From Ignavibacteriota bacterium (GTDB taxonomy: Bacteria; Bacteroidota; Ignavibacteria; UBA10030; UBA6906): DNA of 64,000 nt. Numbering within the stretch: position 1 is the stretch's first letter; each line of letters starts with the position of its first letter. The notes beneath the pieces are model-generated. The model saw only the letters and a program-made list of their open reading frames with translations. It was not told the origin of the DNA and did not search any database. The position numbers and the translations under genes are program-made. This document shows, piece by piece, positions 1 to 64,000 of this stretch. The stretch covers positions 2,432,001 to 2,496,000 of the forward strand of contig CAWDEM010000008.1 of NCBI GenBank assembly GCA_963801355.1. Reading direction: 5' to 3'.

Positions 1-1
1 C

Positions 2-913
2 TATGGAGTCGGCGCAGGCAATGTTCCGGCCTTCGTTGAGCGTACCGCCAATATCCGTAAAGCGGTCGCCGATGTCATTTCAGCAAAGCTCTTTGACTAC
101 GGCGTACTCTGCTCCACAGAATCCGCTCTTGTGTGCGACGCTCCCGTGAAGCGTGCAGTGGTCGAAGAATGCATGCGGCGGGGCGGACACTTTGTGGCCG
201 GCGACGACAAAGCACGCCTCTCCGGCCTGATGTTTGATGCCCGCGGCGCGATCAATCCCGCCATCGTCGGCAAATCGGCGGCGTTCATCGCCCAGCGCGC
301 GGGTATCACCATCCCCGCGAATATCGGAGTACTGATCGCAGAACTGGACGGAGTCGGACGGGACTATCCGCTCTCGCGCGAAAAACTGTCGCCGGTGCTC
401 GCGTTCTATACCGTCGACGGATGGCGCGAAGCCTGTCACCGCTGCATGGAACTTCTGGAATTCGGTGGTATTGGCCATTCGATGGTGATCCATTCGGCCG
501 ACCGGGAGATCATCATGAAGTTTGCCTTGGAGAAACCGGCGTTTCGCATCATGGTGAACACCCAGGGGGCGCTGGGCGCCGCGGGATACACTACCGGACT
601 GGATCCTTCGCTGACCCTCGGCCCCGGCACATTGGGCGGCTCGATCGTCTCGGACAACGTCACCGCCCGGCACCTATTGAATATCAAACGCCTTGCCTTC
701 GAGACTCATCCAATAAATCCTGCGGAACCGGCGGAGCCAGGGCAACAGGCAGGGTGGATTGACAATGCCGAACGCCGCCTTGCCTCGCCGGCTGTCAGCC
801 CGCCACAGGGAACCACGGGTCATGCAGCGGCGGCGAACCGCCGATACGGGACAGGTCTGAGCGAGATGGACCTGGATGCACTCATCGCCCGTTTTCGCAA
901 GGAGATCAGCTGA
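2..913 (+). CDS. Acylating aldehyde dehydrogenase (EutE/PduP-like), 5'-truncated by the window edge
   Basis: Frame is open from position 2 (YGVGAGNVPAFVERTA...KLFDYGVLCSTES, containing the catalytic Cys). Also EKLSPVL, GHSMVIHS and SLTLGPGTLGGSIVSDNV motifs, then a Pro/Ala linker and an amphipathic C-terminal helix. Confidence 0.9.
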   Translation, partial: YGVGAGNVPAFVERTANIRKAVADVISAKLFDYGVLCSTESALVCDAPVKRAVVEECMRRGGHFVAGDDKARLSGLMFDARGAINPAIVGKSAAFIAQRAGITIPANIGVLIAELDGVGRDYPLSREKLSPVLAFYTVDGWREACHRCMELLEFGGIGHSMVIHSADREIIMKFALEKPAFRIMVNTQGALGAAGYTTGLDPSLTLGPGTLGGSIVSDNVTARHLLNIKRLAFETHPINPAEPAEPGQQAGWIDNAERRLASPAVSPPQGTTGHAAAANRRYGTGLSEMDLDALIARFRKEIS

Positions 914-1014
914 CCCGGACAGCAAAGAATTTTCATCTCATGTTCAATCGCACCACAACAGTACGCAATCAACACAGAGTCATCGTAACATCCATCCACA
1001 ATCAGGAGTCATCA

Positions 1015-2457
1015 ATGCAAACAAGAACTATGTTCGTAGTCCTTCTTGTGTTGGGGATAGTGGCGTCATGCACCGCCGTGGCGCAATTGCGCGATCAGGG
1101 CATGAGCACGGGGCTGAGTGGAGGTGTCGCCCAGGGTATCACTGATATCACCAAAAACTCCCCCAAGGTCCTTGCCCGGTGGTTCGTCCGCGCCCCATTT
1201 ACTACTGGGCTGTCCGGAGAAATCGGATTGGGCCTGGGAAATGTCGGTGGCGACGAATACAGAACCGAGATCGTCCCCGTGGACTTCCGCTTTGTCGCAA
1301 GCCCGTTTGCGTTCACCGGGGTGAACCCGTTCCTGTATGCCGGAGCCGGTGGCGTATACTATACCGTGAAGGACAAGCCGGCGAACCCAACATCCACAAA
1401 GCTCGACGGCTGGTCTGCATTGGTTCCCTTGGGCATCGGGCTGCAATTTAAGCTCGCCGAAGGATTCGCTTTTGAGGTGAGCGGTGGATACAACATGACG
1501 TTTGGCAAGAATCTCAATGCGATCCTCGAAACGAAGAATGACAATTACATCAGCGGGCTCGCCGGCATCACCCTCTACGGCGAGAGCCCGAATGCCGATC
1601 CCGACGCCGACGGACTCACGAATGCCGAGGAGAAGCAGCTCGGCACGAACTCAAAGGTGGCGGACAGCGACGGCGACGGACTCAAGGACGGCGAGGAAGT
1701 CCTCAAGTACAAAACCGCACCGTTGAAGGCCGATAGCGATGGAGACGGACTGAAGGACGGCGAGGAAGTCTTGACCGACAAGACCGACCCGAACAAAGCC
1801 GACACGGACGGCGACGGCCTGAACGATGGTGAAGAGATCTCGAAATACAGGACCGACCCTCTGAAGGCCGACACAGACGGTGATGGCCTGAAGGACGGTG
1901 AAGAGGTCATGAAGTACAAGACCGATCCTCTGAAAGCCGACACAGACGGTGATGGCCTGAAGGACGGCGAAGAGGTCATGAAGTACAAGACCGATCCTCT
2001 GAAGCCCGATACGGACGGCGGCACGGTGCTCGATGGCGCAGAAATCGTGCGTGGTTCGAATCCATTGGATCCCACGGATGATGTGCCCAAGAAGGAAGAG
2101 CTCAAGGTAGAGGCGGGCAAAGCCATTATCCTGGAGGGCGTGCAGTTCGAGACCGGAAAAGCAGCGATAACTCCTTCATCGGAGGCCGTTCTTGAAATCG
2201 TGCTGAACACGCTTGCCCAGAACCCCGATATCGCCGTTGAGATCCGCGGCTACACCGACAACGTCGGTAAGAAAGCAAGCAATCTGAAGCTGTCACAGGG
2301 ACGGGCCGATGCGGTGCGCGAGTGGCTCGTCGCCAAGGGCATCGCTCCAGAACGCATCACGGCCAAAGGTTACGGCCAGGACAACCCGATTTCACCCAAC
2401 ACCACGAAAGAAGGAAAAGCGAAGAACCGGCGCATCGAGTTCTTCCGGACGAAGTAA
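1015..2457 (+). CDS. OmpA-family outer membrane protein: signal peptide, beta-barrel, Asp-rich repeats, OmpA C-terminal peptidoglycan-binding domain
   Basis: AGGAG RBS before ATG 1015; hydrophobic N-terminus; GYTDNVG...NLKLSQGRA...GYGQDNP...NRRIEF OmpA signature. Confidence 0.9.
1594..2082 (+). repeat. About 7 tandem 69-bp (23-aa) repeats, [23 protein letters not shown] (thrombospondin type 3-like Ca-binding repeats)
   Basis: Visible in both protein and DNA; the units at about 1852-2010 are nearly identical in nucleotide sequence. Confidence 0.9.
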
Positions 2458-2468
2458 CCACCTTTTCG

Positions 2469-2514
2469 CCGGTGTGCGCCCATCATCATCCGGGCGCACA
2501 CCGGTGTGATTTTT
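2469..2514 (+). terminator. Stem-loop after the ompA-like gene (terminator or mRNA-stabilising hairpin)
   Basis: ccggtgtgcgccc / gggcgcacaccgg 13-bp inverted repeat followed by tgtgattttt. Confidence 0.6.
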
Positions 2515-2534
2515 CTCCCAGAAGGAGTACACTT

Positions 2535-2939
2535 ATGTCCATGATCCAAGAATTCAAAGCCTTTGCCATGAAGGGTAACGTCGTCGATATGGCGGTCGGT
2601 ATCATCATCGGCACGGCATTCGGGAAGATCGTCACTTCGCTGGTCAATGATGTCATCATGCCTCCTATCGGATTGCTGTTGGGTGGAGCTGATTTCAGCA
2701 ACCTCAGCATCCCTCTTCGGGACGCTGCAGAAGGAGTTTCCGCGGTGGTGTTGAAATACGGGGTCTTCATCAACACGATCATCGATTTTGTCATCGTCGC
2801 CCTGGCGATTTTCCTGCTCGTGCGCGCCATGAATTCCCTCCGCAAGAAGAAGGAGGAAGCCCCTGCCGCACCGCCGGCACCCACAAAACAGGAAGTGCTG
2901 CTTGGTGAAATCCGGGATCTTCTTAAGGCGGGAAGATAA
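2535..2939 (+). CDS. mscL: Large-conductance mechanosensitive channel
   Basis: [26 protein letters not shown]...LLGEIRDLL; AAGGAG RBS before 2535. Confidence 0.97.
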
Positions 2940-3000
2940 GTATATGGGTGTTGCGGGGCAACCCTGTGGTGTCACTCACGGTTTCATGAAGGAGAGGAAG

Positions 3001-3867
3001 ATGCGTTCTTTCACCGTCTTGCTTGGTGCAATGTGTGTTCTCACGATAGGCATGCAGGGGACGCTGACTGCACAGCAGGATACTGTAAAAGCGCCCGAAT
3101 ACGGCTGGAAGCACACCAGCGTCGGCACAGTGACCCTGTCACAGGTCGCGTTCACCGACTGGACCCAGGGAGGGGAGAATGCCCTCGCATGGGCCCTCGG
3201 TCTGGAGGGGAAGTCAGTCCAGGAACAGGAACGGACGAACTGGTCGAATAGCTATAAATTCGGGTTCGGGCAAACCCGGCTCGGCGATCAGGGGATACGC
3301 AAGACCGATGACCGGATCGATCTTGAGTCAATGCTCACGTACAAGCTGGCCGAAAAGGTGAATCCATATGCCGCCGCCACGCTCAAGACACAGTTCGCCA
3401 AAGGGTTCAAATACGACGGCGCCGGCAACGGAACAGCGGTCTCCCAGTTCTTTGATCCTGCATATCTGACGCAGAGCGTGGGGGCGGTGTACCAACCGAT
3501 TCCCGAACTCAAAACCCGGTTCGGCGTCGGTCTCCGCGAGATTCTCACATCCAACTTTCCGGGCTATGCCGACGACCTCGAGACCCTGGAAATTGAAAAG
3601 ACCCGCGTAAACGGCGGCCTTGAGTCTGTGACAGAGCTGGCCTGGAAGATCGATGAGAATGTCACATTCGGATCAAAGCTGGAAATGTTCAGCACGTTCA
3701 AGAAATTGGATGAGGTGATCGTCCGGAGCGACAACACGCTGGCGGCAAAAGTCAGCAGCTTCATTACGGTGTTGCTCAATGTGCAACTTCTCAACGAACG
3801 TGCGATCAGCCCCCGCACACAGGTCAAAGAAGTGCTGGGCATTGGCCTCACATACACATTTCTCTAA
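3001..3867 (+). CDS. DUF3078-family putative outer-membrane beta-barrel protein
   Basis: Signal peptide; LSQVAFTDWTQGGEN, RKTDDRI and TQFAKG motifs; C-terminal GLTYTF; GGAG RBS. Confidence 0.8.
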   Translation: MRSFTVLLGAMCVLTIGMQGTLTAQQDTVKAPEYGWKHTSVGTVTLSQVAFTDWTQGGENALAWALGLEGKSVQEQERTNWSNSYKFGFGQTRLGDQGIRKTDDRIDLESMLTYKLAEKVNPYAAATLKTQFAKGFKYDGAGNGTAVSQFFDPAYLTQSVGAVYQPIPELKTRFGVGLREILTSNFPGYADDLETLEIEKTRVNGGLESVTELAWKIDENVTFGSKLEMFSTFKKLDEVIVRSDNTLAAKVSSFITVLLNVQLLNERAISPRTQVKEVLGIGLTYTFL

Positions 3868-3977
3868 GCCGGGGAGGAGCTCATTCCCTTCCCCCCTTTC
3901 TGACCTTCTCCTCCACCCTTGCCTCTTCTCTTTCAACGGGAAGGGGCAGGTGTGATTGGAGTCGATCGGCACACATC

Positions 3978-4580
3978 ATGCCCGGTCATAAGCTCTCCCG
4001 CTCGTTCTACCTCCAACCGACACTCGAAGTCGCCCGGAAGCTTCTCGGGATGTATCTGGTCCGCAACACCGCCGGGAGCCGGCTGGCAGGGCGTATCGTC
4101 GAAGTTGAAGCATATCTTGGGGAGCTGGACCCTGCGAGTCACGCCTACCGCGGCCGCACCGCACGCAACGACGTCATGTTTTCCCGGGGCGGCCACCTCT
4201 ATGTCTACTTCACATACGGCATGCATTTCTGCAGCAACGTGGTAACGGAAAAAGCGGGCATCGGCCGCGCTGTGCTCCTGCGTGCCCTGGAGCCGGTAGA
4301 GGGGATCCCTCTGCTTGCGCGACGACGCGGAAAGGATCCTGCGGACCCCGAACAACTGTGCAATGGTCCGGCGAAGCTCTGCCAGGCATTCAGCATCGGA
4401 CGGGAGCAGAACGGCACTGACCTCTGCGGAAGCGATATCTGGATCGAGCGAAGGGATTCACCGCTCCGGATCGCCCAGATCGGCACGTCATCGCGTGTAG
4501 GAATCTCGGCAGGAAGAAAGCAGAAGTGGCGGTTCTTCGTGAAGGGGAACCGGTTTGTGTCGAAGGGACGGCCCGGGTGA
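3978..4580 (+). CDS. mpg: DNA-3-methyladenine glycosylase (MPG/AAG family)
   Basis: RIVEVEAY, DPASH, YVYFTYGMH, AVLLRALEP and NGPAKLC motifs. Confidence 0.95.
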   Translation: MPGHKLSRSFYLQPTLEVARKLLGMYLVRNTAGSRLAGRIVEVEAYLGELDPASHAYRGRTARNDVMFSRGGHLYVYFTYGMHFCSNVVTEKAGIGRAVLLRALEPVEGIPLLARRRGKDPADPEQLCNGPAKLCQAFSIGREQNGTDLCGSDIWIERRDSPLRIAQIGTSSRVGISAGRKQKWRFFVKGNRFVSKGRPG

Positions 4581-4582
4581 AG

Positions 4583-4712
4583 ACGGGCGATAGGCACGAG
4601 GCGATCGGCAGGAGCCGATAGGCACGAGGTGATGGGCACGAGGCAATAGGGAGGAGACGCTTCCCTCCTATTGCCCAACGCCTGGTGCCTCGTGCCGTCG
4701 CTTGTTGTCTAC
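4583..4712. repeat. Degenerate heptamer-repeat palindrome between convergent genes (copy 1)
   Basis: taggcac gaggcga tcggcag gagccga taggcac gaggtga tgggcac gaggcaa tagggag, then inverted units ctattgcc...ctcgtgcc. Confidence 0.8.
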
Positions 4713-4720
4713 GGCCTCAA

Positions 4721-7450
4721 CTACTTCAACAACAGCAACTTCTTGCTTTCCGTAAAACTCCCCGCTCCGCTCTTGGAGTCACGCCCGACGGCGGAGTCCA
4801 GAGGGCGGACTTGCAGCCGGTAGAAGTACGTGCCGGTTGCCATGCCCAACGCATTCCACTCCACCTGGTATCTCCCCGCCACGACATCTTCATTCATGAG
4901 CTCGGTTACCTGCCGGCCCAGCAGATCATAGACCGTCAGGGAAACTCTGCTTCTCTCAGGAATCGAGAATCTAATTGTTGTGGACGGATTGAACGGATTC
5001 GGATAGTTCTGCAGCAATTCATAGCGCGACGCCACGCCTTCAGCCGATTCGACAGAAGATACTCCGGAGCCACTCGTCACGATCGCGCGGATCCGGAGAT
5101 TGTTCGGCGTAATTGCCACCCACGCCGACCCGTCATACAGAAAGCTCCGGTTTGAAGCAACTGTTCCCGCATCCTGGCGCACCCTCACCGTATCTCCGGT
5201 TCCCGGGATGGACGCGACTATGAAGTAGTCGGTCCCCGACGTCACCGGAACATTGGCACTCATAAGCTGCGTGTAGTTGTACGTTTCACGGCAGAGCATA
5301 CCCAAAGGAACCAGCACGCTGTTCCCGATCTTCGTCCCCGGCATGCCGCCGCTGTTAGTATAGATCTCGTACTGCATGTTGCCTGTGCCAACGATCCCGT
5401 CGCTGTTCCGCGTCACATTCATCTGGACACCTGTCAGCCTACCGTTGACATCCGGTGTGAACCTCACGGCATACTTGGTGGAACCGGCGAGCGTCCGGGT
5501 TTGACTTGTACCGGCAACGTCGTAGGCGAAGGTTTTTCGCACGACGGTGGCGGCACCGTTGTAACTCTTCGCCACCGCCTCAACAATGTCCAGCTTTCCA
5601 TAACCCCACGTGTAGTTCGGGAGGCCGGATGCAAACGCATCACCGTTCGCGGTTGATGTGATCAGAGTCTTGATTTGCGCCGCAGTCAGCGATGGCTTTG
5701 CCCCCAGCAGCAACGCACAGGCACCGGTCACATGTGGGGCTGACATGCTTGTGCCCGACAGGATCTGGTGTTTCTGCCCGGGGTGGATAACACTGGCCGC
5801 GCCTGTCGTGTCCACGAAACTCGAGAGGGCAGACGAAATCCCCTGCCCGGGGGCGGCAATATCCGGTTTGAGCCGGCCATCTCTGGTGGGCCCGATAGAG
5901 CTCCATGCCGAGATGTTCCCGGTTCGGTCAGTGCCAGCATAAAAATAGGTCTGCCCTGTGTAGACCGGCCAGCCCCACTTCGTCGCATAAGCACCTACGG
6001 TAATCGCCCCATCAGATGTGCCGGGCATATCGAGGGTCTTGTCATATCCTCCGCCCGTCAATGTGACGGAAGCGTTTCCCACGGTCTTTGTAACCAGCCA
6101 GGCGTCATAGGTCACCTGCCCGCCGCTTGTATTTGTGATGGCCAGCGTCCACGTACCGGTCTTGGGCACATTCGTGGTTGCGTCATGTACCCAGAGGTAG
6201 ACTTCCCGATCGGAATTCAAGCTGCTTGTGATATTCTGGAGCGTGATGGTCCCATCGGTGTTGACCGGACCGTCACCGAACTCTCCGGCATTGCGCGTGT
6301 ATGTGATGCCTGTTGGTGACGTAACCATTGCCGAGACAGTCGGATTGCCCGAAAACCATGCTTCAAAAGAAAACGCGTCGTTGTCTGTGCTTGCAGTCGG
6401 TGTATATGTTGGCACCGTGAACGTAATCGTCGCCATCCCGGCGGCTGCAATTGTCCCCGCAATGTGCATCGGTTGGTCCCCTTTGTTGCCGGCAGAAACC
6501 ACAACAACGCGGCCGGGCGTACCGACAAATGTGTCCATCGCCACCTCGTACGCGCGGGTTCCGTCACGGGGTCCTGACTGTCCGCCGATGCTGTAGTTGA
6601 TCACAACAGGCTTGCCGAGAGCGACGGCCTTCGCCTGTGCATAGGTCAGTCCATCGATCATATTTGTCTCGGAGAAGGAGTTGTCCCCCCCTTTCACAAC
6701 GATAATATCTGCCATGGGGGCCATGCCGGCGTACTTGCCTCCAAAGGTGCCGCCATTGCCAGCGGCCGTTCCTGCCACGTGCGTGCCATGGCCATTCGTA
6801 TCTTTTTCACGCACGATGCCCGCCGGTGATCCGTCAATTTCGTTGTCAATCTGGGCCTTCGTGTATTCCACGCCGTACGCGAAACCGGAGGGTGAAGTCT
6901 CTCCCCCAGTGGGGGTCAACGTTTGATCCCAGATGAAAAGAATGCGGGTCTTCGTGCTGTCACCGGGCATGCAGAAATCCTTGTGCTTCCAGTCTATGCC
7001 GGTGTCAAAGACGACCACGATCGCACCCTGCCCCTTGTAGGGAGTTGAGTTGACCAAACCGCCATGGAGCAGGGATGCCCCGGTCTCGGGAATGCTGACA
7101 TCGTTTACCGGATAATTCACGCTGCCCGGATCCAGATAGTGCACTTCGGGCATACCGGCAAGCTGTTCGATGTCGCGGGGCGTGATCTGCGCTGTCACAA
7201 ATTTCGGAAAAGCGCTGTTCACATGAATACCGGCGGCACGTATGGCATCGGGGTTTGCCGTGTAGATGATGGCATCATAGGGACTGCCGACCCGGGAGGC
7301 ACCCTCCAGGTGCGGCTGGCCGGTGAGTGCTTGCTGGAAAAAAGGGTGGAGCTTTTGGGCGGCCGGTCCCCCCGGTGCACCCGCCAGGAGAATTGCCGCA
7401 CCGCAGGTGAGGAGAAACCCACCCACCAGCAACCGTCGCAAAGCGCTCAT
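4721..7450 (-). CDS. S8 (subtilisin-like) serine peptidase with signal peptide, propeptide, inserted beta domain and T9SS type A C-terminal sorting domain
   Basis: Catalytic motifs FDTGID, GHGTHVAG and SGTSMSAPHV; C-terminal QNYPNPFNP...VYDLLGR...GTYFY...KKLLLLK. Confidence 0.95.
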   Translation of the reverse strand: MSALRRLLVGGFLLTCGAAILLAGAPGGPAAQKLHPFFQQALTGQPHLEGASRVGSPYDAIIYTANPDAIRAAGIHVNSAFPKFVTAQITPRDIEQLAGMPEVHYLDPGSVNYPVNDVSIPETGASLLHGGLVNSTPYKGQGAIVVVFDTGIDWKHKDFCMPGDSTKTRILFIWDQTLTPTGGETSPSGFAYGVEYTKAQIDNEIDGSPAGIVREKDTNGHGTHVAGTAAGNGGTFGGKYAGMAPMADIIVVKGGDNSFSETNMIDGLTYAQAKAVALGKPVVINYSIGGQSGPRDGTRAYEVAMDTFVGTPGRVVVVSAGNKGDQPMHIAGTIAAAGMATITFTVPTYTPTASTDNDAFSFEAWFSGNPTVSAMVTSPTGITYTRNAGEFGDGPVNTDGTITLQNITSSLNSDREVYLWVHDATTNVPKTGTWTLAITNTSGGQVTYDAWLVTKTVGNASVTLTGGGYDKTLDMPGTSDGAITVGAYATKWGWPVYTGQTYFYAGTDRTGNISAWSSIGPTRDGRLKPDIAAPGQGISSALSSFVDTTGAASVIHPGQKHQILSGTSMSAPHVTGACALLLGAKPSLTAAQIKTLITSTANGDAFASGLPNYTWGYGKLDIVEAVAKSYNGAATVVRKTFAYDVAGTSQTRTLAGSTKYAVRFTPDVNGRLTGVQMNVTRNSDGIVGTGNMQYEIYTNSGGMPGTKIGNSVLVPLGMLCRETYNYTQLMSANVPVTSGTDYFIVASIPGTGDTVRVRQDAGTVASNRSFLYDGSAWVAITPNNLRIRAIVTSGSGVSSVESAEGVASRYELLQNYPNPFNPSTTIRFSIPERSRVSLTVYDLLGRQVTELMNEDVVAGRYQVEWNALGMATGTYFYRLQVRPLDSAVGRDSKSGAGSFTESKKLLLLK

Positions 7451-7482
7451 GTGTGTAGCCTTTCAGAATGTATGGGAAGATG

Positions 7483-7840
7483 TCATTTGTGAAGTTGATT
7501 CTTGCTGCCCTCATCTACGGAGCGGACTGAGGGAAGAGCGAGGAGCGCACGGAGCTGGTCTTTTGAAACGCGGGCTGTAATGACATCACCGAACGCGCTC
7601 TGCACTTTGACCCCTTGAGCCCGGATTTCATCGGGACTGTCCGAGCGGATGATCACGCCATATTCCTTTGTCCCGTCAGCTCCCACCGTGACGTCATACA
7701 ATGCGTCGGGCACTGACTGTTCGGTCAACAGTGCCAGAAGACCGGGTGTGAGTTTTGCCTTTCTCTGCAGAACTCAATTCACGGGATCCGCAGCAGGAGG
7801 TGGCAAACACCAGGAGAAGAATTGCGGGATATCGCAGCAT
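7483..7840 (-). pseudogene. Lipoprotein consisting of a stand-alone S8 propeptide-like domain (putative inhibitor/chaperone), apparent +1 frameshift at about 7760-7762
   Basis: GGAGG RBS then ATG 7840 encodes MLRYPAILLLVFATSC (lipobox-like). Removing one A from GAGAAAGGCAAAA joins it to ORF 7483..7728, giving 118 aa that align with the neighbouring protease propeptide. Confidence 0.75.
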
Positions 7841-7909
7841 GTGGCCCTCCGGAAGAAGTTCGTGGTCATAGAATACTGAATCCTTCTGCCAGACACAAGG
7901 TCCCGGGGA

Positions 7910-10882
7910 TCAAGGGCGGGCAAGCTCCCGGCGCAGAAATTCAGCTGTTGCAGATTCCGGGGCTTCGGCGATTTCCTCCGGTGATCCTTCCGCAACAATC
8001 CGTCCTCCTGCTGCCCCTCCCCCCGGACCCATGTCAATCACCCAATCGGCCATCTTGATAACGTCGAGGTTATGCTCGATGACAATAACCGTATTGCCCT
8101 TGTCCACAAGGCGGTTCAGAACTCCCAGCAGCATCCGGACATCCTCAAAATGCAGGCCCGTGGTGGGTTCATCCAGAATGTACAAGGTATGTCCTGTGCC
8201 TACCTTGGAAAGCTCTGTCGACAGCTTGATGCGCTGGGCTTCGCCTCCGCTGAGTGTCGTGGCCTGCTGCCCGATACGGATGTACCCGAGGCCGACATCG
8301 AAAAGAGTCCGGAGCTTACGCTGTATGGAAGGGATATCCTGGAAGAACGGAAGCGCCTCGGCCACGGTCATTTCCAGCACATCCGCAATCGACTTGCCCT
8401 TAAAGACAACCTGCAAGGTTTCCCGGTTGTAACGGCGCCCCTTGCATACATCGCATTGAACATACACGTCGGGCAGGAAGTTCATTTCAATCCTGCGTAC
8501 GCCGTCGCCTTCACAGCGATCGCACCGCCCACCCTTCACATTGAAACTGAACCTCCCCGGCTTGTAGCCGCGGATTTTGGCTTCCGGCAACTGCGCAAAG
8601 AGATCGCGGACAGGGGCAAAGAGGCCCGTGTAGGTGGCCGGGTTCGAACGTGGTGTGCGCCCGATGGGGGACTGATCGATGTCGATCACTTTGTCAATCT
8701 CTTCAATGCCGCGCACCTTCGTATAGGGAAGCGGAACTGCCTTCGCCCTGTAGTACTTCCGCGCGAGGAGACGGTACAGCGTCTCATCGATGAGCGAAGA
8801 CTTGCCGGACCCGCTGACACCTGTGACTGCAATAAATACCCCTAACGGGATGCGGGCAGTTACCTGACGGAGATTGTTGCCTGATGCGCCCTCGAGGATA
8901 ATTGCCTTGCCATTCCCCGTCCTGCGCTCCCCCGGGAGCGCGATCCGCTTCCGCCCCTGAAGGTAGTGTGCGGTGTACGATATGGGTTCGAATCCCTGAT
9001 CGTGTACCCGGAGCGCATCGTTTCTCAACGCAAGGCCGCCGGGAGGGCCGGCCGTCACCAATGCTCCGCCGTGTTCACCCGCACCAGGCCCGAGGTCAAT
9101 AACATAGTCCGCGCTCTCGATCATCTCGCGGTCATGCTCCACGACAATCAGCGTATTCCCCAGGTCACGAAGGTACTTGAGCGATTCGATGAGCTTGCGA
9201 TTGTCACGCTGGTGCAGGCCAATGCTTGGTTCATCCAGGATATATAGCACCCCGACAAGTTGGGAGCCGATCTGGGTCGCAAGCCTGATCCGTTGTCCTT
9301 CTCCACCGGACAGCGTACGCGCCGAGCGATCCAGCGTCAGGTACTCCAGTCCGACATTGACGAGAAATTGCAGCCGTTCCCCAATTTCCTTGATCACCGG
9401 CCGGGCAATGGTCGTCAGACGTTCATTCAACTTGAGAGACCGGAACAGAGTAAGCGCGTCGTTGATCGGCAGGTGGACGATGTCGCTGATCGCATGAAGC
9501 TTCCCGGTGGCCTCATCGCGCAGCTTGACTGCAAGGTTCTCGCGCTTCAGCCGCCCGCCCTTGCACTCCCCGCAGGCAGTGGTATTCATGTAAGCCTCGA
9601 CCCACTCCCTGATGGTGTTGGACGAGGTCTCGGCATAGTAGTGTTTAAGGGTCTCGAGAATGCCGCCGAAGCGGTGCGTGTAGGTCACCGTGCGACCGCT
9701 GGAGTAGGTGTACTCGACGGCGAATCGTTCCTCCGCGCTGCCATAGAGGAGCACTTCGCGGGCTCTCTTCGACATCTTCCTGATCGGGAGATCAAAATCG
9801 AATCCGTACTTCTTCCCCACGGCGCGAATCTGATTGAAAAGCCACGTTTGTCTGGGCTTTCCCAGAGGAGCAAGGCCTTCCTGATTGATCGACCGGGAGT
9901 CATCCGGAATGATCAAATTGACATCCAGCTCCTTCACTTCGCCCAGGCCGTTGCACGCGGGACATGCGCCATACGGCGAATTGAACGAGAAGGCATTGGG
10001 TGCGGGCTCTTCGTAGCTGATATCGCAGACCGGACACGCGAGAAGACGGCTGAACATCGTTTCAGTGGGGACTCCTGCGGGGGCCGCAGCGGACCGCCGT
10101 TTCTTTCTGGTTGCAGCCGCCGCAGGCAGATCCGGGTTTTCCGGTTCCGGGCTCATGATCATCACCCCGTTGCCGAAGCGGAGTGCAACTTCGACGGAAT
10201 CCGCAATCCTGCTCCGCGCTTCGCTTCGCACCACGAGCCGGTCAACCACGATTTCGATGTCGTGTACCTTGTAACGGTCCGCCTGCAGCCCCTTGGCCAA
10301 TTCATGAACCACGCCGTCAATGCGGACCCGGATGAAGCCGTCACGGCTGATTTCCTCCAGCAGCTCGCGGTAGTGCCCTTTCCGCCCGCGCACGACCGGT
10401 GCAAGAATCAGCACCCGTGTGCCACCGGGGAGCTTCATGATACTGTCGATAATCTGGTCCGTACTTTGCTTCTGCACCGGTCCGCCGCATTTCCAGCAGT
10501 ACTGGGTGCCCGCACGGGCAAAGAGGAGGCGGAGATAATCGTAGATCTCCGTTACGGTGCCGACCGTGGATCGCGGGTTATGGCTGACGGTCTTTTGTTC
10601 GATGGAAATCGCCGGACTGAGCCCTTCGATGTAGTCCACATCGGGCCGTTCCATGACATCCAGGAACTGCCTGGCGTAGGCGGAGAGGCTGTCGACGAAG
10701 CGTCGCTGGCCTTCGGCGTAAATGGTATCAAAAGCGAGGCTGGATTTGCCGGAGCCCGACAGTCCGGTGATCACGACCAGGCGGTCGCGGGGGATATCGA
10801 CATCAATCCCCTTGAGATTGTGTTCCCGGGCGCCGCGGATGACAATCTGCTCTAGAGCATCGGTTCCGGGCTCGTGTGACAT
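7910..10882 (-). CDS. uvrA: Excinuclease ABC subunit A (start 10882 or 10903)
   Basis: GAREHNLK, GLSGSGKSS, LSGGEGQRIRLA, GVSGSGKSS and zinc fingers. Confidence 0.98.
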   Translation of the reverse strand: MSHEPGTDALEQIVIRGAREHNLKGIDVDIPRDRLVVITGLSGSGKSSLAFDTIYAEGQRRFVDSLSAYARQFLDVMERPDVDYIEGLSPAISIEQKTVSHNPRSTVGTVTEIYDYLRLLFARAGTQYCWKCGGPVQKQSTDQIIDSIMKLPGGTRVLILAPVVRGRKGHYRELLEEISRDGFIRVRIDGVVHELAKGLQADRYKVHDIEIVVDRLVVRSEARSRIADSVEVALRFGNGVMIMSPEPENPDLPAAAATRKKRRSAAAPAGVPTETMFSRLLACPVCDISYEEPAPNAFSFNSPYGACPACNGLGEVKELDVNLIIPDDSRSINQEGLAPLGKPRQTWLFNQIRAVGKKYGFDFDLPIRKMSKRAREVLLYGSAEERFAVEYTYSSGRTVTYTHRFGGILETLKHYYAETSSNTIREWVEAYMNTTACGECKGGRLKRENLAVKLRDEATGKLHAISDIVHLPINDALTLFRSLKLNERLTTIARPVIKEIGERLQFLVNVGLEYLTLDRSARTLSGGEGQRIRLATQIGSQLVGVLYILDEPSIGLHQRDNRKLIESLKYLRDLGNTLIVVEHDREMIESADYVIDLGPGAGEHGGALVTAGPPGGLALRNDALRVHDQGFEPISYTAHYLQGRKRIALPGERRTGNGKAIILEGASGNNLRQVTARIPLGVFIAVTGVSGSGKSSLIDETLYRLLARKYYRAKAVPLPYTKVRGIEEIDKVIDIDQSPIGRTPRSNPATYTGLFAPVRDLFAQLPEAKIRGYKPGRFSFNVKGGRCDRCEGDGVRRIEMNFLPDVYVQCDVCKGRRYNRETLQVVFKGKSIADVLEMTVAEALPFFQDIPSIQRKLRTLFDVGLGYIRIGQQATTLSGGEAQRIKLSTELSKVGTGHTLYILDEPTTGLHFEDVRMLLGVLNRLVDKGNTVIVIEHNLDVIKMADWVIDMGPGGGAAGGRIVAEGSPEEIAEAPESATAEFLRRELARP

Positions 10883-10915
10883 GGGCTGCGAATTCTTGAC
10901 CATTGGAGAAGAAAG

Positions 10916-10944
10916 AATGTACCACAATGGGGATCGAATTTCAA
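10916..10944 (-). promoter_or_regulatory. Putative sigma70-type promoter of uvrA
   Basis: Minus strand TTGAAA-N17-TACATT, with TG just upstream of the -10 box. Confidence 0.55.
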
Positions 10945-10953
10945 CCCGCTGGA

Positions 10954-11853
10954 TTAATGCACCCGCTCGCGTTTGCTGAGGTATTCGATGAGGGCGACGT
11001 CAAATGGAGTGCGGGTGTCGAGGAGGACGTAGTCGATGTGATGCTCCCGGCATTCCCGCTTGTACCGCTCGATGAAGCCGCGGAACGCTTCACGGTAGCC
11101 GGTGCGGATATGCCACGGTTGGGTGGCAAGCATCTCCGCCGTCTCAAGATCGCGGAATGTGGCATCGTGGTCGAACGCGAAGCTCCGTTCCAGAGGATCC
11201 AGCACATGCATGACGATCACTTCGTTCTTCTTATGACGGAAATGCTTGAGGGCCGCGATCACCTGATCGGGATCATCCAGTAAATCACTCAGGATGATCA
11301 CCAGTCCCCTCCGCCGTATGTGTTCCGCCACGAGGTGCAGCGATCGCCCGGCCGCCGTCCCCTTTCCCCCGGTGATCTGCTGCAATGTCAGCAACAATTG
11401 CTTGAGATACGGTCTGGTCGCATGCGGCGGGAGGAACGATGTGATAGATTCGTCAAATGTGGCCAGGCCCACCGCGTCCTGCTGCTTCACCATCATGTAG
11501 GCAAGGGATGCGGCGAGATACGAGGCATATTCAAGTTTCGGCATCTGGCCGGCGGACGCGTACGTCATGGACTTGCTGGTATCCAGGATCAGGTACGCTT
11601 TGAGGTTGGTTTCTTCTTCGTACTGCTTTATGTAGAACCGGTCGGTCCGGCCGTAGATCTTCCAGTCCACGTGCCGGATTTCATCGCCGGGCAGGTAGGG
11701 ACGATGTTCTGCGAACTCCACGCTGAACCCGTGATACGGGCTGCGGTGCAGTCCCGCAATGAAGCCTTCCACCACGAGACGGGCGCGGAGCTCCATGTTC
11801 GCCAGGGTCGAAACAACCTGCGGCAACAGGTATTTCCTGTAGTCATCCTGCAT
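10954..11853 (-). CDS. DUF58 domain protein (MoxR/VWA-associated family)
   Basis: GLHRSPYHGFSVEFAEHRPYLPGDEIRHVDWK, LDTSKSM and ILSDL motifs. Confidence 0.92.
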   Translation of the reverse strand: MQDDYRKYLLPQVVSTLANMELRARLVVEGFIAGLHRSPYHGFSVEFAEHRPYLPGDEIRHVDWKIYGRTDRFYIKQYEEETNLKAYLILDTSKSMTYASAGQMPKLEYASYLAASLAYMMVKQQDAVGLATFDESITSFLPPHATRPYLKQLLLTLQQITGGKGTAAGRSLHLVAEHIRRRGLVIILSDLLDDPDQVIAALKHFRHKKNEVIVMHVLDPLERSFAFDHDATFRDLETAEMLATQPWHIRTGYREAFRGFIERYKRECREHHIDYVLLDTRTPFDVALIEYLSKRERVH

Positions 11854-11899
11854 GACGTGCTCTTACCGTCGATTTCCTGTACACGGAAACGCCGGTGCG

Positions 11900-12448
11900 C
11901 TAATGAGGCTTCGTCGCGACCTGCGGTTTCGCCGGAGCCGGGGGGAGAAGCTCTTCTGGCTTCTTTCCCAGCGTATTCAACTCGTATTGTGCCGAGCTCG
12001 CCAGTTCGGCATCGGGAAAACGTTCCAGAAAGCGCTGGTATGCGGCCTTCGCGCTGTCCAGCATGTTCAGGTTGTTGTTGTAGATATACCCGATCATGAA
12101 CATTGCCGTCTGTGCCTTCGGCGTGGAAGGGAATGCCGCCACGTACCGGCGGAATGCATCAACCGCTTTCTCCGGATTGTCCATCACACCGGCCTGCAAT
12201 TCTGCAACCTTGAACAATGCCTGTTCCGCTTCGGGCGATCCGGGGTGTTCCCCGAAGACCTTCTCGTATTCGGAGATCACCGGCGCAAACTCCCCATGCA
12301 CGTCGGCCTTCGTGCCAAGGCTGTCGATCACATGTTGGGCGCGCTGCTGGGCTTCCTGTGCCTGCTGCAACAGCTCCGGCGCAGTTTTCGTGCTACACCC
12401 GATGCACGTCAGGAGCGTGACGGTGAGAAGAACGACCGGATACTTCAT
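11900..12448 (-). CDS. TPR-repeat lipoprotein (BamD/CpoB-like repeats)
   Basis: Lipobox-like CIGC; repeated FPxxxxAxxAxF/Y TPR pattern. Confidence 0.75.
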   Translation of the reverse strand: MKYPVVLLTVTLLTCIGCSTKTAPELLQQAQEAQQRAQHVIDSLGTKADVHGEFAPVISEYEKVFGEHPGSPEAEQALFKVAELQAGVMDNPEKAVDAFRRYVAAFPSTPKAQTAMFMIGYIYNNNLNMLDSAKAAYQRFLERFPDAELASSAQYELNTLGKKPEELLPPAPAKPQVATKPH

Positions 12449-12535
12449 GGATCACCTCAATTGAGAATGGCAGGTTGCTGAAATTTCACGTCTCTGGTAA
12501 CCTAGGAAAAGTCACACTGAACTGCAACGACACGT

Positions 12536-13888
12536 TCACACACGGCCTTCATCTCTCACCATCACCGCGGCAAAAAAGCCATCTGTGCCGTTACGGTGTG
12601 GATAGAGCTGGAGATAGGGTGACGATCGATCAGCGGTAATTCCCCAGCGCGTCAGGATCTCCGCGGAAGACTGAAGCGAAAATTCCGGGTGTCCGGCGAG
12701 AAACCGCGACACGACATCTTCGTTCTCCTTCCGGAGCAGCGTGCATGTGGAGTACACGAGCCTTCCTCCCGGCATTACCAGAGCTGCCCCTGCATCCAGC
12801 AGTTCCCCCTGCTGCGCGTTGAGTTGTGCCGAACGTTCTTCTGTGTAGGTGGTTTTGAGCGACGGATTGCGTCTGACCGTGCCGATCGCCGAACAGGGAG
12901 CATCGACCAGCACGCCGTGCGCTTTCCCCCGCAGCCGGGCAATGGCGGCCCCGTCGCGTCGTGCCGACAGGACCATCTGCACTTTCGCCCCGGCACGCTC
13001 AGCGCGTTCCACGAGGTGACGGAGCTTGCGGTCATCAATATCAATTGCGACCAGCCTGCCCCGGTTCTCCATGAGCGCGGCGAGATGGAGGGTCTTTCCT
13101 CCGCCCCCTGCACATGCGTCAACCACAGTCATCCCGGGCTGAGGATGCAGCAGCAACGACAGGAGCTGGCTCCCTTCATCCTGCATTTCAAACATCCCTT
13201 CGCGGTATGGCCGGAGGTTCTCCAGTGTGAGGCGTTTCGACAGCACCAGCGCGAATGGCGAACAGGTGCCCTTGACGGTATCCACGCCGGCTGCGGTCAG
13301 GAGTTGCCGGCACTGATCGACAGTCCCCTTGAGCGTGTTCACGCGGATGGCCAGCGGCGCCTGCGTGTTCAACGACGCTGCCAGCGCCTCCGCTTCTTCA
13401 GCCCCCATCCGCTCAATCCATTCACGGATGATGCTATCGGGAAAAGAATGGACCGTGGCGATGCGGGTAAGGGGTGAGTCAAGCAGCTCGGCGGGGATCC
13501 GGGAGGTCAACAGCATCGCAGGGAATTCGGGCGGCAATTTGCCGGCAAGCGAAGAAGAAATGTACTCCGCAAGCGCAGCGGATATCTCAGCAGCGCCGGC
13601 GTGCTCCACGTGCATCTCATGTGCGGCCACCAGCAAAGAGCACGACTCCGGGAGGGTGAGGTTGACGGGATCCGTCAACGTGCGGCACGCGGCCCGGACA
13701 AGCTGATCCAGGAGGCGGCTGTGCCGGAGAGAGCCGTATACCATACGCGCGATCTCGCGGCGGTCACGGGCACCAAGGTACCGGCGCTCACGGAAAAAGT
13801 CCGCCATCACACCGTCAGCCGGCCGATGACCTCCGTGGATACGGCTCAGCGCCTCGGCTGCATGACCCAGAAGAGAGGATGGTTTCAC
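12536..13888 (-). CDS. RsmB/NOP family RNA m5C methyltransferase
   Basis: QDEGSQ, DACAGGGGKT, LVDAPCS and YSTCT motifs. Confidence 0.92.
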   Translation of the reverse strand: MKPSSLLGHAAEALSRIHGGHRPADGVMADFFRERRYLGARDRREIARMVYGSLRHSRLLDQLVRAACRTLTDPVNLTLPESCSLLVAAHEMHVEHAGAAEISAALAEYISSSLAGKLPPEFPAMLLTSRIPAELLDSPLTRIATVHSFPDSIIREWIERMGAEEAEALAASLNTQAPLAIRVNTLKGTVDQCRQLLTAAGVDTVKGTCSPFALVLSKRLTLENLRPYREGMFEMQDEGSQLLSLLLHPQPGMTVVDACAGGGGKTLHLAALMENRGRLVAIDIDDRKLRHLVERAERAGAKVQMVLSARRDGAAIARLRGKAHGVLVDAPCSAIGTVRRNPSLKTTYTEERSAQLNAQQGELLDAGAALVMPGGRLVYSTCTLLRKENEDVVSRFLAGHPEFSLQSSAEILTRWGITADRSSPYLQLYPHRNGTDGFFAAVMVRDEGRV

Positions 13889-14814
13889 GCTTCAACGACG
13901 GGCAATCGCATTGAGGAGACCTGGTAGGCACGGGCCATGCGGGGCGTGTTGAACGCTATACCGACTTCACCACGGGGATTCAGTGCGATGATGCCCCCGT
14001 ACCCCCGGGTCTTTTTTTCGAGAATTCTGAGGGCATCCTGTACGGCTTCCGTGGGAGTCATGCGCTTCAGCTCCATCAGATCCACGACTGTCTTGGCCAT
14101 GACCACTTTGATCATCGCTTCGCCCCAGCCGGATGTGGACACCGCGCCGATGTTGTTGTCGGCATAGGTACCACATCCGATGAGCGGCGAATCGCCCACC
14201 CTGCCGGGAAACTTGTTGGGAATGCCGCCGGTAGACGTGCCGGCAGCAACGGCACCTTTGATGTCCAATGCGACGGCACCGACCGTCCCGGATGGCTGGC
14301 GTTTCTTGCGGAAGGCATCCTTTGTAGTGAATTCTCCATCGGACTGCAATGTGCGCCAGCGGTCAAGCTCACGGGATGTGATCAGGTCATCCTGGCTGCA
14401 GGTCGGGATCCTGTGTTCACGTGCAAAGCGGGTCGCCCCCAGACCAACGAGCAGAACATGCTCGCTCTTTTCCATGATCGCCCGGGCCAGTGTGATCGGG
14501 TGGGGAATATTCTGCACCGCCGCCACCGCGCCGGCCTGGAAGCCAACACCACTCATGATGCTCGCATCCAACTCCACTTCGCCGGCGGCATTAATGAACG
14601 AACCGCGCCCCGCATCGAACGTCTCATCCTCCTCCATGACCACGATTGCCTGTTCGACGGCATCAACCGCGGAGCCGTTCTTTCGCAGCACCTCCCACCC
14701 GGCTCTGATCGCCGCCCGGAGCCCCCGTTTGTGGGGCTCAACGAGCTCATCGGGAATGTCCCACGCCCCGCCATGGAGCACGAGCGCAAGATGTTGTCTG
14801 TCCGGGGTCTTCAT
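13885..14814 (-). CDS. iaaA: Isoaspartyl peptidase / L-asparaginase (Ntn hydrolase)
   Basis: HGGAW, GTVGAVALD, TSTGG and GRVGDSP motifs. Confidence 0.93.
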   Translation of the reverse strand: MKTPDRQHLALVLHGGAWDIPDELVEPHKRGLRAAIRAGWEVLRKNGSAVDAVEQAIVVMEEDETFDAGRGSFINAAGEVELDASIMSGVGFQAGAVAAVQNIPHPITLARAIMEKSEHVLLVGLGATRFAREHRIPTCSQDDLITSRELDRWRTLQSDGEFTTKDAFRKKRQPSGTVGAVALDIKGAVAAGTSTGGIPNKFPGRVGDSPLIGCGTYADNNIGAVSTSGWGEAMIKVVMAKTVVDLMELKRMTPTEAVQDALRILEKKTRGYGGIIALNPRGEVGIAFNTPRMARAYQVSSMRLPVVEA

Positions 14815-14893
14815 AAAGTCGTTTGAAGATACAAATACCCCGCATCGGATTCAAGGAATCGAATCTTCGCTACAGCCGGCGGCGGGAACGCGG

Positions 14894-17515
14894 TTACTTC
14901 CGTTGGAACGATATCACTCCCTCCTGGCCGAGGCCGACCACCACAGTATCTCCCTCTGCGAAGGCCCCTTTGAGGATCTGTTCCGACAGTGGATTGATCA
15001 CATGTTTCTGGATCATGCGCTTGAGGGGACGCGCACCGAACATCGGATCGTACCCCAACTTTGCGAGCCAGTCCTGCGCCTCATCCGTCACCACGAGATG
15101 CAGACCCTTCTTTTCCATGAGATTATTGACACGATCCATCTGCAGACGCACGATCGAACGGATATCCTCCCGGCGCAGCGGGCGGAAGATGATGATCTCG
15201 TCGATCCTGTTCAGGAATTCCGGCCTGATCGTCTGTTTGAGGAGCTGCAGCAGCTCGCTCTTCAGGTCCGCAAAGACATCGTCCCATTGCTCGTTCGATC
15301 CGAAATCTGCCGCAACCCGTTCGCTGATCAGCTGGGAGCCCAAATTGCTGGTCATGATGATGATCGTGTTCTTGAAGTCGACCGTCTTCCCTTTGCTGTC
15401 GGTCAACCGTCCCTCATCCAGCACCTGGAGCAGCACATTGAAGACTTCCGGATGTGCTTTTTCGATTTCATCAAGGAGCACGACGGCATAGGGTTTGCGT
15501 CTGACCGCTTCGGTGAGCTGGCCTCCTTCGTCGTAGCCGACATAGCCGGGAGGCGCACCGATAAGGCGGGACACGGAGAATTTTTCCATGTACTCGCTCA
15601 TGTCGATACGCACCATGGCGTTCTCGTCGTTGAAAAGAAACTCCGCCAGGGCTCGCGCCAGCTCGGTTTTTCCGACGCCGGTACTGCCGAGGAAAATGAA
15701 CGAGCCGATGGGCCGCTTGGCATCCTGGAGGCCGGCGCGCGAGCGCCTGATGGCGTTGCTCACCCCGGTCACCGCTTCATCCTGCCCTATCACACGCTGA
15801 TGGAGGCGCTCCTCAAGGTGCAGCAGCTTCTGACGGTCGCTCTCCAGCATCCGCGTGACAGGTATGCCCGTCCACCGGGCGACGATCTCCGCGATGTCCT
15901 CGGCATCCACCTCCTCTTTCAGCATCTTCTGGTCCTTCTGGATCTCTTGAAGCTTCGTCGACGCCTCCTTGATCTTCCGCTCGAGGCCGGTCAACACACC
16001 ATACCGGAGTTCCGCCACACGGCCCAGGTCCCCTTCGCGCTCCTTCTGTTCCGCCTCCTGCTTGGCCGCGTCCATTTCTTCTTTCATTTTGCGGATGGAG
16101 AGGATCAGATCCTTTTCGAGCTGCCAGTGTGCGCGGAGGCCTGACCGGAGTTGTTGCTGCTCCGCGATTTCCTGCTCGATGACCTCGAGGCGTTCGCGCG
16201 ATGCATCATCATGTTCACGCCGGATGGCTTCCCGCTCGATCTCCAGCTGCTTGATCCGCCGTTCGACGTCGTCCAGCTCTTCAGGCATCGAATCGATCTC
16301 GATGCGCAGCTTCGCCGCAGCTTCGTCTACCAGGTCGATCGCCTTGTCAGGCAGAAAGCGGTCCGCGATGTATCTGTGACTGAGCTGGGCCGCTGCCACC
16401 AGCGCCCCGTCAGTGATCCGCACGCCGTGGTGTACTTCGTACCGCTCCTTCAGTCCCCGGAGTATGGACACCGTGTCTTCGACGCTCGGCTCGTCGATCA
16501 AGACCGGCTGGAACCGGCGTTCCAGCGCCGCGTCCTTCTCGATGTACTTGCGGTATTCATCGATGGTGGTGGCGCCGATGGCCCGGAGCGCACCCTTCGC
16601 GAGAGCCGGTTTGAGCATGTTGGCTGCGTCCACGGCACCCTGTGCCGCGCCGGCACCGACAAGCGTGTGCAGTTCGTCAATGAACAGAATGATCTCGCCC
16701 TGCGATTCCTCAACTTCCTTCAGCAACGCTTTGAGCCGCTCTTCGAACTGCCCACGGAAGCTGGTTCCTGCAATGAGCGATCCCATATCAAGAGCGACGA
16801 TCCGCCGGTTCTTCAGGGATTCCGGCACATCGCCCTTGACAATCCGGTTTGCGATCCCTTCCGCAATCGCGGTTTTGCCGACACCGGGTTCACCGATGAG
16901 GACCGGGTTGTTTTTTGTCCGGCGGGAAAGGACCTGGAGGACGCGCCGGATCTCTTCGTCGCGGCCGATGACCGGATCCATCTTGCCCTTGCGGGCGAGT
17001 TCGTTCAGGTCACGCCCGTAGCGCTGTAGTGCCTGATATTTGTCTTCTGGATTCTGATCGGTCACCCGCTGTGAGCCACGGATCTCTTTGAGCACTTGAA
17101 GAACCGCCTCTTTTGTCACTCCCTGGTCCTGCAGTAACCTGCCTGCCGGTGATTCGGGATTCGTCACAAGGCCGAGGAGCAGATGCTCCGTGCTGACATA
17201 CTCGTCTTTCAGATCCTGGGCTTCCTTAAGGGCGCGTTCAAACACACGGCCCAGTGTAGAGGACATGCCCTGCTGGCCCAGTGATCCGCCGCTCACCTTG
17301 GGGAGACGGTCAATGAGTTCGTTGAGCTTGATCTTGATATAGCTCAGGTTCGCACCTGCCTTCTGCACGATGGGCGGAACCGTGCCGCCCGCATCCTGGA
17401 CGAGTGCGGCAAGAAGGTGCTCGGGTTCAATGGCCTGGTTCGCGTAACTGGAAGCGATCTCCTGTGCATTTTGCACCGCTTCCTGGGATTTAATGGTGAA
17501 TTTGTTGAAGTTCAT
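14894..17515 (-). CDS. clpB: ATP-dependent chaperone ClpB
   Basis: Two AAA modules ([16 protein letters not shown]) and a coiled-coil middle domain; 873 aa. Confidence 0.98.
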
Positions 17516-17540
17516 ATTCTTTCTCTCTTTCCATCAGTGT

Positions 17541-17571
17541 GCAAAAGGCGAGGTATCACCTCGCCTTTTGC
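17541..17571 (-). terminator. Rho-independent terminator/attenuating hairpin between dnaK and clpB
   Basis: Perfect 14-bp inverted repeat gcaaaaggcgaggt-atc-acctcgccttttgc. Confidence 0.75.
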
Positions 17572-17624
17572 CGGTCCCACGACGCATGCCATGCCGGCCT
17601 GCGGTTCACGGACGGTTCTCCTGA

Positions 17625-19547
17625 TTACTTCTTGTCGTCCATGACCTCGAAGTCCGCGTCCTCAACCTTCTTGTCATCCCCCTTCGGAGGTGCGCCGCCC
17701 GCCTGCTCTTGCTGCTGGCCTGCCTGTTGCTGCCCGCCTGCAGCGGTTGCCTGCTGATACATCTGCGTGGATGCTTCATTCCACGCCGTGTTCAGGGCTT
17801 CCATTGCAGGCTTGATCGTGGAGGCATTGTTGCTCTTAATGGCCTCCTTGAGGGCGCTGTTTGCACTTTCAATCTTTGAACGTACGTCGCTGGTGATCTT
17901 CTCGCCGAACTCCTTCAGCTGTTTCTCGGTCTGGAATGTCAGGTTGTCCGCCTGGTTCCGGAGTTCAATCTCCTCCTTCTTCTTCCTGTCGTCGGAGGAA
18001 TGTTCCTGGGCCTCCCGCTTCATTTTCTCCACCTCTTCCTTGCTCAAGCCGCTGGAGGATGTGATGCGGATCGATTGCTCTTTGGCGGTCGCCTTATCCT
18101 TCGCCGATACGTGCAGGATGCCGTTTGCGTCGATGTCAAACGTCACCTCAATCTGCGGAATGCCGCGCGGTGCCGGCGGGAGCCCGTCGAGGTGAAATCT
18201 TCCGAGTGTCCGGTTGTCGACAGCCATCGGACGCTCGCCCTGGAGGATGTGAATTTCCACAGATGTCTGGCTGTCCGCCGCCGTAGAAAAGACTTCGCTC
18301 TTTTTTGTCGGAATGGTCGTATTTGCATCGATCAGTTTTGTCATGACATTGCCCAGGGTTTCGATCCCCAGCGACAATGGAGTCACATCGAGCAAAAGCA
18401 CATCGGTGACGTCCCCGGCAAGCACACCACCCTGGATTGCAGCACCCACGGCCACGACCTCGTCGGGGTTGACCCCTTTGTGCGGCTCGCGTCCGAAGAT
18501 CTGGCGCACCACTTCCTGCACTTTGGGAACGCGCGTCATGCCGCCGACCAGAATGACTTCATCGATCTGGCCCGGCTGCAAACCTGCGTCCTTCAACGCG
18601 TGCTCGGTCGGCCCGAGTGTACGCTGGATAAGATCATCCACCAGCTGCTCGAACTTCGTCCGTGTAAGTGTCATGTTCAGGTGTTTCGGTCCGTCCGCCG
18701 TCGCCGTGATAAACGGGAGATTGATCTCTGTCTGCATGAGCGTCGACAGTTCCATCTTGGCCTTTTCCGAGCCTTCCCGCAGACGTTGCAGCGCCATCGG
18801 ATCCTTCCGCAGGTCGATCCCCTCCTGCTTCTTGAACTCATCGGCGACAAAGTCCACGATGCGCTGATCGAAATTGTCACCGCCGAGGTGTGTGTCGCCA
18901 TTCGTTGACTTCACTTCGAACACCCCGTCGCCCAGTTCAAGGATGGAGATATCGAACGTGCCTCCGCCAAGGTCGTAGATCGCAACTTTTGATTCGCGGT
19001 TCTTCTTGTCGAGGCCGTACGCTAGTGCAGCGGCTGTGGGTTCATTGATAATGCGGCGGACGGTCAGGCCGGCGATCTCACCTGCCTCTTTGGTTGCCTG
19101 GCGCTGCGCGTCGTTGAAATACGCAGGCACGGTAATCACCGCCTCTGTGACCTTCTGGCCGAGGTAGTCTTCCGCGGTCTGCTTCATCTTCTGGAGAATC
19201 ATCGCGCTGATTTCCGGCGGCGAATATATCCGGTCCCCGGCTTCCACGCGCGCCGTGTTGTTCTCCCCTTTCACCACCTTATAGGGGACAAGACGCATTT
19301 CTTCGTTCACTTCGTTGTAAAACCTGCCCATGAAGCGCTTGATGGAAAAAACAGTGTTCTGCGAGTTCGTCACGGCCTGACGTTTCGCTGCCTGTCCTAC
19401 AAGCCTTTCCCCGTTCTTGGCGAATGCGACGACTGACGGAGTCGTCCTTCCGCCTTCAGCGTTGGCGATAACCTGGGGATCGCTTCCCTCCATCACAGCA
19501 ACCACTGAATTTGTCGTTCCAAGGTCAATTCCGATAATCTTACCCAT
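17625..19547 (-). CDS. dnaK: Chaperone DnaK
   Basis: [19 protein letters not shown] and DLGGGTFD motifs; acidic C-terminus. Confidence 0.99.
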
Positions 19548-19596
19548 TGAAGTCTCTCCTTTTGAGAAATGTCAAAACGATATACAGACATAGGAA

Positions 19597-19612
19597 TGCA
19601 ACAGCCGTGCCA
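19597..19612 (-). promoter_or_regulatory. Sigma54 (-24/-12) promoter upstream of dnaK
   Basis: Minus strand TGGCACG-GCTG-TTGCA matches the TGGCACG-N4-TTGCW consensus exactly, about 50 nt upstream of the ATG. Confidence 0.8.
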
Positions 19613-19810
19613 CCTCTTCCGATGATGTTCGCTGCCCGTAACCAGTCATTTTAAAAAGAGTTATACGTAAACAACAAATTCCGACGACCGATGAGACATA
19701 TGACAAAAAGGCACAAGAAGCCAAATATACGCCAATATGACCGATTCGCTGCCAATTTGGCCTGAGTCTACTGCCTTGATTCTCATGCTTATGTTATTTA
19801 TATAGGATCC

Positions 19811-20611
19811 ATGATCAGTGCCGCAGATCTCAAGCAGGGCCTGAAATGCGGGCGATTTGGCGAAAGAATCCACGCTTTCGAAGTGATTGACTCGACCAAC
19901 ACGTTCGCCCGCTCGCTCGCGGCCGGTGGCGCATCCGAAGGGACGCTGGTTGTGGCAGAGGAACAAACTGCCGGCAAAGGGAGATTGGGCCGCAGGTGGT
20001 TGGCCCAGCCCGGGGAGAATCTGACATTCTCGCTGATCCTCCGCCCCTCTATCGCCCCCTCCTGCATCAATCTCCTTCCCCTGGGCGTCGCCGTTGCTGT
20101 CGCTCATGGAGTCCAACGTGCCACCGAGCTCAAGGTATACTGCAAGTGGCCCAACGACCTGCTTCTCCGTGGAAAGAAGGTCGCGGGAATACTGATGGAG
20201 AGTGTCTACGGAAAGCGTGGACTCGACTTCGTCGTGGTGGGCATCGGCATCAATGTGAATCAGCGTACCTTCCCGGTCGAGGTAGGCCCGCGGGCGACTT
20301 CACTGGCGCTGCACCTGCACGCGCCCGTCGATCGGATCGCGCTCTTCAGGTCGGTGCTCGAATCCCTTGAAGAAGAGTACGACGCAATGACTTCCGCGGG
20401 TTTTCAGAACATCCTGCCCGCCTGGCTGGAACTTGCCCCCATGATCGGCACACGGATCTCCGCCGACATGCAGGGAACAACCGTGACCGGAATCGTTCGC
20501 GGCGTTACGCCCGAGGGGGCACTTCTTCTGCACACGGAGGCCGGCGACCATACGCTCTTCGCCGGCGATGTCACAATTCTCGAAATGGAATCCTATGCTC
20601 CTCGCAATTGA
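19811..20611 (+). CDS. birA: Biotin--[acetyl-CoA-carboxylase] ligase (no N-terminal HTH)
   Basis: DSTN, QTAGKGRLGRRW, KWPNDL and GIGINV motifs. Confidence 0.95.
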   Translation: MISAADLKQGLKCGRFGERIHAFEVIDSTNTFARSLAAGGASEGTLVVAEEQTAGKGRLGRRWLAQPGENLTFSLILRPSIAPSCINLLPLGVAVAVAHGVQRATELKVYCKWPNDLLLRGKKVAGILMESVYGKRGLDFVVVGIGINVNQRTFPVEVGPRATSLALHLHAPVDRIALFRSVLESLEEEYDAMTSAGFQNILPAWLELAPMIGTRISADMQGTTVTGIVRGVTPEGALLLHTEAGDHTLFAGDVTILEMESYAPRN

Positions 20612-21371
20612 CATCGGCAACACCCACACGGTCATCGGGGTCTACCGCCACACAACGCTCGTTGCCGACTGGCGCCTGGCAAGCCTGACCCACCGAACAG
20701 CAGACGAGAACTGGTTGACGCTCAAGAGTTTCTGTGCCGATGCCGGTATTGATCCGGCGGCCGTCACCGCCGTGGGCATTTCTTCCGTCGTCCCCGATCT
20801 CACGTTCGTGTTTGAACATCTCGCGCGCAAGCATTTCGCCGTCGAGCCGGTCACGATTTCAGGAGCTCTCGATTTTGGCATTCGCATCCTGTACAAGGAT
20901 CCTTCGGCGGTGGGTGCCGATCGCCTGTGTAACGCCGTCGCCGGCTTTGAAAGATACGGCGGCCCGCTGATCATCATCGACTTCGGTACCGCAACGACCT
21001 ATGATGTTGTTTCCGGCGAGGGTGACTATCTTGGCGGCGTCATCACGCTGGGGCTCGAGTCCACGGCACAGGAACTCCACCGCCGCGCCGCCAAGCTGCC
21101 CCGCATTGAGCTGCGGTTTCCCCCCTCGGCCATCGGAGATGATACTGCATCCAGTATGCAGTCAGGCGTGCTCTTCGGCGCAGTCGATGCAACGGAAGGC
21201 ATTGTGAAGCGGATCCGGGCCGAACTGGGTGGAACGGCACGGGTGATCGCCACCGGAGGGCTGGCCAGGATCATAGCAGCACACACCGCCGTCATCGAGG
21301 CGGTGGAGCCGTCTCTGGTACTGGATGGGATTCGGTTGATTCTGGAGAGGTTGGAGAGGAAGAGGCAATAG
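20595..21371 (+). CDS. coaX: Type III pantothenate kinase
   Basis: LAIDIGNT, GADR, IDFGTAT and ATGG motifs. Confidence 0.96.
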   Translation: MLLAIDIGNTHTVIGVYRHTTLVADWRLASLTHRTADENWLTLKSFCADAGIDPAAVTAVGISSVVPDLTFVFEHLARKHFAVEPVTISGALDFGIRILYKDPSAVGADRLCNAVAGFERYGGPLIIIDFGTATTYDVVSGEGDYLGGVITLGLESTAQELHRRAAKLPRIELRFPPSAIGDDTASSMQSGVLFGAVDATEGIVKRIRAELGGTARVIATGGLARIIAAHTAVIEAVEPSLVLDGIRLILERLERKRQ

Positions 21372-21484
21372 GCACGAGGCAATTGGCAATGGGCGAGAGA
21401 CGTTAGAGGCGGGCATGAGGCAATAGGCGTTGGGCGACAGGGGTGCCCCCCCTAATGCCTCGTGCCTAACGTCTCGTGCCTTCC
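21362..21484. repeat. Degenerate heptamer-repeat palindrome between convergent genes (copy 2)
   Basis: gaggcaa taggcac gaggcaa ttggcaa tgggcga ... gaggcaa taggcgt tgggcga, then inverted ctaatgc ctcgtgc ctaacgt ctcgtgc. Confidence 0.8.
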
Positions 21485-21488
21485 TTAC

Positions 21489-22997
21489 TTACGGCGTTCC
21501 GAAAATCTTCACCGATGCCTGCGCGAGATCCACTAGTGGCGTGAAATACAAACCGAGCAGGATCGTCGGCACAAGCAGGAGCACCACCAACACCCCTTCG
21601 AGCCGTGTCGTTGAAAGGGCCGGACCCGGTCGATCACCCGCACGCAGGAACGTATTCCGCAATACCCGCATGTAATAGTACAACGCCACGACGCTGTTCA
21701 GGGCACCGACGATTGCAAGCCAGACCCACTCATGATGTATCAGCGCCGCAAACAGATACAGCTTCCCGATGAAACCGGCCGTGGGGGGAAGACCGGTGAG
21801 TGAGATCAGGAAGATTGCCAGCGCCACAGTGAGAAATGGCGAGCGTGAGCCCAACCCCTTGTAGTCCTCGATATCCTCACTTCCCAGCTTGTTCGCAATC
21901 AACATCACGACGTAGAAGGCGCCGAGGTTCATGAAGAGGTAGATGACGAAATACAGCATCACCGCGGAGATACCGTCGGTGCTCAAGACCACCAGACCCA
22001 TGAGCATATAGCCTGCATGGGCGATGCTGGAATACGCCAGCAACCGCTTCAGGTTGTTTTGCCAGATGGCAATCAGGTTGCCGACCGTCATAGTCAGCAC
22101 GGAAAGCAGGACCACGATCTGCCGCCAGTCGAACCCGGGCAGGATGGCCCAGGCCCCAACGGGCAATGCCACGGCGGCGGTATCAACGAAGGTCACCTTG
22201 AAGAACCGGATCAGCAGGGCAAACCCGCCGGCTTTCGACGCCACGGACAGGAATGCTGTGATGGTGATCGGTGCGCCCTCGTACACGTCGGGCGCCCAGA
22301 AGTGGAACGGGACGGCCGAGATCTTGTACCCGAGTCCGGCGATAATCAGCATTCCTGCCATTGCCAGGACGAGGATGGGAGACCCTCCGCTCGCAATGAC
22401 CGCCGGGAGTGCATGGTTGATCTCCGCGAATCCCAGGAATCCCGTGAGACCATAGACCAGGGAGATGCCGTAGACCATCAGGCCTGACGAGACGGCGCCG
22501 TAAATCACGTACTTGAGTGCAGCCTCGCTCGAATCCGGCGCCTCGCGCGTATATCCCGAAAGGAGATACGAGCTGATAGACGACAGCTCGATCGTCAGAT
22601 ACATCATCAACAAGTTGCTGGCACCTACCATCAGCATGATGCCGAGTGTCAGGGCAACCAGCAGCACATAATACTCACCCATCTTGCGGCCCGGGATATT
22701 CAACTCTGCGGAGCCGAGAGAAAACACCGTTACCAGCAGGGCGGCCAGCAGCACCAGGAGTTTGAAGAACCAGGCGAAGGGATCCACCGACAGCATGCCG
22801 CTGAAGACGGCAGCATGTGCACCCGTTTGCCCGAGGACGAAACCGCCGGTGACGATCAGCCCCACCACCGCAAGCCCGGCCACCATTACGGCATTGCGCC
22901 GGAAGATGAGATCGGCGATCAGCGTCACGAGCAGCGTGACGGTCAGCGCCACCTCAGGAGTTATCAGCGCGAGATCTTGGAGAAGTCGAGCGGCCAT
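21489..22997 (-). CDS. nuoN: NADH-quinone oxidoreductase subunit N
   Basis: EAALKY, KISAVPFHFWAPDVYEGAP and KRLLAYSSIAHAGY motifs. Confidence 0.95.
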   Translation of the reverse strand: MAARLLQDLALITPEVALTVTLLVTLIADLIFRRNAVMVAGLAVVGLIVTGGFVLGQTGAHAAVFSGMLSVDPFAWFFKLLVLLAALLVTVFSLGSAELNIPGRKMGEYYVLLVALTLGIMLMVGASNLLMMYLTIELSSISSYLLSGYTREAPDSSEAALKYVIYGAVSSGLMVYGISLVYGLTGFLGFAEINHALPAVIASGGSPILVLAMAGMLIIAGLGYKISAVPFHFWAPDVYEGAPITITAFLSVASKAGGFALLIRFFKVTFVDTAAVALPVGAWAILPGFDWRQIVVLLSVLTMTVGNLIAIWQNNLKRLLAYSSIAHAGYMLMGLVVLSTDGISAVMLYFVIYLFMNLGAFYVVMLIANKLGSEDIEDYKGLGSRSPFLTVALAIFLISLTGLPPTAGFIGKLYLFAALIHHEWVWLAIVGALNSVVALYYYMRVLRNTFLRAGDRPGPALSTTRLEGVLVVLLLVPTILLGLYFTPLVDLAQASVKIFGTP

Positions 22998-23000
22998 GGA

Positions 23001-24638
23001 TTAGTGTACTCCCATCATGCCCTGTGCGCCGGCACTCTGGAGAATACCGGCCAGAGAATTCAACGAGGTACTCATCAGGTCCAGCACCGGAGACGGATAG
23101 ATGCCGAGGAAAATGACGATGACGGCAAGTGTCGCGAGCATAAGGGTCTCGCGCCCGTTCATATCCGTCAGACCCTGCCATTTCTCGGGCAGCGTCCCCA
23201 GGAACACCCGTTGCAACACCCAGAGCATGTAGCCCGCGGTCAGGACGATGGTGACGGCACCGATAATCGTCAGGGTCGGGAATGTCCGGAAGGCGCCCAG
23301 CAGGGAAAAGACCTCGCTGATAAAACCGCTGAGGCCCGGCAGACCGAGTGCCGCAAAGAAGGCAATGGTCATCACGGCAGCGTACCGGGGCATTTTGTTC
23401 ATAAGCCCGCCGAACTCGTTCAGCCCGCGCGTGTGGGCACGATCATAGATCACGCCCACGATGAGAAAGAGCATCGCGGTAATGGTCCCGTGATTGAACA
23501 TCTGGAACACCGCACCCGTCATCCCCTGGGTGTTCATCGAGGCCAGGCCGAGCGTGACAATGCCCATGTGACTGACGCTCGAATAGGCAATGAGCTTCTT
23601 GAAATCCGTCTGTGCCATCGCCACCAGGGCACCATAGATCATGCTGATCACCCCCAGCAATGCAAGCTCCCACGAGAAGTAGCGCATCGCATCAGGGAAG
23701 ATCGGAAAACTGACTCTCAGCAAGCCATAGGCGCCCATTTTCAGAAGAACGCCCGCCAGGATGACGCTGATCGCCGTCGGTGCCTCCACATGGGCGTCCG
23801 GAAGCCAGGTGTGGAAAGGGAACGCGGGAATTTTGATGGCGAATCCGATGAACAGCGCAACGTACGCGATATAGCGCCAGGTCGTCCCCCATCCGCCGAG
23901 CAGCGACCCCGGTATGAAGTTCTGCTGATCGGTCATCGCCAGCAGATTGAATGTATGGATCCTCTCCAGGCCCTGGGCACCGTTCTTCATGGCGTCAGCT
24001 GTGGAGATGATGGTACCGGCCGGGTCAATGAACACATTCGTGCTGAAATAGAGTGCCAGCATGGCCAGCAGCATCAGCACGCTCCCGAGCAACGTATACA
24101 GAAAGAACTTGATCGCGGCATACTCGCGTCGCGGGCCGCCCCACACACCGATCAGGAAATACATCGGCAGGAGCATGAGTTCCCAGAACACGTAGAAGAG
24201 GAAGAAGTCGAGGGCGACGAACACACCCATCATGCCGGTATCCAGGAGCAGGAACAGGGCGAAGTATCCTTTGACCGATTTTTCGATCGTCCACGACGAA
24301 ATGGTCGCGATCCACGACACGAGCGCGGTCAGCAGCACCATCACCACACTGATCCCGTCAATCCCCAGGAAGTATTCGATGTGCACCCGCCCGAACCAGG
24401 CAACGCTCTTGACGTCGATCCAGCTGCCCTGCTGGACGAACTGCATGCCGGCGAAGCTGCGGTCGAAACGTGCGAAGATGATGACCGCCAGCACCACCTG
24501 CAGCGTTGTGAAGCCCAGCGAGGTCCAGCGGATAGCGCCGTTGTTCCCCTTGGGCAGCAACAACACGGTCACCATACCCACGATGGGCAGGAATGTGATC
24601 CAGGTCAGGATTCCGATACCGAGAATAGTGAATTCCAT
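23001..24638 (-). CDS. nuoM: NADH-quinone oxidoreductase subunit M
   Basis: FYVFWE, PFHTWLPDAHVEAPT and LIAYSSVSHMG motifs. Confidence 0.95.
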   Translation of the reverse strand: MEFTILGIGILTWITFLPIVGMVTVLLLPKGNNGAIRWTSLGFTTLQVVLAVIIFARFDRSFAGMQFVQQGSWIDVKSVAWFGRVHIEYFLGIDGISVVMVLLTALVSWIATISSWTIEKSVKGYFALFLLLDTGMMGVFVALDFFLFYVFWELMLLPMYFLIGVWGGPRREYAAIKFFLYTLLGSVLMLLAMLALYFSTNVFIDPAGTIISTADAMKNGAQGLERIHTFNLLAMTDQQNFIPGSLLGGWGTTWRYIAYVALFIGFAIKIPAFPFHTWLPDAHVEAPTAISVILAGVLLKMGAYGLLRVSFPIFPDAMRYFSWELALLGVISMIYGALVAMAQTDFKKLIAYSSVSHMGIVTLGLASMNTQGMTGAVFQMFNHGTITAMLFLIVGVIYDRAHTRGLNEFGGLMNKMPRYAAVMTIAFFAALGLPGLSGFISEVFSLLGAFRTFPTLTIIGAVTIVLTAGYMLWVLQRVFLGTLPEKWQGLTDMNGRETLMLATLAVIVIFLGIYPSPVLDLMSTSLNSLAGILQSAGAQGMMGVH

Positions 24639-24678
24639 GAACGAAGTATCCTCCAGGAGTTACGCGTGCATATCGGTG

Positions 24679-26751
24679 TCAAACAACACGAAATACGAAA
24701 TAGAGAATGAGCACACTGAGGACAGCGTACATCACATAGGTCTGCACCTTGCCGGTCTGCACCTTGCGGAACACGAGGCCGATGAAGCCGGAGAGGTACG
24801 CCAGGAGATTGACAAAGCCGTCGATCACGATTGAGTCAAACTTGCCGCTGACGAAGGAGGTCAGCGTGGTCAGCCAGCCGGCGCCGTTCACCGTGCCGTC
24901 AATGATCGTATCGTCCACCCACCGTAACCCGCGTGTCAGGGCGTGTGTCCCGCCCACAACAACGGTATTATACAGGTCGTCGAAACCCCACTTGTTCATC
25001 AGGAACGCATGCACGGGTGCCATGCGCGATGCGACTGCGTCGGGGCTGATCTTCTTCCAGTAGTATGTCGCGAACGCCACGAGAATTCCCGCACCCGCAA
25101 CGAGCAATGACAGTGCCATGGCCGTTCCGTGCGCGTGATGCAGTGCCTCCGCAAACACTTCCCTTCCCGGTGCGGCGAGCGCTCCCGGGACCACGGAGAG
25201 GGGCCGTTCAATGGCCTTCGCGATCCAGCCGCCGGAAGCATTCAGCGGATTCAGACTGAACACCGCGAATGTCGAGAGAACGGCGAGTATGATCAGCGGG
25301 ACCGTCATCACCCCGGGCGATTCGTGCAGATGGGCACGACGTTGCACATCCGTGTGCTCACCGAGAAATGTCAGGATGACGACACGGAACATGTAAAACG
25401 CGGTCAGTCCGGCCACCAGAAAACCGACAATCGGAATGAGGACATGACCGGTGAGGCTGCCGTAGGCCAGGGTACCCGCCAGAATCTCATCTTTGCTGAG
25501 GAATCCGGAGGTCAGGGGAACACCGGAAATCGACAGAGTGTACACGACAAACGTCCAGAATGTCACCGGCAGGTAGTCCCGCAGACCGCCCATATTCCGG
25601 ATATCCTGGGCGTCGGTGAGATGATCCTTCTGGTGATGGAGCGCTGCATGCATCGCGTGAATCACCGACCCAGCTGCCAGAAAGAGACCCGCTTTGAACA
25701 TCGCATGCGTGACCAGGTGGAAGAACCCCGCCGTATATGCGCCCACACCGAGACCCATCACCATGTAGCCGAGCTGGCTGATGGTGGAATAGGCCAGCAC
25801 TTTCTTGATGTCATTCTGGACGATGGCGATGGTCGCCGCAATGAACGCGGTCGTTGCACCGATGTAAGCGATCACCATCAGGGCATCCGCGGTCATCAGC
25901 GGGAATGTCCGCGCGATAAGATAGACCCCCGCGGCAACCATCGTCGCAGCATGAATCAACGCGCTCACCGGCGTGGGACCTTCCATCGCATCCGGGAGCC
26001 ACACGTGCAACGGAAACTGGGCGGACTTGCCGACGGCGCCGCAGAAGAGGAGGATCCCCGCGGCGGTCAGCCAGTTCTGGCTTCCGTACGGGAGCGTGCC
26101 CGCACCAATACCGGAGAACATCTGCTGCAAATTGAAGGTGCCGAACGTGGTGAACAGAATTGCCATCCCGATAAAGAACCCGACGTCGCCGATGCGATTC
26201 GTGATGAACGCTTTGATCCCCGCATCCGACGCGCTCTTCTTCTCATACCAGTGACCGATCAGCAGATACGAACTGATGCCCACCAGCTCCCATCCGACAT
26301 ACAGCAGGAACAGGTTATTGGCGAGGACGATCATCAACATGGAGAAGGAGAAGAGGCCCAGGTAGCCGAAGTACCGCGAGTAGCGTACGTCATCGTGCAT
26401 ATACCCGATGGAAAAGAAGTGCACCAGGGTGCTGATGAGGGCAACCACGGTCATCGTGATCGCGGCCAGGTTGTCGACGGAGAAGCCGAGAACGATCTTC
26501 AGCGGTCCGATGCCCGGCGCTTCGTGAAGGTCCACCCACGTGAAGTTGAAGTCCAGGGTCTCGGTGGGAAACGCCGTGAGCTTCTGCACCAGCACGGTAA
26601 TTGAGGCCGCGAGCGCGGCGGTGATGACGGCGGTCTCAAACCAGTCTCCCTGCCGTGGAAGTCTCTTGCCGAAAAACATCATCAGCACAAACCCGGCAAG
26701 CGGGAGCACGAGAACAACGAGCGAAAGGGTGATCAGGGTGTCAGGCGACAT
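24679..26751 (-). CDS. nuoL: NADH-quinone oxidoreductase subunit L
   Basis: GKSAQFPLHVWLPDAMEGPTPVSALIHAATMV and HAMFKA motifs. Confidence 0.96.
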   Translation of the reverse strand: MSPDTLITLSLVVLVLPLAGFVLMMFFGKRLPRQGDWFETAVITAALAASITVLVQKLTAFPTETLDFNFTWVDLHEAPGIGPLKIVLGFSVDNLAAITMTVVALISTLVHFFSIGYMHDDVRYSRYFGYLGLFSFSMLMIVLANNLFLLYVGWELVGISSYLLIGHWYEKKSASDAGIKAFITNRIGDVGFFIGMAILFTTFGTFNLQQMFSGIGAGTLPYGSQNWLTAAGILLFCGAVGKSAQFPLHVWLPDAMEGPTPVSALIHAATMVAAGVYLIARTFPLMTADALMVIAYIGATTAFIAATIAIVQNDIKKVLAYSTISQLGYMVMGLGVGAYTAGFFHLVTHAMFKAGLFLAAGSVIHAMHAALHHQKDHLTDAQDIRNMGGLRDYLPVTFWTFVVYTLSISGVPLTSGFLSKDEILAGTLAYGSLTGHVLIPIVGFLVAGLTAFYMFRVVILTFLGEHTDVQRRAHLHESPGVMTVPLIILAVLSTFAVFSLNPLNASGGWIAKAIERPLSVVPGALAAPGREVFAEALHHAHGTAMALSLLVAGAGILVAFATYYWKKISPDAVASRMAPVHAFLMNKWGFDDLYNTVVVGGTHALTRGLRWVDDTIIDGTVNGAGWLTTLTSFVSGKFDSIVIDGFVNLLAYLSGFIGLVFRKVQTGKVQTYVMYAVLSVLILYFVFRVV

Positions 26752-26802
26752 AACAATCGGCAGTCAGTGGTCAGTACTCAGTGGCCGGATCTTCGGGAGC
26801 CG

Positions 26803-27150
26803 TTATTCCTTCAACGAACTGATTTCATCCACGTTAACGGTCTGGAACCGGTGATAGATGTTCAGCACAATAGCCAGGGCCACCGCAGCTTCTGCAGCGG
26901 CGAGGATGATGACGAAAATGGCGGCAACCTGCCCGTCCAGATTCACGCCGCCGTAACGGGCAAAAGCGATGAGATTGAGATTCGCCGCATTCAGCACGAG
27001 TTCGAGCCCCATGAGCACGAGAATGGCATTCCGGCGCGTTACCATAGCCAGGAGCCCCAGGGTGAAGAGCACGGCGCTGACCATGAGAAAATGGGCAAGC
27101 TGGACGTGCGGCAGCCAATCAAGGAAATTCGACAATACCGAAGAGTTCAT
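26803..27150 (-). CDS. nuoK: NADH-quinone oxidoreductase subunit K
   Basis: RRNAILVLMGLELVLNA and AAAEAAVALA motifs. Confidence 0.95.
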   Translation of the reverse strand: MNSSVLSNFLDWLPHVQLAHFLMVSAVLFTLGLLAMVTRRNAILVLMGLELVLNAANLNLIAFARYGGVNLDGQVAAIFVIILAAAEAAVALAIVLNIYHRFQTVNVDEISSLKE

Positions 27151-27161
27151 GAAGGCAACCC

Positions 27162-27668
27162 TTATGACAGTTTCTTTGTCCGGCGTGCAATGAACGCAGC
27201 ACCGACCATGGCAACAAGCAGCACCACAGAAGCCACTTCAAATGGCAGGGCGTACGAGGTCATCAGCATTTCGCCGATGCGTCCGGCGGTCGACGTCAGT
27301 GTGGCGGGAGGAGCCGTGACGGTGCTCCACGTCGCATAGAACACACCTGCGAGAGACCCGAACACGATTGCGGCAAGTATCACCGCCGGAATCATGTGGA
27401 TGGTCCCCGTTTTCATATCCACGCTGATCACCTTGTTCGTCAGCATCACACCAAAGAGCAGCAATGTGAGAATGCCTCCGACATACACGAGGATCTGTGC
27501 GACCGCGACAAAATCCGCCGCCAGGAGTACATAGAATCCCGCCACACCGAAAAACGTGAAGAGAAGAGAGAAGGCGGCATACACAATGTTCTTCGAAAAT
27601 ACCACGATGGCGGCGGATCCGATCGTGATAATAGCGAAGAGATAGAAGATCAGGTCGAATGTTTCCAT
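27162..27668 (-). CDS. nuoJ: NADH-quinone oxidoreductase subunit J
   Basis: QILVYVGGI and PFEVASVVLL motifs. Confidence 0.95.
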   Translation of the reverse strand: METFDLIFYLFAIITIGSAAIVVFSKNIVYAAFSLLFTFFGVAGFYVLLAADFVAVAQILVYVGGILTLLLFGVMLTNKVISVDMKTGTIHMIPAVILAAIVFGSLAGVFYATWSTVTAPPATLTSTAGRIGEMLMTSYALPFEVASVVLLVAMVGAAFIARRTKKLS

Positions 27669-27671
27669 AAC

Positions 27672-28427
27672 CTACTCTTTCTTCGGTGGCGGCTGGGGAG
27701 GAACAGCCTTCGGTGCAGGTGCCGGAGCAGGCACAGGCGCAGCTACGGGTGCAGGCGCCGAAGCAGGCACAGGCGCAGCTGCGGGTGCCGGTGCAGGCGC
27801 AGCCACAGGTGCCGGTGCAGCTACAGGCGCAGGTGCAGCTACGTTCGCAGATGCAGGCGCAGGTGCCGGTGAAGGCATGGGGACAGGTGCAGCGGCGGCC
27901 TTTGCAGCGGCCGCTGCCGCTTTCTTGGCCGCTTGCTCCTTATCGTAGGCCACAAGCTTGATCTTGGCCTGGTCGGCCTCGGTCGGTGTCATGACTGCAA
28001 ACGAGTAGATCAGTCTCTCCCGGTCAAACTCGGAGAACTCGTACACATCAGTCATCTTAATGCATTCCGTCGGACAGGGAGGCACGCACAGGCCGCAATA
28101 GCAGCACTTGGCGATATCGATATCGAATCGTGGAACGTACAGTCGCTTCTTTGTTCCTACCGACGTCAGGCCGAGATCGACATCGGGCGTCGACTTGATG
28201 GTCTCAATGGTGATGCAGTCCACTGGACATGCCATCGCGCATTGATCGCAACCGATGCAGTCGTCGATGTTGACATACAGCCGGTTGCGGGCACGTTCCG
28301 GCAGCTTGAGTTTGACGTCGGGATATTGGATGGTGACGGCGGGCGTGAACAGATGCTTCCACGTCACCTTCATCCCGATCAGCGCGGTCACCAGACCGTC
28401 ATAGACATTGCGAAAATAGCTGCTCAT
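27672..28427 (-). CDS. nuoI: NADH-quinone oxidoreductase subunit I with Ala/Pro-rich C-terminal extension
   Basis: TIQYP and two CxxCxxCxxxCP 4Fe-4S motifs; position in the operon. Confidence 0.93.
   Translation of the reverse strand: MSSYFRNVYDGLVTALIGMKVTWKHLFTPAVTIQYPDVKLKLPERARNRLYVNIDDCIGCDQCAMACPVDCITIETIKSTPDVDLGLTSVGTKKRLYVPRFDIDIAKCCYCGLCVPPCPTECIKMTDVYEFSEFDRERLIYSFAVMTPTEADQAKIKLVAYDKEQAAKKAAAAAAKAAAAPVPMPSPAPAPASANVAAPAPVAAPAPVAAPAPAPAAAPVPASAPAPVAAPVPAPAPAPKAVPPQPPPKKE
27710..27900 (-). repeat. Degenerate 18-bp repeats encoding (APAPVA)n
   Basis: Units like gcaggcgcagctacaggt; protein AAPAPVAAPAPVAAPAPAPAAAPVPASAPAPV. Confidence 0.8.
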
Positions 28428-28479
28428 TCCTCAGAGTCCGTTTGATGCGATACAATCGTACGCCGGCCCCGGCACCGCC

Positions 28480-29502
28480 TTACTGCAAGGCGAGCATCCA
28501 GACGCCAACGCCCAGGATAAGCACAAAGGAAAACGGTATCAGGACCTTCCATCCTACGTACATCAACTGGTCGACGCGCACGCGCGGCAGCGTCCACCGC
28601 AACCACATCTGCACAAAGACGAACGTCATGCCTTTCAACAAAAACCAGAATGCACCCCACCAGGGCCCCGACATGAAGTCCCCGAACGGACTATTCCACC
28701 CGCCCAGGAACAACGTCGTAGCGATGGCACTCACGGCGAACATGTTGGCATATTCGGAAAGAAACAGCAGTGCGAACCGCATACCGGCATATTCTGTATG
28801 ATACCCGCCCACAAGTTCCGACTCCGCTTCCGGGATGTCAAACGGCGTGCGGTTCACTTCTGCCAGAGACGCAGTGAAATAGATGATGAGGGCGCAGAAC
28901 AGAAAAGGAAATTTCTGGAACATGAACCAGTTCCAGAACATGCCGCTTTGCGCGGTATTGATCTCCTGCAGGTTTAGTGTGCCCGCGACCATCACCACCG
29001 TCAGGATCGCCAGCGCCACGGGAATCTCGTAACTCACAATCTGTGCAGCAGAACGCAATGCGCCGTAGAGGGACCATTTGTTGTTCGAAGCCCAACCTGC
29101 CATCAGCAAACCCACGACGGCAATCGAGGAAATCGAAATGAAATAGAACAGGCCGACATTGATGTCGCTTCCCGCGTAGGCCGCACTGAACGGCACAACC
29201 GCATACGCCGCATAGGCCCCGCCAAAAACAATGTAGGGTGCAAGTTTGAACAGTCTACTGTCCGCCGCGGTCGGGATAATATCCTCTTTCATGATGAGTT
29301 TGAGGATGTCGGCAATTGTCTGTATCGAACCGTGCCACCCCGCCTTCATCGGACCCAGACGGTCCTGCATGTGAGCGGAGATTTTCCGCTCCCACCATAC
29401 GGCAAAGAGGGCGAACGGGATTACCCAGACGAGCGGAACAAGTGCCATCAGGGTATACACGAGGATCTCGTTCTGCAGAACGCCAACAAGGAAGTCTTTC
29501 AT
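28480..29502 (-). CDS. nuoH: NADH-quinone oxidoreductase subunit H
   Basis: [14 protein letters not shown] and [25 protein letters not shown] motifs. Confidence 0.97.
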
Positions 29503-29547
29503 GAGGATCCGGGGTCTAGGGTCTGGTATTTCGGGCCTGCTGCGCCG

Positions 29548-30753
29548 CTACCGGTCAACTTCTCCAAGCACAATGTCAATACTGCCAAGGATTGCCACTA
29601 CGTCGGCGATCATCGCGCCACGACAGATGGCCGGGACCGCGGAGAGGTTGAGGAAGCATGGTGGCCGTACCTTGACACGGTACGGTGATGACGTGCCATC
29701 CGACACGATATAGAAGCCAAGCTCCCCTTTGGGTGTCTCGGTGCGCACGAAGACCTCTCCTGGCTCCGGGCGAATGCGCTTGGGAATAGCCGACTGCACG
29801 TCTCCGGCCGGGAGCTGTTCGACCGCCTGTTCGATAATATTGACGCTCTGTTCCATTTCATGGACACGGACCATGTAGCGGTCCCACGAATCGCCCACCC
29901 TCCCCTTGATACCCATCCCCACCGGGATGTCAAAAGCGAACCGGTTGTAGATGGAATACGGATCGTTCTTCCGGAGGTCCCATTTCACGCCGGAGCCCCG
30001 GAGCACGGGTCCGCTGGCACCGTAGTTGATGGCAACCTCGGGAGGCAGAACGCCGACGCCGGCCGTGCGTTCTTTGAAAATCTTGTTGTACGACAACAGT
30101 TCGTTGAGTTCGGCGATTTTGGGACGGAAGTACTTGCAGAAATCCCGTGTTTTGTCCTGGAAATTCGGCTTCACGTCGTGGGAAAGCCCCCCCACCCACA
30201 TATAGTTATAGAGCAGGCGGGCACCGCAGGTTTCTTCGAAGATATCCAGCACATGTTCCCGATCGCGCATGCAGTACAGAAACGGCGTGTAGGCTCCCAT
30301 GTCGATCCCGTATGTCCCGAGGGCGATCAGGTGGCTGACGATCCGGGAAAACTCCGCCATGATCACGCGGATGTATTCGACCCGCTCCGGGACCTGGATC
30401 TTCAGCAGCTTTTCCATGGCAACAACATAGCCGAACTCGTTGCTCATCGCCGCGACATAGTCGAGCCGATCGACGTACGGAATAACCTGCTGATAGTTGT
30501 TCATGTGCTCGGCGTGCTTTTCAAAGCACCGGTGCAGGTAACCGATTTGCGGAATGGCATCCACAACAATCTCGCCGTCCACGATCAGTTCAAGTCGCAA
30601 CACACCATGGGTGGACGGATGCTGCGGTCCCATGTTGATAACCATCTCTTCGGCCCGGAGCGGGCGTCCCAGTCCGGGAACGGTCGCCCGTCTCCGGCCC
30701 GCCTCGCCCTCTCCGGCTGCGCTTTCCTTTTGTGCTGTAACGGTGACGTCCAT
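29548..30753 (-). CDS. nuoD: NADH-quinone oxidoreductase subunit D
   Basis: NMGPQHPSTHGVLR, GYLHR and GEVDR C-terminus. Confidence 0.97.
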   Translation of the reverse strand: MDVTVTAQKESAAGEGEAGRRRATVPGLGRPLRAEEMVINMGPQHPSTHGVLRLELIVDGEIVVDAIPQIGYLHRCFEKHAEHMNNYQQVIPYVDRLDYVAAMSNEFGYVVAMEKLLKIQVPERVEYIRVIMAEFSRIVSHLIALGTYGIDMGAYTPFLYCMRDREHVLDIFEETCGARLLYNYMWVGGLSHDVKPNFQDKTRDFCKYFRPKIAELNELLSYNKIFKERTAGVGVLPPEVAINYGASGPVLRGSGVKWDLRKNDPYSIYNRFAFDIPVGMGIKGRVGDSWDRYMVRVHEMEQSVNIIEQAVEQLPAGDVQSAIPKRIRPEPGEVFVRTETPKGELGFYIVSDGTSSPYRVKVRPPCFLNLSAVPAICRGAMIADVVAILGSIDIVLGEVDR

Positions 30754-31232
30754 TAGTACGGTACTTTCATGCCGTTGTAGAACTCAGGTACCTGGTAGTC
30801 CTTGCGGAGCGGAAACCCTTCCCAGTCATCGGGCATCAGAATGCGCCGCAGGTCGGGATGGCCATCAAAGACCACGCCGATCATATCGTATGCCTCGCGT
30901 TCCTGCCAGTTGGCGGCTTTCCAGATGGCCTCAACGGACTGGACGTGCGGATGGTCCGCCGTCACTTCTGTTTTCAGGACAATCCTGTGATTCCATTTCA
31001 TCGAGTACATATGGTACACCACACCGAGGCGTCCCTTCGTGTAGTCCATTCCCGTCAGCAACATGAGCGAATCAAATTGCATCCGACCGTCATCGCGGAG
31101 AAACAGGGCGATATCCCGCATTCTGTCGGGTGCAACGCGTATCCAGGGATCCAGCACACCATCCACTTTTGCCTCGAGGATGGCGTCGCCGAAGCTGCCC
31201 TTCAGGGCCTCGTGAATCTCTTGAGCAATCAT
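30753..31232 (-). CDS. nuoC: NADH-quinone oxidoreductase subunit C
   Basis: WQEREAYDMIGVVFDGHPDLRRILMP...PLRKDY; ATG at 31232. Confidence 0.95.
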   Translation of the reverse strand: MIAQEIHEALKGSFGDAILEAKVDGVLDPWIRVAPDRMRDIALFLRDDGRMQFDSLMLLTGMDYTKGRLGVVYHMYSMKWNHRIVLKTEVTADHPHVQSVEAIWKAANWQEREAYDMIGVVFDGHPDLRRILMPDDWEGFPLRKDYQVPEFYNGMKVPY

Positions 31233-31269
31233 GGGTCTTCTTTTTTGTCGATAGTCAGCAGGTGTTGGA

Positions 31270-31764
31270 TCAGGCCGATTTCTTTTTTGCCAGGCTCTCG
31301 CTCCGGATTTTCTCCTTGAGCTTGAGCAAGCCTTCGAGGAGGGCTTCAGGACGGGGCGGACAGCCCGGAATATACACATCCACGGGAATCACCCGGTCAA
31401 CCCCTTTGAGGACATGGTACCCATGTTCCCAGTACGGGCCGCCGCAATTGGAACAGCTCCCCATGGAGATCACATACCGCGGCTCCGGCATCTGATCGTA
31501 CAGCACCTTGATGCGAGAGGCCATTTTGATCGTCACGGTCCCTGCAACGATCATTGCGTCAGCCTGCCGGGGGGAAGAACGGAAAAACGTTCCGAACCTG
31601 TCCAGATCGTAATGCGATGCGCCCGTCGCCATCATTTCGATCGCGCAGCAGGCCAGACCGAACTGAATGGGCCAGATGGAAGACAGACGCGCCCAGTTGA
31701 GCAGGCTGTCGGTGGAAGTGATAAGGATATTGCTGTTTTCAAAGCGCTGGTCAAGCAGTCCCAT
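31270..31764 (-). CDS. nuoB: NADH-quinone oxidoreductase subunit B
   Basis: [16 protein letters not shown] and PGCPPRPE motifs. Confidence 0.97.
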
Positions 31765-31774
31765 AGCGTTCCTG

Positions 31775-32212
31775 TCAGACGGCTATTTCTTCTTCAGTGA
31801 GCGGTGCCTCACGCACGCCGACTCCGCGTTCGTACCGCGGAATTCGTGGTGCGGGTTTGTCCCATTCCAGATCGCCTTTCCGCCAGACGTACGCGTACCC
31901 CGCGAGCAGAATAGTGAGGAACACGATCATCTCGAAGAATGCAAACCATCCGAGGGAGTTGTAGACGAGCGCCCAGGGAAAGAGGAAGACCACCTCTACG
32001 TCGAACACAATGAAAATCAAGGCGATAACGTAGAAACGGATGTTGAACCTCATGCGGGAATCGCCGACCGGGCTTTCGCCGCACTCGTAGGTCGTGCGCT
32101 TGCTGGGATACGGGCGATCCGGACGGAGAAACCATGCGATCGCCATCCCGATGGCAACGAACACGACACCGATGAGGATGAAAATAAACACACGACCGAA
32201 TTCGGTGAGCAT
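31775..32212 (-). CDS. nuoA: NADH-quinone oxidoreductase subunit A
   Basis: [17 protein letters not shown] and WRKGDLEW motifs; GGAG RBS before ATG 32212. Confidence 0.95.
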
Positions 32213-32282
32213 CAAACGAGGTCTCCGGAAACAAGAGGGTGAGATTCTACGTGCGAAGACAGGTGTCAAACAACGGTATTTG

Positions 32283-32311
32283 AAGATAGAAAATAATGGT
32301 GGAATTGTCAA
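32283..32311 (-). promoter_or_regulatory. Sigma70-type promoter of the nuo operon
   Basis: Minus strand TTGACA-N17-TATCTT. Confidence 0.75.
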
Positions 32312-32316
32312 TAACG

Positions 32317-32344
32317 CCAGCGATGGCCCTGGGGCCATCGCTGG
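32317..32344 (-). terminator. GC-rich hairpin closing the small-ORF transcript
   Basis: ccagcgatggccc / gggccatcgctgg inverted repeat, followed by CGTTATT on the minus strand. Confidence 0.65.
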
Positions 32345-32372
32345 TATCCACAACGTTAGGATCTTCCGGATC

Positions 32373-32603
32373 TCACGCTGTGAGGTCCGCCTGAGGTGAA
32401 GAGGGGCTGGGGACAACCTCCCCGTGGCTATTGTACACCTGCAGGGGAAGTTGTCGTGCGGGCTCATTCATGCGTGGAGAAGTAGCGCGCTCTTCCGGCA
32501 TCTGCGCCTTGACCGTTTTCGCGGGGGCGTGCTCCGTCACTCTCTCCATCGGCACGGCCGCCACGGTCTGACCCGCTCCGCTCACAACACCATTGCTCGT
32601 CAT
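32373..32603 (-). CDS. Hypothetical 76-aa protein, probably disordered
   Basis: GGAG RBS, upstream sigma54-like promoter and downstream hairpin; it fills an otherwise empty intergenic gap. Confidence 0.65.
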   Translation of the reverse strand: MTSNGVVSGAGQTVAAVPMERVTEHAPAKTVKAQMPEERATSPRMNEPARQLPLQVYNSHGEVVPSPSSPQADLTA

Positions 32604-32666
32604 GCGCTTTTCTCCACCCTCAGTTCAGGACACGTTCCCTGCCGCCTCTCCCCTGGTCAAAAAGAA

Positions 32667-32682
32667 TGCAAAAATCACGCCA
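32667..32682 (-). promoter_or_regulatory. Sigma54 (-24/-12) promoter upstream of the small ORF
   Basis: Minus strand TGGCGTGATTTTTGCA (GG-N10-GC with flanking T and TT...A). Confidence 0.65.
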
Positions 32683-32795
32683 TAGTGGAACAACCGAAAA
32701 TGTCCGCAAAACGTCCCCGGGACGGCACCGGGAAAGCAGGGGACCCGGGGCTGCGTGCACATTTGTACATCTGTACATTCCCTGATCACCACATC

Positions 32796-34505
32796 CTAGG
32801 GTTTCTTGACGAGGTATCGTTTGACCTTCTGGGTCGTCGTTTTTTCGAACTCGTTCTCGCGGAGATGGAATGTGCGAATCTGCTTGTACCCCGGAAGTTC
32901 CTTATTCACTTTCGCCACTTCCGCCCCGATCACTTCCTTCATCAGCTCGTCCGTGATCTGGATTCCCCGCGTCTCGGCAAGCTCGATGAACGCCTCCGCA
33001 TCGGGAACAATCTGCGCAGCGATGATCTCGTCATGCTTCTCGTCCGGCTCTCCGTAGATCATCGACTCCAGCACGTAGGGGCTCCGGTGGAGGATGTCCT
33101 CGATTTCCTCCGGGTACACATTCTCGCCCCGTCGTGAGATGATGACGTTCTTCGTCCGGCCGCTAATGTGCAGAAACCCGTCTTCATCCCGGAAGCCGAG
33201 ATCGCCGGTCTTGAACCATTCACCTTCAAACGTATCACGGGTAGCCTGTTCATTCTTGTAGTAGCCCAGCATGACGTTGGGCCCCTTCGCCCACACCTCA
33301 CCCACCCCTTCGTTGTTCGGCGCATGAATCTTGAGAGTCACACCGGGTAAGGGGAGGCCGGCAGCATTGTCCTTGAAGTTATTCAGCTGGTTCAACGCAA
33401 GGATGGGAGCGGTTTCTGTCAACCCGTACCCCTGCAGGAAATTGAAGCCGAATTCCCGTAATCCTTTTGCCACCGTCGGGTCCGGCGCAGCGCCGCCGGC
33501 TATGAAGAGACGGATCTGCCCTCCGAAACGATCGTGTATCTCCTTGAACACCTGCCGCCTGAAACCCTTCCAGCCAAACCATTCCAGGAAATTGCTGGCC
33601 TTAATCAACGGGGGGACCACCTTGGCGGTCACGGGCTTCTCCTGAATGCCCTTGGAGATGCGTTTGAACATCTTGTCGTACAGCAACGGTATCCCGAGCA
33701 ACACCGTCGCGTGTGATGACTGGAGATCGTCCGTCACCGTCTTCAGCGACCTTGCATAGAACACCGAGGCACCAGTGTAGAGAGGGCACAGCATACCACA
33801 GGTACATTCATAGGTGTGGTGCATCGGAAGCACCGAGAGGAACCGGTCCTCCGGGTAGATCATGAGCATCCCCACCATGCCCACGAGGTTGGCCGCCAGA
33901 TTGGCCTGACTCAACATCACGGCTTTGGCCCTGCCAAGAGACCCTGAAGTGAAGATGATCTCCGCCATTTCTTCCGGCACGATGCGCGGAAGATTGTCCA
34001 CGGTGTGCCCCGGGCTCTGCGTGATCAACTCCATCATGGACAGAATTCCCTCGCCTTCGGCCGGGCGGTCCATGTTCATATAGAATTTCAGGTTCTTCAG
34101 GGACATGCGCCGTTCACTGAGCATGGGTTGAAACGCCTCAGAATAGATCACCGCCACGGAATCCGATTCGTGCAGAATATTCAGGATCTCATTGACCCCC
34201 AGTCTGGCGTCGATCGGCACCACAACATAGTTGAAACACATGAGCGTAAGATAGCTGAGGCCCCATTGCACGCGGTTCTCACCGATGATGGCGATGTGGG
34301 ACCTCTCCGGCAGTCCAAGCGCACGAAGCGCGCCGCCGAAGCGGAGGACCTGTGACAGGATCTCCGCGTAGGTCAACCGCCGCATCGGTGTTTCCTTCAG
34401 ATCCTGAAGCGCCTCTTTGTGCGCGTAGACGTGCGCGGAACGAATCACAAGATCCTGGATGGAGCGGATCTCCGGAACGGTGTTGTAGGTGATTTTGCGT
34501 TTCAT
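32796..34505 (-). CDS. Long-chain fatty acid--CoA ligase (AMP-binding family)
   Basis: IFTSGSLGRAK, QGYGLTE, FKTGDLG and GENVYPEEIE motifs; ATG at 34505 overlaps the fumarase stop. Confidence 0.9.
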   Translation of the reverse strand: MKRKITYNTVPEIRSIQDLVIRSAHVYAHKEALQDLKETPMRRLTYAEILSQVLRFGGALRALGLPERSHIAIIGENRVQWGLSYLTLMCFNYVVVPIDARLGVNEILNILHESDSVAVIYSEAFQPMLSERRMSLKNLKFYMNMDRPAEGEGILSMMELITQSPGHTVDNLPRIVPEEMAEIIFTSGSLGRAKAVMLSQANLAANLVGMVGMLMIYPEDRFLSVLPMHHTYECTCGMLCPLYTGASVFYARSLKTVTDDLQSSHATVLLGIPLLYDKMFKRISKGIQEKPVTAKVVPPLIKASNFLEWFGWKGFRRQVFKEIHDRFGGQIRLFIAGGAAPDPTVAKGLREFGFNFLQGYGLTETAPILALNQLNNFKDNAAGLPLPGVTLKIHAPNNEGVGEVWAKGPNVMLGYYKNEQATRDTFEGEWFKTGDLGFRDEDGFLHISGRTKNVIISRRGENVYPEEIEDILHRSPYVLESMIYGEPDEKHDEIIAAQIVPDAEAFIELAETRGIQITDELMKEVIGAEVAKVNKELPGYKQIRTFHLRENEFEKTTTQKVKRYLVKKP

Positions 34506-36025
34506 GGTTTTCCCGGCTCCACAAATTTGGCGAGTTCTTGAGACGAACGCTGTTCGACGTCCGCGTGCAAACTGTTCCCGTGCGCATCCATTGTCACAAT
34601 CGCGGGAAAATCCTTTACCGTAATATGCCACATGGCCTCGGGAATGCCGAAATCCAGAAAATCCACACCCTGGACGCCCGTGATGCACTGCGTGTAGTAT
34701 TGCGCCGCACCGCCGATGGCGTTCAGATACACCGCCCCGACCTCCTGCAGTGCGGCAAGCGTCTTCCGCCCCATCCCCCCTTTCCCGATCACGGCACGTA
34801 TGCGGAACTTGCGAAGGATATCCGCCTGGTACGGTTCTTCCCGGCCGCTCGTGGTCGGCCCGGCTGCATTCAGGTACCACGTGTCGTCCTTCCTCAGGGC
34901 CACCGGACCGCAATGGTATATCGCGCCACCGCTCAACTCCACGGGCGAGTCGTGTGTCATCAGGTGGTGGTGTAAGCTGTCACGTCCCGTATGCATCGGG
35001 CCATTCAGAAGCACGACATCACCGACCTTCAGCGCTCTCACCTGTTCCTCGGCAAGGGGCAGTGTCAACCGGATTTCGCGGCCTGAAAGCGGCACGCCGG
35101 CCCCGCGCGCCATCCTGATCGCGGGGGTATCATCTTTGTAGAGCCAGCGCAGAAGCGCGCCGGTCCGGCTGTCGATGACGACCCCCAGGCGCCGGAAGGC
35201 CCAACAGTTGTACGCGACGGATACGAAAAAGCTGGCCGGCAACCTGTGCAGGGCGGCGATCTTGCAGCCTATCAACGTCGCATTCCCGCCGAACCCCATC
35301 GTCCCGATCCCGAGTTCGTTGGCGTGCTCGAGAATATACTGTTCCAGCCCGGCCAGCTCAGGCACCGGATTGACATCATCCAACGACCGGAACAGCTGCG
35401 CCTTCGCACATTGATACCCTGATGTTCTGTCACCGCCGATCGCCACCCCTATCGCACCGGCGCTGCACCCGTGGCCCTGTGCCTGCCACACCGCGTGGAG
35501 AATGCACTTCCTGACGCCGTCAAGGTTCCGGTCTGCCCTCCCCAGTTGCGGCAATTCACAGGGGACGGAATACTGGATGTTCTTGTTTTCACAGCCGCCG
35601 CCTTTCAGCAGCAGGCGGACTTCAATGTCATCATGTTCCCACTGGTGGAAGTGAACGACAGGAGCGCCTTCACCCAGGTTGTTTCCGCTGTTCTTTCCCG
35701 TCAGGGAATCGACGGCGTTCGGACGGAGTTTCCCCTGCTTCGTGGCCTCGGCGATCGCTTTGCGTATCTCCTCCTCCATGCGAATCTGGTTCGCTCCGGG
35801 CGGGACCATGATCTCGAATGTCGGCATGCCGGTGTCCTGGCAGATCGGCACCTGGCCGTCGCACGCAAGATCAATGTTGACGGCAATGGTCTCCAACGCG
35901 AGCATCGATTGGGTCGCGGGCGTTTCACGATCCCGCGCGGCAATGATCGCCCGGCGCACGTCCGGGGGAAGATTGCTGGACGTCTCCACAATCAGTTCGT
36001 ACATGCTTGACGCAAAATGTTCCAT
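34502..36025 (-). CDS. Class I Fe-S fumarate hydratase (fused alpha/beta type)
   Basis: PICQDTG, KGGGCEN, GPTTS and IGKGGMG motifs; GGAGG RBS before ATG 36025. Confidence 0.9.
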   Translation of the reverse strand: MEHFASSMYELIVETSSNLPPDVRRAIIAARDRETPATQSMLALETIAVNIDLACDGQVPICQDTGMPTFEIMVPPGANQIRMEEEIRKAIAEATKQGKLRPNAVDSLTGKNSGNNLGEGAPVVHFHQWEHDDIEVRLLLKGGGCENKNIQYSVPCELPQLGRADRNLDGVRKCILHAVWQAQGHGCSAGAIGVAIGGDRTSGYQCAKAQLFRSLDDVNPVPELAGLEQYILEHANELGIGTMGFGGNATLIGCKIAALHRLPASFFVSVAYNCWAFRRLGVVIDSRTGALLRWLYKDDTPAIRMARGAGVPLSGREIRLTLPLAEEQVRALKVGDVVLLNGPMHTGRDSLHHHLMTHDSPVELSGGAIYHCGPVALRKDDTWYLNAAGPTTSGREEPYQADILRKFRIRAVIGKGGMGRKTLAALQEVGAVYLNAIGGAAQYYTQCITGVQGVDFLDFGIPEAMWHITVKDFPAIVTMDAHGNSLHADVEQRSSQELAKFVEPGKP

Positions 36026-36036
36026 GCAACCTCCAC

Positions 36037-36729
36037 TCAAGTGCTGTAGTCGGGCTGGTTGACATACGGGATGGGGTCGGGAATGCCGGCCTGCTGGAAG
36101 CCGCGCAGGCGGAGCGCGCAACTGTCACACACACCGCAGGCGGCATCTTCGCGTTGATAACACGACCACGTCAGATGAAAAGGTGCTCTGAGTTCAACCC
36201 CTTTGCGAACGATTGCGGTCTTCGTCAGATGAAGAAGCGGCGTGATGATCTGGATGTGCGTCTCAGGCCGGGTCCCCTCGCGGACGACCGCATTGAACGC
36301 TTCATAGAAACTGCGCCTGCAGTCGGGATATCCCGGGGCATCTTCCTCAACCGCGCCGATAAACACTCCTTCCGCCCGGATCACCTCCGCCCAGCTCACC
36401 GCCGCAGCGAGGAGATTCGCATTCCGGAAAGGCACATAGGATGTCGGAATCCCCGCCGGACGCAGATTCGCCGGCGTCACCTGCATCGTGCGGTCTGTGA
36501 GACTCGACCCCCCGATCACTGCTAGGTGTTCCATCGAAACGGACAACGACTTCGTGACGCCGTAGTGAGCGGCAATCTCCCGGAACGCGCGGAGTTCACG
36601 TGCTTCCGTGCGCTGGCCGTAATTCAAATGAAGGAATGCACAGTCGAAGTCGTGCGCGGCAATCGCCGCCGTGACACAACTATCCATCCCCCCGCTGACA
36701 AGCACGACAGCACGAGGTCGTGGCATCAC
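36037..36729 (-). CDS. queC: 7-cyano-7-deazaguanine synthase
   Basis: SGGMDS, YVPFRN, GYPDC and TWSCY...CGVCDSC motifs. Confidence 0.96.
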
Positions 36730-36793
36730 GCACCGTGGTAGGATTGACCGAGTTAGAGTTCTGGCATGCGGTGGTGGGACAGTCTCACCGGGC

Positions 36794-36824
36794 TAACATA
36801 AGAAGAACATCAAGGAAATGCAAG
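36794..36824 (-). promoter_or_regulatory. Putative sigma70-type promoter for the queC-fumarase-ligase unit
   Basis: Minus strand TTGCAT-N17-TATGTT. Confidence 0.5.
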
Positions 36825-36914
36825 GCGCTGATGATGGCCTTGAGAGGGGGGCCGGGGAGGCCCGGCGAGAGAGAAAGTGCAAGAAAGACGGGTGCTCTAC
36901 CGCGCAAGGTTGGA

Positions 36915-37023
36915 CTAGTGCCGTCCCAACGATCTTCTGCTAGCAAAGAACTCGGAGGATCGTTGTTGGGACGTGCCCTGTGCCCCCCCTGTTCATAGCA
37001 AATGAAAGTTGTGGGGGCACTAG
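36915..37023. other. Twin related hairpins; candidate structured RNA or REP-like element
   Basis: Stems cgtcccaac/gttgggacg and gtgccccc/gggggcac, each with an apical TAGCAAA; outer ctagtgcc/ggcactag can also pair. Confidence 0.5.
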
Positions 37024-37640
37024 GCCAGCACCTGTTTTCTGCGCAGAAGGGTCTGCGCAACTGCCGCGGCGACCACCTCGCCATCTGCCGGTTTCACGAT
37101 AAAATCATCGACGCCGAACCGCTTGCCGGCGATCAGGATGTCCCGATCGATGCGTGTGGCATGGAAGAGAAATGGAATGTCTTTGAAGGCGGGGTTGCTG
37201 CGCACCCAGAGAAAGAGGTCAAACCCGCGAGGCCCGGACTCAAAATTCACCTCTGACACCACGACATCGGGCAGGAGTCTTGACAGCGCCTCGACGGCTT
37301 CGTCATACGTGGCCGCTCCGATCCACTGGTATCCGTGCCGGCGCATGGTCGTGCCAAGGCCGGTGAGCACCCGCTCATCCTGATCAACACAGAGCACCAG
37401 CTCATTTCTCCTCGTGTGTCCGTTGCGCTGGCTGGATCCGGTGTGCCGCTGGCCGATCTCGGTCAGCAGCGCCTCGATCTGGGAACGCAGCGCCAGGCCG
37501 TCGCCGTTGGCAGGATCCATGGTCAGTATGGTGTCGACGGCCTCACGCGCGACCGGGTACCGTCCCATACGGACGAATTCGGAAGCTCTACGGACAAAAT
37601 GCTCGATTTTCGCCTGGTGAAACGTCTCACGGGGTGTCAT
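37020..37640 (-). CDS. TPR-like N-terminus plus atypical receiver domain
   Basis: LCVDQD, PDVVVSEVNF, IPFLF and DDFIVKP give a receiver pattern, with Glu at the phospho-acceptor position. Confidence 0.8.
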   Translation of the reverse strand: MTPRETFHQAKIEHFVRRASEFVRMGRYPVAREAVDTILTMDPANGDGLALRSQIEALLTEIGQRHTGSSQRNGHTRRNELVLCVDQDERVLTGLGTTMRRHGYQWIGAATYDEAVEALSRLLPDVVVSEVNFESGPRGFDLFLWVRSNPAFKDIPFLFHATRIDRDILIAGKRFGVDDFIVKPADGEVVAAAVAQTLLRRKQVLA

Positions 37641-37784
37641 GAATGGTGCATCCTTCAGTCGGCTGTGTTGATGCGCTGGTTGGAAAGGTGCGCAACGCAA
37701 TCTACACAATTGGCATCGGCAAGGATGTGCCCCATGTCACTGCCTGCCGGGTGTCACCGATGTGCGGCAACACCTGCAGGCGGT

Positions 37785-38657
37785 TCACGGCTGAATGAGA
37801 TTGAGCATCAGGAGGGCGGTAAGAGCGAGGCCCAGGAGGAGACGGTAGACGACAAACACCAGGGTGGTATTCTTCATCAGATAACGGAGCAACCAGGCAA
37901 TAGCGGCATAACCGGATATCGCCGCCACAACCGTCGAGAGCGCAAGGTTGGCGAGGCCGAGTGCGAAAACGTCGTCGCCGGCCCGTAGCATGCCGGCGAC
38001 CTTCAGCAGTTCGAACATGCCGCTCGCAAGCACGGCGGGAATGCTGAGCAGAAAGGAAAAACGTGCAGCGGATTCCCGCTGCAATCCGAGAAACAACCCC
38101 GCCGTGATGGTCGTTCCGGAGCGGGACGCTCCCGGGATCAGTGCACATGCCTGTGCAAAACCGATGACGAGAGCATCCACCCAATGCATCTGATGGATTC
38201 CCCGCACATGCCGTGCGAGCTTCTCAGCCAGCCAGAGGAGCGCGGCGAGCCCGACCAGGCTTGCGACGATGACCAGGAGGCTCTTCGTCAGCGCGCCTTC
38301 GATCTGGTGGCGGAAGAAGTACCCGATCAGGGCCACCGGCAGTGTGCCGAGTGCGATCAGCCAGCCCAGCCGTGCCTCGGGTCCGGCCGGTTGCGACCAG
38401 CTCCCGCGCAGGCGCTGGCGTGCATCACGGAAGACCGCAATGATCATCTGCAGGATATCGCGGCGGAAGTACAGAAGCACGGCGGCCATCGTCCCGAGTT
38501 GCATGACTGCAATGAAGGCAGTCCAGGCTTCGGGATGTTCCTCGCTCACAAGGCCGAGAACCTTTCCGGCGATCGTCAGATGCGCAGTACTGCTGATCGG
38601 CAGGAATTCGGTCAGGCCCTGCACGATGCCGAGAACAATGGCTTCCAGTAAATTCAC
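37785..38657 (-). CDS. uppP: Undecaprenyl-diphosphatase
   Basis: QGLTEFLPISSTAH and PGASRSG motifs. Confidence 0.97.
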   Translation of the reverse strand: MNLLEAIVLGIVQGLTEFLPISSTAHLTIAGKVLGLVSEEHPEAWTAFIAVMQLGTMAAVLLYFRRDILQMIIAVFRDARQRLRGSWSQPAGPEARLGWLIALGTLPVALIGYFFRHQIEGALTKSLLVIVASLVGLAALLWLAEKLARHVRGIHQMHWVDALVIGFAQACALIPGASRSGTTITAGLFLGLQRESAARFSFLLSIPAVLASGMFELLKVAGMLRAGDDVFALGLANLALSTVVAAISGYAAIAWLLRYLMKNTTLVFVVYRLLLGLALTALLMLNLIQP

Positions 38658-38684
38658 GCAATCTCCGTCAGAGTGGCACCATAC

Positions 38685-39815
38685 TCATCCGAGAATCGCC
38701 AGCAACACACCCGCCGCGATAGCCGTACCGATGACGCCCGCCACATTGGGTCCCATGGCATGCATCAGAAGGTAGTTCTGGGGGTTGTACTCCTGCCCGA
38801 TGTTGTGCGAGACACGGGCCGCCATCGGAACGGCAGAGACACCGGCCGACCCGATCAGCGGATTGACTTTTCCACCCGTGAGGCGGTACATCACTTTGCC
38901 GAGGAGCACCCCGCCGACAGTGGAGAACCCGAAAGCAATCACGCCCAGTACGATGATCTTCATCGTCTCCCAGCGCAGGAATACGTCCGCCCCCATGGTC
39001 ATCCCCACACACGTGCCGAGAAAGAACGTTACGATATTGATGAGCTCGTTCTGGGCCATATTGGTGAGACGCTCGACCACACCGCTTTCACGGAGGAGGT
39101 TCCCCCCCATAAGCATAGCCAGCAGCGGCGCAGCAGGAGGGACGACGAACACACCCACGACGGTGACTGCAAGGGGGAAGATGATCTTCACCTTGTGGGA
39201 CACCGGCTTCGGTATCTCCATGACAACGGTGCGTTCCTTTTCGGTTGTGAGCAACCGCATGATGGGCGGTTGAATGAGCGGGACAAGGGCCATATAGGAG
39301 TAGGCGGCCACAGCGATGGGTCCGAGGAGGTGCGGCGCGAGTTTGAGCGTCAGGTAGATGGCCGTCGGTCCGTCGGCGCCGCCGATAATGCCGATCGCCG
39401 CCGCTTCTTTGAACGTGAAGCCGAGAGCGACCGCGGACATGAGCGCAACGAACACGCCAAACTGGGCGGCCGCGCCCAGCAAAAACGTTTTGGGATTCGA
39501 CAGGAGCGGTCCGAAATCGGTCATTGCCCCGATGCCAAGAAAGATCAGCGGCGGAAAAATCTCCAGCTCGATCCCTTTGGAGAGATAGTAGTACAATCCG
39601 CCGATTTCCGACCCGCTGGGCGGCGTCAACAGTCCGTTCCCCGGCAGGTTCGCCAGAAATGCTCCGAGCCCGATCGGCAGGAGCAGGAGCGGCTCAAACC
39701 CCCGGCGGATCGCCAGATAGATAAGCAGTGACGCAACGGTAAGCATCACCACGTTTCCCCAGGTGAGAGACCAGAACCCCATCCCCGCTACAAATTTTTG
39801 CAGATTCTCGATCAT
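38685..39815 (-). CDS. mmdB: Na+-translocating decarboxylase beta subunit
   Basis: [27 protein letters not shown] and HAMGPNVAG motifs. Confidence 0.93.
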
Positions 39816-39826
39816 GAGGGATCCGC

Positions 39827-40237
39827 CTATTCGAACGAGAGGAGTACTTGACCCGCCTCGATTTTGTCACCCGGTTTCACTTTGATGGCCTTGATCTTGC
39901 CGTTTTGCGGGGATGAAATATTCGTCTTCATCTTCATCGCCTCGAGGACAAACAGCACGTCATTCTGCTTGACCGTATCCCCTTCCTTGACCGGGATTTC
40001 CAGAACAACCCCATTGATCGGTGATGTCAGCGATTTCTTATCCGCACCCGATACTTTTCCTTTTGGAGAGGCAGTCGAAGGCATGGCCAGGGAAGCGGTT
40101 GGCGGAGTCACATAGCTGTCGACAACCCGTGGGGGGGGGTGGAACGCATGTTGTGGTTCCACTAGATCATCGTCCTGGACGACCTCCACATCGACTTCGT
40201 AGCGTTTGCCGTTGACGGTAATAAGCAGCTTTTTCAT
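39827..40237 (-). CDS. mmdC: Biotin carboxyl carrier (gamma) subunit
   Basis: [11 protein letters not shown]-terminus and EAMKM biotinylation motif. Confidence 0.9.
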
Positions 40238-40587
40238 AGTGGCGATTTCCTTCTTGAGATTGCATGAGAAGCCATGATGTTGAGCCGCCCGGTGACGGCC
40301 CATGCCGGTTCCGCCGAAGGTTCCAGGAAACGCACGCGGCGGATGGAGATCGGGCGCTTGAGCATGACGGTCGCTGATGCGGCAAGCACGGCGACGATTT
40401 CATCGTTTAGATCGACATCCACCTTGTGCGTGTCGACCTTCGTCGCGTAGTTCTTGATGCGCCGGGAATTCAGCCATTCATCGGCATTTTTTAAGAACCA
40501 GATGAGGCCGGCGAGTGCGCTGAGGACGACCAGGGTCACCGACATGCCGACAACCAGAAGGAGAAGGCTTTGCGTGAAGTTATCCAT
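40234..40587 (-). CDS. OadG/delta-type decarboxylase membrane anchor subunit
   Basis: GMSVTLVVL transmembrane segment, EIVAVLAA and WAVTGR motifs; operon position. Confidence 0.8.
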   Translation of the reverse strand: MDNFTQSLLLLVVGMSVTLVVLSALAGLIWFLKNADEWLNSRRIKNYATKVDTHKVDVDLNDEIVAVLAASATVMLKRPISIRRVRFLEPSAEPAWAVTGRLNIMASHAISRRKSPL

Positions 40588-40603
40588 GTTCCGGTCCCCG
40601 CTC

Positions 40604-42157
40604 TTAGAGCGGTATCAATCCATGTTTTTTCTGCGGACGCTGGTCGCGCTTGTTTCGCAACGATTCCAGGGCGACGGAAAGATAGGCCCGGGTCGCCTTC
40701 GGCTCGATGACGGCATCCACCATGCCGCGCTGCGCCGCCTGGTACGGTGTCGAGAATTCCTGCTTGTATCGGGCGATGAGACGCGCGCGGACCTCTTTGG
40801 GATCAGGGGCATTCTTGATATCGCTGCGGTACAGCACATTTACAGCGCCCTCGGCACCCATGACGGCAATTTCCGCGGTCGGCCATGCGGCAACGCGGTC
40901 CGCCCCCAGCGACTTGGCGCACATTGCCAGATAAGCTCCACCATAGGCCTTGCGGACAACCACCGTGATCTTCGGCACGGTGGAGGCGGAGAATGAAAAG
41001 AGCATCTTCGCGCCATGCCGGATGATCCCGCCGAACTCCTGTTCGACTCCCGGCAGAAATCCCGGGACATCCACGAACTGAATGAGCGGGACATTGAACG
41101 CATTGCAGAAGCGGATGAAGCGGGATGCTTTGTCGGAGGCGTCAATATCAATCGCACCAAATTTCGCTGCGGGCTGGTTCGCCACAACGCCCACCACCCT
41201 GCCGTTGAGCCGCGCAAAGCAGACAATGATGTTCATCGCATAGTGGCTGTGCACTTCGAACAGGGTATCGGGATCGAAAATCCTCTGCAGGATGTCAAAC
41301 ATATTGTACGGATCGCGCGGATCGTCCGGCACCACGGTGTTCAGAGCTTCATCTTCGATAATAGTCAACTCCCCCGTATGCTGTGAGGGGGGATCTTCGG
41401 TGTTGTTATTCGGGAGATAGCTGAGAAGCCGTTGTACGATCTCGATGGCGTCAGCATCATCACGGGCGATGAAATGGACGTTGCCGCTTTGTGCCGACTG
41501 GGCCTCCGCTCCGCCGAGTTCTTCCGCACTGATCGATTCCCCCGTGGCCTCCCGGATCACCTCCGGCCCCGCGATGAACAGCTGCCCGATCCCCTTGACC
41601 ATGACGATGAAATCCGTCAGGGCCGGGGAGTACGCCGCACCTCCCGCACACGGGCCGGCAATGATGGAGATCTGCGGGACGACACCGGAAAGCAGGGTGT
41701 TGTGATAGAAGATCCTGCCGTATCCCTGGAGTGAATCGACACCTTCCTGTATGCGCGCGCCGCCACTGTCATTGATCGCGATGTAGGGTGCACCCGCTTT
41801 CAGTGCCATTTCCATGATATCGCAGATTTTCCACGCGTGCATCAATCCCACGCTTCCACCCATGACGGTGAAATCCTGCGACGAGGCATAGACGAGCCGC
41901 CCCCCGATGGCCCCCAATCCCGTGACCACCCCGTCGGCCGGCAAATCGCGTCCCGCCATGCCGAATGATGTGGAATGATGCTGTACCAGCCGGAAGAGTT
42001 CGTCATAGAAGCCATGATCGAACAACAGGTGAAGGCGTTCATGAGCGGTCATCTTTCCCGCTTTGTGCTGGGCGTCAATCTTCTCCACACCCCCACCCAG
42101 AATCACCAACGCGTTCTTTTCCTTCAATTCCTGGAGTTTTTCCTGTACCGTAGCCAT
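40604..42157 (-). CDS. mmdA: Methylmalonyl-CoA decarboxylase alpha subunit (carboxyltransferase)
   Basis: DSGGARIQEG, GPCAGGA, DVPGFLPG, KAYGGA and KKHG motifs. Confidence 0.9.
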   Translation of the reverse strand: MATVQEKLQELKEKNALVILGGGVEKIDAQHKAGKMTAHERLHLLFDHGFYDELFRLVQHHSTSFGMAGRDLPADGVVTGLGAIGGRLVYASSQDFTVMGGSVGLMHAWKICDIMEMALKAGAPYIAINDSGGARIQEGVDSLQGYGRIFYHNTLLSGVVPQISIIAGPCAGGAAYSPALTDFIVMVKGIGQLFIAGPEVIREATGESISAEELGGAEAQSAQSGNVHFIARDDADAIEIVQRLLSYLPNNNTEDPPSQHTGELTIIEDEALNTVVPDDPRDPYNMFDILQRIFDPDTLFEVHSHYAMNIIVCFARLNGRVVGVVANQPAAKFGAIDIDASDKASRFIRFCNAFNVPLIQFVDVPGFLPGVEQEFGGIIRHGAKMLFSFSASTVPKITVVVRKAYGGAYLAMCAKSLGADRVAAWPTAEIAVMGAEGAVNVLYRSDIKNAPDPKEVRARLIARYKQEFSTPYQAAQRGMVDAVIEPKATRAYLSVALESLRNKRDQRPQKKHGLIPL

Positions 42158-42187
42158 GTGTTGAGTTCCTGTGGATGTGACGCCGCC

Positions 42188-42592
42188 TCACCGGGCGGCG
42201 CAGAGTTCAACCAGCACGCCGTTCGTTGACCTGGGGTGCAGGAAGGCAATCTGGAGCCCTTCAGCCCCCCCGCGCGGCCGGGGGTCAATGAGCTGCATAC
42301 CACCGTCCTGCAATTCCATCAAACTCCCGGGAAGGTCCGCAACGGAAAACGCAATGTGATGGATCCCCTCTCCCCTCTTCTCGATGAATTTCGCGATCGG
42401 ACTCCCGGGATCTGTCGGCTCGAGAAGTTCGATTTTCGTCTGACCGACTTTAAAAAAGGCCGTCTTCACTTTCTGGTCCGCTACCTCCTCCAGGGCATAC
42501 CATGATGTCCCGAGAAGCCGCTCGAAGACGGGCGCTGATTCCTGGATACTCTTGACCGCGATGCCGATGTGCTCAATATGCGTTGGGTTCAT
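42188..42592 (-). CDS. mce: Methylmalonyl-CoA epimerase
   Basis: IEHIGIAV, GEGIHHIAF and FLHP...GVLVEL motifs. Confidence 0.95.
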   Translation of the reverse strand: MNPTHIEHIGIAVKSIQESAPVFERLLGTSWYALEEVADQKVKTAFFKVGQTKIELLEPTDPGSPIAKFIEKRGEGIHHIAFSVADLPGSLMELQDGGMQLIDPRPRGGAEGLQIAFLHPRSTNGVLVELCAAR

Positions 42593-43605
42593 GAGGATGT
42601 CCGCTCCTGTCGTCGTTCAAAAGCTGCACAGAGGGTGTCCACTGCGCCGGCAACGGTCATTGATCCTGCCTGCACTGCTTGCTCGATGCCCGGGAGCAGC
42701 CGCTGGATCTCCGGGTCTGCGGCAAAGCGGGCGCGGAGACGATCATCAAGCATGCTGTGCATCCAATCCAGCATCTGGGCATGCCGCCGTCGCTGGAACA
42801 TGCCACCTTGCGACGTAACACTGCGAAACTCTTCGGCAGCCCTCCATACGGCGGCGATTCCGTCTCCCTCAAGTGCCGAACAGGTCATGACAGGAGTCGT
42901 CCACCCTTCCGTCGCAGGGACAAAATAATGGAGGGCGTGCGCGGTGTCCGCACGCAGGGCCTCGGCGCGCACGCGATTCTCTCCGTCGGCTTTGTTGATG
43001 ACCACGGCATCGGCCAGCTCCATGACACCCTTCTTGATCCCCTGGAGTTCATCGCCGGCACCCGTGATGAGCAGCAGAAGAAAGAAATCGACCATCGACC
43101 GCACGGCGATCTCGCTCTGACCGACGCCGATCGTCTCCACAAGGATCACGTCATAACCCGCGGCTTCGCACACAAGGATGGACTCGCGGGTTTTGCGCGT
43201 CACCCCGCCGAGGGTTCCCCCCGAGGGAGATGGGCGAATGAAGCACCCGGGGTCCCGCGCAAGCCGTTCCATGCGGGTCTTGTCTCCCAGAACGCTCCCC
43301 CGCGTGACACTGCTGCTGGGATCGACCGCCAGCACGGCAACCCGGTGGTTGGAGGCGGTGAGAAGACGCCCGAGAGCTTCGACAAATGTGCTCTTGCCTG
43401 CGCCCGGAACTCCGGTGATCCCCACGCGCAGGGAACCGCCGGTAACAGGAAGGAGCTGTGCGAGCACTTGTTGCGCAACGGCCGCGTGCGCGGGGGCATT
43501 GCTCTCTATGAGCGTAATCGTCCGTCCGAGAATGACGCGATCACCGGATCGCACGCCGGCGACGTACTCATCGACATTGAGTGCGCGACGCCCCTTCGAT
43601 TCCAC
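42589..43605 (-). CDS. meaB: Mutase-associated GTPase
   Basis: GVPGAGKST, DPSS, ETIGVGQSE and NKAD motifs. Confidence 0.95.
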   Translation of the reverse strand: MESKGRRALNVDEYVAGVRSGDRVILGRTITLIESNAPAHAAVAQQVLAQLLPVTGGSLRVGITGVPGAGKSTFVEALGRLLTASNHRVAVLAVDPSSSVTRGSVLGDKTRMERLARDPGCFIRPSPSGGTLGGVTRKTRESILVCEAAGYDVILVETIGVGQSEIAVRSMVDFFLLLLITGAGDELQGIKKGVMELADAVVINKADGENRVRAEALRADTAHALHYFVPATEGWTTPVMTCSALEGDGIAAVWRAAEEFRSVTSQGGMFQRRRHAQMLDWMHSMLDDRLRARFAADPEIQRLLPGIEQAVQAGSMTVAGAVDTLCAAFERRQERTSS

Positions 43606-43606
43606 G

Positions 43607-45784
43607 TCAGCCGATTCTCCGCATCAGTTCGTTCAGCATTGTGCCGGCAGCGACAGGGATCACCGTGCCGGGGCCGAAAATTGACGCTGCGCCGTGTGCG
43701 CGCAGAAAATCATAATCCTGGGCCGGGATCACACCCCCCACGACAACGAGAATATCCTCCCGTCCAAGCTTCTTCAGCTCCTCCACCAGCGCCGGCAACA
43801 GTGTTTTGTGACCGCCTGCAAGAGAACTCATGCCCACAATGTGCACATCGTTTTCGACCGCCTGACGGGCTGTCTCTTCGGGTGTCTGAAAGAGCGGTCC
43901 GACATCGACATCGAAACCCAGATCGGCGAATGCCGTGGCAATGACTTTGGCGCCGCGATCGTGACCGTCCTGTCCCATCTTCGCGACCAGGATCCGCGGG
44001 CGACGCCCCTCCATTCGTGCAAACTCGTCCGCCAGTGCCCGAACGTTGCTGACTTCATCTTTCACGGCGTACTCCCGGGAATAGACACCAGTGATCGTGC
44101 GCACAACCGCAGTATGACGGCCCCAGACCTTCTCCATAGCCTGGGAGATCTCGCCGAGGCTCGCCCGCGCCCGCGCAGCATCGATGGCCAGAGCGAGGAG
44201 ATTGCCTTCGCTGGACTCCGCGCTGTGGGTCAGCGCCCGGAGCGCCGCCTGCACCCGCGCCTCATCCCGGCCTGACCGGAGCTCAGCCAGTCGCGCTATC
44301 TGGGCGTCACGCACGGCACTGTTGTCGACTTCGAGAATCTCTATCGGATCCTCTTTCGCAAGCCGGTACGTATTGACGCCTACGACGGTTTCGCGGGCGG
44401 AATCGATATGCGCCTGCCGGCGCGCCGCGGCTTCTTCAATACGCATCTTGGGCAAACCCGTCTCGATGGCTTTGGCCATCCCCCCCAGACTTTCAATCTC
44501 CTGTATGTGCTCCCACGCGCGCCTCATCAACAGATCTGTCAATGCCTCCACATAGTATGAGCCGCCCCATGGGTCAATCACACGGCAAATCCCTGTTTCT
44601 TCCTGCAGGAACAGCTGCGTGTTGCGCGCGATGCGCGCCGAAAAATCCGTCGGCAACGCAATTGCCTCATCAAGCGAATTGGTGTGCAGCGACTGGGTGT
44701 GGCCGAGAGCAGCGGCCATAGCCTCAAGGCACGTCCGGTTGACATTGTTGAACGGATCCTGCTCGGTCAGGCTCCAGCCGGACGTCTGCGAATGCGTCCG
44801 CAACGCCATGGACTTCGGATCACGCGGGTTGAACTGTTTGATGAGCTTCGCCCAGATCAACCTCGCAGCGCGCATTTTGGCGATTTCCATGAAATAGTTC
44901 ATGCCGATCGCCCAGAAGAACGACACACGTGGCGCGAATGCATCGATGTCTATCCCCGCCTTCAACCCCGTGCGCACATACTCCAGACCGTCCGCCAGCG
45001 TATAGGCCATTTCCAGATCCGCCGTCGCACCCGCTTCCTGCATATGGTAGCCGGAAATGCTTATGCAGTTGAACTTCGGCATCCGTTGTGACGTGAACGC
45101 GAAAATATCGGCGATGATGCGCATCGAACCCGCAGGCGGATAGATGTACGTGTTGCGCACCATGTACTCTTTGAGAATGTCATTCTGAATCGTTCCGGCA
45201 AGGTGTTCGGGCGAGATGCCTTGTTCCTCGGCGGCGACAACGTAGAACGCCATGATCGGGAGCACCGCACCATTCATCGTCATGGAGACCGACATCTTGT
45301 CCAACGGTATCCCCTCAAACAAGATCTTCATGTCCAGGATCGAATCGACGGCAACACCGGCTTTGCCGACATCCCCGACAACCCGCGGATGATCTGAATC
45401 ATATCCACGATGCGTGGCAAGGTCGAACGCAATCGAGAGCCCCTTCTGACCGGCAGCCAGGTTGCGACGGTAAAAGGCATTGCTCTCTTCTGCGGTGGAG
45501 AACCCGGCGTACTGGCGGACCGTCCAGGGCTGCATGACGTACATCGTTGCATACGGACCGCGGAGGAAGGGCGGAATGCCCGCGGTGAAGCCAAGGTGTT
45601 CAAGGTGCATCAGATCGTCCGCCGTATACAGAGGCTTGACGGATATCTGTTCATTTGTCTTCCAGAGCAGGTCCCCGGACTTCATGCCCGTGTGTTGTGC
45701 CAGGGCCGCCTCCCAAGAGCCGACGGTGCCCTTCGCGGAAGGAGACAGAAGAGCGACCTGAGAGAAATCGGGCATCGGCTTCAT
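43607..45784 (-). CDS. scpA: Methylmalonyl-CoA mutase large (catalytic, B12-binding) subunit
   Basis: [17 protein letters not shown] and GQDGHDRG B12 motif. Confidence 0.97.
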
Positions 45785-47931
45785 GTGCGTACTCCCCTCT
45801 TTGCCAGGAGAGAGCGGAGCGTTTCCAGTACATTCGAACGCATATGAATAAACTCATCGACCCCCGCGGAGCGGAATGATTCCACGTGCTCCTGCGGATA
45901 GCCTGCCAGCACTATCGTCAGGTCCGTACGTTCCCGCCTGACTGCGGCGCAGAATGCCGGTACCAGGGCCGGATATGTATCGTCCGTCGAGCAGAGAGCA
46001 ACAATTCCGGCTCCGGACACGCAAGCCGCGTGAGCCGCTTCCTCCGGCGTGGCAAAGCCGTCGGGGGTGATCACTTCGCATCCGGCGACAGCGAAGTAGC
46101 CCGCGGCGAAATCAGCACGTGGTTTATGCTGTGCGATGGGCCCCATGGTCGCCAGAAAGACGCGCACCGGACTCCCGGTGTGATGTGCGTACGCAACCAT
46201 TGCGTCCCGTAAGGCTTCGAAGCCCGCCGCGCGCCGGGTCGGCACCAGAGGGATCACATCGACCGGCGAGGTCCTGGATGGCGACGGGATGGCGTGCATG
46301 AGTTCGCCCACCGTTGCCTCCCGGCACGCCGCATCGATCAGCGCCGACATGAGACCACCGGAACCTTCGCCCGCCCTCGCCGGGATGCGTGCAAGCGCTG
46401 CAGCACTGCCGGCACGATCACGGCGCATCCGGAACGCACGCACTTCGTCCACACGCTGCGCCTGGATCTCCGCGAGAGTTTCTTCCCGTGCCCCGAGAGG
46501 GTGTTCGCCCGGGTTGGCATACGCCGTGACACCGACAATCGTGTCCTTCCGGCGTGCAACACCCTCCGCGCGTTGCGCGGCAACCTTTTGCACCCGCCTC
46601 TGTATCTCTCCGTTTAGAATCGCCGGGCCGATCCCTCCGGAGGATTCGATTTCCTGAAACACCCGCCAGCTCTTTTGCGCGACCTCGTCCGTCAACGCCT
46701 CGACATACCACGACCCGCCTGCAGGATCAATGACCCTCGGAATATGAGCTTCCGACTGGATCACGATCTGAGTGTTCCGCGCAATCCGCCGCGAGAATTC
46801 GTCGGGGGGCCGGACGGCTTCGTCAAAGAAGCCGACATGCATGCTGTCACAACCGCCCACTCCGCCGGCAAGGGCTTCCGTTGTCGTGCGCAGCATATTG
46901 ACGTACGGGTCGACGGCGGTGACCTCATGGGACGATGTACGAACGTGCAATACCATCTTCTGTGCATCCTCGCTGCCGCCGAACGCATGCACGGCCGTTG
47001 CCCAGAGCACCCTCGCCGCCCTGAACTTCGCCACCTCCATGAAGAACTGCGTCCCGGAGCTGAGGGAGAACCAGACCTGCCGGGCGGCGTCATCCACAGC
47101 CATTCCCCGCCGTATCATCTCACGAACGTACTCAACACCGGATGCGAGGGCACACGCCAGCTCCAGAACAGCATCGGCACCGGCGTCATGGTACGCACGG
47201 GAACGGACGGCGATCGATCGCAGTTCGGGGGCATGCTCCGCCGCCCAGGACGCGGTGAGATGCATTCTGTCATACGCTGTTGCCAGGCCGAACGGCAAAC
47301 TTCCGTTCACAAGCAGAAGACTCAAAGGATCGGTTCCGATGGCTCCCCGGAGTCTGTCGGTCGACATCCCCGATTGCTCCGCCAGCGCCACAAACATGGC
47401 CAGGACCGCGGGCAACCCCAGATCTGCCTCAAGGTGCACCGGGACTCCGGCGATGTCGACTCCGGACAAAACGGTCTGCAGATCCGAAAGTGAAGTGATC
47501 GAGAGGCCCTCGAGGCCCACCGATGATTGAACGGCGGCGTCGGCATCAATGCCGAGCCGGGTCGCCCGGTCCAGAGGGAGATATACCGCAGTCTGGCCCC
47601 TCTCAATGTCGCTCCGCAGGGCCGCGTTTGCATCAGTTGCTTTGCAGTAGGGGATCTCCTGGGCAACCAGCCAGGGGTGAACCACACACCCCGCAGTCTC
47701 TGTTCCCCGGCGAAACGGGGGAAGCCCCGGGAAATCAAGAGCACCCGCCGAATTGCTGCCACCCGCAGTATAGATAGGTTGGAGATCAATGCCTTCGTAC
47801 GTGTGCGTCAGCATTTTCTTCTCAAACGGGACCCCTTTGAGGAGCTTTTCGGTGGCGGCTTTCCATTGTTCGGTGGTGGCGGGAGAAAACTCACTGAAGA
47901 CGAGCTTCTGAGATGGCGAATCCGGTAGCAT
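45781..47931 (-). CDS. mutA: Methylmalonyl-CoA mutase small (non-catalytic) subunit
   Basis: Mutase-family motifs ([22 protein letters not shown]) without DxHxxG; start at 47931 or 47949. Confidence 0.9.
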
Positions 47932-48047
47932 TACTGTAGTATTCCTCATCCACGAGACAGAGATCAAGGGGTCCGACACGGAGGGACATGCGGAGGGACG
48001 CCCGAACGACCCCGTCAATATAGGGAAATATTAGGAAAGAGTGAAGC

Positions 48048-48959
48048 TCAACGAAGTGTTGCCTCCAGGGCGCCGCGCAGGGCAGGGTATTTGAAGGTAT
48101 ACCCCGCCTCCAGGAGGCGCGCCGGAAGAATGCGACGGCCGTTCAGTATCATGCCGGCCATTTCGCCGAGGAGCGCTCGCAATACAAAGGAAGGCACGGA
48201 GAGCCAGGACGGCCGCGCGAGGACCCTCCCGAGCTCCCTCGCAAATGTCCTCATTGTGACTGTGTCCGGAGAAACCGCGTTGACAGGACCTGCCATCTCC
48301 GGATGAGTCAGCAGGAAAACCACTGCTCCGACTGCGTCGTCGCGATGCACCCACGGATACCACTGTTTGCCGGAACCGAGAGGACCGCCGACGAACATTC
48401 TGAATGGGACCACCATCCGATCCAGCGCTCCTCCTCCGGGAGCGAGCACAACACCGAACCGTGGGAGTACGACCCTGACGCCAAGGGCGGTGGCAGCGGA
48501 TGCCTCCAACTCCCACTGCCGGCAGGTTGTGCCGAGGAAGTCGTCGCCCGGGCCGTCTTCTTCAGTGACAATGCCCTCACCCGTTGCACCATAGTAGCCT
48601 ACCGCGGAGGCATTGACAAGAACTTCCGGGCGGTGCACGGCGGCTCTCATTGCTGCAACAAGTGCGCGTGTCGAATCGATCCTGCTTTGTGTAATCACGA
48701 CCTTCCTCCGACGGGTCCACCTTCCGCCTGCAAGCGATGCGCCGGAGAGGTTTATCACCGCATGGACTTCCTCCATAGCGTGGCACCATTCGCCTGGAGT
48801 TCTGCCGTCCCAGCGACGAATGTCCACTCCCCCGGGGAAGAGGCCCGGCACCGTGGTGCTCTCGCGGACAAGAGCGACGACCTCATGTCCGCTCGCCGAC
48901 AGTTCCCGTATGAGGGCAGAGCCAATAAATCCTGTCCCTCCGGCAACCAGAATTCTCAT
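48048..48959 (-). CDS. TIGR01777-family NAD(P)-binding oxidoreductase/epimerase
   Basis: GGTGFIG, ASAVGYYG, GGPLGSGKQWYPWVH and GYTFKYP motifs. Confidence 0.92.
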   Translation of the reverse strand: MRILVAGGTGFIGSALIRELSASGHEVVALVRESTTVPGLFPGGVDIRRWDGRTPGEWCHAMEEVHAVINLSGASLAGGRWTRRRKVVITQSRIDSTRALVAAMRAAVHRPEVLVNASAVGYYGATGEGIVTEEDGPGDDFLGTTCRQWELEASAATALGVRVVLPRFGVVLAPGGGALDRMVVPFRMFVGGPLGSGKQWYPWVHRDDAVGAVVFLLTHPEMAGPVNAVSPDTVTMRTFARELGRVLARPSWLSVPSFVLRALLGEMAGMILNGRRILPARLLEAGYTFKYPALRGALEATLR

Positions 48960-48999
48960 GCGGACGCCTCCTTCTGACGTCGCTGCAGTCTATGGATCT

Positions 49000-49302
49000 T
49001 CACGGTGAACCTTCTTTTCGAAGAAAGTACTCCCAGAGCACGATGGTCAAGGTAATCAATCCGAATCCGTAGAGAAAATCCTCAAGAGGAATAGTCCAGA
49101 GTCGCACACCGAGGAAATACTCCGGGTTGTAGCTGACGATCGGTCTCCAGGTCAGATACCCGTTGCTGGGAATCTTGAAAAAGAACATGACGCCCATTGC
49201 GACCCAGTATTCGCGCCTGCGCGTCACCGCAGTGCGGAGGAACCGATCCAGCAGGAGCACGAAGACGGCCGATCCCACCGCGAGGAGCGTGTACTCTTTC
49301 AT
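49000..49302 (-). CDS. Lycopene cyclase domain protein (CrtYd-like half)
   Basis: Small membrane protein with NGYLT and IPLEDFLY motifs. Confidence 0.85.
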   Translation of the reverse strand: MKEYTLLAVGSAVFVLLLDRFLRTAVTRRREYWVAMGVMFFFKIPSNGYLTWRPIVSYNPEYFLGVRLWTIPLEDFLYGFGLITLTIVLWEYFLRKEGSP

Positions 49303-49616
49303 CACCCGCTCCTTCTCCGGATGACCAGACGCACGGCTTCATACGTGAAGACCGACACAAACGCTATCACCACGAAGAACAACCACTCCTCCAGCGGCAT
49401 GCCCAGGAGCCGGAACCCCAGGACAAACGACGGATTGAATGACCAGTGACCGCGCGACGTCACCAGGACATCCCACGTCCAATACACCACGCAGACGATC
49501 GCAATGGCCCGCAGCAAAGCGCCCGGATGTTTGTACATCCGGAGGGGCAACACTACGCTCAGGATCAGGGGGAAGACAAGGATGGCTGCCAGGACGAGAA
49601 GATATTCGGTGTTCAT
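49302..49616 (-). CDS. Lycopene cyclase domain protein (CrtYc-like half)
   Basis: WD...GHWSFN and MPLEEWLFF motifs. Confidence 0.85.
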   Translation of the reverse strand: MNTEYLLVLAAILVFPLILSVVLPLRMYKHPGALLRAIAIVCVVYWTWDVLVTSRGHWSFNPSFVLGFRLLGMPLEEWLFFVVIAFVSVFTYEAVRLVIRRRSG

Positions 49617-50173
49617 TGCCGGCCGCCCTGTACCGATAGGACATCCGGAGAAGCTTCGAGCTCTGTGGTGACGCTGACCGCAAACGTACGCAGCATATCC
49701 TGGAGGTCATCACGCATGCGGTCGCTGATGAAACCCTCACCCAGTACCGGCGCAAACATGTGGATATCAGCGCCGTTCTCGCGCTCAAGCCGCACGCGAA
49801 GACGGACCTTGAGCAATGTGCGGCGCTCTTCAACGGGAGTCGTCTCAAACCGGAACGACATCCAGTTCGGGGCGGTGACTTCCGGCGTCGCATAGGTCAG
49901 GGCATGGTGTCTGCTGCGTGCCAGCAAGAAATCGGTTCTCACAGGCTCCGCAAACGGCATCCGGCGCTCGGTCCTGTACACCCATTGCTCGTCGCCCGCT
50001 GCGGTAATCGCAACGACTCCCGGCATCGTGCGCCGCAACAGGTGTATGTCATTCAGCGTGCTTCTGATAGACGCTTCGGATTGCCGGACCGGAAATTCCG
50101 CTTCCGCAGTCGCGTCGACAATGAATGAATTTCCGAGTACGAGCGTCAGGACTGCAAGGAGAAGGGCGCTCAT
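49613..50173 (-). CDS. Hypothetical protein with N-terminal hydrophobic segment, probable SRPBCC/START-like fold
   Basis: Overlaps both neighbours by 4 nt (translational coupling); LNDIHLLRRTMPGV resembles CoxG/SRPBCC N-terminal helices; long C-terminal helix. Confidence 0.6.
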   Translation of the reverse strand: MSALLLAVLTLVLGNSFIVDATAEAEFPVRQSEASIRSTLNDIHLLRRTMPGVVAITAAGDEQWVYRTERRMPFAEPVRTDFLLARSRHHALTYATPEVTAPNWMSFRFETTPVEERRTLLKVRLRVRLERENGADIHMFAPVLGEGFISDRMRDDLQDMLRTFAVSVTTELEASPDVLSVQGGRQ

Positions 50174-50637
50174 GGGTTCGACCCGCGGCCGGCATTCACA
50201 TCACTCCCCGGATCCCTGACATCCTTTGCGCGGAAGAGCAGAAGCCCGTACGGTTCGCCGCCGAAGGCGTGATGAACCATGTGCGCCTTTTTCAGGCGGC
50301 GCATGTAGGGGTTCCTGAACACCACTCCCGGGACGCGTCGGTGGACATAGATGTCATGGAGGAAAAAGTAGACCATCCCGTACAGCGTTACGCCGAGAGC
50401 CAGGGCGAGGATGTCGCTGCGCAACGGGTCGCCCACCGCATACCAGATGACGACAATACTGATCGAAGCGAAGAAGAGCGGAAACACGTCGTTCCATTCA
50501 AATACCCCCTTGCGCGGCGTGTGATGGCTCTCGTGAAAAACCCAGAGGAGCTTGTGATAGACGAACCGGTGTGCGAGGTACGAGACAAACTCCATGGTAA
50601 TAAACGCTGCGATGAAGAACAGGGCAAATCGGAGCAT
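50170..50637 (-). CDS. crtZ: Beta-carotene hydroxylase
   Basis: His boxes HRFVYH, HESHH, FEWND, HDIYVHRR and HMVHH. Confidence 0.92.
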   Translation of the reverse strand: MLRFALFFIAAFITMEFVSYLAHRFVYHKLLWVFHESHHTPRKGVFEWNDVFPLFFASISIVVIWYAVGDPLRSDILALALGVTLYGMVYFFLHDIYVHRRVPGVVFRNPYMRRLKKAHMVHHAFGGEPYGLLLFRAKDVRDPGSDVNAGRGSNP

Positions 50638-50645
50638 AGGTCTTC

Positions 50646-52076
50646 CTATCGTTGTGACGTGCCGGAATACAGAGCATGTGTCACCAGACGTTCCTCCGCA
50701 TGCTCCACGATCTTCTTTGGGTACTGCCTGCCGAGCAGGCACCCGGAGCTTTCCTGATCCTGCTGCGACATGCGCCACGGTTCATGGATAAACTGAGCGG
50801 GCACGCGTGCCAGCTCCGGGACATACCGTCGTACATACGCCCCTTCGGGGTCGAACTTCTTTCCCTGGAGTACGGGATTAAAAATGCGAAACCACGGCGA
50901 CGCATCGGTGCCCGTGCCGGCCGTCCACTGCCAGCCGCCGTTATTTGACGCCAGATCCAGATCTATCAGTGTTTCTGCAAAGTACCGCTCCCCCCACTGC
51001 CAGTTCAGGTGCAGATCCTTCGTCAGAAATGACGCCACTATCATCCGCGCGCGATTATGCATCCACCCTTCTCCGTCCAGCTGCCGCATCGCCGCATCGA
51101 CGATAGGGTAGCCGGTGGTTCCTGACTTCCAGCGGGCAAATGCCGATGTAGACCGCTGCCAGGAAATGTCCCGGAACTCTTCCCGGAACGCCGTGTCCAG
51201 CACGAACGGAAAGGCCGAGAGAATCTGGTAGTAGAATTCACGCCATATCAACTCCGACACAAAGGTCTCGATGCCGGCACGCGCTCCGCCCCGTTTTTTG
51301 TGGAAGAGTTCTTGTGCCGCCCAGTAGACGCGGCGGGGCGAAATGCTGCCGAGCGACAGGTGATGGGAAAGCCTGGATGTCCCGTCGACAGCGGGAAGAT
51401 CGCGCCGCCGGTCATACGTGTCAACCGGCCCCCGGAGGAAGCGTTCCAGGCGGAGCAAGGGGGAGAAGTCGTCCCTGTCCGTCAGCGGCCGATCGAAACC
51501 CGGGATCCGCTGCAACGGTATTGATCCGGAGGCCATCGGGACTGTCGCCAGCATCCTACTATCGGGAAACGGCCTGGGGAGATCCGCGGCGGCTTCCAGC
51601 CATCGGCGCTTGTACGGCGTGAACACGCGGTACGGTCCGCCACTGTCTGTGCGTATTTCATCTGCTTCCCGGAGCACGCGATCCTTCACCAGGATCAGCT
51701 GTTTGCCGCTCCGGCGCAACGCCGTGGCAATACGTGCATCGCGGCGCCTTGCCGGCTCATCATAAAGGCGCACGGCGTACACCACGTCCGCATTGTACCC
51801 GATCGCGGCCGCCGGAAGTTCAATCTCCGGCGACCCGATACGGACATGCAATCGTGAGCCCCGCGCTCGAAGTCCGGCATCAAGATCAGCGATTGCCCGT
51901 CGCACGAACCGGCGGCGTCGCGTGTCCACAGCGTATGAGGCATCCTCACTCAGTACGAGGACCGGTACAACCTCGTCGGCCTCCAGCAGAGCGTGCCAGA
52001 GCGCGGCATTATCGTCCACGCGGAGCGCCCGGCGCAGCCAGAGAAGAGCCCGCCGGTATTTCGTGGCAGCCGGCAC
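50646..52076 (-). CDS. phrB: Deoxyribodipyrimidine photolyase
   Basis: LRVDDNAAL, TSRLS, ELIWREFY, GWMHNRARMIVASFL and NNGGWQW motifs. Confidence 0.95.
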   Translation of the reverse strand: MPAATKYRRALLWLRRALRVDDNAALWHALLEADEVVPVLVLSEDASYAVDTRRRRFVRRAIADLDAGLRARGSRLHVRIGSPEIELPAAAIGYNADVVYAVRLYDEPARRRDARIATALRRSGKQLILVKDRVLREADEIRTDSGGPYRVFTPYKRRWLEAAADLPRPFPDSRMLATVPMASGSIPLQRIPGFDRPLTDRDDFSPLLRLERFLRGPVDTYDRRRDLPAVDGTSRLSHHLSLGSISPRRVYWAAQELFHKKRGGARAGIETFVSELIWREFYYQILSAFPFVLDTAFREEFRDISWQRSTSAFARWKSGTTGYPIVDAAMRQLDGEGWMHNRARMIVASFLTKDLHLNWQWGERYFAETLIDLDLASNNGGWQWTAGTGTDASPWFRIFNPVLQGKKFDPEGAYVRRYVPELARVPAQFIHEPWRMSQQDQESSGCLLGRQYPKKIVEHAEERLVTHALYSGTSQR

Positions 52077-52081
52077 CGTCG

Positions 52082-53002
52082 CTATCCCTGGCGCGCAAGA
52101 AGAAGGTGTGCGAGATCCCGGAGACGGTCGCTGGCAACTGACGCAGGCACCGCATCAAGGGCCGTGAGCGCTTCGGTGGTGTGATCCGCCACCACCCCCC
52201 ACGTTGCTGTGAACTGGTTGGAGGATTCACGGGCCAGGGTGAGATAGGTCTGCCTGCCATTCTGCGCATCCATCCCGACGGATTTACCTGTTCCGGATTC
52301 GTCTCCTGTGGCGTCCAGAAGGTCGTCCATCGCCTGGTATGCGAGCCCGAGGTGGAATCCGAAATTCCCCAGCGCGTCGACGACGCGCCGGTCGTCCGTC
52401 GCAACCAGGGCTCCGATGCGCGTGCAGGCCTCAACCAATCGGGCGGTTTTCCGTTCCACCATCCACCGGTGATGCAACGGGTCATGTGAGGCCCCTTCCG
52501 GGTTCGCGAACCGGATGTCTGCACACTGTCCCTCGCACAGCTGAAGAAAGCAGGTGGAAAACGTGGAGAGTATCTCCGCTGTGGATCCGGCCTTCGTCAT
52601 CTGTAACGTCCGATACGCAAGGGCGATGAGCGCGTCACCCACGAGAATCGCCATCGGCATCCCGTGCATCACGTGCACCGCCGGCATGCCGCGTCGCAGC
52701 AGGGCGTTGTCCATGATGTCGTCGTGCACCAGGGATGATGCATGAAGCAACTCCAGCGCGGCCGCGGCAGGCAGGGCATTTTCTTCGCGGCCGCCAGCCG
52801 CGGCGCACGCCAGGATTGTCAGCAGCGGACGGATCCGTTTGCCGCCTGCAGTCGACTGCTCAATGATTTCACGGAGCGCCGGGGCTTCGATCTGTTCTAT
52901 CGCTCCACCAATGGTCCGGTCAACGCGGTGCCGGAGATGCTCGTCCCATCGCACGCTGTGGACAGGGGTGTTCATCGTGATGGTCATTGTGTATCGTGTC
53001 AT
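52082..53002 (-). CDS. crtE: Polyprenyl (GGPP) synthase
   Basis: GGKRIRP, HDDIMD...RRG and DDLLD motifs; crt context. Confidence 0.85.
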   Translation of the reverse strand: MTRYTMTITMNTPVHSVRWDEHLRHRVDRTIGGAIEQIEAPALREIIEQSTAGGKRIRPLLTILACAAAGGREENALPAAAALELLHASSLVHDDIMDNALLRRGMPAVHVMHGMPMAILVGDALIALAYRTLQMTKAGSTAEILSTFSTCFLQLCEGQCADIRFANPEGASHDPLHHRWMVERKTARLVEACTRIGALVATDDRRVVDALGNFGFHLGLAYQAMDDLLDATGDESGTGKSVGMDAQNGRQTYLTLARESSNQFTATWGVVADHTTEALTALDAVPASVASDRLRDLAHLLLARQG

Positions 53003-53958
53003 AGTGTGAGTACTGAAGCAGAAAAAGACTGAAGACGCCGGCCGGTCTCAGACCGCACCGCCTCCCGTCGTGCCCGATCCAGCAGGAAGTACGGCACGCC
53101 CTCCCGGCGCACGGTGATCAAGGCGGCCAGAAGAAGTTTTGACGGAAGCGGAACGTGCGCCCTTCGCTCGAACACCTGGTAGTCATTTGCTTCGATGGCG
53201 CGAAGGATGCGGCTGTAGAGATCGCTCATCAGCCTGACGCAGTACCGCGAGCCATCATCGGGCAGCAACGCGATTCCCCGGTTTGCCTTCGCGTAAAAAT
53301 CGCGGGCCCGGGAGATCTGGAACCGCATGAAGTCACGGAACGCTGAAGTCACCCGGCGGCCGCGAAGATCGTCCTCCGTGACCCCCCACTCATCCATTTC
53401 GCAGGACGGGAGGTAGATCCGGTGCATACGGAGATCTTCACCGACGTCGCGCAGGATATTCGTGAGCTGCATGGCCGTCCCCAGATCCTCGGCATACGGC
53501 AGCGCATCATCGCTGTCAGGTTGCAGGATCTTGGTCATCATAAGCCCGACCACGGACGCCACATGATAACAATAGGTCCTCAGATCTTCGAACGTCCGCG
53601 GGCGCATTCCTGCAATATCCATCGCCACGCCATCGATCAGGTCGAGGAGATATTCTTTCGGAATACCGAACGTGTGCACAGTTTCCTGCAGAACCGGCAG
53701 AGGTGTTGTCCCGTGATCACCGGCGAAGACTTCCTCCACCCGGCGCCGCATCAGCTGCAGACGGACGGAAGAGGAGGAGGGGTCTGCGGTTTCATCGGCG
53801 ATGTTGTCCACCAGCCTGCAGAAGGAGTACAGTGCATAGGCCGCCTTCCGCTTTCCCGGGGGCAAGGCAAAAGACGCAAAATAGAATGTCCTTGCGTAGC
53901 GGCGCGTTATTGCGCGGGCATCCTCCTGGGTCGTCACAGGATTTTCCTCAACCCTCAT
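52999..53958 (-). CDS. crtB: Phytoene synthase
   Basis: FCRLVDNIAD, YCYHVASVVG and QLTNILRDVGED motifs. Confidence 0.95.
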   Translation of the reverse strand: MRVEENPVTTQEDARAITRRYARTFYFASFALPPGKRKAAYALYSFCRLVDNIADETADPSSSSVRLQLMRRRVEEVFAGDHGTTPLPVLQETVHTFGIPKEYLLDLIDGVAMDIAGMRPRTFEDLRTYCYHVASVVGLMMTKILQPDSDDALPYAEDLGTAMQLTNILRDVGEDLRMHRIYLPSCEMDEWGVTEDDLRGRRVTSAFRDFMRFQISRARDFYAKANRGIALLPDDGSRYCVRLMSDLYSRILRAIEANDYQVFERRAHVPLPSKLLLAALITVRREGVPYFLLDRARREAVRSETGRRLQSFSASVLTL

Positions 53959-54851
53959 GACGCTTCACCTGATGTCGACTGGTGTGCCAGAAAATCAAGA
54001 AGATCGTGCGCAGAGGAGAGCACCGCATGCACCGACGGGAATTCCCGCACGCTCTCTGGCACACCGGCTCCTCCAACGAGGATGGTAGCACCCACGCCGT
54101 GTGCGGTCACGCTCAACCGGCGAAGGTCATCAAGGGAGCGTTGCGACTCATCCATGGTCGTCATCGAAAGCGCGAGTATGCTCGGGCGCAACTCTTCCAC
54201 TGCACGCGTGACTGCGGCCGCCGGAGTACGCGCCCCTATATAGTGGGTACACCACCCTTCGGCCTCGAAAACGTAGGATACCGTGCGGAGCCCGATTTCG
54301 TGCAGTTCCTCCCCTATGCAGGCCAGCACCACCGACTTCCCGATGGCGGGTTTGATGAAAATCCCCCCCTGCAGCCGGGCCAGAGCATCCAGCACCTCGT
54401 ACGAGGCCCGGTGCTCCTGGTTGATACCGATCTCAGCGCGCTCCAACAACACGCCGATCTCGGCCATCCCGGGCCGCAGGATGCTGTCGTAGATTTCCCA
54501 GAGTGCAGTCCGGTGTTCGTAGAGATACGAAAAGAACACGGAGAGGTCTGTGCGATCCGGAGAAAGCGCTTTTTCCAGAAAGACCCTGGTAAGTGCCCGG
54601 AAGTCCCTCGCAATGACGGCCATCTGAATCGTGGTACCCTGATTGTCATCCCCGGGGAGGGACAGGACGCCGACAGTCTCGCACTTGTTCCGCTCGGCGA
54701 ATTCGATGACGTCGCGCATGGGAAATTTCCTGTGCCCGCCGGGAGTCTTGTGGCAGTGCAGGGTCCCTTCGTCCGCCCACCGCTTCACCGTTGTTTCGGT
54801 GACGTCGAAGAGGCGCGCAACATCTACTGTGGAGAGTATGGTTTTTCGCAC
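53955..54851 (-). CDS. CarH/LitR-like HTH regulator with cobalamin-binding domain
   Basis: N-terminal winged HTH (TVKRWADEG...TPGGHR), x9-EH cap motif and ELHEIG (ExHxxG) B12 motif; embedded in the crt operon. Confidence 0.85.
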   Translation of the reverse strand: MRKTILSTVDVARLFDVTETTVKRWADEGTLHCHKTPGGHRKFPMRDVIEFAERNKCETVGVLSLPGDDNQGTTIQMAVIARDFRALTRVFLEKALSPDRTDLSVFFSYLYEHRTALWEIYDSILRPGMAEIGVLLERAEIGINQEHRASYEVLDALARLQGGIFIKPAIGKSVVLACIGEELHEIGLRTVSYVFEAEGWCTHYIGARTPAAAVTRAVEELRPSILALSMTTMDESQRSLDDLRRLSVTAHGVGATILVGGAGVPESVREFPSVHAVLSSAHDLLDFLAHQSTSGEAS

Positions 54852-54873
54852 GGGCTACACCATTAGTGGTACA

Positions 54874-56358
54874 TCAGGCTGCAAAATCCTGAAGGATACA
54901 TTTTTCCGTGGCTTCTGCGCCGAGCAGCACACCCGGCACGCCTCCGCCCGGATGCGTACCCGCCCCTACAAAGTAGAGCCTCTGCACGACTTCGCTCCGG
55001 TTGTGCGGGCGGAACAGTGCGCTCTGGGTGAGACGGGGTTCGATGCTGAACGCATTGCCGAGGTGAGCATTCAGTTCGTTCTTGAAATCTTCCGGCGTGA
55101 ACATTTCCAGCACCTCGATGTTCTCACGAAAATCTCTGAGGCCGAAGTCTTCATCGAGAAACTTCAGAACCCGGTCGCGCAACGGCCCGGAGGCCTTCGC
55201 CCAGTCGATGCCGGCTCCCAGATGCGGTACCGGAATCAACAGATACATGCTGTCGGATCCCGCGGGAGCCATGGAAGGGTCGGTCCGCGTCGGCACATGC
55301 AGGTACATCGAGAAGTCCTCCGGAAGACGCTTGCGATCGAAGATATCTCTTACCAGTTCACGATACCTTTCGCTGAGGATGAGTGTATGATGCTTCAACT
55401 CCGGATACTGCTTCTTCACGCCGATGTACAGAAGGAAGCAGCTCATGGAGATGTGCAGGCGGTCGATCGCGCGATCTGACCAGCGCCGGCGCCGGTGCTC
55501 GGGCCGGACCAGGTGCTTATACACCCACGGGACATCACCATTGGACACCACTGCATCCGCCGCGTGCACTTCTCCGTGCACACGGACACCCGTCGCGCGT
55601 CCGTTCTGCACGACAATCTCTTCTACCTCAGCATTGGTGTGGATCGTGCCACCCAATTCCTTGAACAGCCGTTCGAATGCCCGGACAAGGCTGTACATAC
55701 CGCCCATGGCAAACCAGACACCCGCCTCACGCTCAAGATATGGGATCATGGCGTAGATGCTGGGTGCGCGGAACGGCGAACCGCCGATGAAGAGCGGATG
55801 AAAGGAAAAGGCAAACCGGTTGCGTTCATCCCGGAAGTATTTGCTTGCGAAATCATACACCGGACGCAGACTCCCGAGGGCAAGAGCACGTGGAGCGAAC
55901 GAAAGGAACGCCTTCCACGTGAGAAATGGCGTACTTCCCAATCCCTCCGTGATGACGGCATCGTAGATGGGTTTCACGTCTGCAAAGAACCGGTCGTAGT
56001 TGCGCGCATCTTCTGGATTGAAGCGCGCCATCTGCTCTTTCATCCTGTCGGGGCTCCCGACATAATCCAGGTATGTCTTGTCGTGAAAGTAGAGCCGGTA
56101 AAAGGGGTCCAGCGGCACAAGGGTGAGATAGTCTTTCATCGATCTCCCTGCCGCTTTAAAGACACTGTCGATGATGAATGGCGCGGTGATCAGGGAAGGC
56201 CCCATGTCAAAAGTATAACCGTCCCGAACAAACTGGTACGCACGACCGCCAACCCGGGGGCGCTTTTCGAAGACTGTGACCTCGAAGCCCCTCGACTGGA
56301 GCCGGATCGCCTCCGCCAACCCCCCAAAACCTGAACCAATTAAGGCTATTGTCCTCAT
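54874..56358 (-). CDS. crtI: Phytoene desaturase
   Basis: IGSGFGGL, FDMGPS and VGAGTHPGGGVPGV motifs. Confidence 0.95.
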   Translation of the reverse strand: MRTIALIGSGFGGLAEAIRLQSRGFEVTVFEKRPRVGGRAYQFVRDGYTFDMGPSLITAPFIIDSVFKAAGRSMKDYLTLVPLDPFYRLYFHDKTYLDYVGSPDRMKEQMARFNPEDARNYDRFFADVKPIYDAVITEGLGSTPFLTWKAFLSFAPRALALGSLRPVYDFASKYFRDERNRFAFSFHPLFIGGSPFRAPSIYAMIPYLEREAGVWFAMGGMYSLVRAFERLFKELGGTIHTNAEVEEIVVQNGRATGVRVHGEVHAADAVVSNGDVPWVYKHLVRPEHRRRRWSDRAIDRLHISMSCFLLYIGVKKQYPELKHHTLILSERYRELVRDIFDRKRLPEDFSMYLHVPTRTDPSMAPAGSDSMYLLIPVPHLGAGIDWAKASGPLRDRVLKFLDEDFGLRDFRENIEVLEMFTPEDFKNELNAHLGNAFSIEPRLTQSALFRPHNRSEVVQRLYFVGAGTHPGGGVPGVLLGAEATEKCILQDFAA

Positions 56359-56453
56359 CTCATCCGATTAATGCGATTTGTTCGTTTCAATACACAGATT
56401 AACACAAGACCCTGGATTATGGTTCCCACCACAATCAAATCGGACAGAAAAAG

Positions 56454-57803
56454 TCAGCGAATATCATCCACAATGAGAAAAGTGACCTTTCCGGGCCGTA
56501 TGGTCACGGTTCTGGAGGGGATCCGGAAAGCCTGGTCGGTTGAGGTGACGGTAGCACTATATGACCCGGGCCCCAGTTCCATTCTGGCAAGCTGGATTTG
56601 AGCGGGTAATGTGCGCCACGACCGGACATCCGCCCGTTCGGTCGCACCGACGGCGGCGTCAATGGCAAGTGAGCCGAGGAAGTTGACGAGATCGCTGTTG
56701 GTTTGCTCTTTGAGTTTAGCTTTCGCCGCCTCGGCTGCAAAGAGTTTGATGAGCGCCCGCCCGCCGCTCTTGAGATACACCAGGGCCAGGCGATCTTCGA
56801 GGGTACAGTCCGCGATTGCCGTGATATCCTCAGCGACTGTCGTTTGCGCGTGCACCACATCCACCGAATCGCCGGCGATGCGCACATCGACATCATACGC
56901 GCGCGCGATTCGCATCCGCGGCGTGAACTTCGGCAGTGCGATCTGGAATGTGTGCACAATCCCTGCACTATCGGCAACGGAAACAGCCGGCCGGATCTCC
57001 GTCTTGAGAGGTGCCCGCCCCGCATAGGCAACAACGATGAGACTCCCCCACAGCCCTTCAGTGGTCGCGGTATCTACTCCTCCCAGAGCGCGGTATTTCT
57101 CGTACTCATCCGTGAACGAAAGCCGCTTCGCGGTCCGCACCAGATCCTTCAGCAAAAACGGCGGCGCCTCCGTACCGTACAGACGCGTATACGTCGCATA
57201 CGCATCGTACGCCTTCGAGTACGAAATAAACGCATCATTTAGTTCGCCCCCTGATTCGTACAGCGCCCCGGCAAGATACCGGGCAAAGGCATCTTCCTGG
57301 TACTTGTTCTTCCCTTCGTAGAGGCGGGCGAATTCGCGCAGCTTCAGATCAACTTTGCGGACTTCCACAAGAGCCTCATCGGGGAGTCCCTGCTCCGCAA
57401 AGTTCAGCGCGAGGAAGACGTTGATCAGTACCCTCTCAAAATCCTCTCCGTCGTACGGAAGAACAGTGTCGTTCAGCAGCATCGACATTGCCGAGAGGGA
57501 AACACTCCTGGTATAGAGATCCTCAATCTCCCGTTCCGCGGCGAGCAGATAGGCCGACGAGGAGTCACTCATCCCGGCATAGTGATACAGGAGACCGAGA
57601 TCGAGTTTGTACAGGACAGAGCTCTTGTCGCCGTAGGCGTCGCGGTGGGTGGCAACGGTGTGTATGGCGTCCGGATACCTCCCGGCGCTGATCTCTTCCT
57701 CCAGCGAGAGGTACAATCCGGTCGACGAACCACACCCGGTCAGGAAAAGAAAAAGCGCCGGAGCTACGGACCACGGCGCTTTGGAAAAATACACTCGTGC
57801 CAT
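56454..57803 (-). CDS. COG3014-like TPR lipoprotein
   Basis: Lipobox LTGC; YDGEDFE, ALVE and ADVRSWRTLP motifs. Confidence 0.7.
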   Translation of the reverse strand: MARVYFSKAPWSVAPALFLFLTGCGSSTGLYLSLEEEISAGRYPDAIHTVATHRDAYGDKSSVLYKLDLGLLYHYAGMSDSSSAYLLAAEREIEDLYTRSVSLSAMSMLLNDTVLPYDGEDFERVLINVFLALNFAEQGLPDEALVEVRKVDLKLREFARLYEGKNKYQEDAFARYLAGALYESGGELNDAFISYSKAYDAYATYTRLYGTEAPPFLLKDLVRTAKRLSFTDEYEKYRALGGVDTATTEGLWGSLIVVAYAGRAPLKTEIRPAVSVADSAGIVHTFQIALPKFTPRMRIARAYDVDVRIAGDSVDVVHAQTTVAEDITAIADCTLEDRLALVYLKSGGRALIKLFAAEAAKAKLKEQTNSDLVNFLGSLAIDAAVGATERADVRSWRTLPAQIQLARMELGPGSYSATVTSTDQAFRIPSRTVTIRPGKVTFLIVDDIR

Positions 57804-57815
57804 TGCGGGGCGGCG

Positions 57816-58427
57816 TTAGAATTTTGACCCGCTCTGTTCAACCAGCTTCTTGATCTTCTTTTCGCCGATCCAGGCTTTCTTGTTCGTCTCAATATTGACG
57901 AGTTCGAGGTTCACCTGGTAGAATTTCACCCGTGCCCCACCGTCCTGATCGATGATCGACGTGATGTCACCACTCAACATGAAGTCCGCCCCCGTTTCTT
58001 GCTGGAACTTCTTGAGTGATTCGGGGGTCGAGAACTCCTGCTGATCGGTCCGCTCATCCCGGACCTCACTCCGTTCCTCCTTGTTCGCGACGAATTCCAC
58101 GCGCCCGGAATTGATCAGCTCGCGTTCCAGATTTTTCGTGAATGCGGTGGAGGCGATATGCTCGGACGACCGGTTGCGCACACTGCCGACGATGATGACC
58201 GGTGTGCGCTTCTTGTCCGATTTGAATTCGCCAAGCCATGGCCGGTCCAGGACATCCTTGATCATTTCCTCGGCCACCTGGCGTGAATCAGTGTCATTCC
58301 AATCGCCGCTCAGGTCAATTGCCTGATCGGGGTCCACGCGCGTCACCGTCCGTGACTCCCCACAACCCGCAACCAGGACGGCGAGCGCCGCAACCCCCAC
58401 GAGTGCCAACAGACGAATAGATCCCAA
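57816..58427 (-). CDS. LpoB-like lipoprotein (penicillin-binding protein activator family)
   Basis: TTG start with GGAGGAGG RBS; lipobox VAGC; DLSGDWNDTD, VRNRSSEHI and GADFMLSG motifs. Confidence 0.75.
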   Translation of the reverse strand: MGSIRLLALVGVAALAVLVAGCGESRTVTRVDPDQAIDLSGDWNDTDSRQVAEEMIKDVLDRPWLGEFKSDKKRTPVIIVGSVRNRSSEHIASTAFTKNLERELINSGRVEFVANKEERSEVRDERTDQQEFSTPESLKKFQQETGADFMLSGDITSIIDQDGGARVKFYQVNLELVNIETNKKAWIGEKKIKKLVEQSGSKF

Positions 58428-58476
58428 GAATCCTCCTCCAGGTCACTGAGACTGAATACGGGAAAATCCCGGAGGA

Positions 58477-58505
58477 AAGATACTAAACCGGACGGGAATC
58501 GTCAA
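58477..58505 (-). promoter_or_regulatory. Sigma70-type promoter of the LpoB-like/COG3014 pair
   Basis: Minus strand TTGACG-N17-TATCTT, the same -10 box as the nuo promoter. Confidence 0.6.
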
Positions 58506-58515
58506 CACCGTGACA

Positions 58516-58869
58516 TCAATTCACACCAAGCACGTCTTTGATGGCATCCTTGAACGCCTGCTTGGGGAGTGCCCCCATGGCCATTTGTGGCTTCCCTTCC
58601 CTGGGAACAAAGAGGATGGAGGGTATGCTCCGGATGCCGAACATGGAGGCAAGATCCTGCTGATCTTCAGTATCGACCTTGTAGACATTGATCTTCCCGG
58701 CGTACTCCTTCGAAAGCTCCTCAAGCACCGGGGCCACCATCTTGCACGGACCACACCAGTCCGCATAGAAGTCGATGATACAGGGGAGCTCGCCTCCGAA
58801 TTTCCAGTCTTTGTTGTTCTCAAAATCAAAGACTTTGGTGCGAAAAGTCTCCTTTGTGAGATGTTCCAT
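58516..58869 (-). CDS. trxA: Thioredoxin
   Basis: DFYADWCGPC and IRSIP motifs; ATG at 58869. Confidence 0.95.
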   Translation of the reverse strand: MEHLTKETFRTKVFDFENNKDWKFGGELPCIIDFYADWCGPCKMVAPVLEELSKEYAGKINVYKVDTEDQQDLASMFGIRSIPSILFVPREGKPQMAMGALPKQAFKDAIKDVLGVN

Positions 58870-58964
58870 TGAGGTCCGCCTTTCCGTTGATGGTGCCTGC
58901 CTCGAAATACCGTCTCTGTTCTTTGTTGATAAGATGCATGGCACCGCCGGCAAGGGTCAGGCCC

Positions 58965-59189
58965 CTAATTGTTCACGGCTGCCGCCGCCTCGTCGACCGC
59001 TTGCCGGAATTGTTCGATACTCTCCTTAAACACGCGAACAGTCACACGTGTCTTCTTGTCCCCGTCATCCAGGCGATTCTCCGTGATGGTGAGGTATTTC
59101 TTGCCGTTTTTGGCCTCTTTCACATCGATGAAATAGGTCGTCCGGCCGGAGCGGACCATGCTGGAGAACAACGCTTCATCTGTTGCCAT
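58965..59189 (-). CDS. PUR-family/DUF3276 single-stranded nucleic acid-binding protein
   Basis: GRTTYFIDVKE...YLTITE...VFKE pattern; GGAGG RBS. Confidence 0.8.
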   Translation of the reverse strand: MATDEALFSSMVRSGRTTYFIDVKEAKNGKKYLTITENRLDDGDKKTRVTVRVFKESIEQFRQAVDEAAAAVNN

Positions 59190-59299
59190 AGAGACCTCCC
59201 GTGCTGGTGAGTGATAGTGAGAGACCGTTTCCGCGGTTTACCATATCTACAGGCGGGAGTGCGTTTTTTCGACTGCGGAGGAAAAAAACCGGATCGCTG

Positions 59300-59992
59300 T
59301 CAGGTGCTCTTGCGACCTTCCGGGGAATCTTCGGTGTGTATATCAATAATATGCAGATCCGCAGCGTAGGATTTGGAGTTCACCCGGGTGAGTGACTGTG
59401 CCTTGCGGATGAGGCTCTCGATGCGCAGAAGCTCCGATCCCATGGCCGCAAGGTCACGAACGAGTTCGGGCAGGTTTTCCCGGTTGGCCAGCAGAAGGCT
59501 GTGCTCCTGGAGCAGCTTGGCCGCCGCAAGCGGATTGCCGATTTCATGGGCGACCGCCCCGGCCATCTCCAGCACAGTCGTTTTGCGGATCTGTTCCGCG
59601 AGCTCACGTTCGAGTGCGCGGGTGCGGAAGCCCACCCCGATGCGAGCGACCAACTCCGCATTGTCAAAGGGCTTCGTCAGGTAGTCGTCAGCCCCTTCGC
59701 GAATACCGCGAACGATGTCCGCCCGGCCGCTCCGCGCGGTCACCATGATAGTGTACCGGTTCTTGTGCTCCGGCGACGATCGCATCCGCCGCAGCAGGCT
59801 GATGCCATCCGAGCCGGGGAGGTTCCAGTCCAGAATCAGGACCTCAGGTCCTTGCGCTACCATCACATCCCAGGCTTTCGTGCAGTTTGTGGCGGTGAAG
59901 ACCGCGTGTCCTTCCGCCCTGAGGAGTGCAACGACACCGGTGAGAAAATCCGGATCGTCATCGACGACAAGAATCGATTGCTGCTCTTCCAT
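59300..59992 (-). CDS. Response regulator receiver fused to a HisKA-like segment, no ATPase domain
   Basis: VVDDD, ILDWNLP, DYLTKPF, then AHEIGNPL H-box; the protein ends about 60 aa later. Confidence 0.85.
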   Translation of the reverse strand: MEEQQSILVVDDDPDFLTGVVALLRAEGHAVFTATNCTKAWDVMVAQGPEVLILDWNLPGSDGISLLRRMRSSPEHKNRYTIMVTARSGRADIVRGIREGADDYLTKPFDNAELVARIGVGFRTRALERELAEQIRKTTVLEMAGAVAHEIGNPLAAAKLLQEHSLLLANRENLPELVRDLAAMGSELLRIESLIRKAQSLTRVNSKSYAADLHIIDIHTEDSPEGRKST

Positions 59993-60004
59993 CTCATTCT
60001 TTCG

Positions 60005-61039
60005 TTACAGAGAGACGTACCTTTTCCGGATGACAGGGATCAGATATTCCTCAAACGCGCGATGTTCGTCATAGGCAGGCATGAATCCCCAATCCCTCCG
60101 TGCGGCGGAATCATCAACATCCTCCGGCCACGTGTCGACAATTGCCTGACGCTTGTCATCCGGCGAAAAGCGGATCTCGGCATCAGGAAATGCACGGAGC
60201 ACGATTGCCCGTATCTCTCCCGCTGACGGACTGAAGCTACCGATGTTGTACACACTGCGGGAGAGGTCTTTCAAGGGGGCCGAGTGCAGTGCCAGCAGGG
60301 CCGTAATGGCATCGGGCATGGCCATAAATGGAATGCGCACATCCTGCCGGACAAAGCACGCGTAGCTCTTCCCCTGCGCCGCGGCGTGAAGCATCTCGGG
60401 CGCGTAATCACTGGTCCCCCCGCTCGGGATGGTGACCGCCGAGATCAGGCCGGGAAACCTGATCGCGCGGAAATCCACACCCGCTTTCTCCGCATCGGCA
60501 GCCAGCTGACGGTAATGCCTTGTGTAGTACCGGCCGAGGTGCTCGCAGTACAACTTGTTGCAGCCGTACATCGTGATCGGCTGATTCCACTCATGCTCTT
60601 TGACTTTCCCGGCTTTCCGCTTGATCTCAAGAGAAGGAACCCCGTAAACGGCAATAGAGCTCGGGAACATGAACTGGACCGGCGCGCCCTGCCAGCGGGA
60701 TTGCTCAATCGCAAGCTTGAGCAGATACATCGTCCCTTCGACGTTCACCCGGTGGGCGGCTTCGGGCATGAACTCAGCACGGGTGGACAGCAATGCTGCC
60801 AGATGATAGATGGTATGGATTTCGTATTCACTCGCCAGACGCTCCATCAGCCGCACATCAAGGATGTCTCCCACCAGTGTCGCACCGCACTTTGCCTTGA
60901 TCCCGTCATCGACGGGCCGCACGTCGATGGCGATGATGTTCTGATTTCCCTGACTTGCCAGACGTTCAATCAGCCCGTGACCCATTTCGCCGTTTGCACC
61001 GGTAATGAGTGTCGCAGGGGTGCGGATGTGGTCGGTCAT
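60005..61039 (-). CDS. NAD-dependent epimerase/dehydratase-family SDR, likely L-threonine 3-dehydrogenase
   Basis: TGANGEMG, YHLAALLS, PSSIA, YGCNK, GGTSDYA and RQAIVDTWP motifs. Confidence 0.85.
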   Translation of the reverse strand: MTDHIRTPATLITGANGEMGHGLIERLASQGNQNIIAIDVRPVDDGIKAKCGATLVGDILDVRLMERLASEYEIHTIYHLAALLSTRAEFMPEAAHRVNVEGTMYLLKLAIEQSRWQGAPVQFMFPSSIAVYGVPSLEIKRKAGKVKEHEWNQPITMYGCNKLYCEHLGRYYTRHYRQLAADAEKAGVDFRAIRFPGLISAVTIPSGGTSDYAPEMLHAAAQGKSYACFVRQDVRIPFMAMPDAITALLALHSAPLKDLSRSVYNIGSFSPSAGEIRAIVLRAFPDAEIRFSPDDKRQAIVDTWPEDVDDSAARRDWGFMPAYDEHRAFEEYLIPVIRKRYVSL

Positions 61040-61094
61040 GGAACGTGTTCCTTATGGGCGTGACGGTCACACAAAACGCGGGGTGGGAAGGGTT

Positions 61095-61529
61095 CTACCT
61101 TCCCCCTCGCAGTTGCTGGTTCAGGCGGGAGCGTGTTCCTCCGGGAGGAAGCTTGCCGCGCTTTTCGGGAGGCGTGATAAGATAGGTTAGCCACTCTTTC
61201 ATCTCTTCGACCGGACGGGCCTTGCGCAGGAAACCTTCGTAGCGGGGATCCTGCACTGCATCCAGCGTATGTTGATCGTCGAATGCCGATACGAAGAGAA
61301 ATGGCAGTGTCGCGTACTCCGGCAGCGCCCGCACTGCCCGATGAAAACGGATCCCATCCATGAGGGGCATGTAGATATCAGAAATGACGAAGTCAATATG
61401 AGACTCTTTCAGCTTCTTGAGCCCATCTTCGCCGTTTTCCGCCAGGACAACGTCGTGCTTGAGATCCTTCAAGACACTCCTGAGCACAAGCCTGTATGCC
61501 GGCTCATCATCAACGACAAGGATTGTCAT
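61095..61529 (-). CDS. Single-domain response regulator
   Basis: LVVDDE, ISDIYMPLMDG and FVSA motifs. Confidence 0.9.
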   Translation of the reverse strand: MTILVVDDEPAYRLVLRSVLKDLKHDVVLAENGEDGLKKLKESHIDFVISDIYMPLMDGIRFHRAVRALPEYATLPFLFVSAFDDQHTLDAVQDPRYEGFLRKARPVEEMKEWLTYLITPPEKRGKLPPGGTRSRLNQQLRGGR

Positions 61530-61559
61530 AGGAGAACCTCCACTGGTCGAAGAAGGACG

Positions 61560-62006
61560 TTAGTGCTTCGCGGCACAGCCGGCCTCTTCAGCACCGGCAC
61601 ATTTCTTCGCACAGCCTTCCATGGCCTTCCCTTCACAGTTCTTCATGCACTCTTCCTTGGTCTTCCCCTCACAGTTCTTCATGCACTCTTCCTTGGTCTT
61701 CCCCTCACAATTCTTCATGCACTCTTCCATGGTCTTCCCCTCACAGGCTCCGCCCACGGCATGCTTCTTCGCGTGCATTGCACCGGACACCGCAGCCTTT
61801 TTCTCCAATGCCATCCCGCACTTCGTGCATTTGCCCGGTTTGTCTGATGTTACGTCCGAATGCATCGGGCACACGTACTTGTCCGTCGCCTGCGGGGCGA
61901 CCACCTGGGTCTTCTGCTGTTTCGTTGTTCCGGTGGTCTGGGCAACGGTGCTGAACACAACACAACCGGCAAGTGCAACAACGGCGAGGCCAATTCCGAC
62001 TTTCAT
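61560..62006 (-). CDS. Exported heavy-metal-binding-domain protein with Cys-rich tandem repeats
   Basis: Signal peptide; YVCPMH...PGKCTKCGMAL domain; (CEGKTxEECMKN)x3 plus degenerate units. Confidence 0.8.
   Translation of the reverse strand: MKVGIGLAVVALAGCVVFSTVAQTTGTTKQQKTQVVAPQATDKYVCPMHSDVTSDKPGKCTKCGMALEKKAAVSGAMHAKKHAVGGACEGKTMEECMKNCEGKTKEECMKNCEGKTKEECMKNCEGKAMEGCAKKCAGAEEAGCAAKH
61626..61746 (-). repeat. 36-bp tandem repeat, about 3.4 copies, in-frame
   Basis: Unit cttcccctcacagttcttcatgcactcttccttggt; no spacers between units. Confidence 0.9.
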
Positions 62007-62155
62007 GTTCTAATCCTTCGTAGGATGGGGGAATATGTTGTTGGATGTCAAGTGAGTACAATGTACGACTTCATCATCTTACACGCAACAAGCCGCAAGC
62101 AGACCATGTGCACGGGCTCCGGGAGTCCGTCGGAACTCCGTGCCCATGGTGACTA

Positions 62156-63286
62156 TCACTGCACATATTCCCGGAACACCCTGCGGGTGATGACACAGGT
62201 TATTTCATACGGAATGGTCCCGATGGTCTGCGCAATGTCCCATGCAGTGATGCGTTCCGAACCGGATTGGCCGATAAGGATCACCTCGTCGCCGACCCGC
62301 ACATGCGAATCCGTCCCGAGATCGAGCATCAGCTGATCCATGCAGATCGTCCCTACAACCGGAAACCGCACGCCGTTCACCAGGGCTGACGCTTTTCCCA
62401 TCAAAGCTCTTGGATAACCGTCAGCGTAACCCATCGGCACCGTGGCAATTTGCGTCGTACTCCGGGTGAAATAGCGCCGGCCGTAGGAGATACTCGTGTG
62501 CGGAGGGACAGTCTTGACAAATGCGACTCGGGAGACCAGCGAAAGCACCGGCATCACGGGGTACCGTTCCGGCATACCGGCGCCGGGAGGATAGCCATAG
62601 ATCATGATTCCGGGACGCACGAGGTCAAAATGGGCCTCAGGCATTGAGATGATTGCGCCGCTGTTCGCCATATGGCGCAGCGGAATGGGAATTCCCTCCT
62701 TTTGCGCCGCGTCAAGCAAGTCATGAAAACGGGAAAGCTGCTCACGAGCGAACTGCTGCTCCGGGTCCTCGGAAGCGGCAAAATGACTGTACACGCCTGC
62801 AAGTTCAAGCCAGCGCGAGCGGGCAACACGCTCCAACACCCGGAGTGCGCCGGCTGGAGGCAGACCAAGTCGCCCCATGCCTGTGTCGACCTTCACATGG
62901 ACGCGTACTTTGAGCTCTGAACGGCGGGCGGCGTCTTCTATCCCGTCTGTAGTCTCTTCCGACACCGTGGTGAGCTCGAGACGGTGCTTCAACGCTGCCG
63001 GCAAAGTGTCACTCCGTGGAACTTCGAAGACCAGGATCGCAGCCGACGGCTGGTGCAACCGTAACTCGGCCCCCTCATGAACGCGCGCTACTCCGAAATC
63101 GGTGATGCCGAACTCCTCTGCGGCGCGAGCCATCTGCGGCATGCCGTGTCCGTACCCATCGGCCTTGATGACCGCCATGATGCGGACGCGAGGCCCCACA
63201 TATGACCGGACCGCCTGGAGGTTGTGCCGGAAAGCCCCCAGGCTGACACGGGCGCCGGCGGAAGAAGATGCAGGTTCGTGGTTCAT
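62156..63286 (-). CDS. alr: Alanine racemase
   Basis: AVIKADGYGHG, KVDTGMGRLG, GYADG and ICMDQ motifs. Confidence 0.97.
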   Translation of the reverse strand: MNHEPASSSAGARVSLGAFRHNLQAVRSYVGPRVRIMAVIKADGYGHGMPQMARAAEEFGITDFGVARVHEGAELRLHQPSAAILVFEVPRSDTLPAALKHRLELTTVSEETTDGIEDAARRSELKVRVHVKVDTGMGRLGLPPAGALRVLERVARSRWLELAGVYSHFAASEDPEQQFAREQLSRFHDLLDAAQKEGIPIPLRHMANSGAIISMPEAHFDLVRPGIMIYGYPPGAGMPERYPVMPVLSLVSRVAFVKTVPPHTSISYGRRYFTRSTTQIATVPMGYADGYPRALMGKASALVNGVRFPVVGTICMDQLMLDLGTDSHVRVGDEVILIGQSGSERITAWDIAQTIGTIPYEITCVITRRVFREYVQ

Positions 63287-63392
63287 AGTATGTGTGCAAT
63301 ATCGAGAGAGATCGGATGAATTTCAAGGAATTGCAAAAGATGCCGGTCTTCGCTAAGTTGACGTCGTGACCATTCTGCCGAGGACTCTTCCC

Positions 63393-64000
63393 ATGCATCG
63401 CATTGCACTCTCACTTCTCGTGTGCCTCATGATTGCGCCGGCTGACGCACAACAACGTGCATTCACCATCCCCGACCTGTACCGGCTACGGGCAGTCGAA
63501 GACCCTCAACTCTCGCCCGATGGCAGAGAGATTGCATTCGTCGTCCGGGAAGATGACCTGATCAAAGGCACGGGCAACTCTGACATCTATATGATTCATA
63601 CGGACGGCACACATCTGCGCCGGATGACCTACGACCCGGCCGCAGACCATCATCCCCGCTGGTCTGCCGACGGTGGCTCACTGCTCTTCCTCTCCACGCG
63701 CAAGAACGGCTCCCAGGCATGGGCAATGCCAGCTGACGGAGGTGAACCCCGCCAGCTCACGGACTTCAGCCCGGGAGTGGGTGACCCGATCTGGACTCCC
63801 GATGGACAGGGCATCGTGTTCACATCAGACGTGTTTCCCGAATGCGGCGCGTCGGACAGCTGCAATGCGTCGATCAGTGATGCGATGGCGAAGGGGCCCC
63901 TCAAGGCGCATATGGCCGACGCACTCCTCTATCGCCACTGGACATCCTGGAGGGACGGCAAACGAACTCACGTTCTGCAGTGTCACCTCGCCACAAAGAG
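63393..64000 (+). CDS. S9-family peptidase N-terminal beta-propeller region, 3'-truncated (absent from the ORF track)
   Basis: ATG 63393 reads MHRIALSLLVCLMIAPADAQQRAFTIPDLYRLRAVEDPQLSPDG..., with PRWSADG and PIWTPDG repeats and LYRHWTSW. The catalytic domain lies beyond the window. Confidence 0.8.
   Translation, partial: MHRIALSLLVCLMIAPADAQQRAFTIPDLYRLRAVEDPQLSPDGREIAFVVREDDLIKGTGNSDIYMIHTDGTHLRRMTYDPAADHHPRWSADGGSLLFLSTRKNGSQAWAMPADGGEPRQLTDFSPGVGDPIWTPDGQGIVFTSDVFPECGASDSCNASISDAMAKGPLKAHMADALLYRHWTSWRDGKRTHVLQCHLATK

Follow-up and report, generated by a model that had tools for sequence, protein, structure and literature searches.

The protease gene and its small neighbour

The window is a stretch of 64,000 nucleotides from an Ignavibacteriota bacterium, and within it a long protease gene is found on the minus strand with a small gene directly upstream, the latter being split in the assembly. 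The features of the locus, from its upstream end, are as follows.

7845..7850, minus strand: GGAGGG Shine-Dalgarno-like element, four bases (7841-7844) before the small-gene ATG at 7840
7760..7840, minus strand: 5' part of the small gene, in another frame from the body; ATG and signal peptide MLRYPAILLLVFATS, followed by Cys16/Cys17 in the lipobox position (7790-7795)
7758..7759, minus strand: one-base insertion, GG against a single G in relatives (DNA alignment with G001-G004)
7483..7773 (codons 7486-7773), minus strand: small-gene body, an open frame of 96 codons plus stop (ORF and profile match)
7451..7482, minus strand: 32-nt spacer from the small-gene stop (7483-7485) to the protease ATG (7450) (sequence and DNA alignment)
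4721..7450, minus strand: S8 subtilase gene, an ORF of 909 aa plus stop
7103..7369, minus strand: cis prodomain of the protease, residues ~28-116 (profile alignment and junction conservation)
4724..5005, minus strand: T9SS type A C-terminal sorting domain of the protease, residues 816-909 (PF18962 and TIGR04183)

On its domain matches the product of the long gene is an S8 subtilase and a type A cargo of the type IX secretion system (T9SS), as the first-pass annotation had proposed. Pfam detects Peptidase_S8 (PF00082, 159 bits, E 1.7e-46) and Por_Secre_tail (PF18962, residues 816-880, 29.5 bits, E 9.5e-7), NCBIfam TIGR04183 scores 31 bits against a cut-off of 23, and the S8 triad of D149 (DTG), H221 (HGTH) and S568 (GTSMS) is invariant in all 40 aligned relatives. 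The nearest solved sequences are the clostridial Csp germination subtilases (E 2.4e-33), and the domains run from a signal peptide through the prodomain to a Csp-like catalytic domain with a large insert, a further domain and the T9SS C-terminal sorting domain. The prodomain ends immediately before the nearly invariant D117-x-S-x-P-E-x-G with which the catalytic domain starts. The machinery for export is found in the same genome, with the PorU sortase at 980 bits (cut-off 420) and SprA at 847 bits (cut-off 200).

The small gene had been described as an ORF with a ribosome binding site of its own, 32 nt upstream of the protease and on the same strand, and this layout is borne out by the spacer at 7451-7482 and the GGAGGG at 7845-7850. 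At the latter position the congeners read GGAGGG or GGAAGG, and a second Shine-Dalgarno-like element, GAAAGG, lies within the spacer and is also kept in congeners. No terminator-like site was found between the two genes by a terminator scan, nor was a sigma-70-like promoter found in a scan whose models do not extend to promoters of the Bacteroidota type. Whilst the homology of the small ORF to the protease stands, the single intact ORF does not, as the term 'frame-corrected' in the annotation already implied. The signal-peptide ORF (7694-7840, MLRYPAILLLVFATSCCGS...) does not share its frame with the body (7486-7773), the gene being split by an extra G at 7758/7759 that DNA alignment finds to be absent from four congeners, and a related contig that is 95-99% alike, from another strain, is also without the base at 7758. 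As assembled, the frameshifted gene would thus give a product that is not exported. A programmed frameshift was considered, as a +1 slip at AAA-G could formally bridge the break, with a conserved recoding site rejected because the four congeners and the related contig do not have the extra G.

From KAKLTPG onwards the body of the small gene is a propeptide-like domain ending in ...GSKNQLHK, which is 91% identical to the intact orthologue of the congener G002 and matches the family profile with an E of 2.3e-43. The lipobox of the window's copy reads LVFATSCC. All 25 relatives aligned keep a Cys at this position, which is also found in 134 of 138 full N-termini, with 96 of the 138 having a relaxed lipobox after an uncharged run and 37 having the classic [LVI][ASTVI][GAS]C. 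Judged by these N-termini, an intact small gene probably encodes a Sec-exported, lipid-anchored protein of about 100 mature residues.

Homology to the prodomain and predicted fold

A gapless match with 22 identities in 55 positions between the small ORF and the prosegment of the protease had been counted by hand, and the same alignment is returned by BLASTP of the 96-aa frame against the 909-aa protease (residues 38-92 against 58-112, ungapped, 22/55 identical and 32/55 positive), the E value of 3e-11 being that of a single comparison. The motif KLxP....LTxQ that was said to be shared upstream of this match is present in both proteins, in the form KLxPxxxxxLTxQ (KLTPGLLALLTEQ against KLHPFFQQALTGQ), and is reached by the alignment of profile with profile. 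In hhalign the small-protein profile matches the protease profile at 99.6% and an E of 3.7e-24, over 103 columns and protease residues 21-117, with the homology spanning the whole mature small protein, this motif included. Within the whole 4.8-Mb genome the small protein matches in two places only, itself and the protease, even at E <= 10.

The family databases give the small protein no name. Pfam returned no family for the window's small protein, neither this protein nor P0004 matched Inhibitor_I9 (PF05922) at E <= 1, and amongst 45 family members scanned with Pfam none matched Inhibitor_I9 and four matched CspB_prodomain (PF18425), with the best E of 0.097 being far below significance. No NCBIfam name was found in the members tested. 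A search of the ESM Atlas gives unnamed clusters and, as tentative leads with scores below 0.9, clusters of CspB_prodomain and Inhibitor_I9, and the cluster look-up for distant members returns 'hypothetical protein' or nothing.

The AF2 model, which was built on an intact orthologue with 25 sequences, is an alpha/beta sandwich of four helices and five strands, with pLDDT at about 90 over the core (strands 58-66, 78-83, 86-91 and 105-110 and helices 69-74 and 93-100). When compared with solved structures by Foldseek, subtilase propeptides make up eight of the first ten rows (3afg, 8c4x_B, 4i0w_A, 3whi, 3cnq_P, 2z58_B and 1r6v amongst them), although the best E of 3.6e-3 is a middling score. In VIA-align rows 1-14 are all pro-forms or propeptides of subtilases, with Z from 7.8 to 5.8 and rmsd from 1.6 to 2.9, the best Z of 7.8 again being middling. 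The CspB prodomain chain (4i0w_A) aligns with a Z of 5.1 over 82 residues and the fungal inhibitor POIA1 (1v5i_B) with a Z of 5.0 and an rmsd of 2.2 over 59 residues. From the model, the small protein is predicted to have the fold of a subtilase propeptide.

The proposal that the small protein stops about where the propeptide ends is supported by the lengths of the tails, by conservation at the junction and by the end of the hhalign match at residue 117. The tail that follows the conserved Gly is 7-8 residues long in 98 of 162 small proteins and 7-10 residues long in 130 of them. In the protease, G109 plus 7-8 residues leads to V115/N116, directly before the nearly invariant D117. The tail of the small protein is therefore of tightly constrained length, and its end is the position at which the catalytic domain of the protease begins.

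Free copies in other genomes and the break in this one

Intact orthologues of 114-150 aa adjoin genes for S8/T9SS proteases in at least 31 genomes from several families. The small gene is found in 12 of 41 genomes of relatives, in each of which it adjoins a long ORF with a matching N-terminus or S8 motifs, and it is present at all 11 loci in the further genome contigs examined. A sample of 401 genomes across the phylum contained 29 matching genomes, of which 21 have the small gene, always beside an S8 gene, with the remaining eight having a protease with such a prodomain and no small gene detected beside it; the small partner is thus not obligatory. The first-pass annotation had set the presence of intact homologues next to S8 genes as a test, and these are found, with the lipobox-type Cys, at every locus examined. 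The small gene usually lies 5' of the protease gene. Small genes in three genomes (G364, G134 and G380) lie far from the best-matching protease and had been taken for orphans; each adjoins another S8/T9SS protease gene, downstream of it in two of the three. That these divergent partners had lost the cis prodomain was also considered and was rejected, as their N-termini still carry a prodomain-like segment.

As a family the small proteins amount to 280 representative clusters at E <= 1e-3, and 144 of the 149 matches listed are no longer than 200 aa. A tree of 19 free copies and 25 cis prodomains separates the two with a support of 99/96, and on this tree the free copies form one old clade, apart from the built-in prodomains and not grouped with those of their neighbours. 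The dN/dS of the small gene is 0.06-0.14, and that of the protease 0.13, values by which the small gene is under purifying selection.

These data bear on whether the small ORF could be a functionless and decaying partial tandem duplication of the 5' end of the protease gene, as might be suggested by the frameshift here, by another one-base insertion in the congener G004 and by the want of a name in the family databases. For the family such decay is extremely improbable and is already contradicted by the comparative data, with 29 or more other genomes, from several families, having intact copies, a single clade of free copies, low dN/dS, a signal peptide of their own with its conserved Cys, and a conserved tail length.

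The copy in this assembly is a separate matter, being either a pseudogene of very recent origin or the product of an error in assembly. A real frameshift would mean that the exported small protein was recently lost from this strain and the protease retained; otherwise the extra G was introduced in assembly, and the intact protein would be of 118 aa. We put the chance of a real frameshift somewhat short of even. In its favour, the extra base lies outside any long homopolymer (G to GG after AAA), and none of the 58 other ORFs scanned in the window has a split domain, whilst the large genes are covered by Pfam over their full length, both of which point to a low rate of indel error. The gene in G004 is also disrupted, independently. 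Against it, the body compared with G002 has a dN/dS of 0.14, the same as the protease, thus any inactivation would be very recent. Furthermore, within the genus the two disrupted copies come from the assemblies of highest contiguity (8 and 10 contigs) whilst the three fragmented ones are intact, as is expected if indel errors of long reads are the cause, and the base is missing from the contig that is 95-99% alike, though this is from another strain. No sequencing run containing this strain itself was found, as none shared half or more of the sampled words, the best share being 0.27.

A candidate inhibitor and its known counterparts

Cleaved propeptides of subtilases are described as remaining bound to the enzyme and inhibiting it tightly, their C-terminal tail lying in the active-site groove, and inhibition of subtilases is also described for free proteins that are propeptide-like (PMC6993865). 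By analogy, the small protein may be a tethered propeptide-like inhibitor of the neighbouring subtilase, an ancient stand-alone paralogue of the prodomain, a reading to which we give a probability of about 0.6. The free copy would bind the folded catalytic domain in the manner of an autoprocessed prodomain, with its sheet on two surface helices of that domain and its free C-terminal tail lying product-like in the substrate cleft. As there would be no scissile bond at the site of the tail and the protein would be tethered to the membrane, its role would be that of a cognate inhibitor bound to the envelope, mopping up protease that is active in the periplasm or on the surface before its release. 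More boldly, the tethered copy might change places with the built-in prodomain, and so keep the mature enzyme at the membrane and set the time of its release. It counts against the inhibitor reading that the protease keeps a prodomain of its own, which already inhibits in cis, that the small gene is disrupted both here and in G004, so that its loss may be tolerated, and that the partner is not obligatory. The middling structural scores, the want of a significant Pfam match and the low number of classic lipoboxes (37 of 138) weigh in the same direction.

A different role would be that of a foldase or escort acting in trans, with the tethered copy being a membrane-bound folding catalyst, or a holdase that keeps the protease competent for export by the T9SS, and not an inhibitor. 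Such a role is unlikely, although the membrane tether and operon layout would suit a periplasmic assembly factor and the lipase-specific foldases provide a further parallel. Subtilase propeptides are described as folding chaperones as well as inhibitors (PMC6993865), and in Aeromonas sobria a separate small external chaperone, ORF2, is encoded next to the gene of the subtilase that it binds (PMC5638518). The ORF2 chain (3wqb_B) is amongst the structural matches of the model, but at Foldseek rank 19 and a VIA Z of 4.4 it is a weaker match than the true propeptides. ORF2 replaces a propeptide that the Aeromonas enzyme is missing, the protease being termed 'propeptide-deficient' in a title cited by PMC5638518, whereas the protease here and all 25 cis sequences keep a full prodomain, and an N-terminal segment resembling a prodomain is present even in the divergent partners of G364, G134 and G380. 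With the prodomain kept by the partners, a second chaperone seems redundant. There is also a difference in gene order, as a reference title in PMC5638518 places ORF2 3' of the protease gene and the small gene here is usually 5'.

The candidate inhibitor can further be compared with the built-in propeptides of subtilases (MEROPS I9/PF05922; PF18425), which it resembles in predicted fold and topology, with the best structural matches of its model being the Tk-SP ProN, subtilisin BPN'/E, Tk-subtilisin, PCSK9 and CspB prodomains. It differs from these in that it is encoded separately, has a signal peptide and lipobox-type Cys of its own and is not part of a zymogen, and its N-terminal helical extension, LxxxExxKLDPxLxxLL, is shared only with the prodomain of this protease family.

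Stand-alone inhibitors are better known from eukaryotes. Pleurotus POIA1, the yeast proteinase B inhibitor, Arabidopsis SPI-1, Toxoplasma MIC5 and Plasmodium SUB1-ProM are described as inhibiting subtilases and mimicking the propeptide fold, with SUB1-ProM also encoded next to subtilase genes (PMC6993865). They are likewise small, independent gene products with a propeptide fold, which for the small protein is predicted. The same source describes them as having no significant sequence similarity to propeptides, with convergence a possibility (PMC6993865), whereas the small protein comes from a bacterium, probably carries a lipid anchor, shows clear homology to the prodomain of the neighbouring protease and is paired with a T9SS cargo.

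The first-pass annotation had drawn a comparison with the potempins of Tannerella, which is apt for the gene layout and the probable lipoprotein nature and fails for the fold. The T. forsythia potempins PotA-E are described as lipoproteins of 98-132 residues, encoded directly upstream of and co-transcribed with the T9SS-secreted KLIKK peptidases, that inhibit their genetic partners and protect the cell surface, with PotC paired with mirolase, an S8 subtilase (PMC9890683). Gene order, size and the putative lipobox are alike in the small gene. The scaffold of the potempins is given as a beta-barrel, OB with five strands or up-and-down with eight, that puts a loop into the cleft and is not propeptide-like (PMC9890683), in contrast to the predicted alpha/beta propeptide fold of the small protein, derived from the enzyme itself.

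Free propeptide-like inhibitors of subtilases are thus known from fungi, plants and apicomplexan parasites, and lipoprotein inhibitors upstream of T9SS proteases from one oral pathogen, with unrelated folds; the locus brings the two together in bacteria from the environment. Spi, the inhibitor of streptococcal SpeB, is likewise a free bacterial protein homologous to the propeptide of a protease whose gene it adjoins, but this belongs to the C10 cysteine protease class and its fold, and is not known to be a lipoprotein or to have a link to the T9SS. In the full-text literature searched, which largely excludes subscription journals, no description of the present arrangement was found. At about even odds, the small proteins are the first family in prokaryotes of free-standing subtilase inhibitors derived from a propeptide, which would be lipid-anchored 'self-antidotes' that arose from a single duplication and were kept beside the enzyme, protecting the envelope from a Csp-like protease exported by the T9SS, and which would have been invented independently of the unrelated potempins.

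The analysis defines a sizeable family, its 280 representative clusters having no Pfam or NCBIfam name in the members tested. If inhibition is confirmed, a bacterial branch would be added to the propeptide-like inhibitors, and there would be a direct view of a cognate inhibitor arising from the prodomain of its enzyme with the homology still visible, as well as a testable model of how bacteria with a T9SS keep periplasmically folded proteases harmless prior to export. The C-terminal tail, constrained in length and putatively uncleavable, makes for a concrete structural prediction.

The small gene and its protease partner

The S8 subtilase gene in the window is preceded by a small reading frame which, as assembled, is not a single ORF but is divided over two frames.

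4721-7450, minus strand: ORF for an S8 subtilase of 909 aa, preceded by the small reading frame
7486-7773, minus strand: 96-codon body of the small gene
7694-7840, minus strand: signal-peptide piece of the small gene (MLRYPAILLLVFATSCCGS...), in a different frame from the body

The ungapped match to the protease prosegment that was first noticed by eye is borne out, with the body aligning to protease residues 58-112 at 22 of 55 identical positions (E 3e-11), and beyond this prosegment the 4.8-Mb genome contains no further match to the body. The spacer of 32 nt to the protease ATG is also as first described, as is the small gene's own probable ribosome-binding site, a GGAGGG a short way upstream of its ATG at 7840.

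The protease carries a Peptidase_S8 domain (1.7e-46) and a T9SS sorting domain (Por_Secre_tail, 9.5e-7) in Pfam, with the NCBIfam model TIGR04183 scoring 31 bits against a cut-off of 23. Its top NCBIfam matches, with scores far under the cut-offs, are to CspBA and CspC, germination subtilases of clostridia, and the nearest solved chains by sequence are Csp-type subtilases (E 2.4e-33, residues 138-622 including a large insert). As the source genome encodes both the PorU sortase (980 bits) and SprA (847 bits), it is fair to infer that the protease is exported by the type IX system.

The only cause of the frame break is one extra G at 7758/7759, apparent from DNA alignment with four congeners, and the sole in-frame start for the body as assembled is a TTG at 7728, the product of which would have no signal peptide. 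The odds between a real frameshift and an assembly error are roughly even. The extra G is missing from a contig of sequencing run X20 that is 95-99% alike, although this contig is from another strain and no run containing the source strain was found. The congener G004 has an independent one-base insertion in its small gene (L009/L016, G004:C10 ~90856-91132) next to an open protease frame of 916 codons, and the gene is broken in two of the five genomes of the genus. These two are the most contiguous assemblies (8 and 10 contigs), with the gene intact in the three fragmented ones, which fits long-read indel error; against such error, none of 58 other window ORFs scanned has a split domain and no long homopolymer is present at the site. 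With a dN/dS of 0.14 for the body, any inactivation would be very recent.

A family of small genes beside S8 proteases

At the family level the small gene is real. Among 41 related genomes, the source genome counted, 14 match at E <= 0.01 and 12 of these have a small ORF of 124-180 codons stop to stop (in two pieces in the source genome and G004), in all 12 directly upstream of a long ORF which either has an N-terminus matching the same profile as the small ORF or bears S8 motifs. Scanning species-representative genomes turned up 11 loci in MAGs labelled Ignavibacteriae, Ignavibacteriota or Bacteroidota, every one with a matching downstream ORF. An even sample of the phylum has matches in 29 of 401 genomes: 13 are clear pairs of small gene and protease, in 5 the protease is directly preceded by a weaker small ORF, in 3 the small gene adjoins a different S8/T9SS protease gene (on its downstream side in two cases), and in 8 only a protease with this prodomain was found, with no small gene beside it. 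Three large families of the sample are without matches (0/87, 0/61 and 0/28).

The first-pass annotation had allowed that the small ORF might be only a decayed partial duplication, without intact homologues adjoining S8 genes. Adjacent small ORFs are present in relatives, most of them unbroken, and purifying selection on the small gene is clear (dN/dS 0.14, 0.10 and 0.06 in three pairwise comparisons; protease 0.13), so that whilst two copies are broken, a functionless remnant is contradicted at the family level.

A profile search of 1.84 billion representatives returned 280 proteins at E <= 1e-3 (121 at <= 1e-10), and among the matches listed 144 of 149 are of 200 aa or less. The members tested have no significant Pfam or NCBIfam match and, where a source name is given, it is 'hypothetical protein'. 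Some genomes have two tandem S8/T9SS proteases of the family beside one small gene (L027 4269-8333; L062 5358-10001), and in G364 and G134, which have divergent partner proteases, the order is reversed, with the small gene on the downstream side.

A lipoprotein-type signal had been proposed for the small protein, and the conserved cysteine of this proposal stands whilst a classic lipobox is absent from most of the N-termini compared. The N-terminus of relatives is basic and hydrophobic and followed by a Cys that is invariant in 25 of 25. Of 138 full N-termini, 134 have a Cys where it is expected from the alignment, 37 fit the classic lipobox and 96 a relaxed one, thus lipidation is probable. 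In Bacteroidota, surface lipoproteins typically have acidic residues right after the Cys. The residues at this place in the small proteins are mostly Gly, Ser or Ala, and as no acidic stretch was seen there in their N-termini, there is a weak hint of a periplasmic rather than a surface location. A few distant members (P0155, P0168 and P0182) have a signal peptide without Cys and may be soluble secreted versions.

Relation to the prodomain and proposed function

Profile to profile, the small proteins and the protease family align over 103 columns (probability 99.6%, E 3.7e-24), beginning at a common LxxxExxKL(D/H)PxxQxxL helix and continuing until the small protein ends, at protease residue 117. 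The junction in 40 proteases is DPGSxNYPx(N/L), then a nearly invariant D117-x-S-x-P-E-x-G-A. Of 162 small proteins, 98 have a tail of 7 or 8 residues after the equivalent Gly (typically GSKNYPQ, GSKNYLH or GSKNQLHK) and 130 have one of 7-10, hence free copies end almost exactly where the catalytic domain starts, about as had been first supposed, and where the C-terminus of an autoprocessed propeptide would sit.

The intact orthologue P0004 (118 aa) shares 91% identity with the body in the window, and a Foldseek search with its AF2 model (pLDDT 80.6) has subtilase propeptides in 8 of the first 10 rows (E 3.6e-3 upward), among them Tk-SP ProN, PAM protease, CspB, pro-subtilisin E, subtilisin BPN', Tk-subtilisin and fervidolysin. 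VIA-align rows 1-14 are all subtilase pro-forms or propeptides, with Z of 7.8-5.8 that are middling by the tool's own note, followed by the CspB prodomain (5.1), POIA1 (5.0) and the Aeromonas chaperone ORF2 (4.4). It is on these middling scores together with direct homology to the prodomain that the predicted propeptide fold rests.

A maximum-likelihood tree was built from 19 free copies and 25 built-in prodomains, after removal of seven long-branch rows and the truncated copy of the window. In it the two groups split with support 99/96, and as a single split in 100% of 200 bootstrap trees. This indicates a single origin of the free copy, not repeated ones, and since then it has accompanied the protease gene. 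A quick tree with the long rows kept needs 5 changes, every one involving those rows.

According to PMC6993865, subtilase propeptides fold the catalytic domain and once cleaved go on to inhibit it tightly, the C-terminal tail lying in the active-site groove and two surface helices being capped by acidic residues; subtilases are also inhibited by free-standing proteins that mimic the fold. Most likely, the probably tethered free copy acts as an inhibitor of its neighbour. Once exported it would bind the mature protease as cleaved propeptides do and, since it ends at the junction, would offer no scissile bond there and could form a stable product-like inhibitor, neutralising any protease whose built-in prodomain comes off in the periplasm or at the surface ahead of release. 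The middling structure scores, the absence of the partner in 8 of 29 matching genomes and the gene broken in two congeners count against an inhibitor. A foldase acting in trans, like Aeromonas ORF2, is possible, although ORF2 going by the title cited serves a propeptide-deficient enzyme, whereas every partner here keeps its prodomain.

The comparison first made with potempins holds for a lipoprotein-type gene upstream of a T9SS protease, but not for the fold. According to PMC9890683, potempins are lipoproteins whose genes lie upstream of those for T9SS peptidases and are co-transcribed with them, and on the outer membrane surface they have been shown by experiment to protect surface proteins; the inhibitor logic suggested here is the same, yet potempins are beta-barrels unrelated to propeptides. 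Within the full-text literature searched, which includes few subscription journals, free propeptide-like inhibitors were found only in eukaryotes, lipoprotein/T9SS-protease pairs only as potempins, and no description was found of a bacterial lipoprotein that copies a subtilase prodomain. That the small proteins are a new family is well supported, with the proposed function plausible.

Other features of the window

The gap between the protease gene and a convergent DNA-glycosylase gene (4586-4696) holds about five head-to-tail 14-nt units (GGCGATAGGCACGAGG-like) and an inverted repeat of 16 nt with 88% complementarity; the exact 13-mer occurs only 4 times in the genome, twice in this gap. On the minus strand at 49305-56367 is a cluster encoding a lycopene cyclase domain, photolyase, polyprenyl synthetase, phytoene synthase and a phytoene-desaturase-like oxidase, with an HTH and B12-binding regulator (53958-54854) within it, which is suggestive of CarH/LitR-type light-regulated carotenoid synthesis. 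Genes at 38688-48030 for methylmalonyl-CoA mutase (two subunits), a carboxyltransferase, a biotin carrier, the beta subunit of a Na+-pumping decarboxylase and a glyoxalase-fold protein (only Glyoxalase in Pfam, read as an epimerase) point to a succinate/propionate pathway that includes a sodium pump. The protein encoded at 763-2454 has four stretches of bacterial TSP3 (thrombospondin type 3) repeats and a C-terminal OmpA domain, and its gene is adjoined by those for MscL and a DUF3078/DUF481 outer-membrane-type protein.
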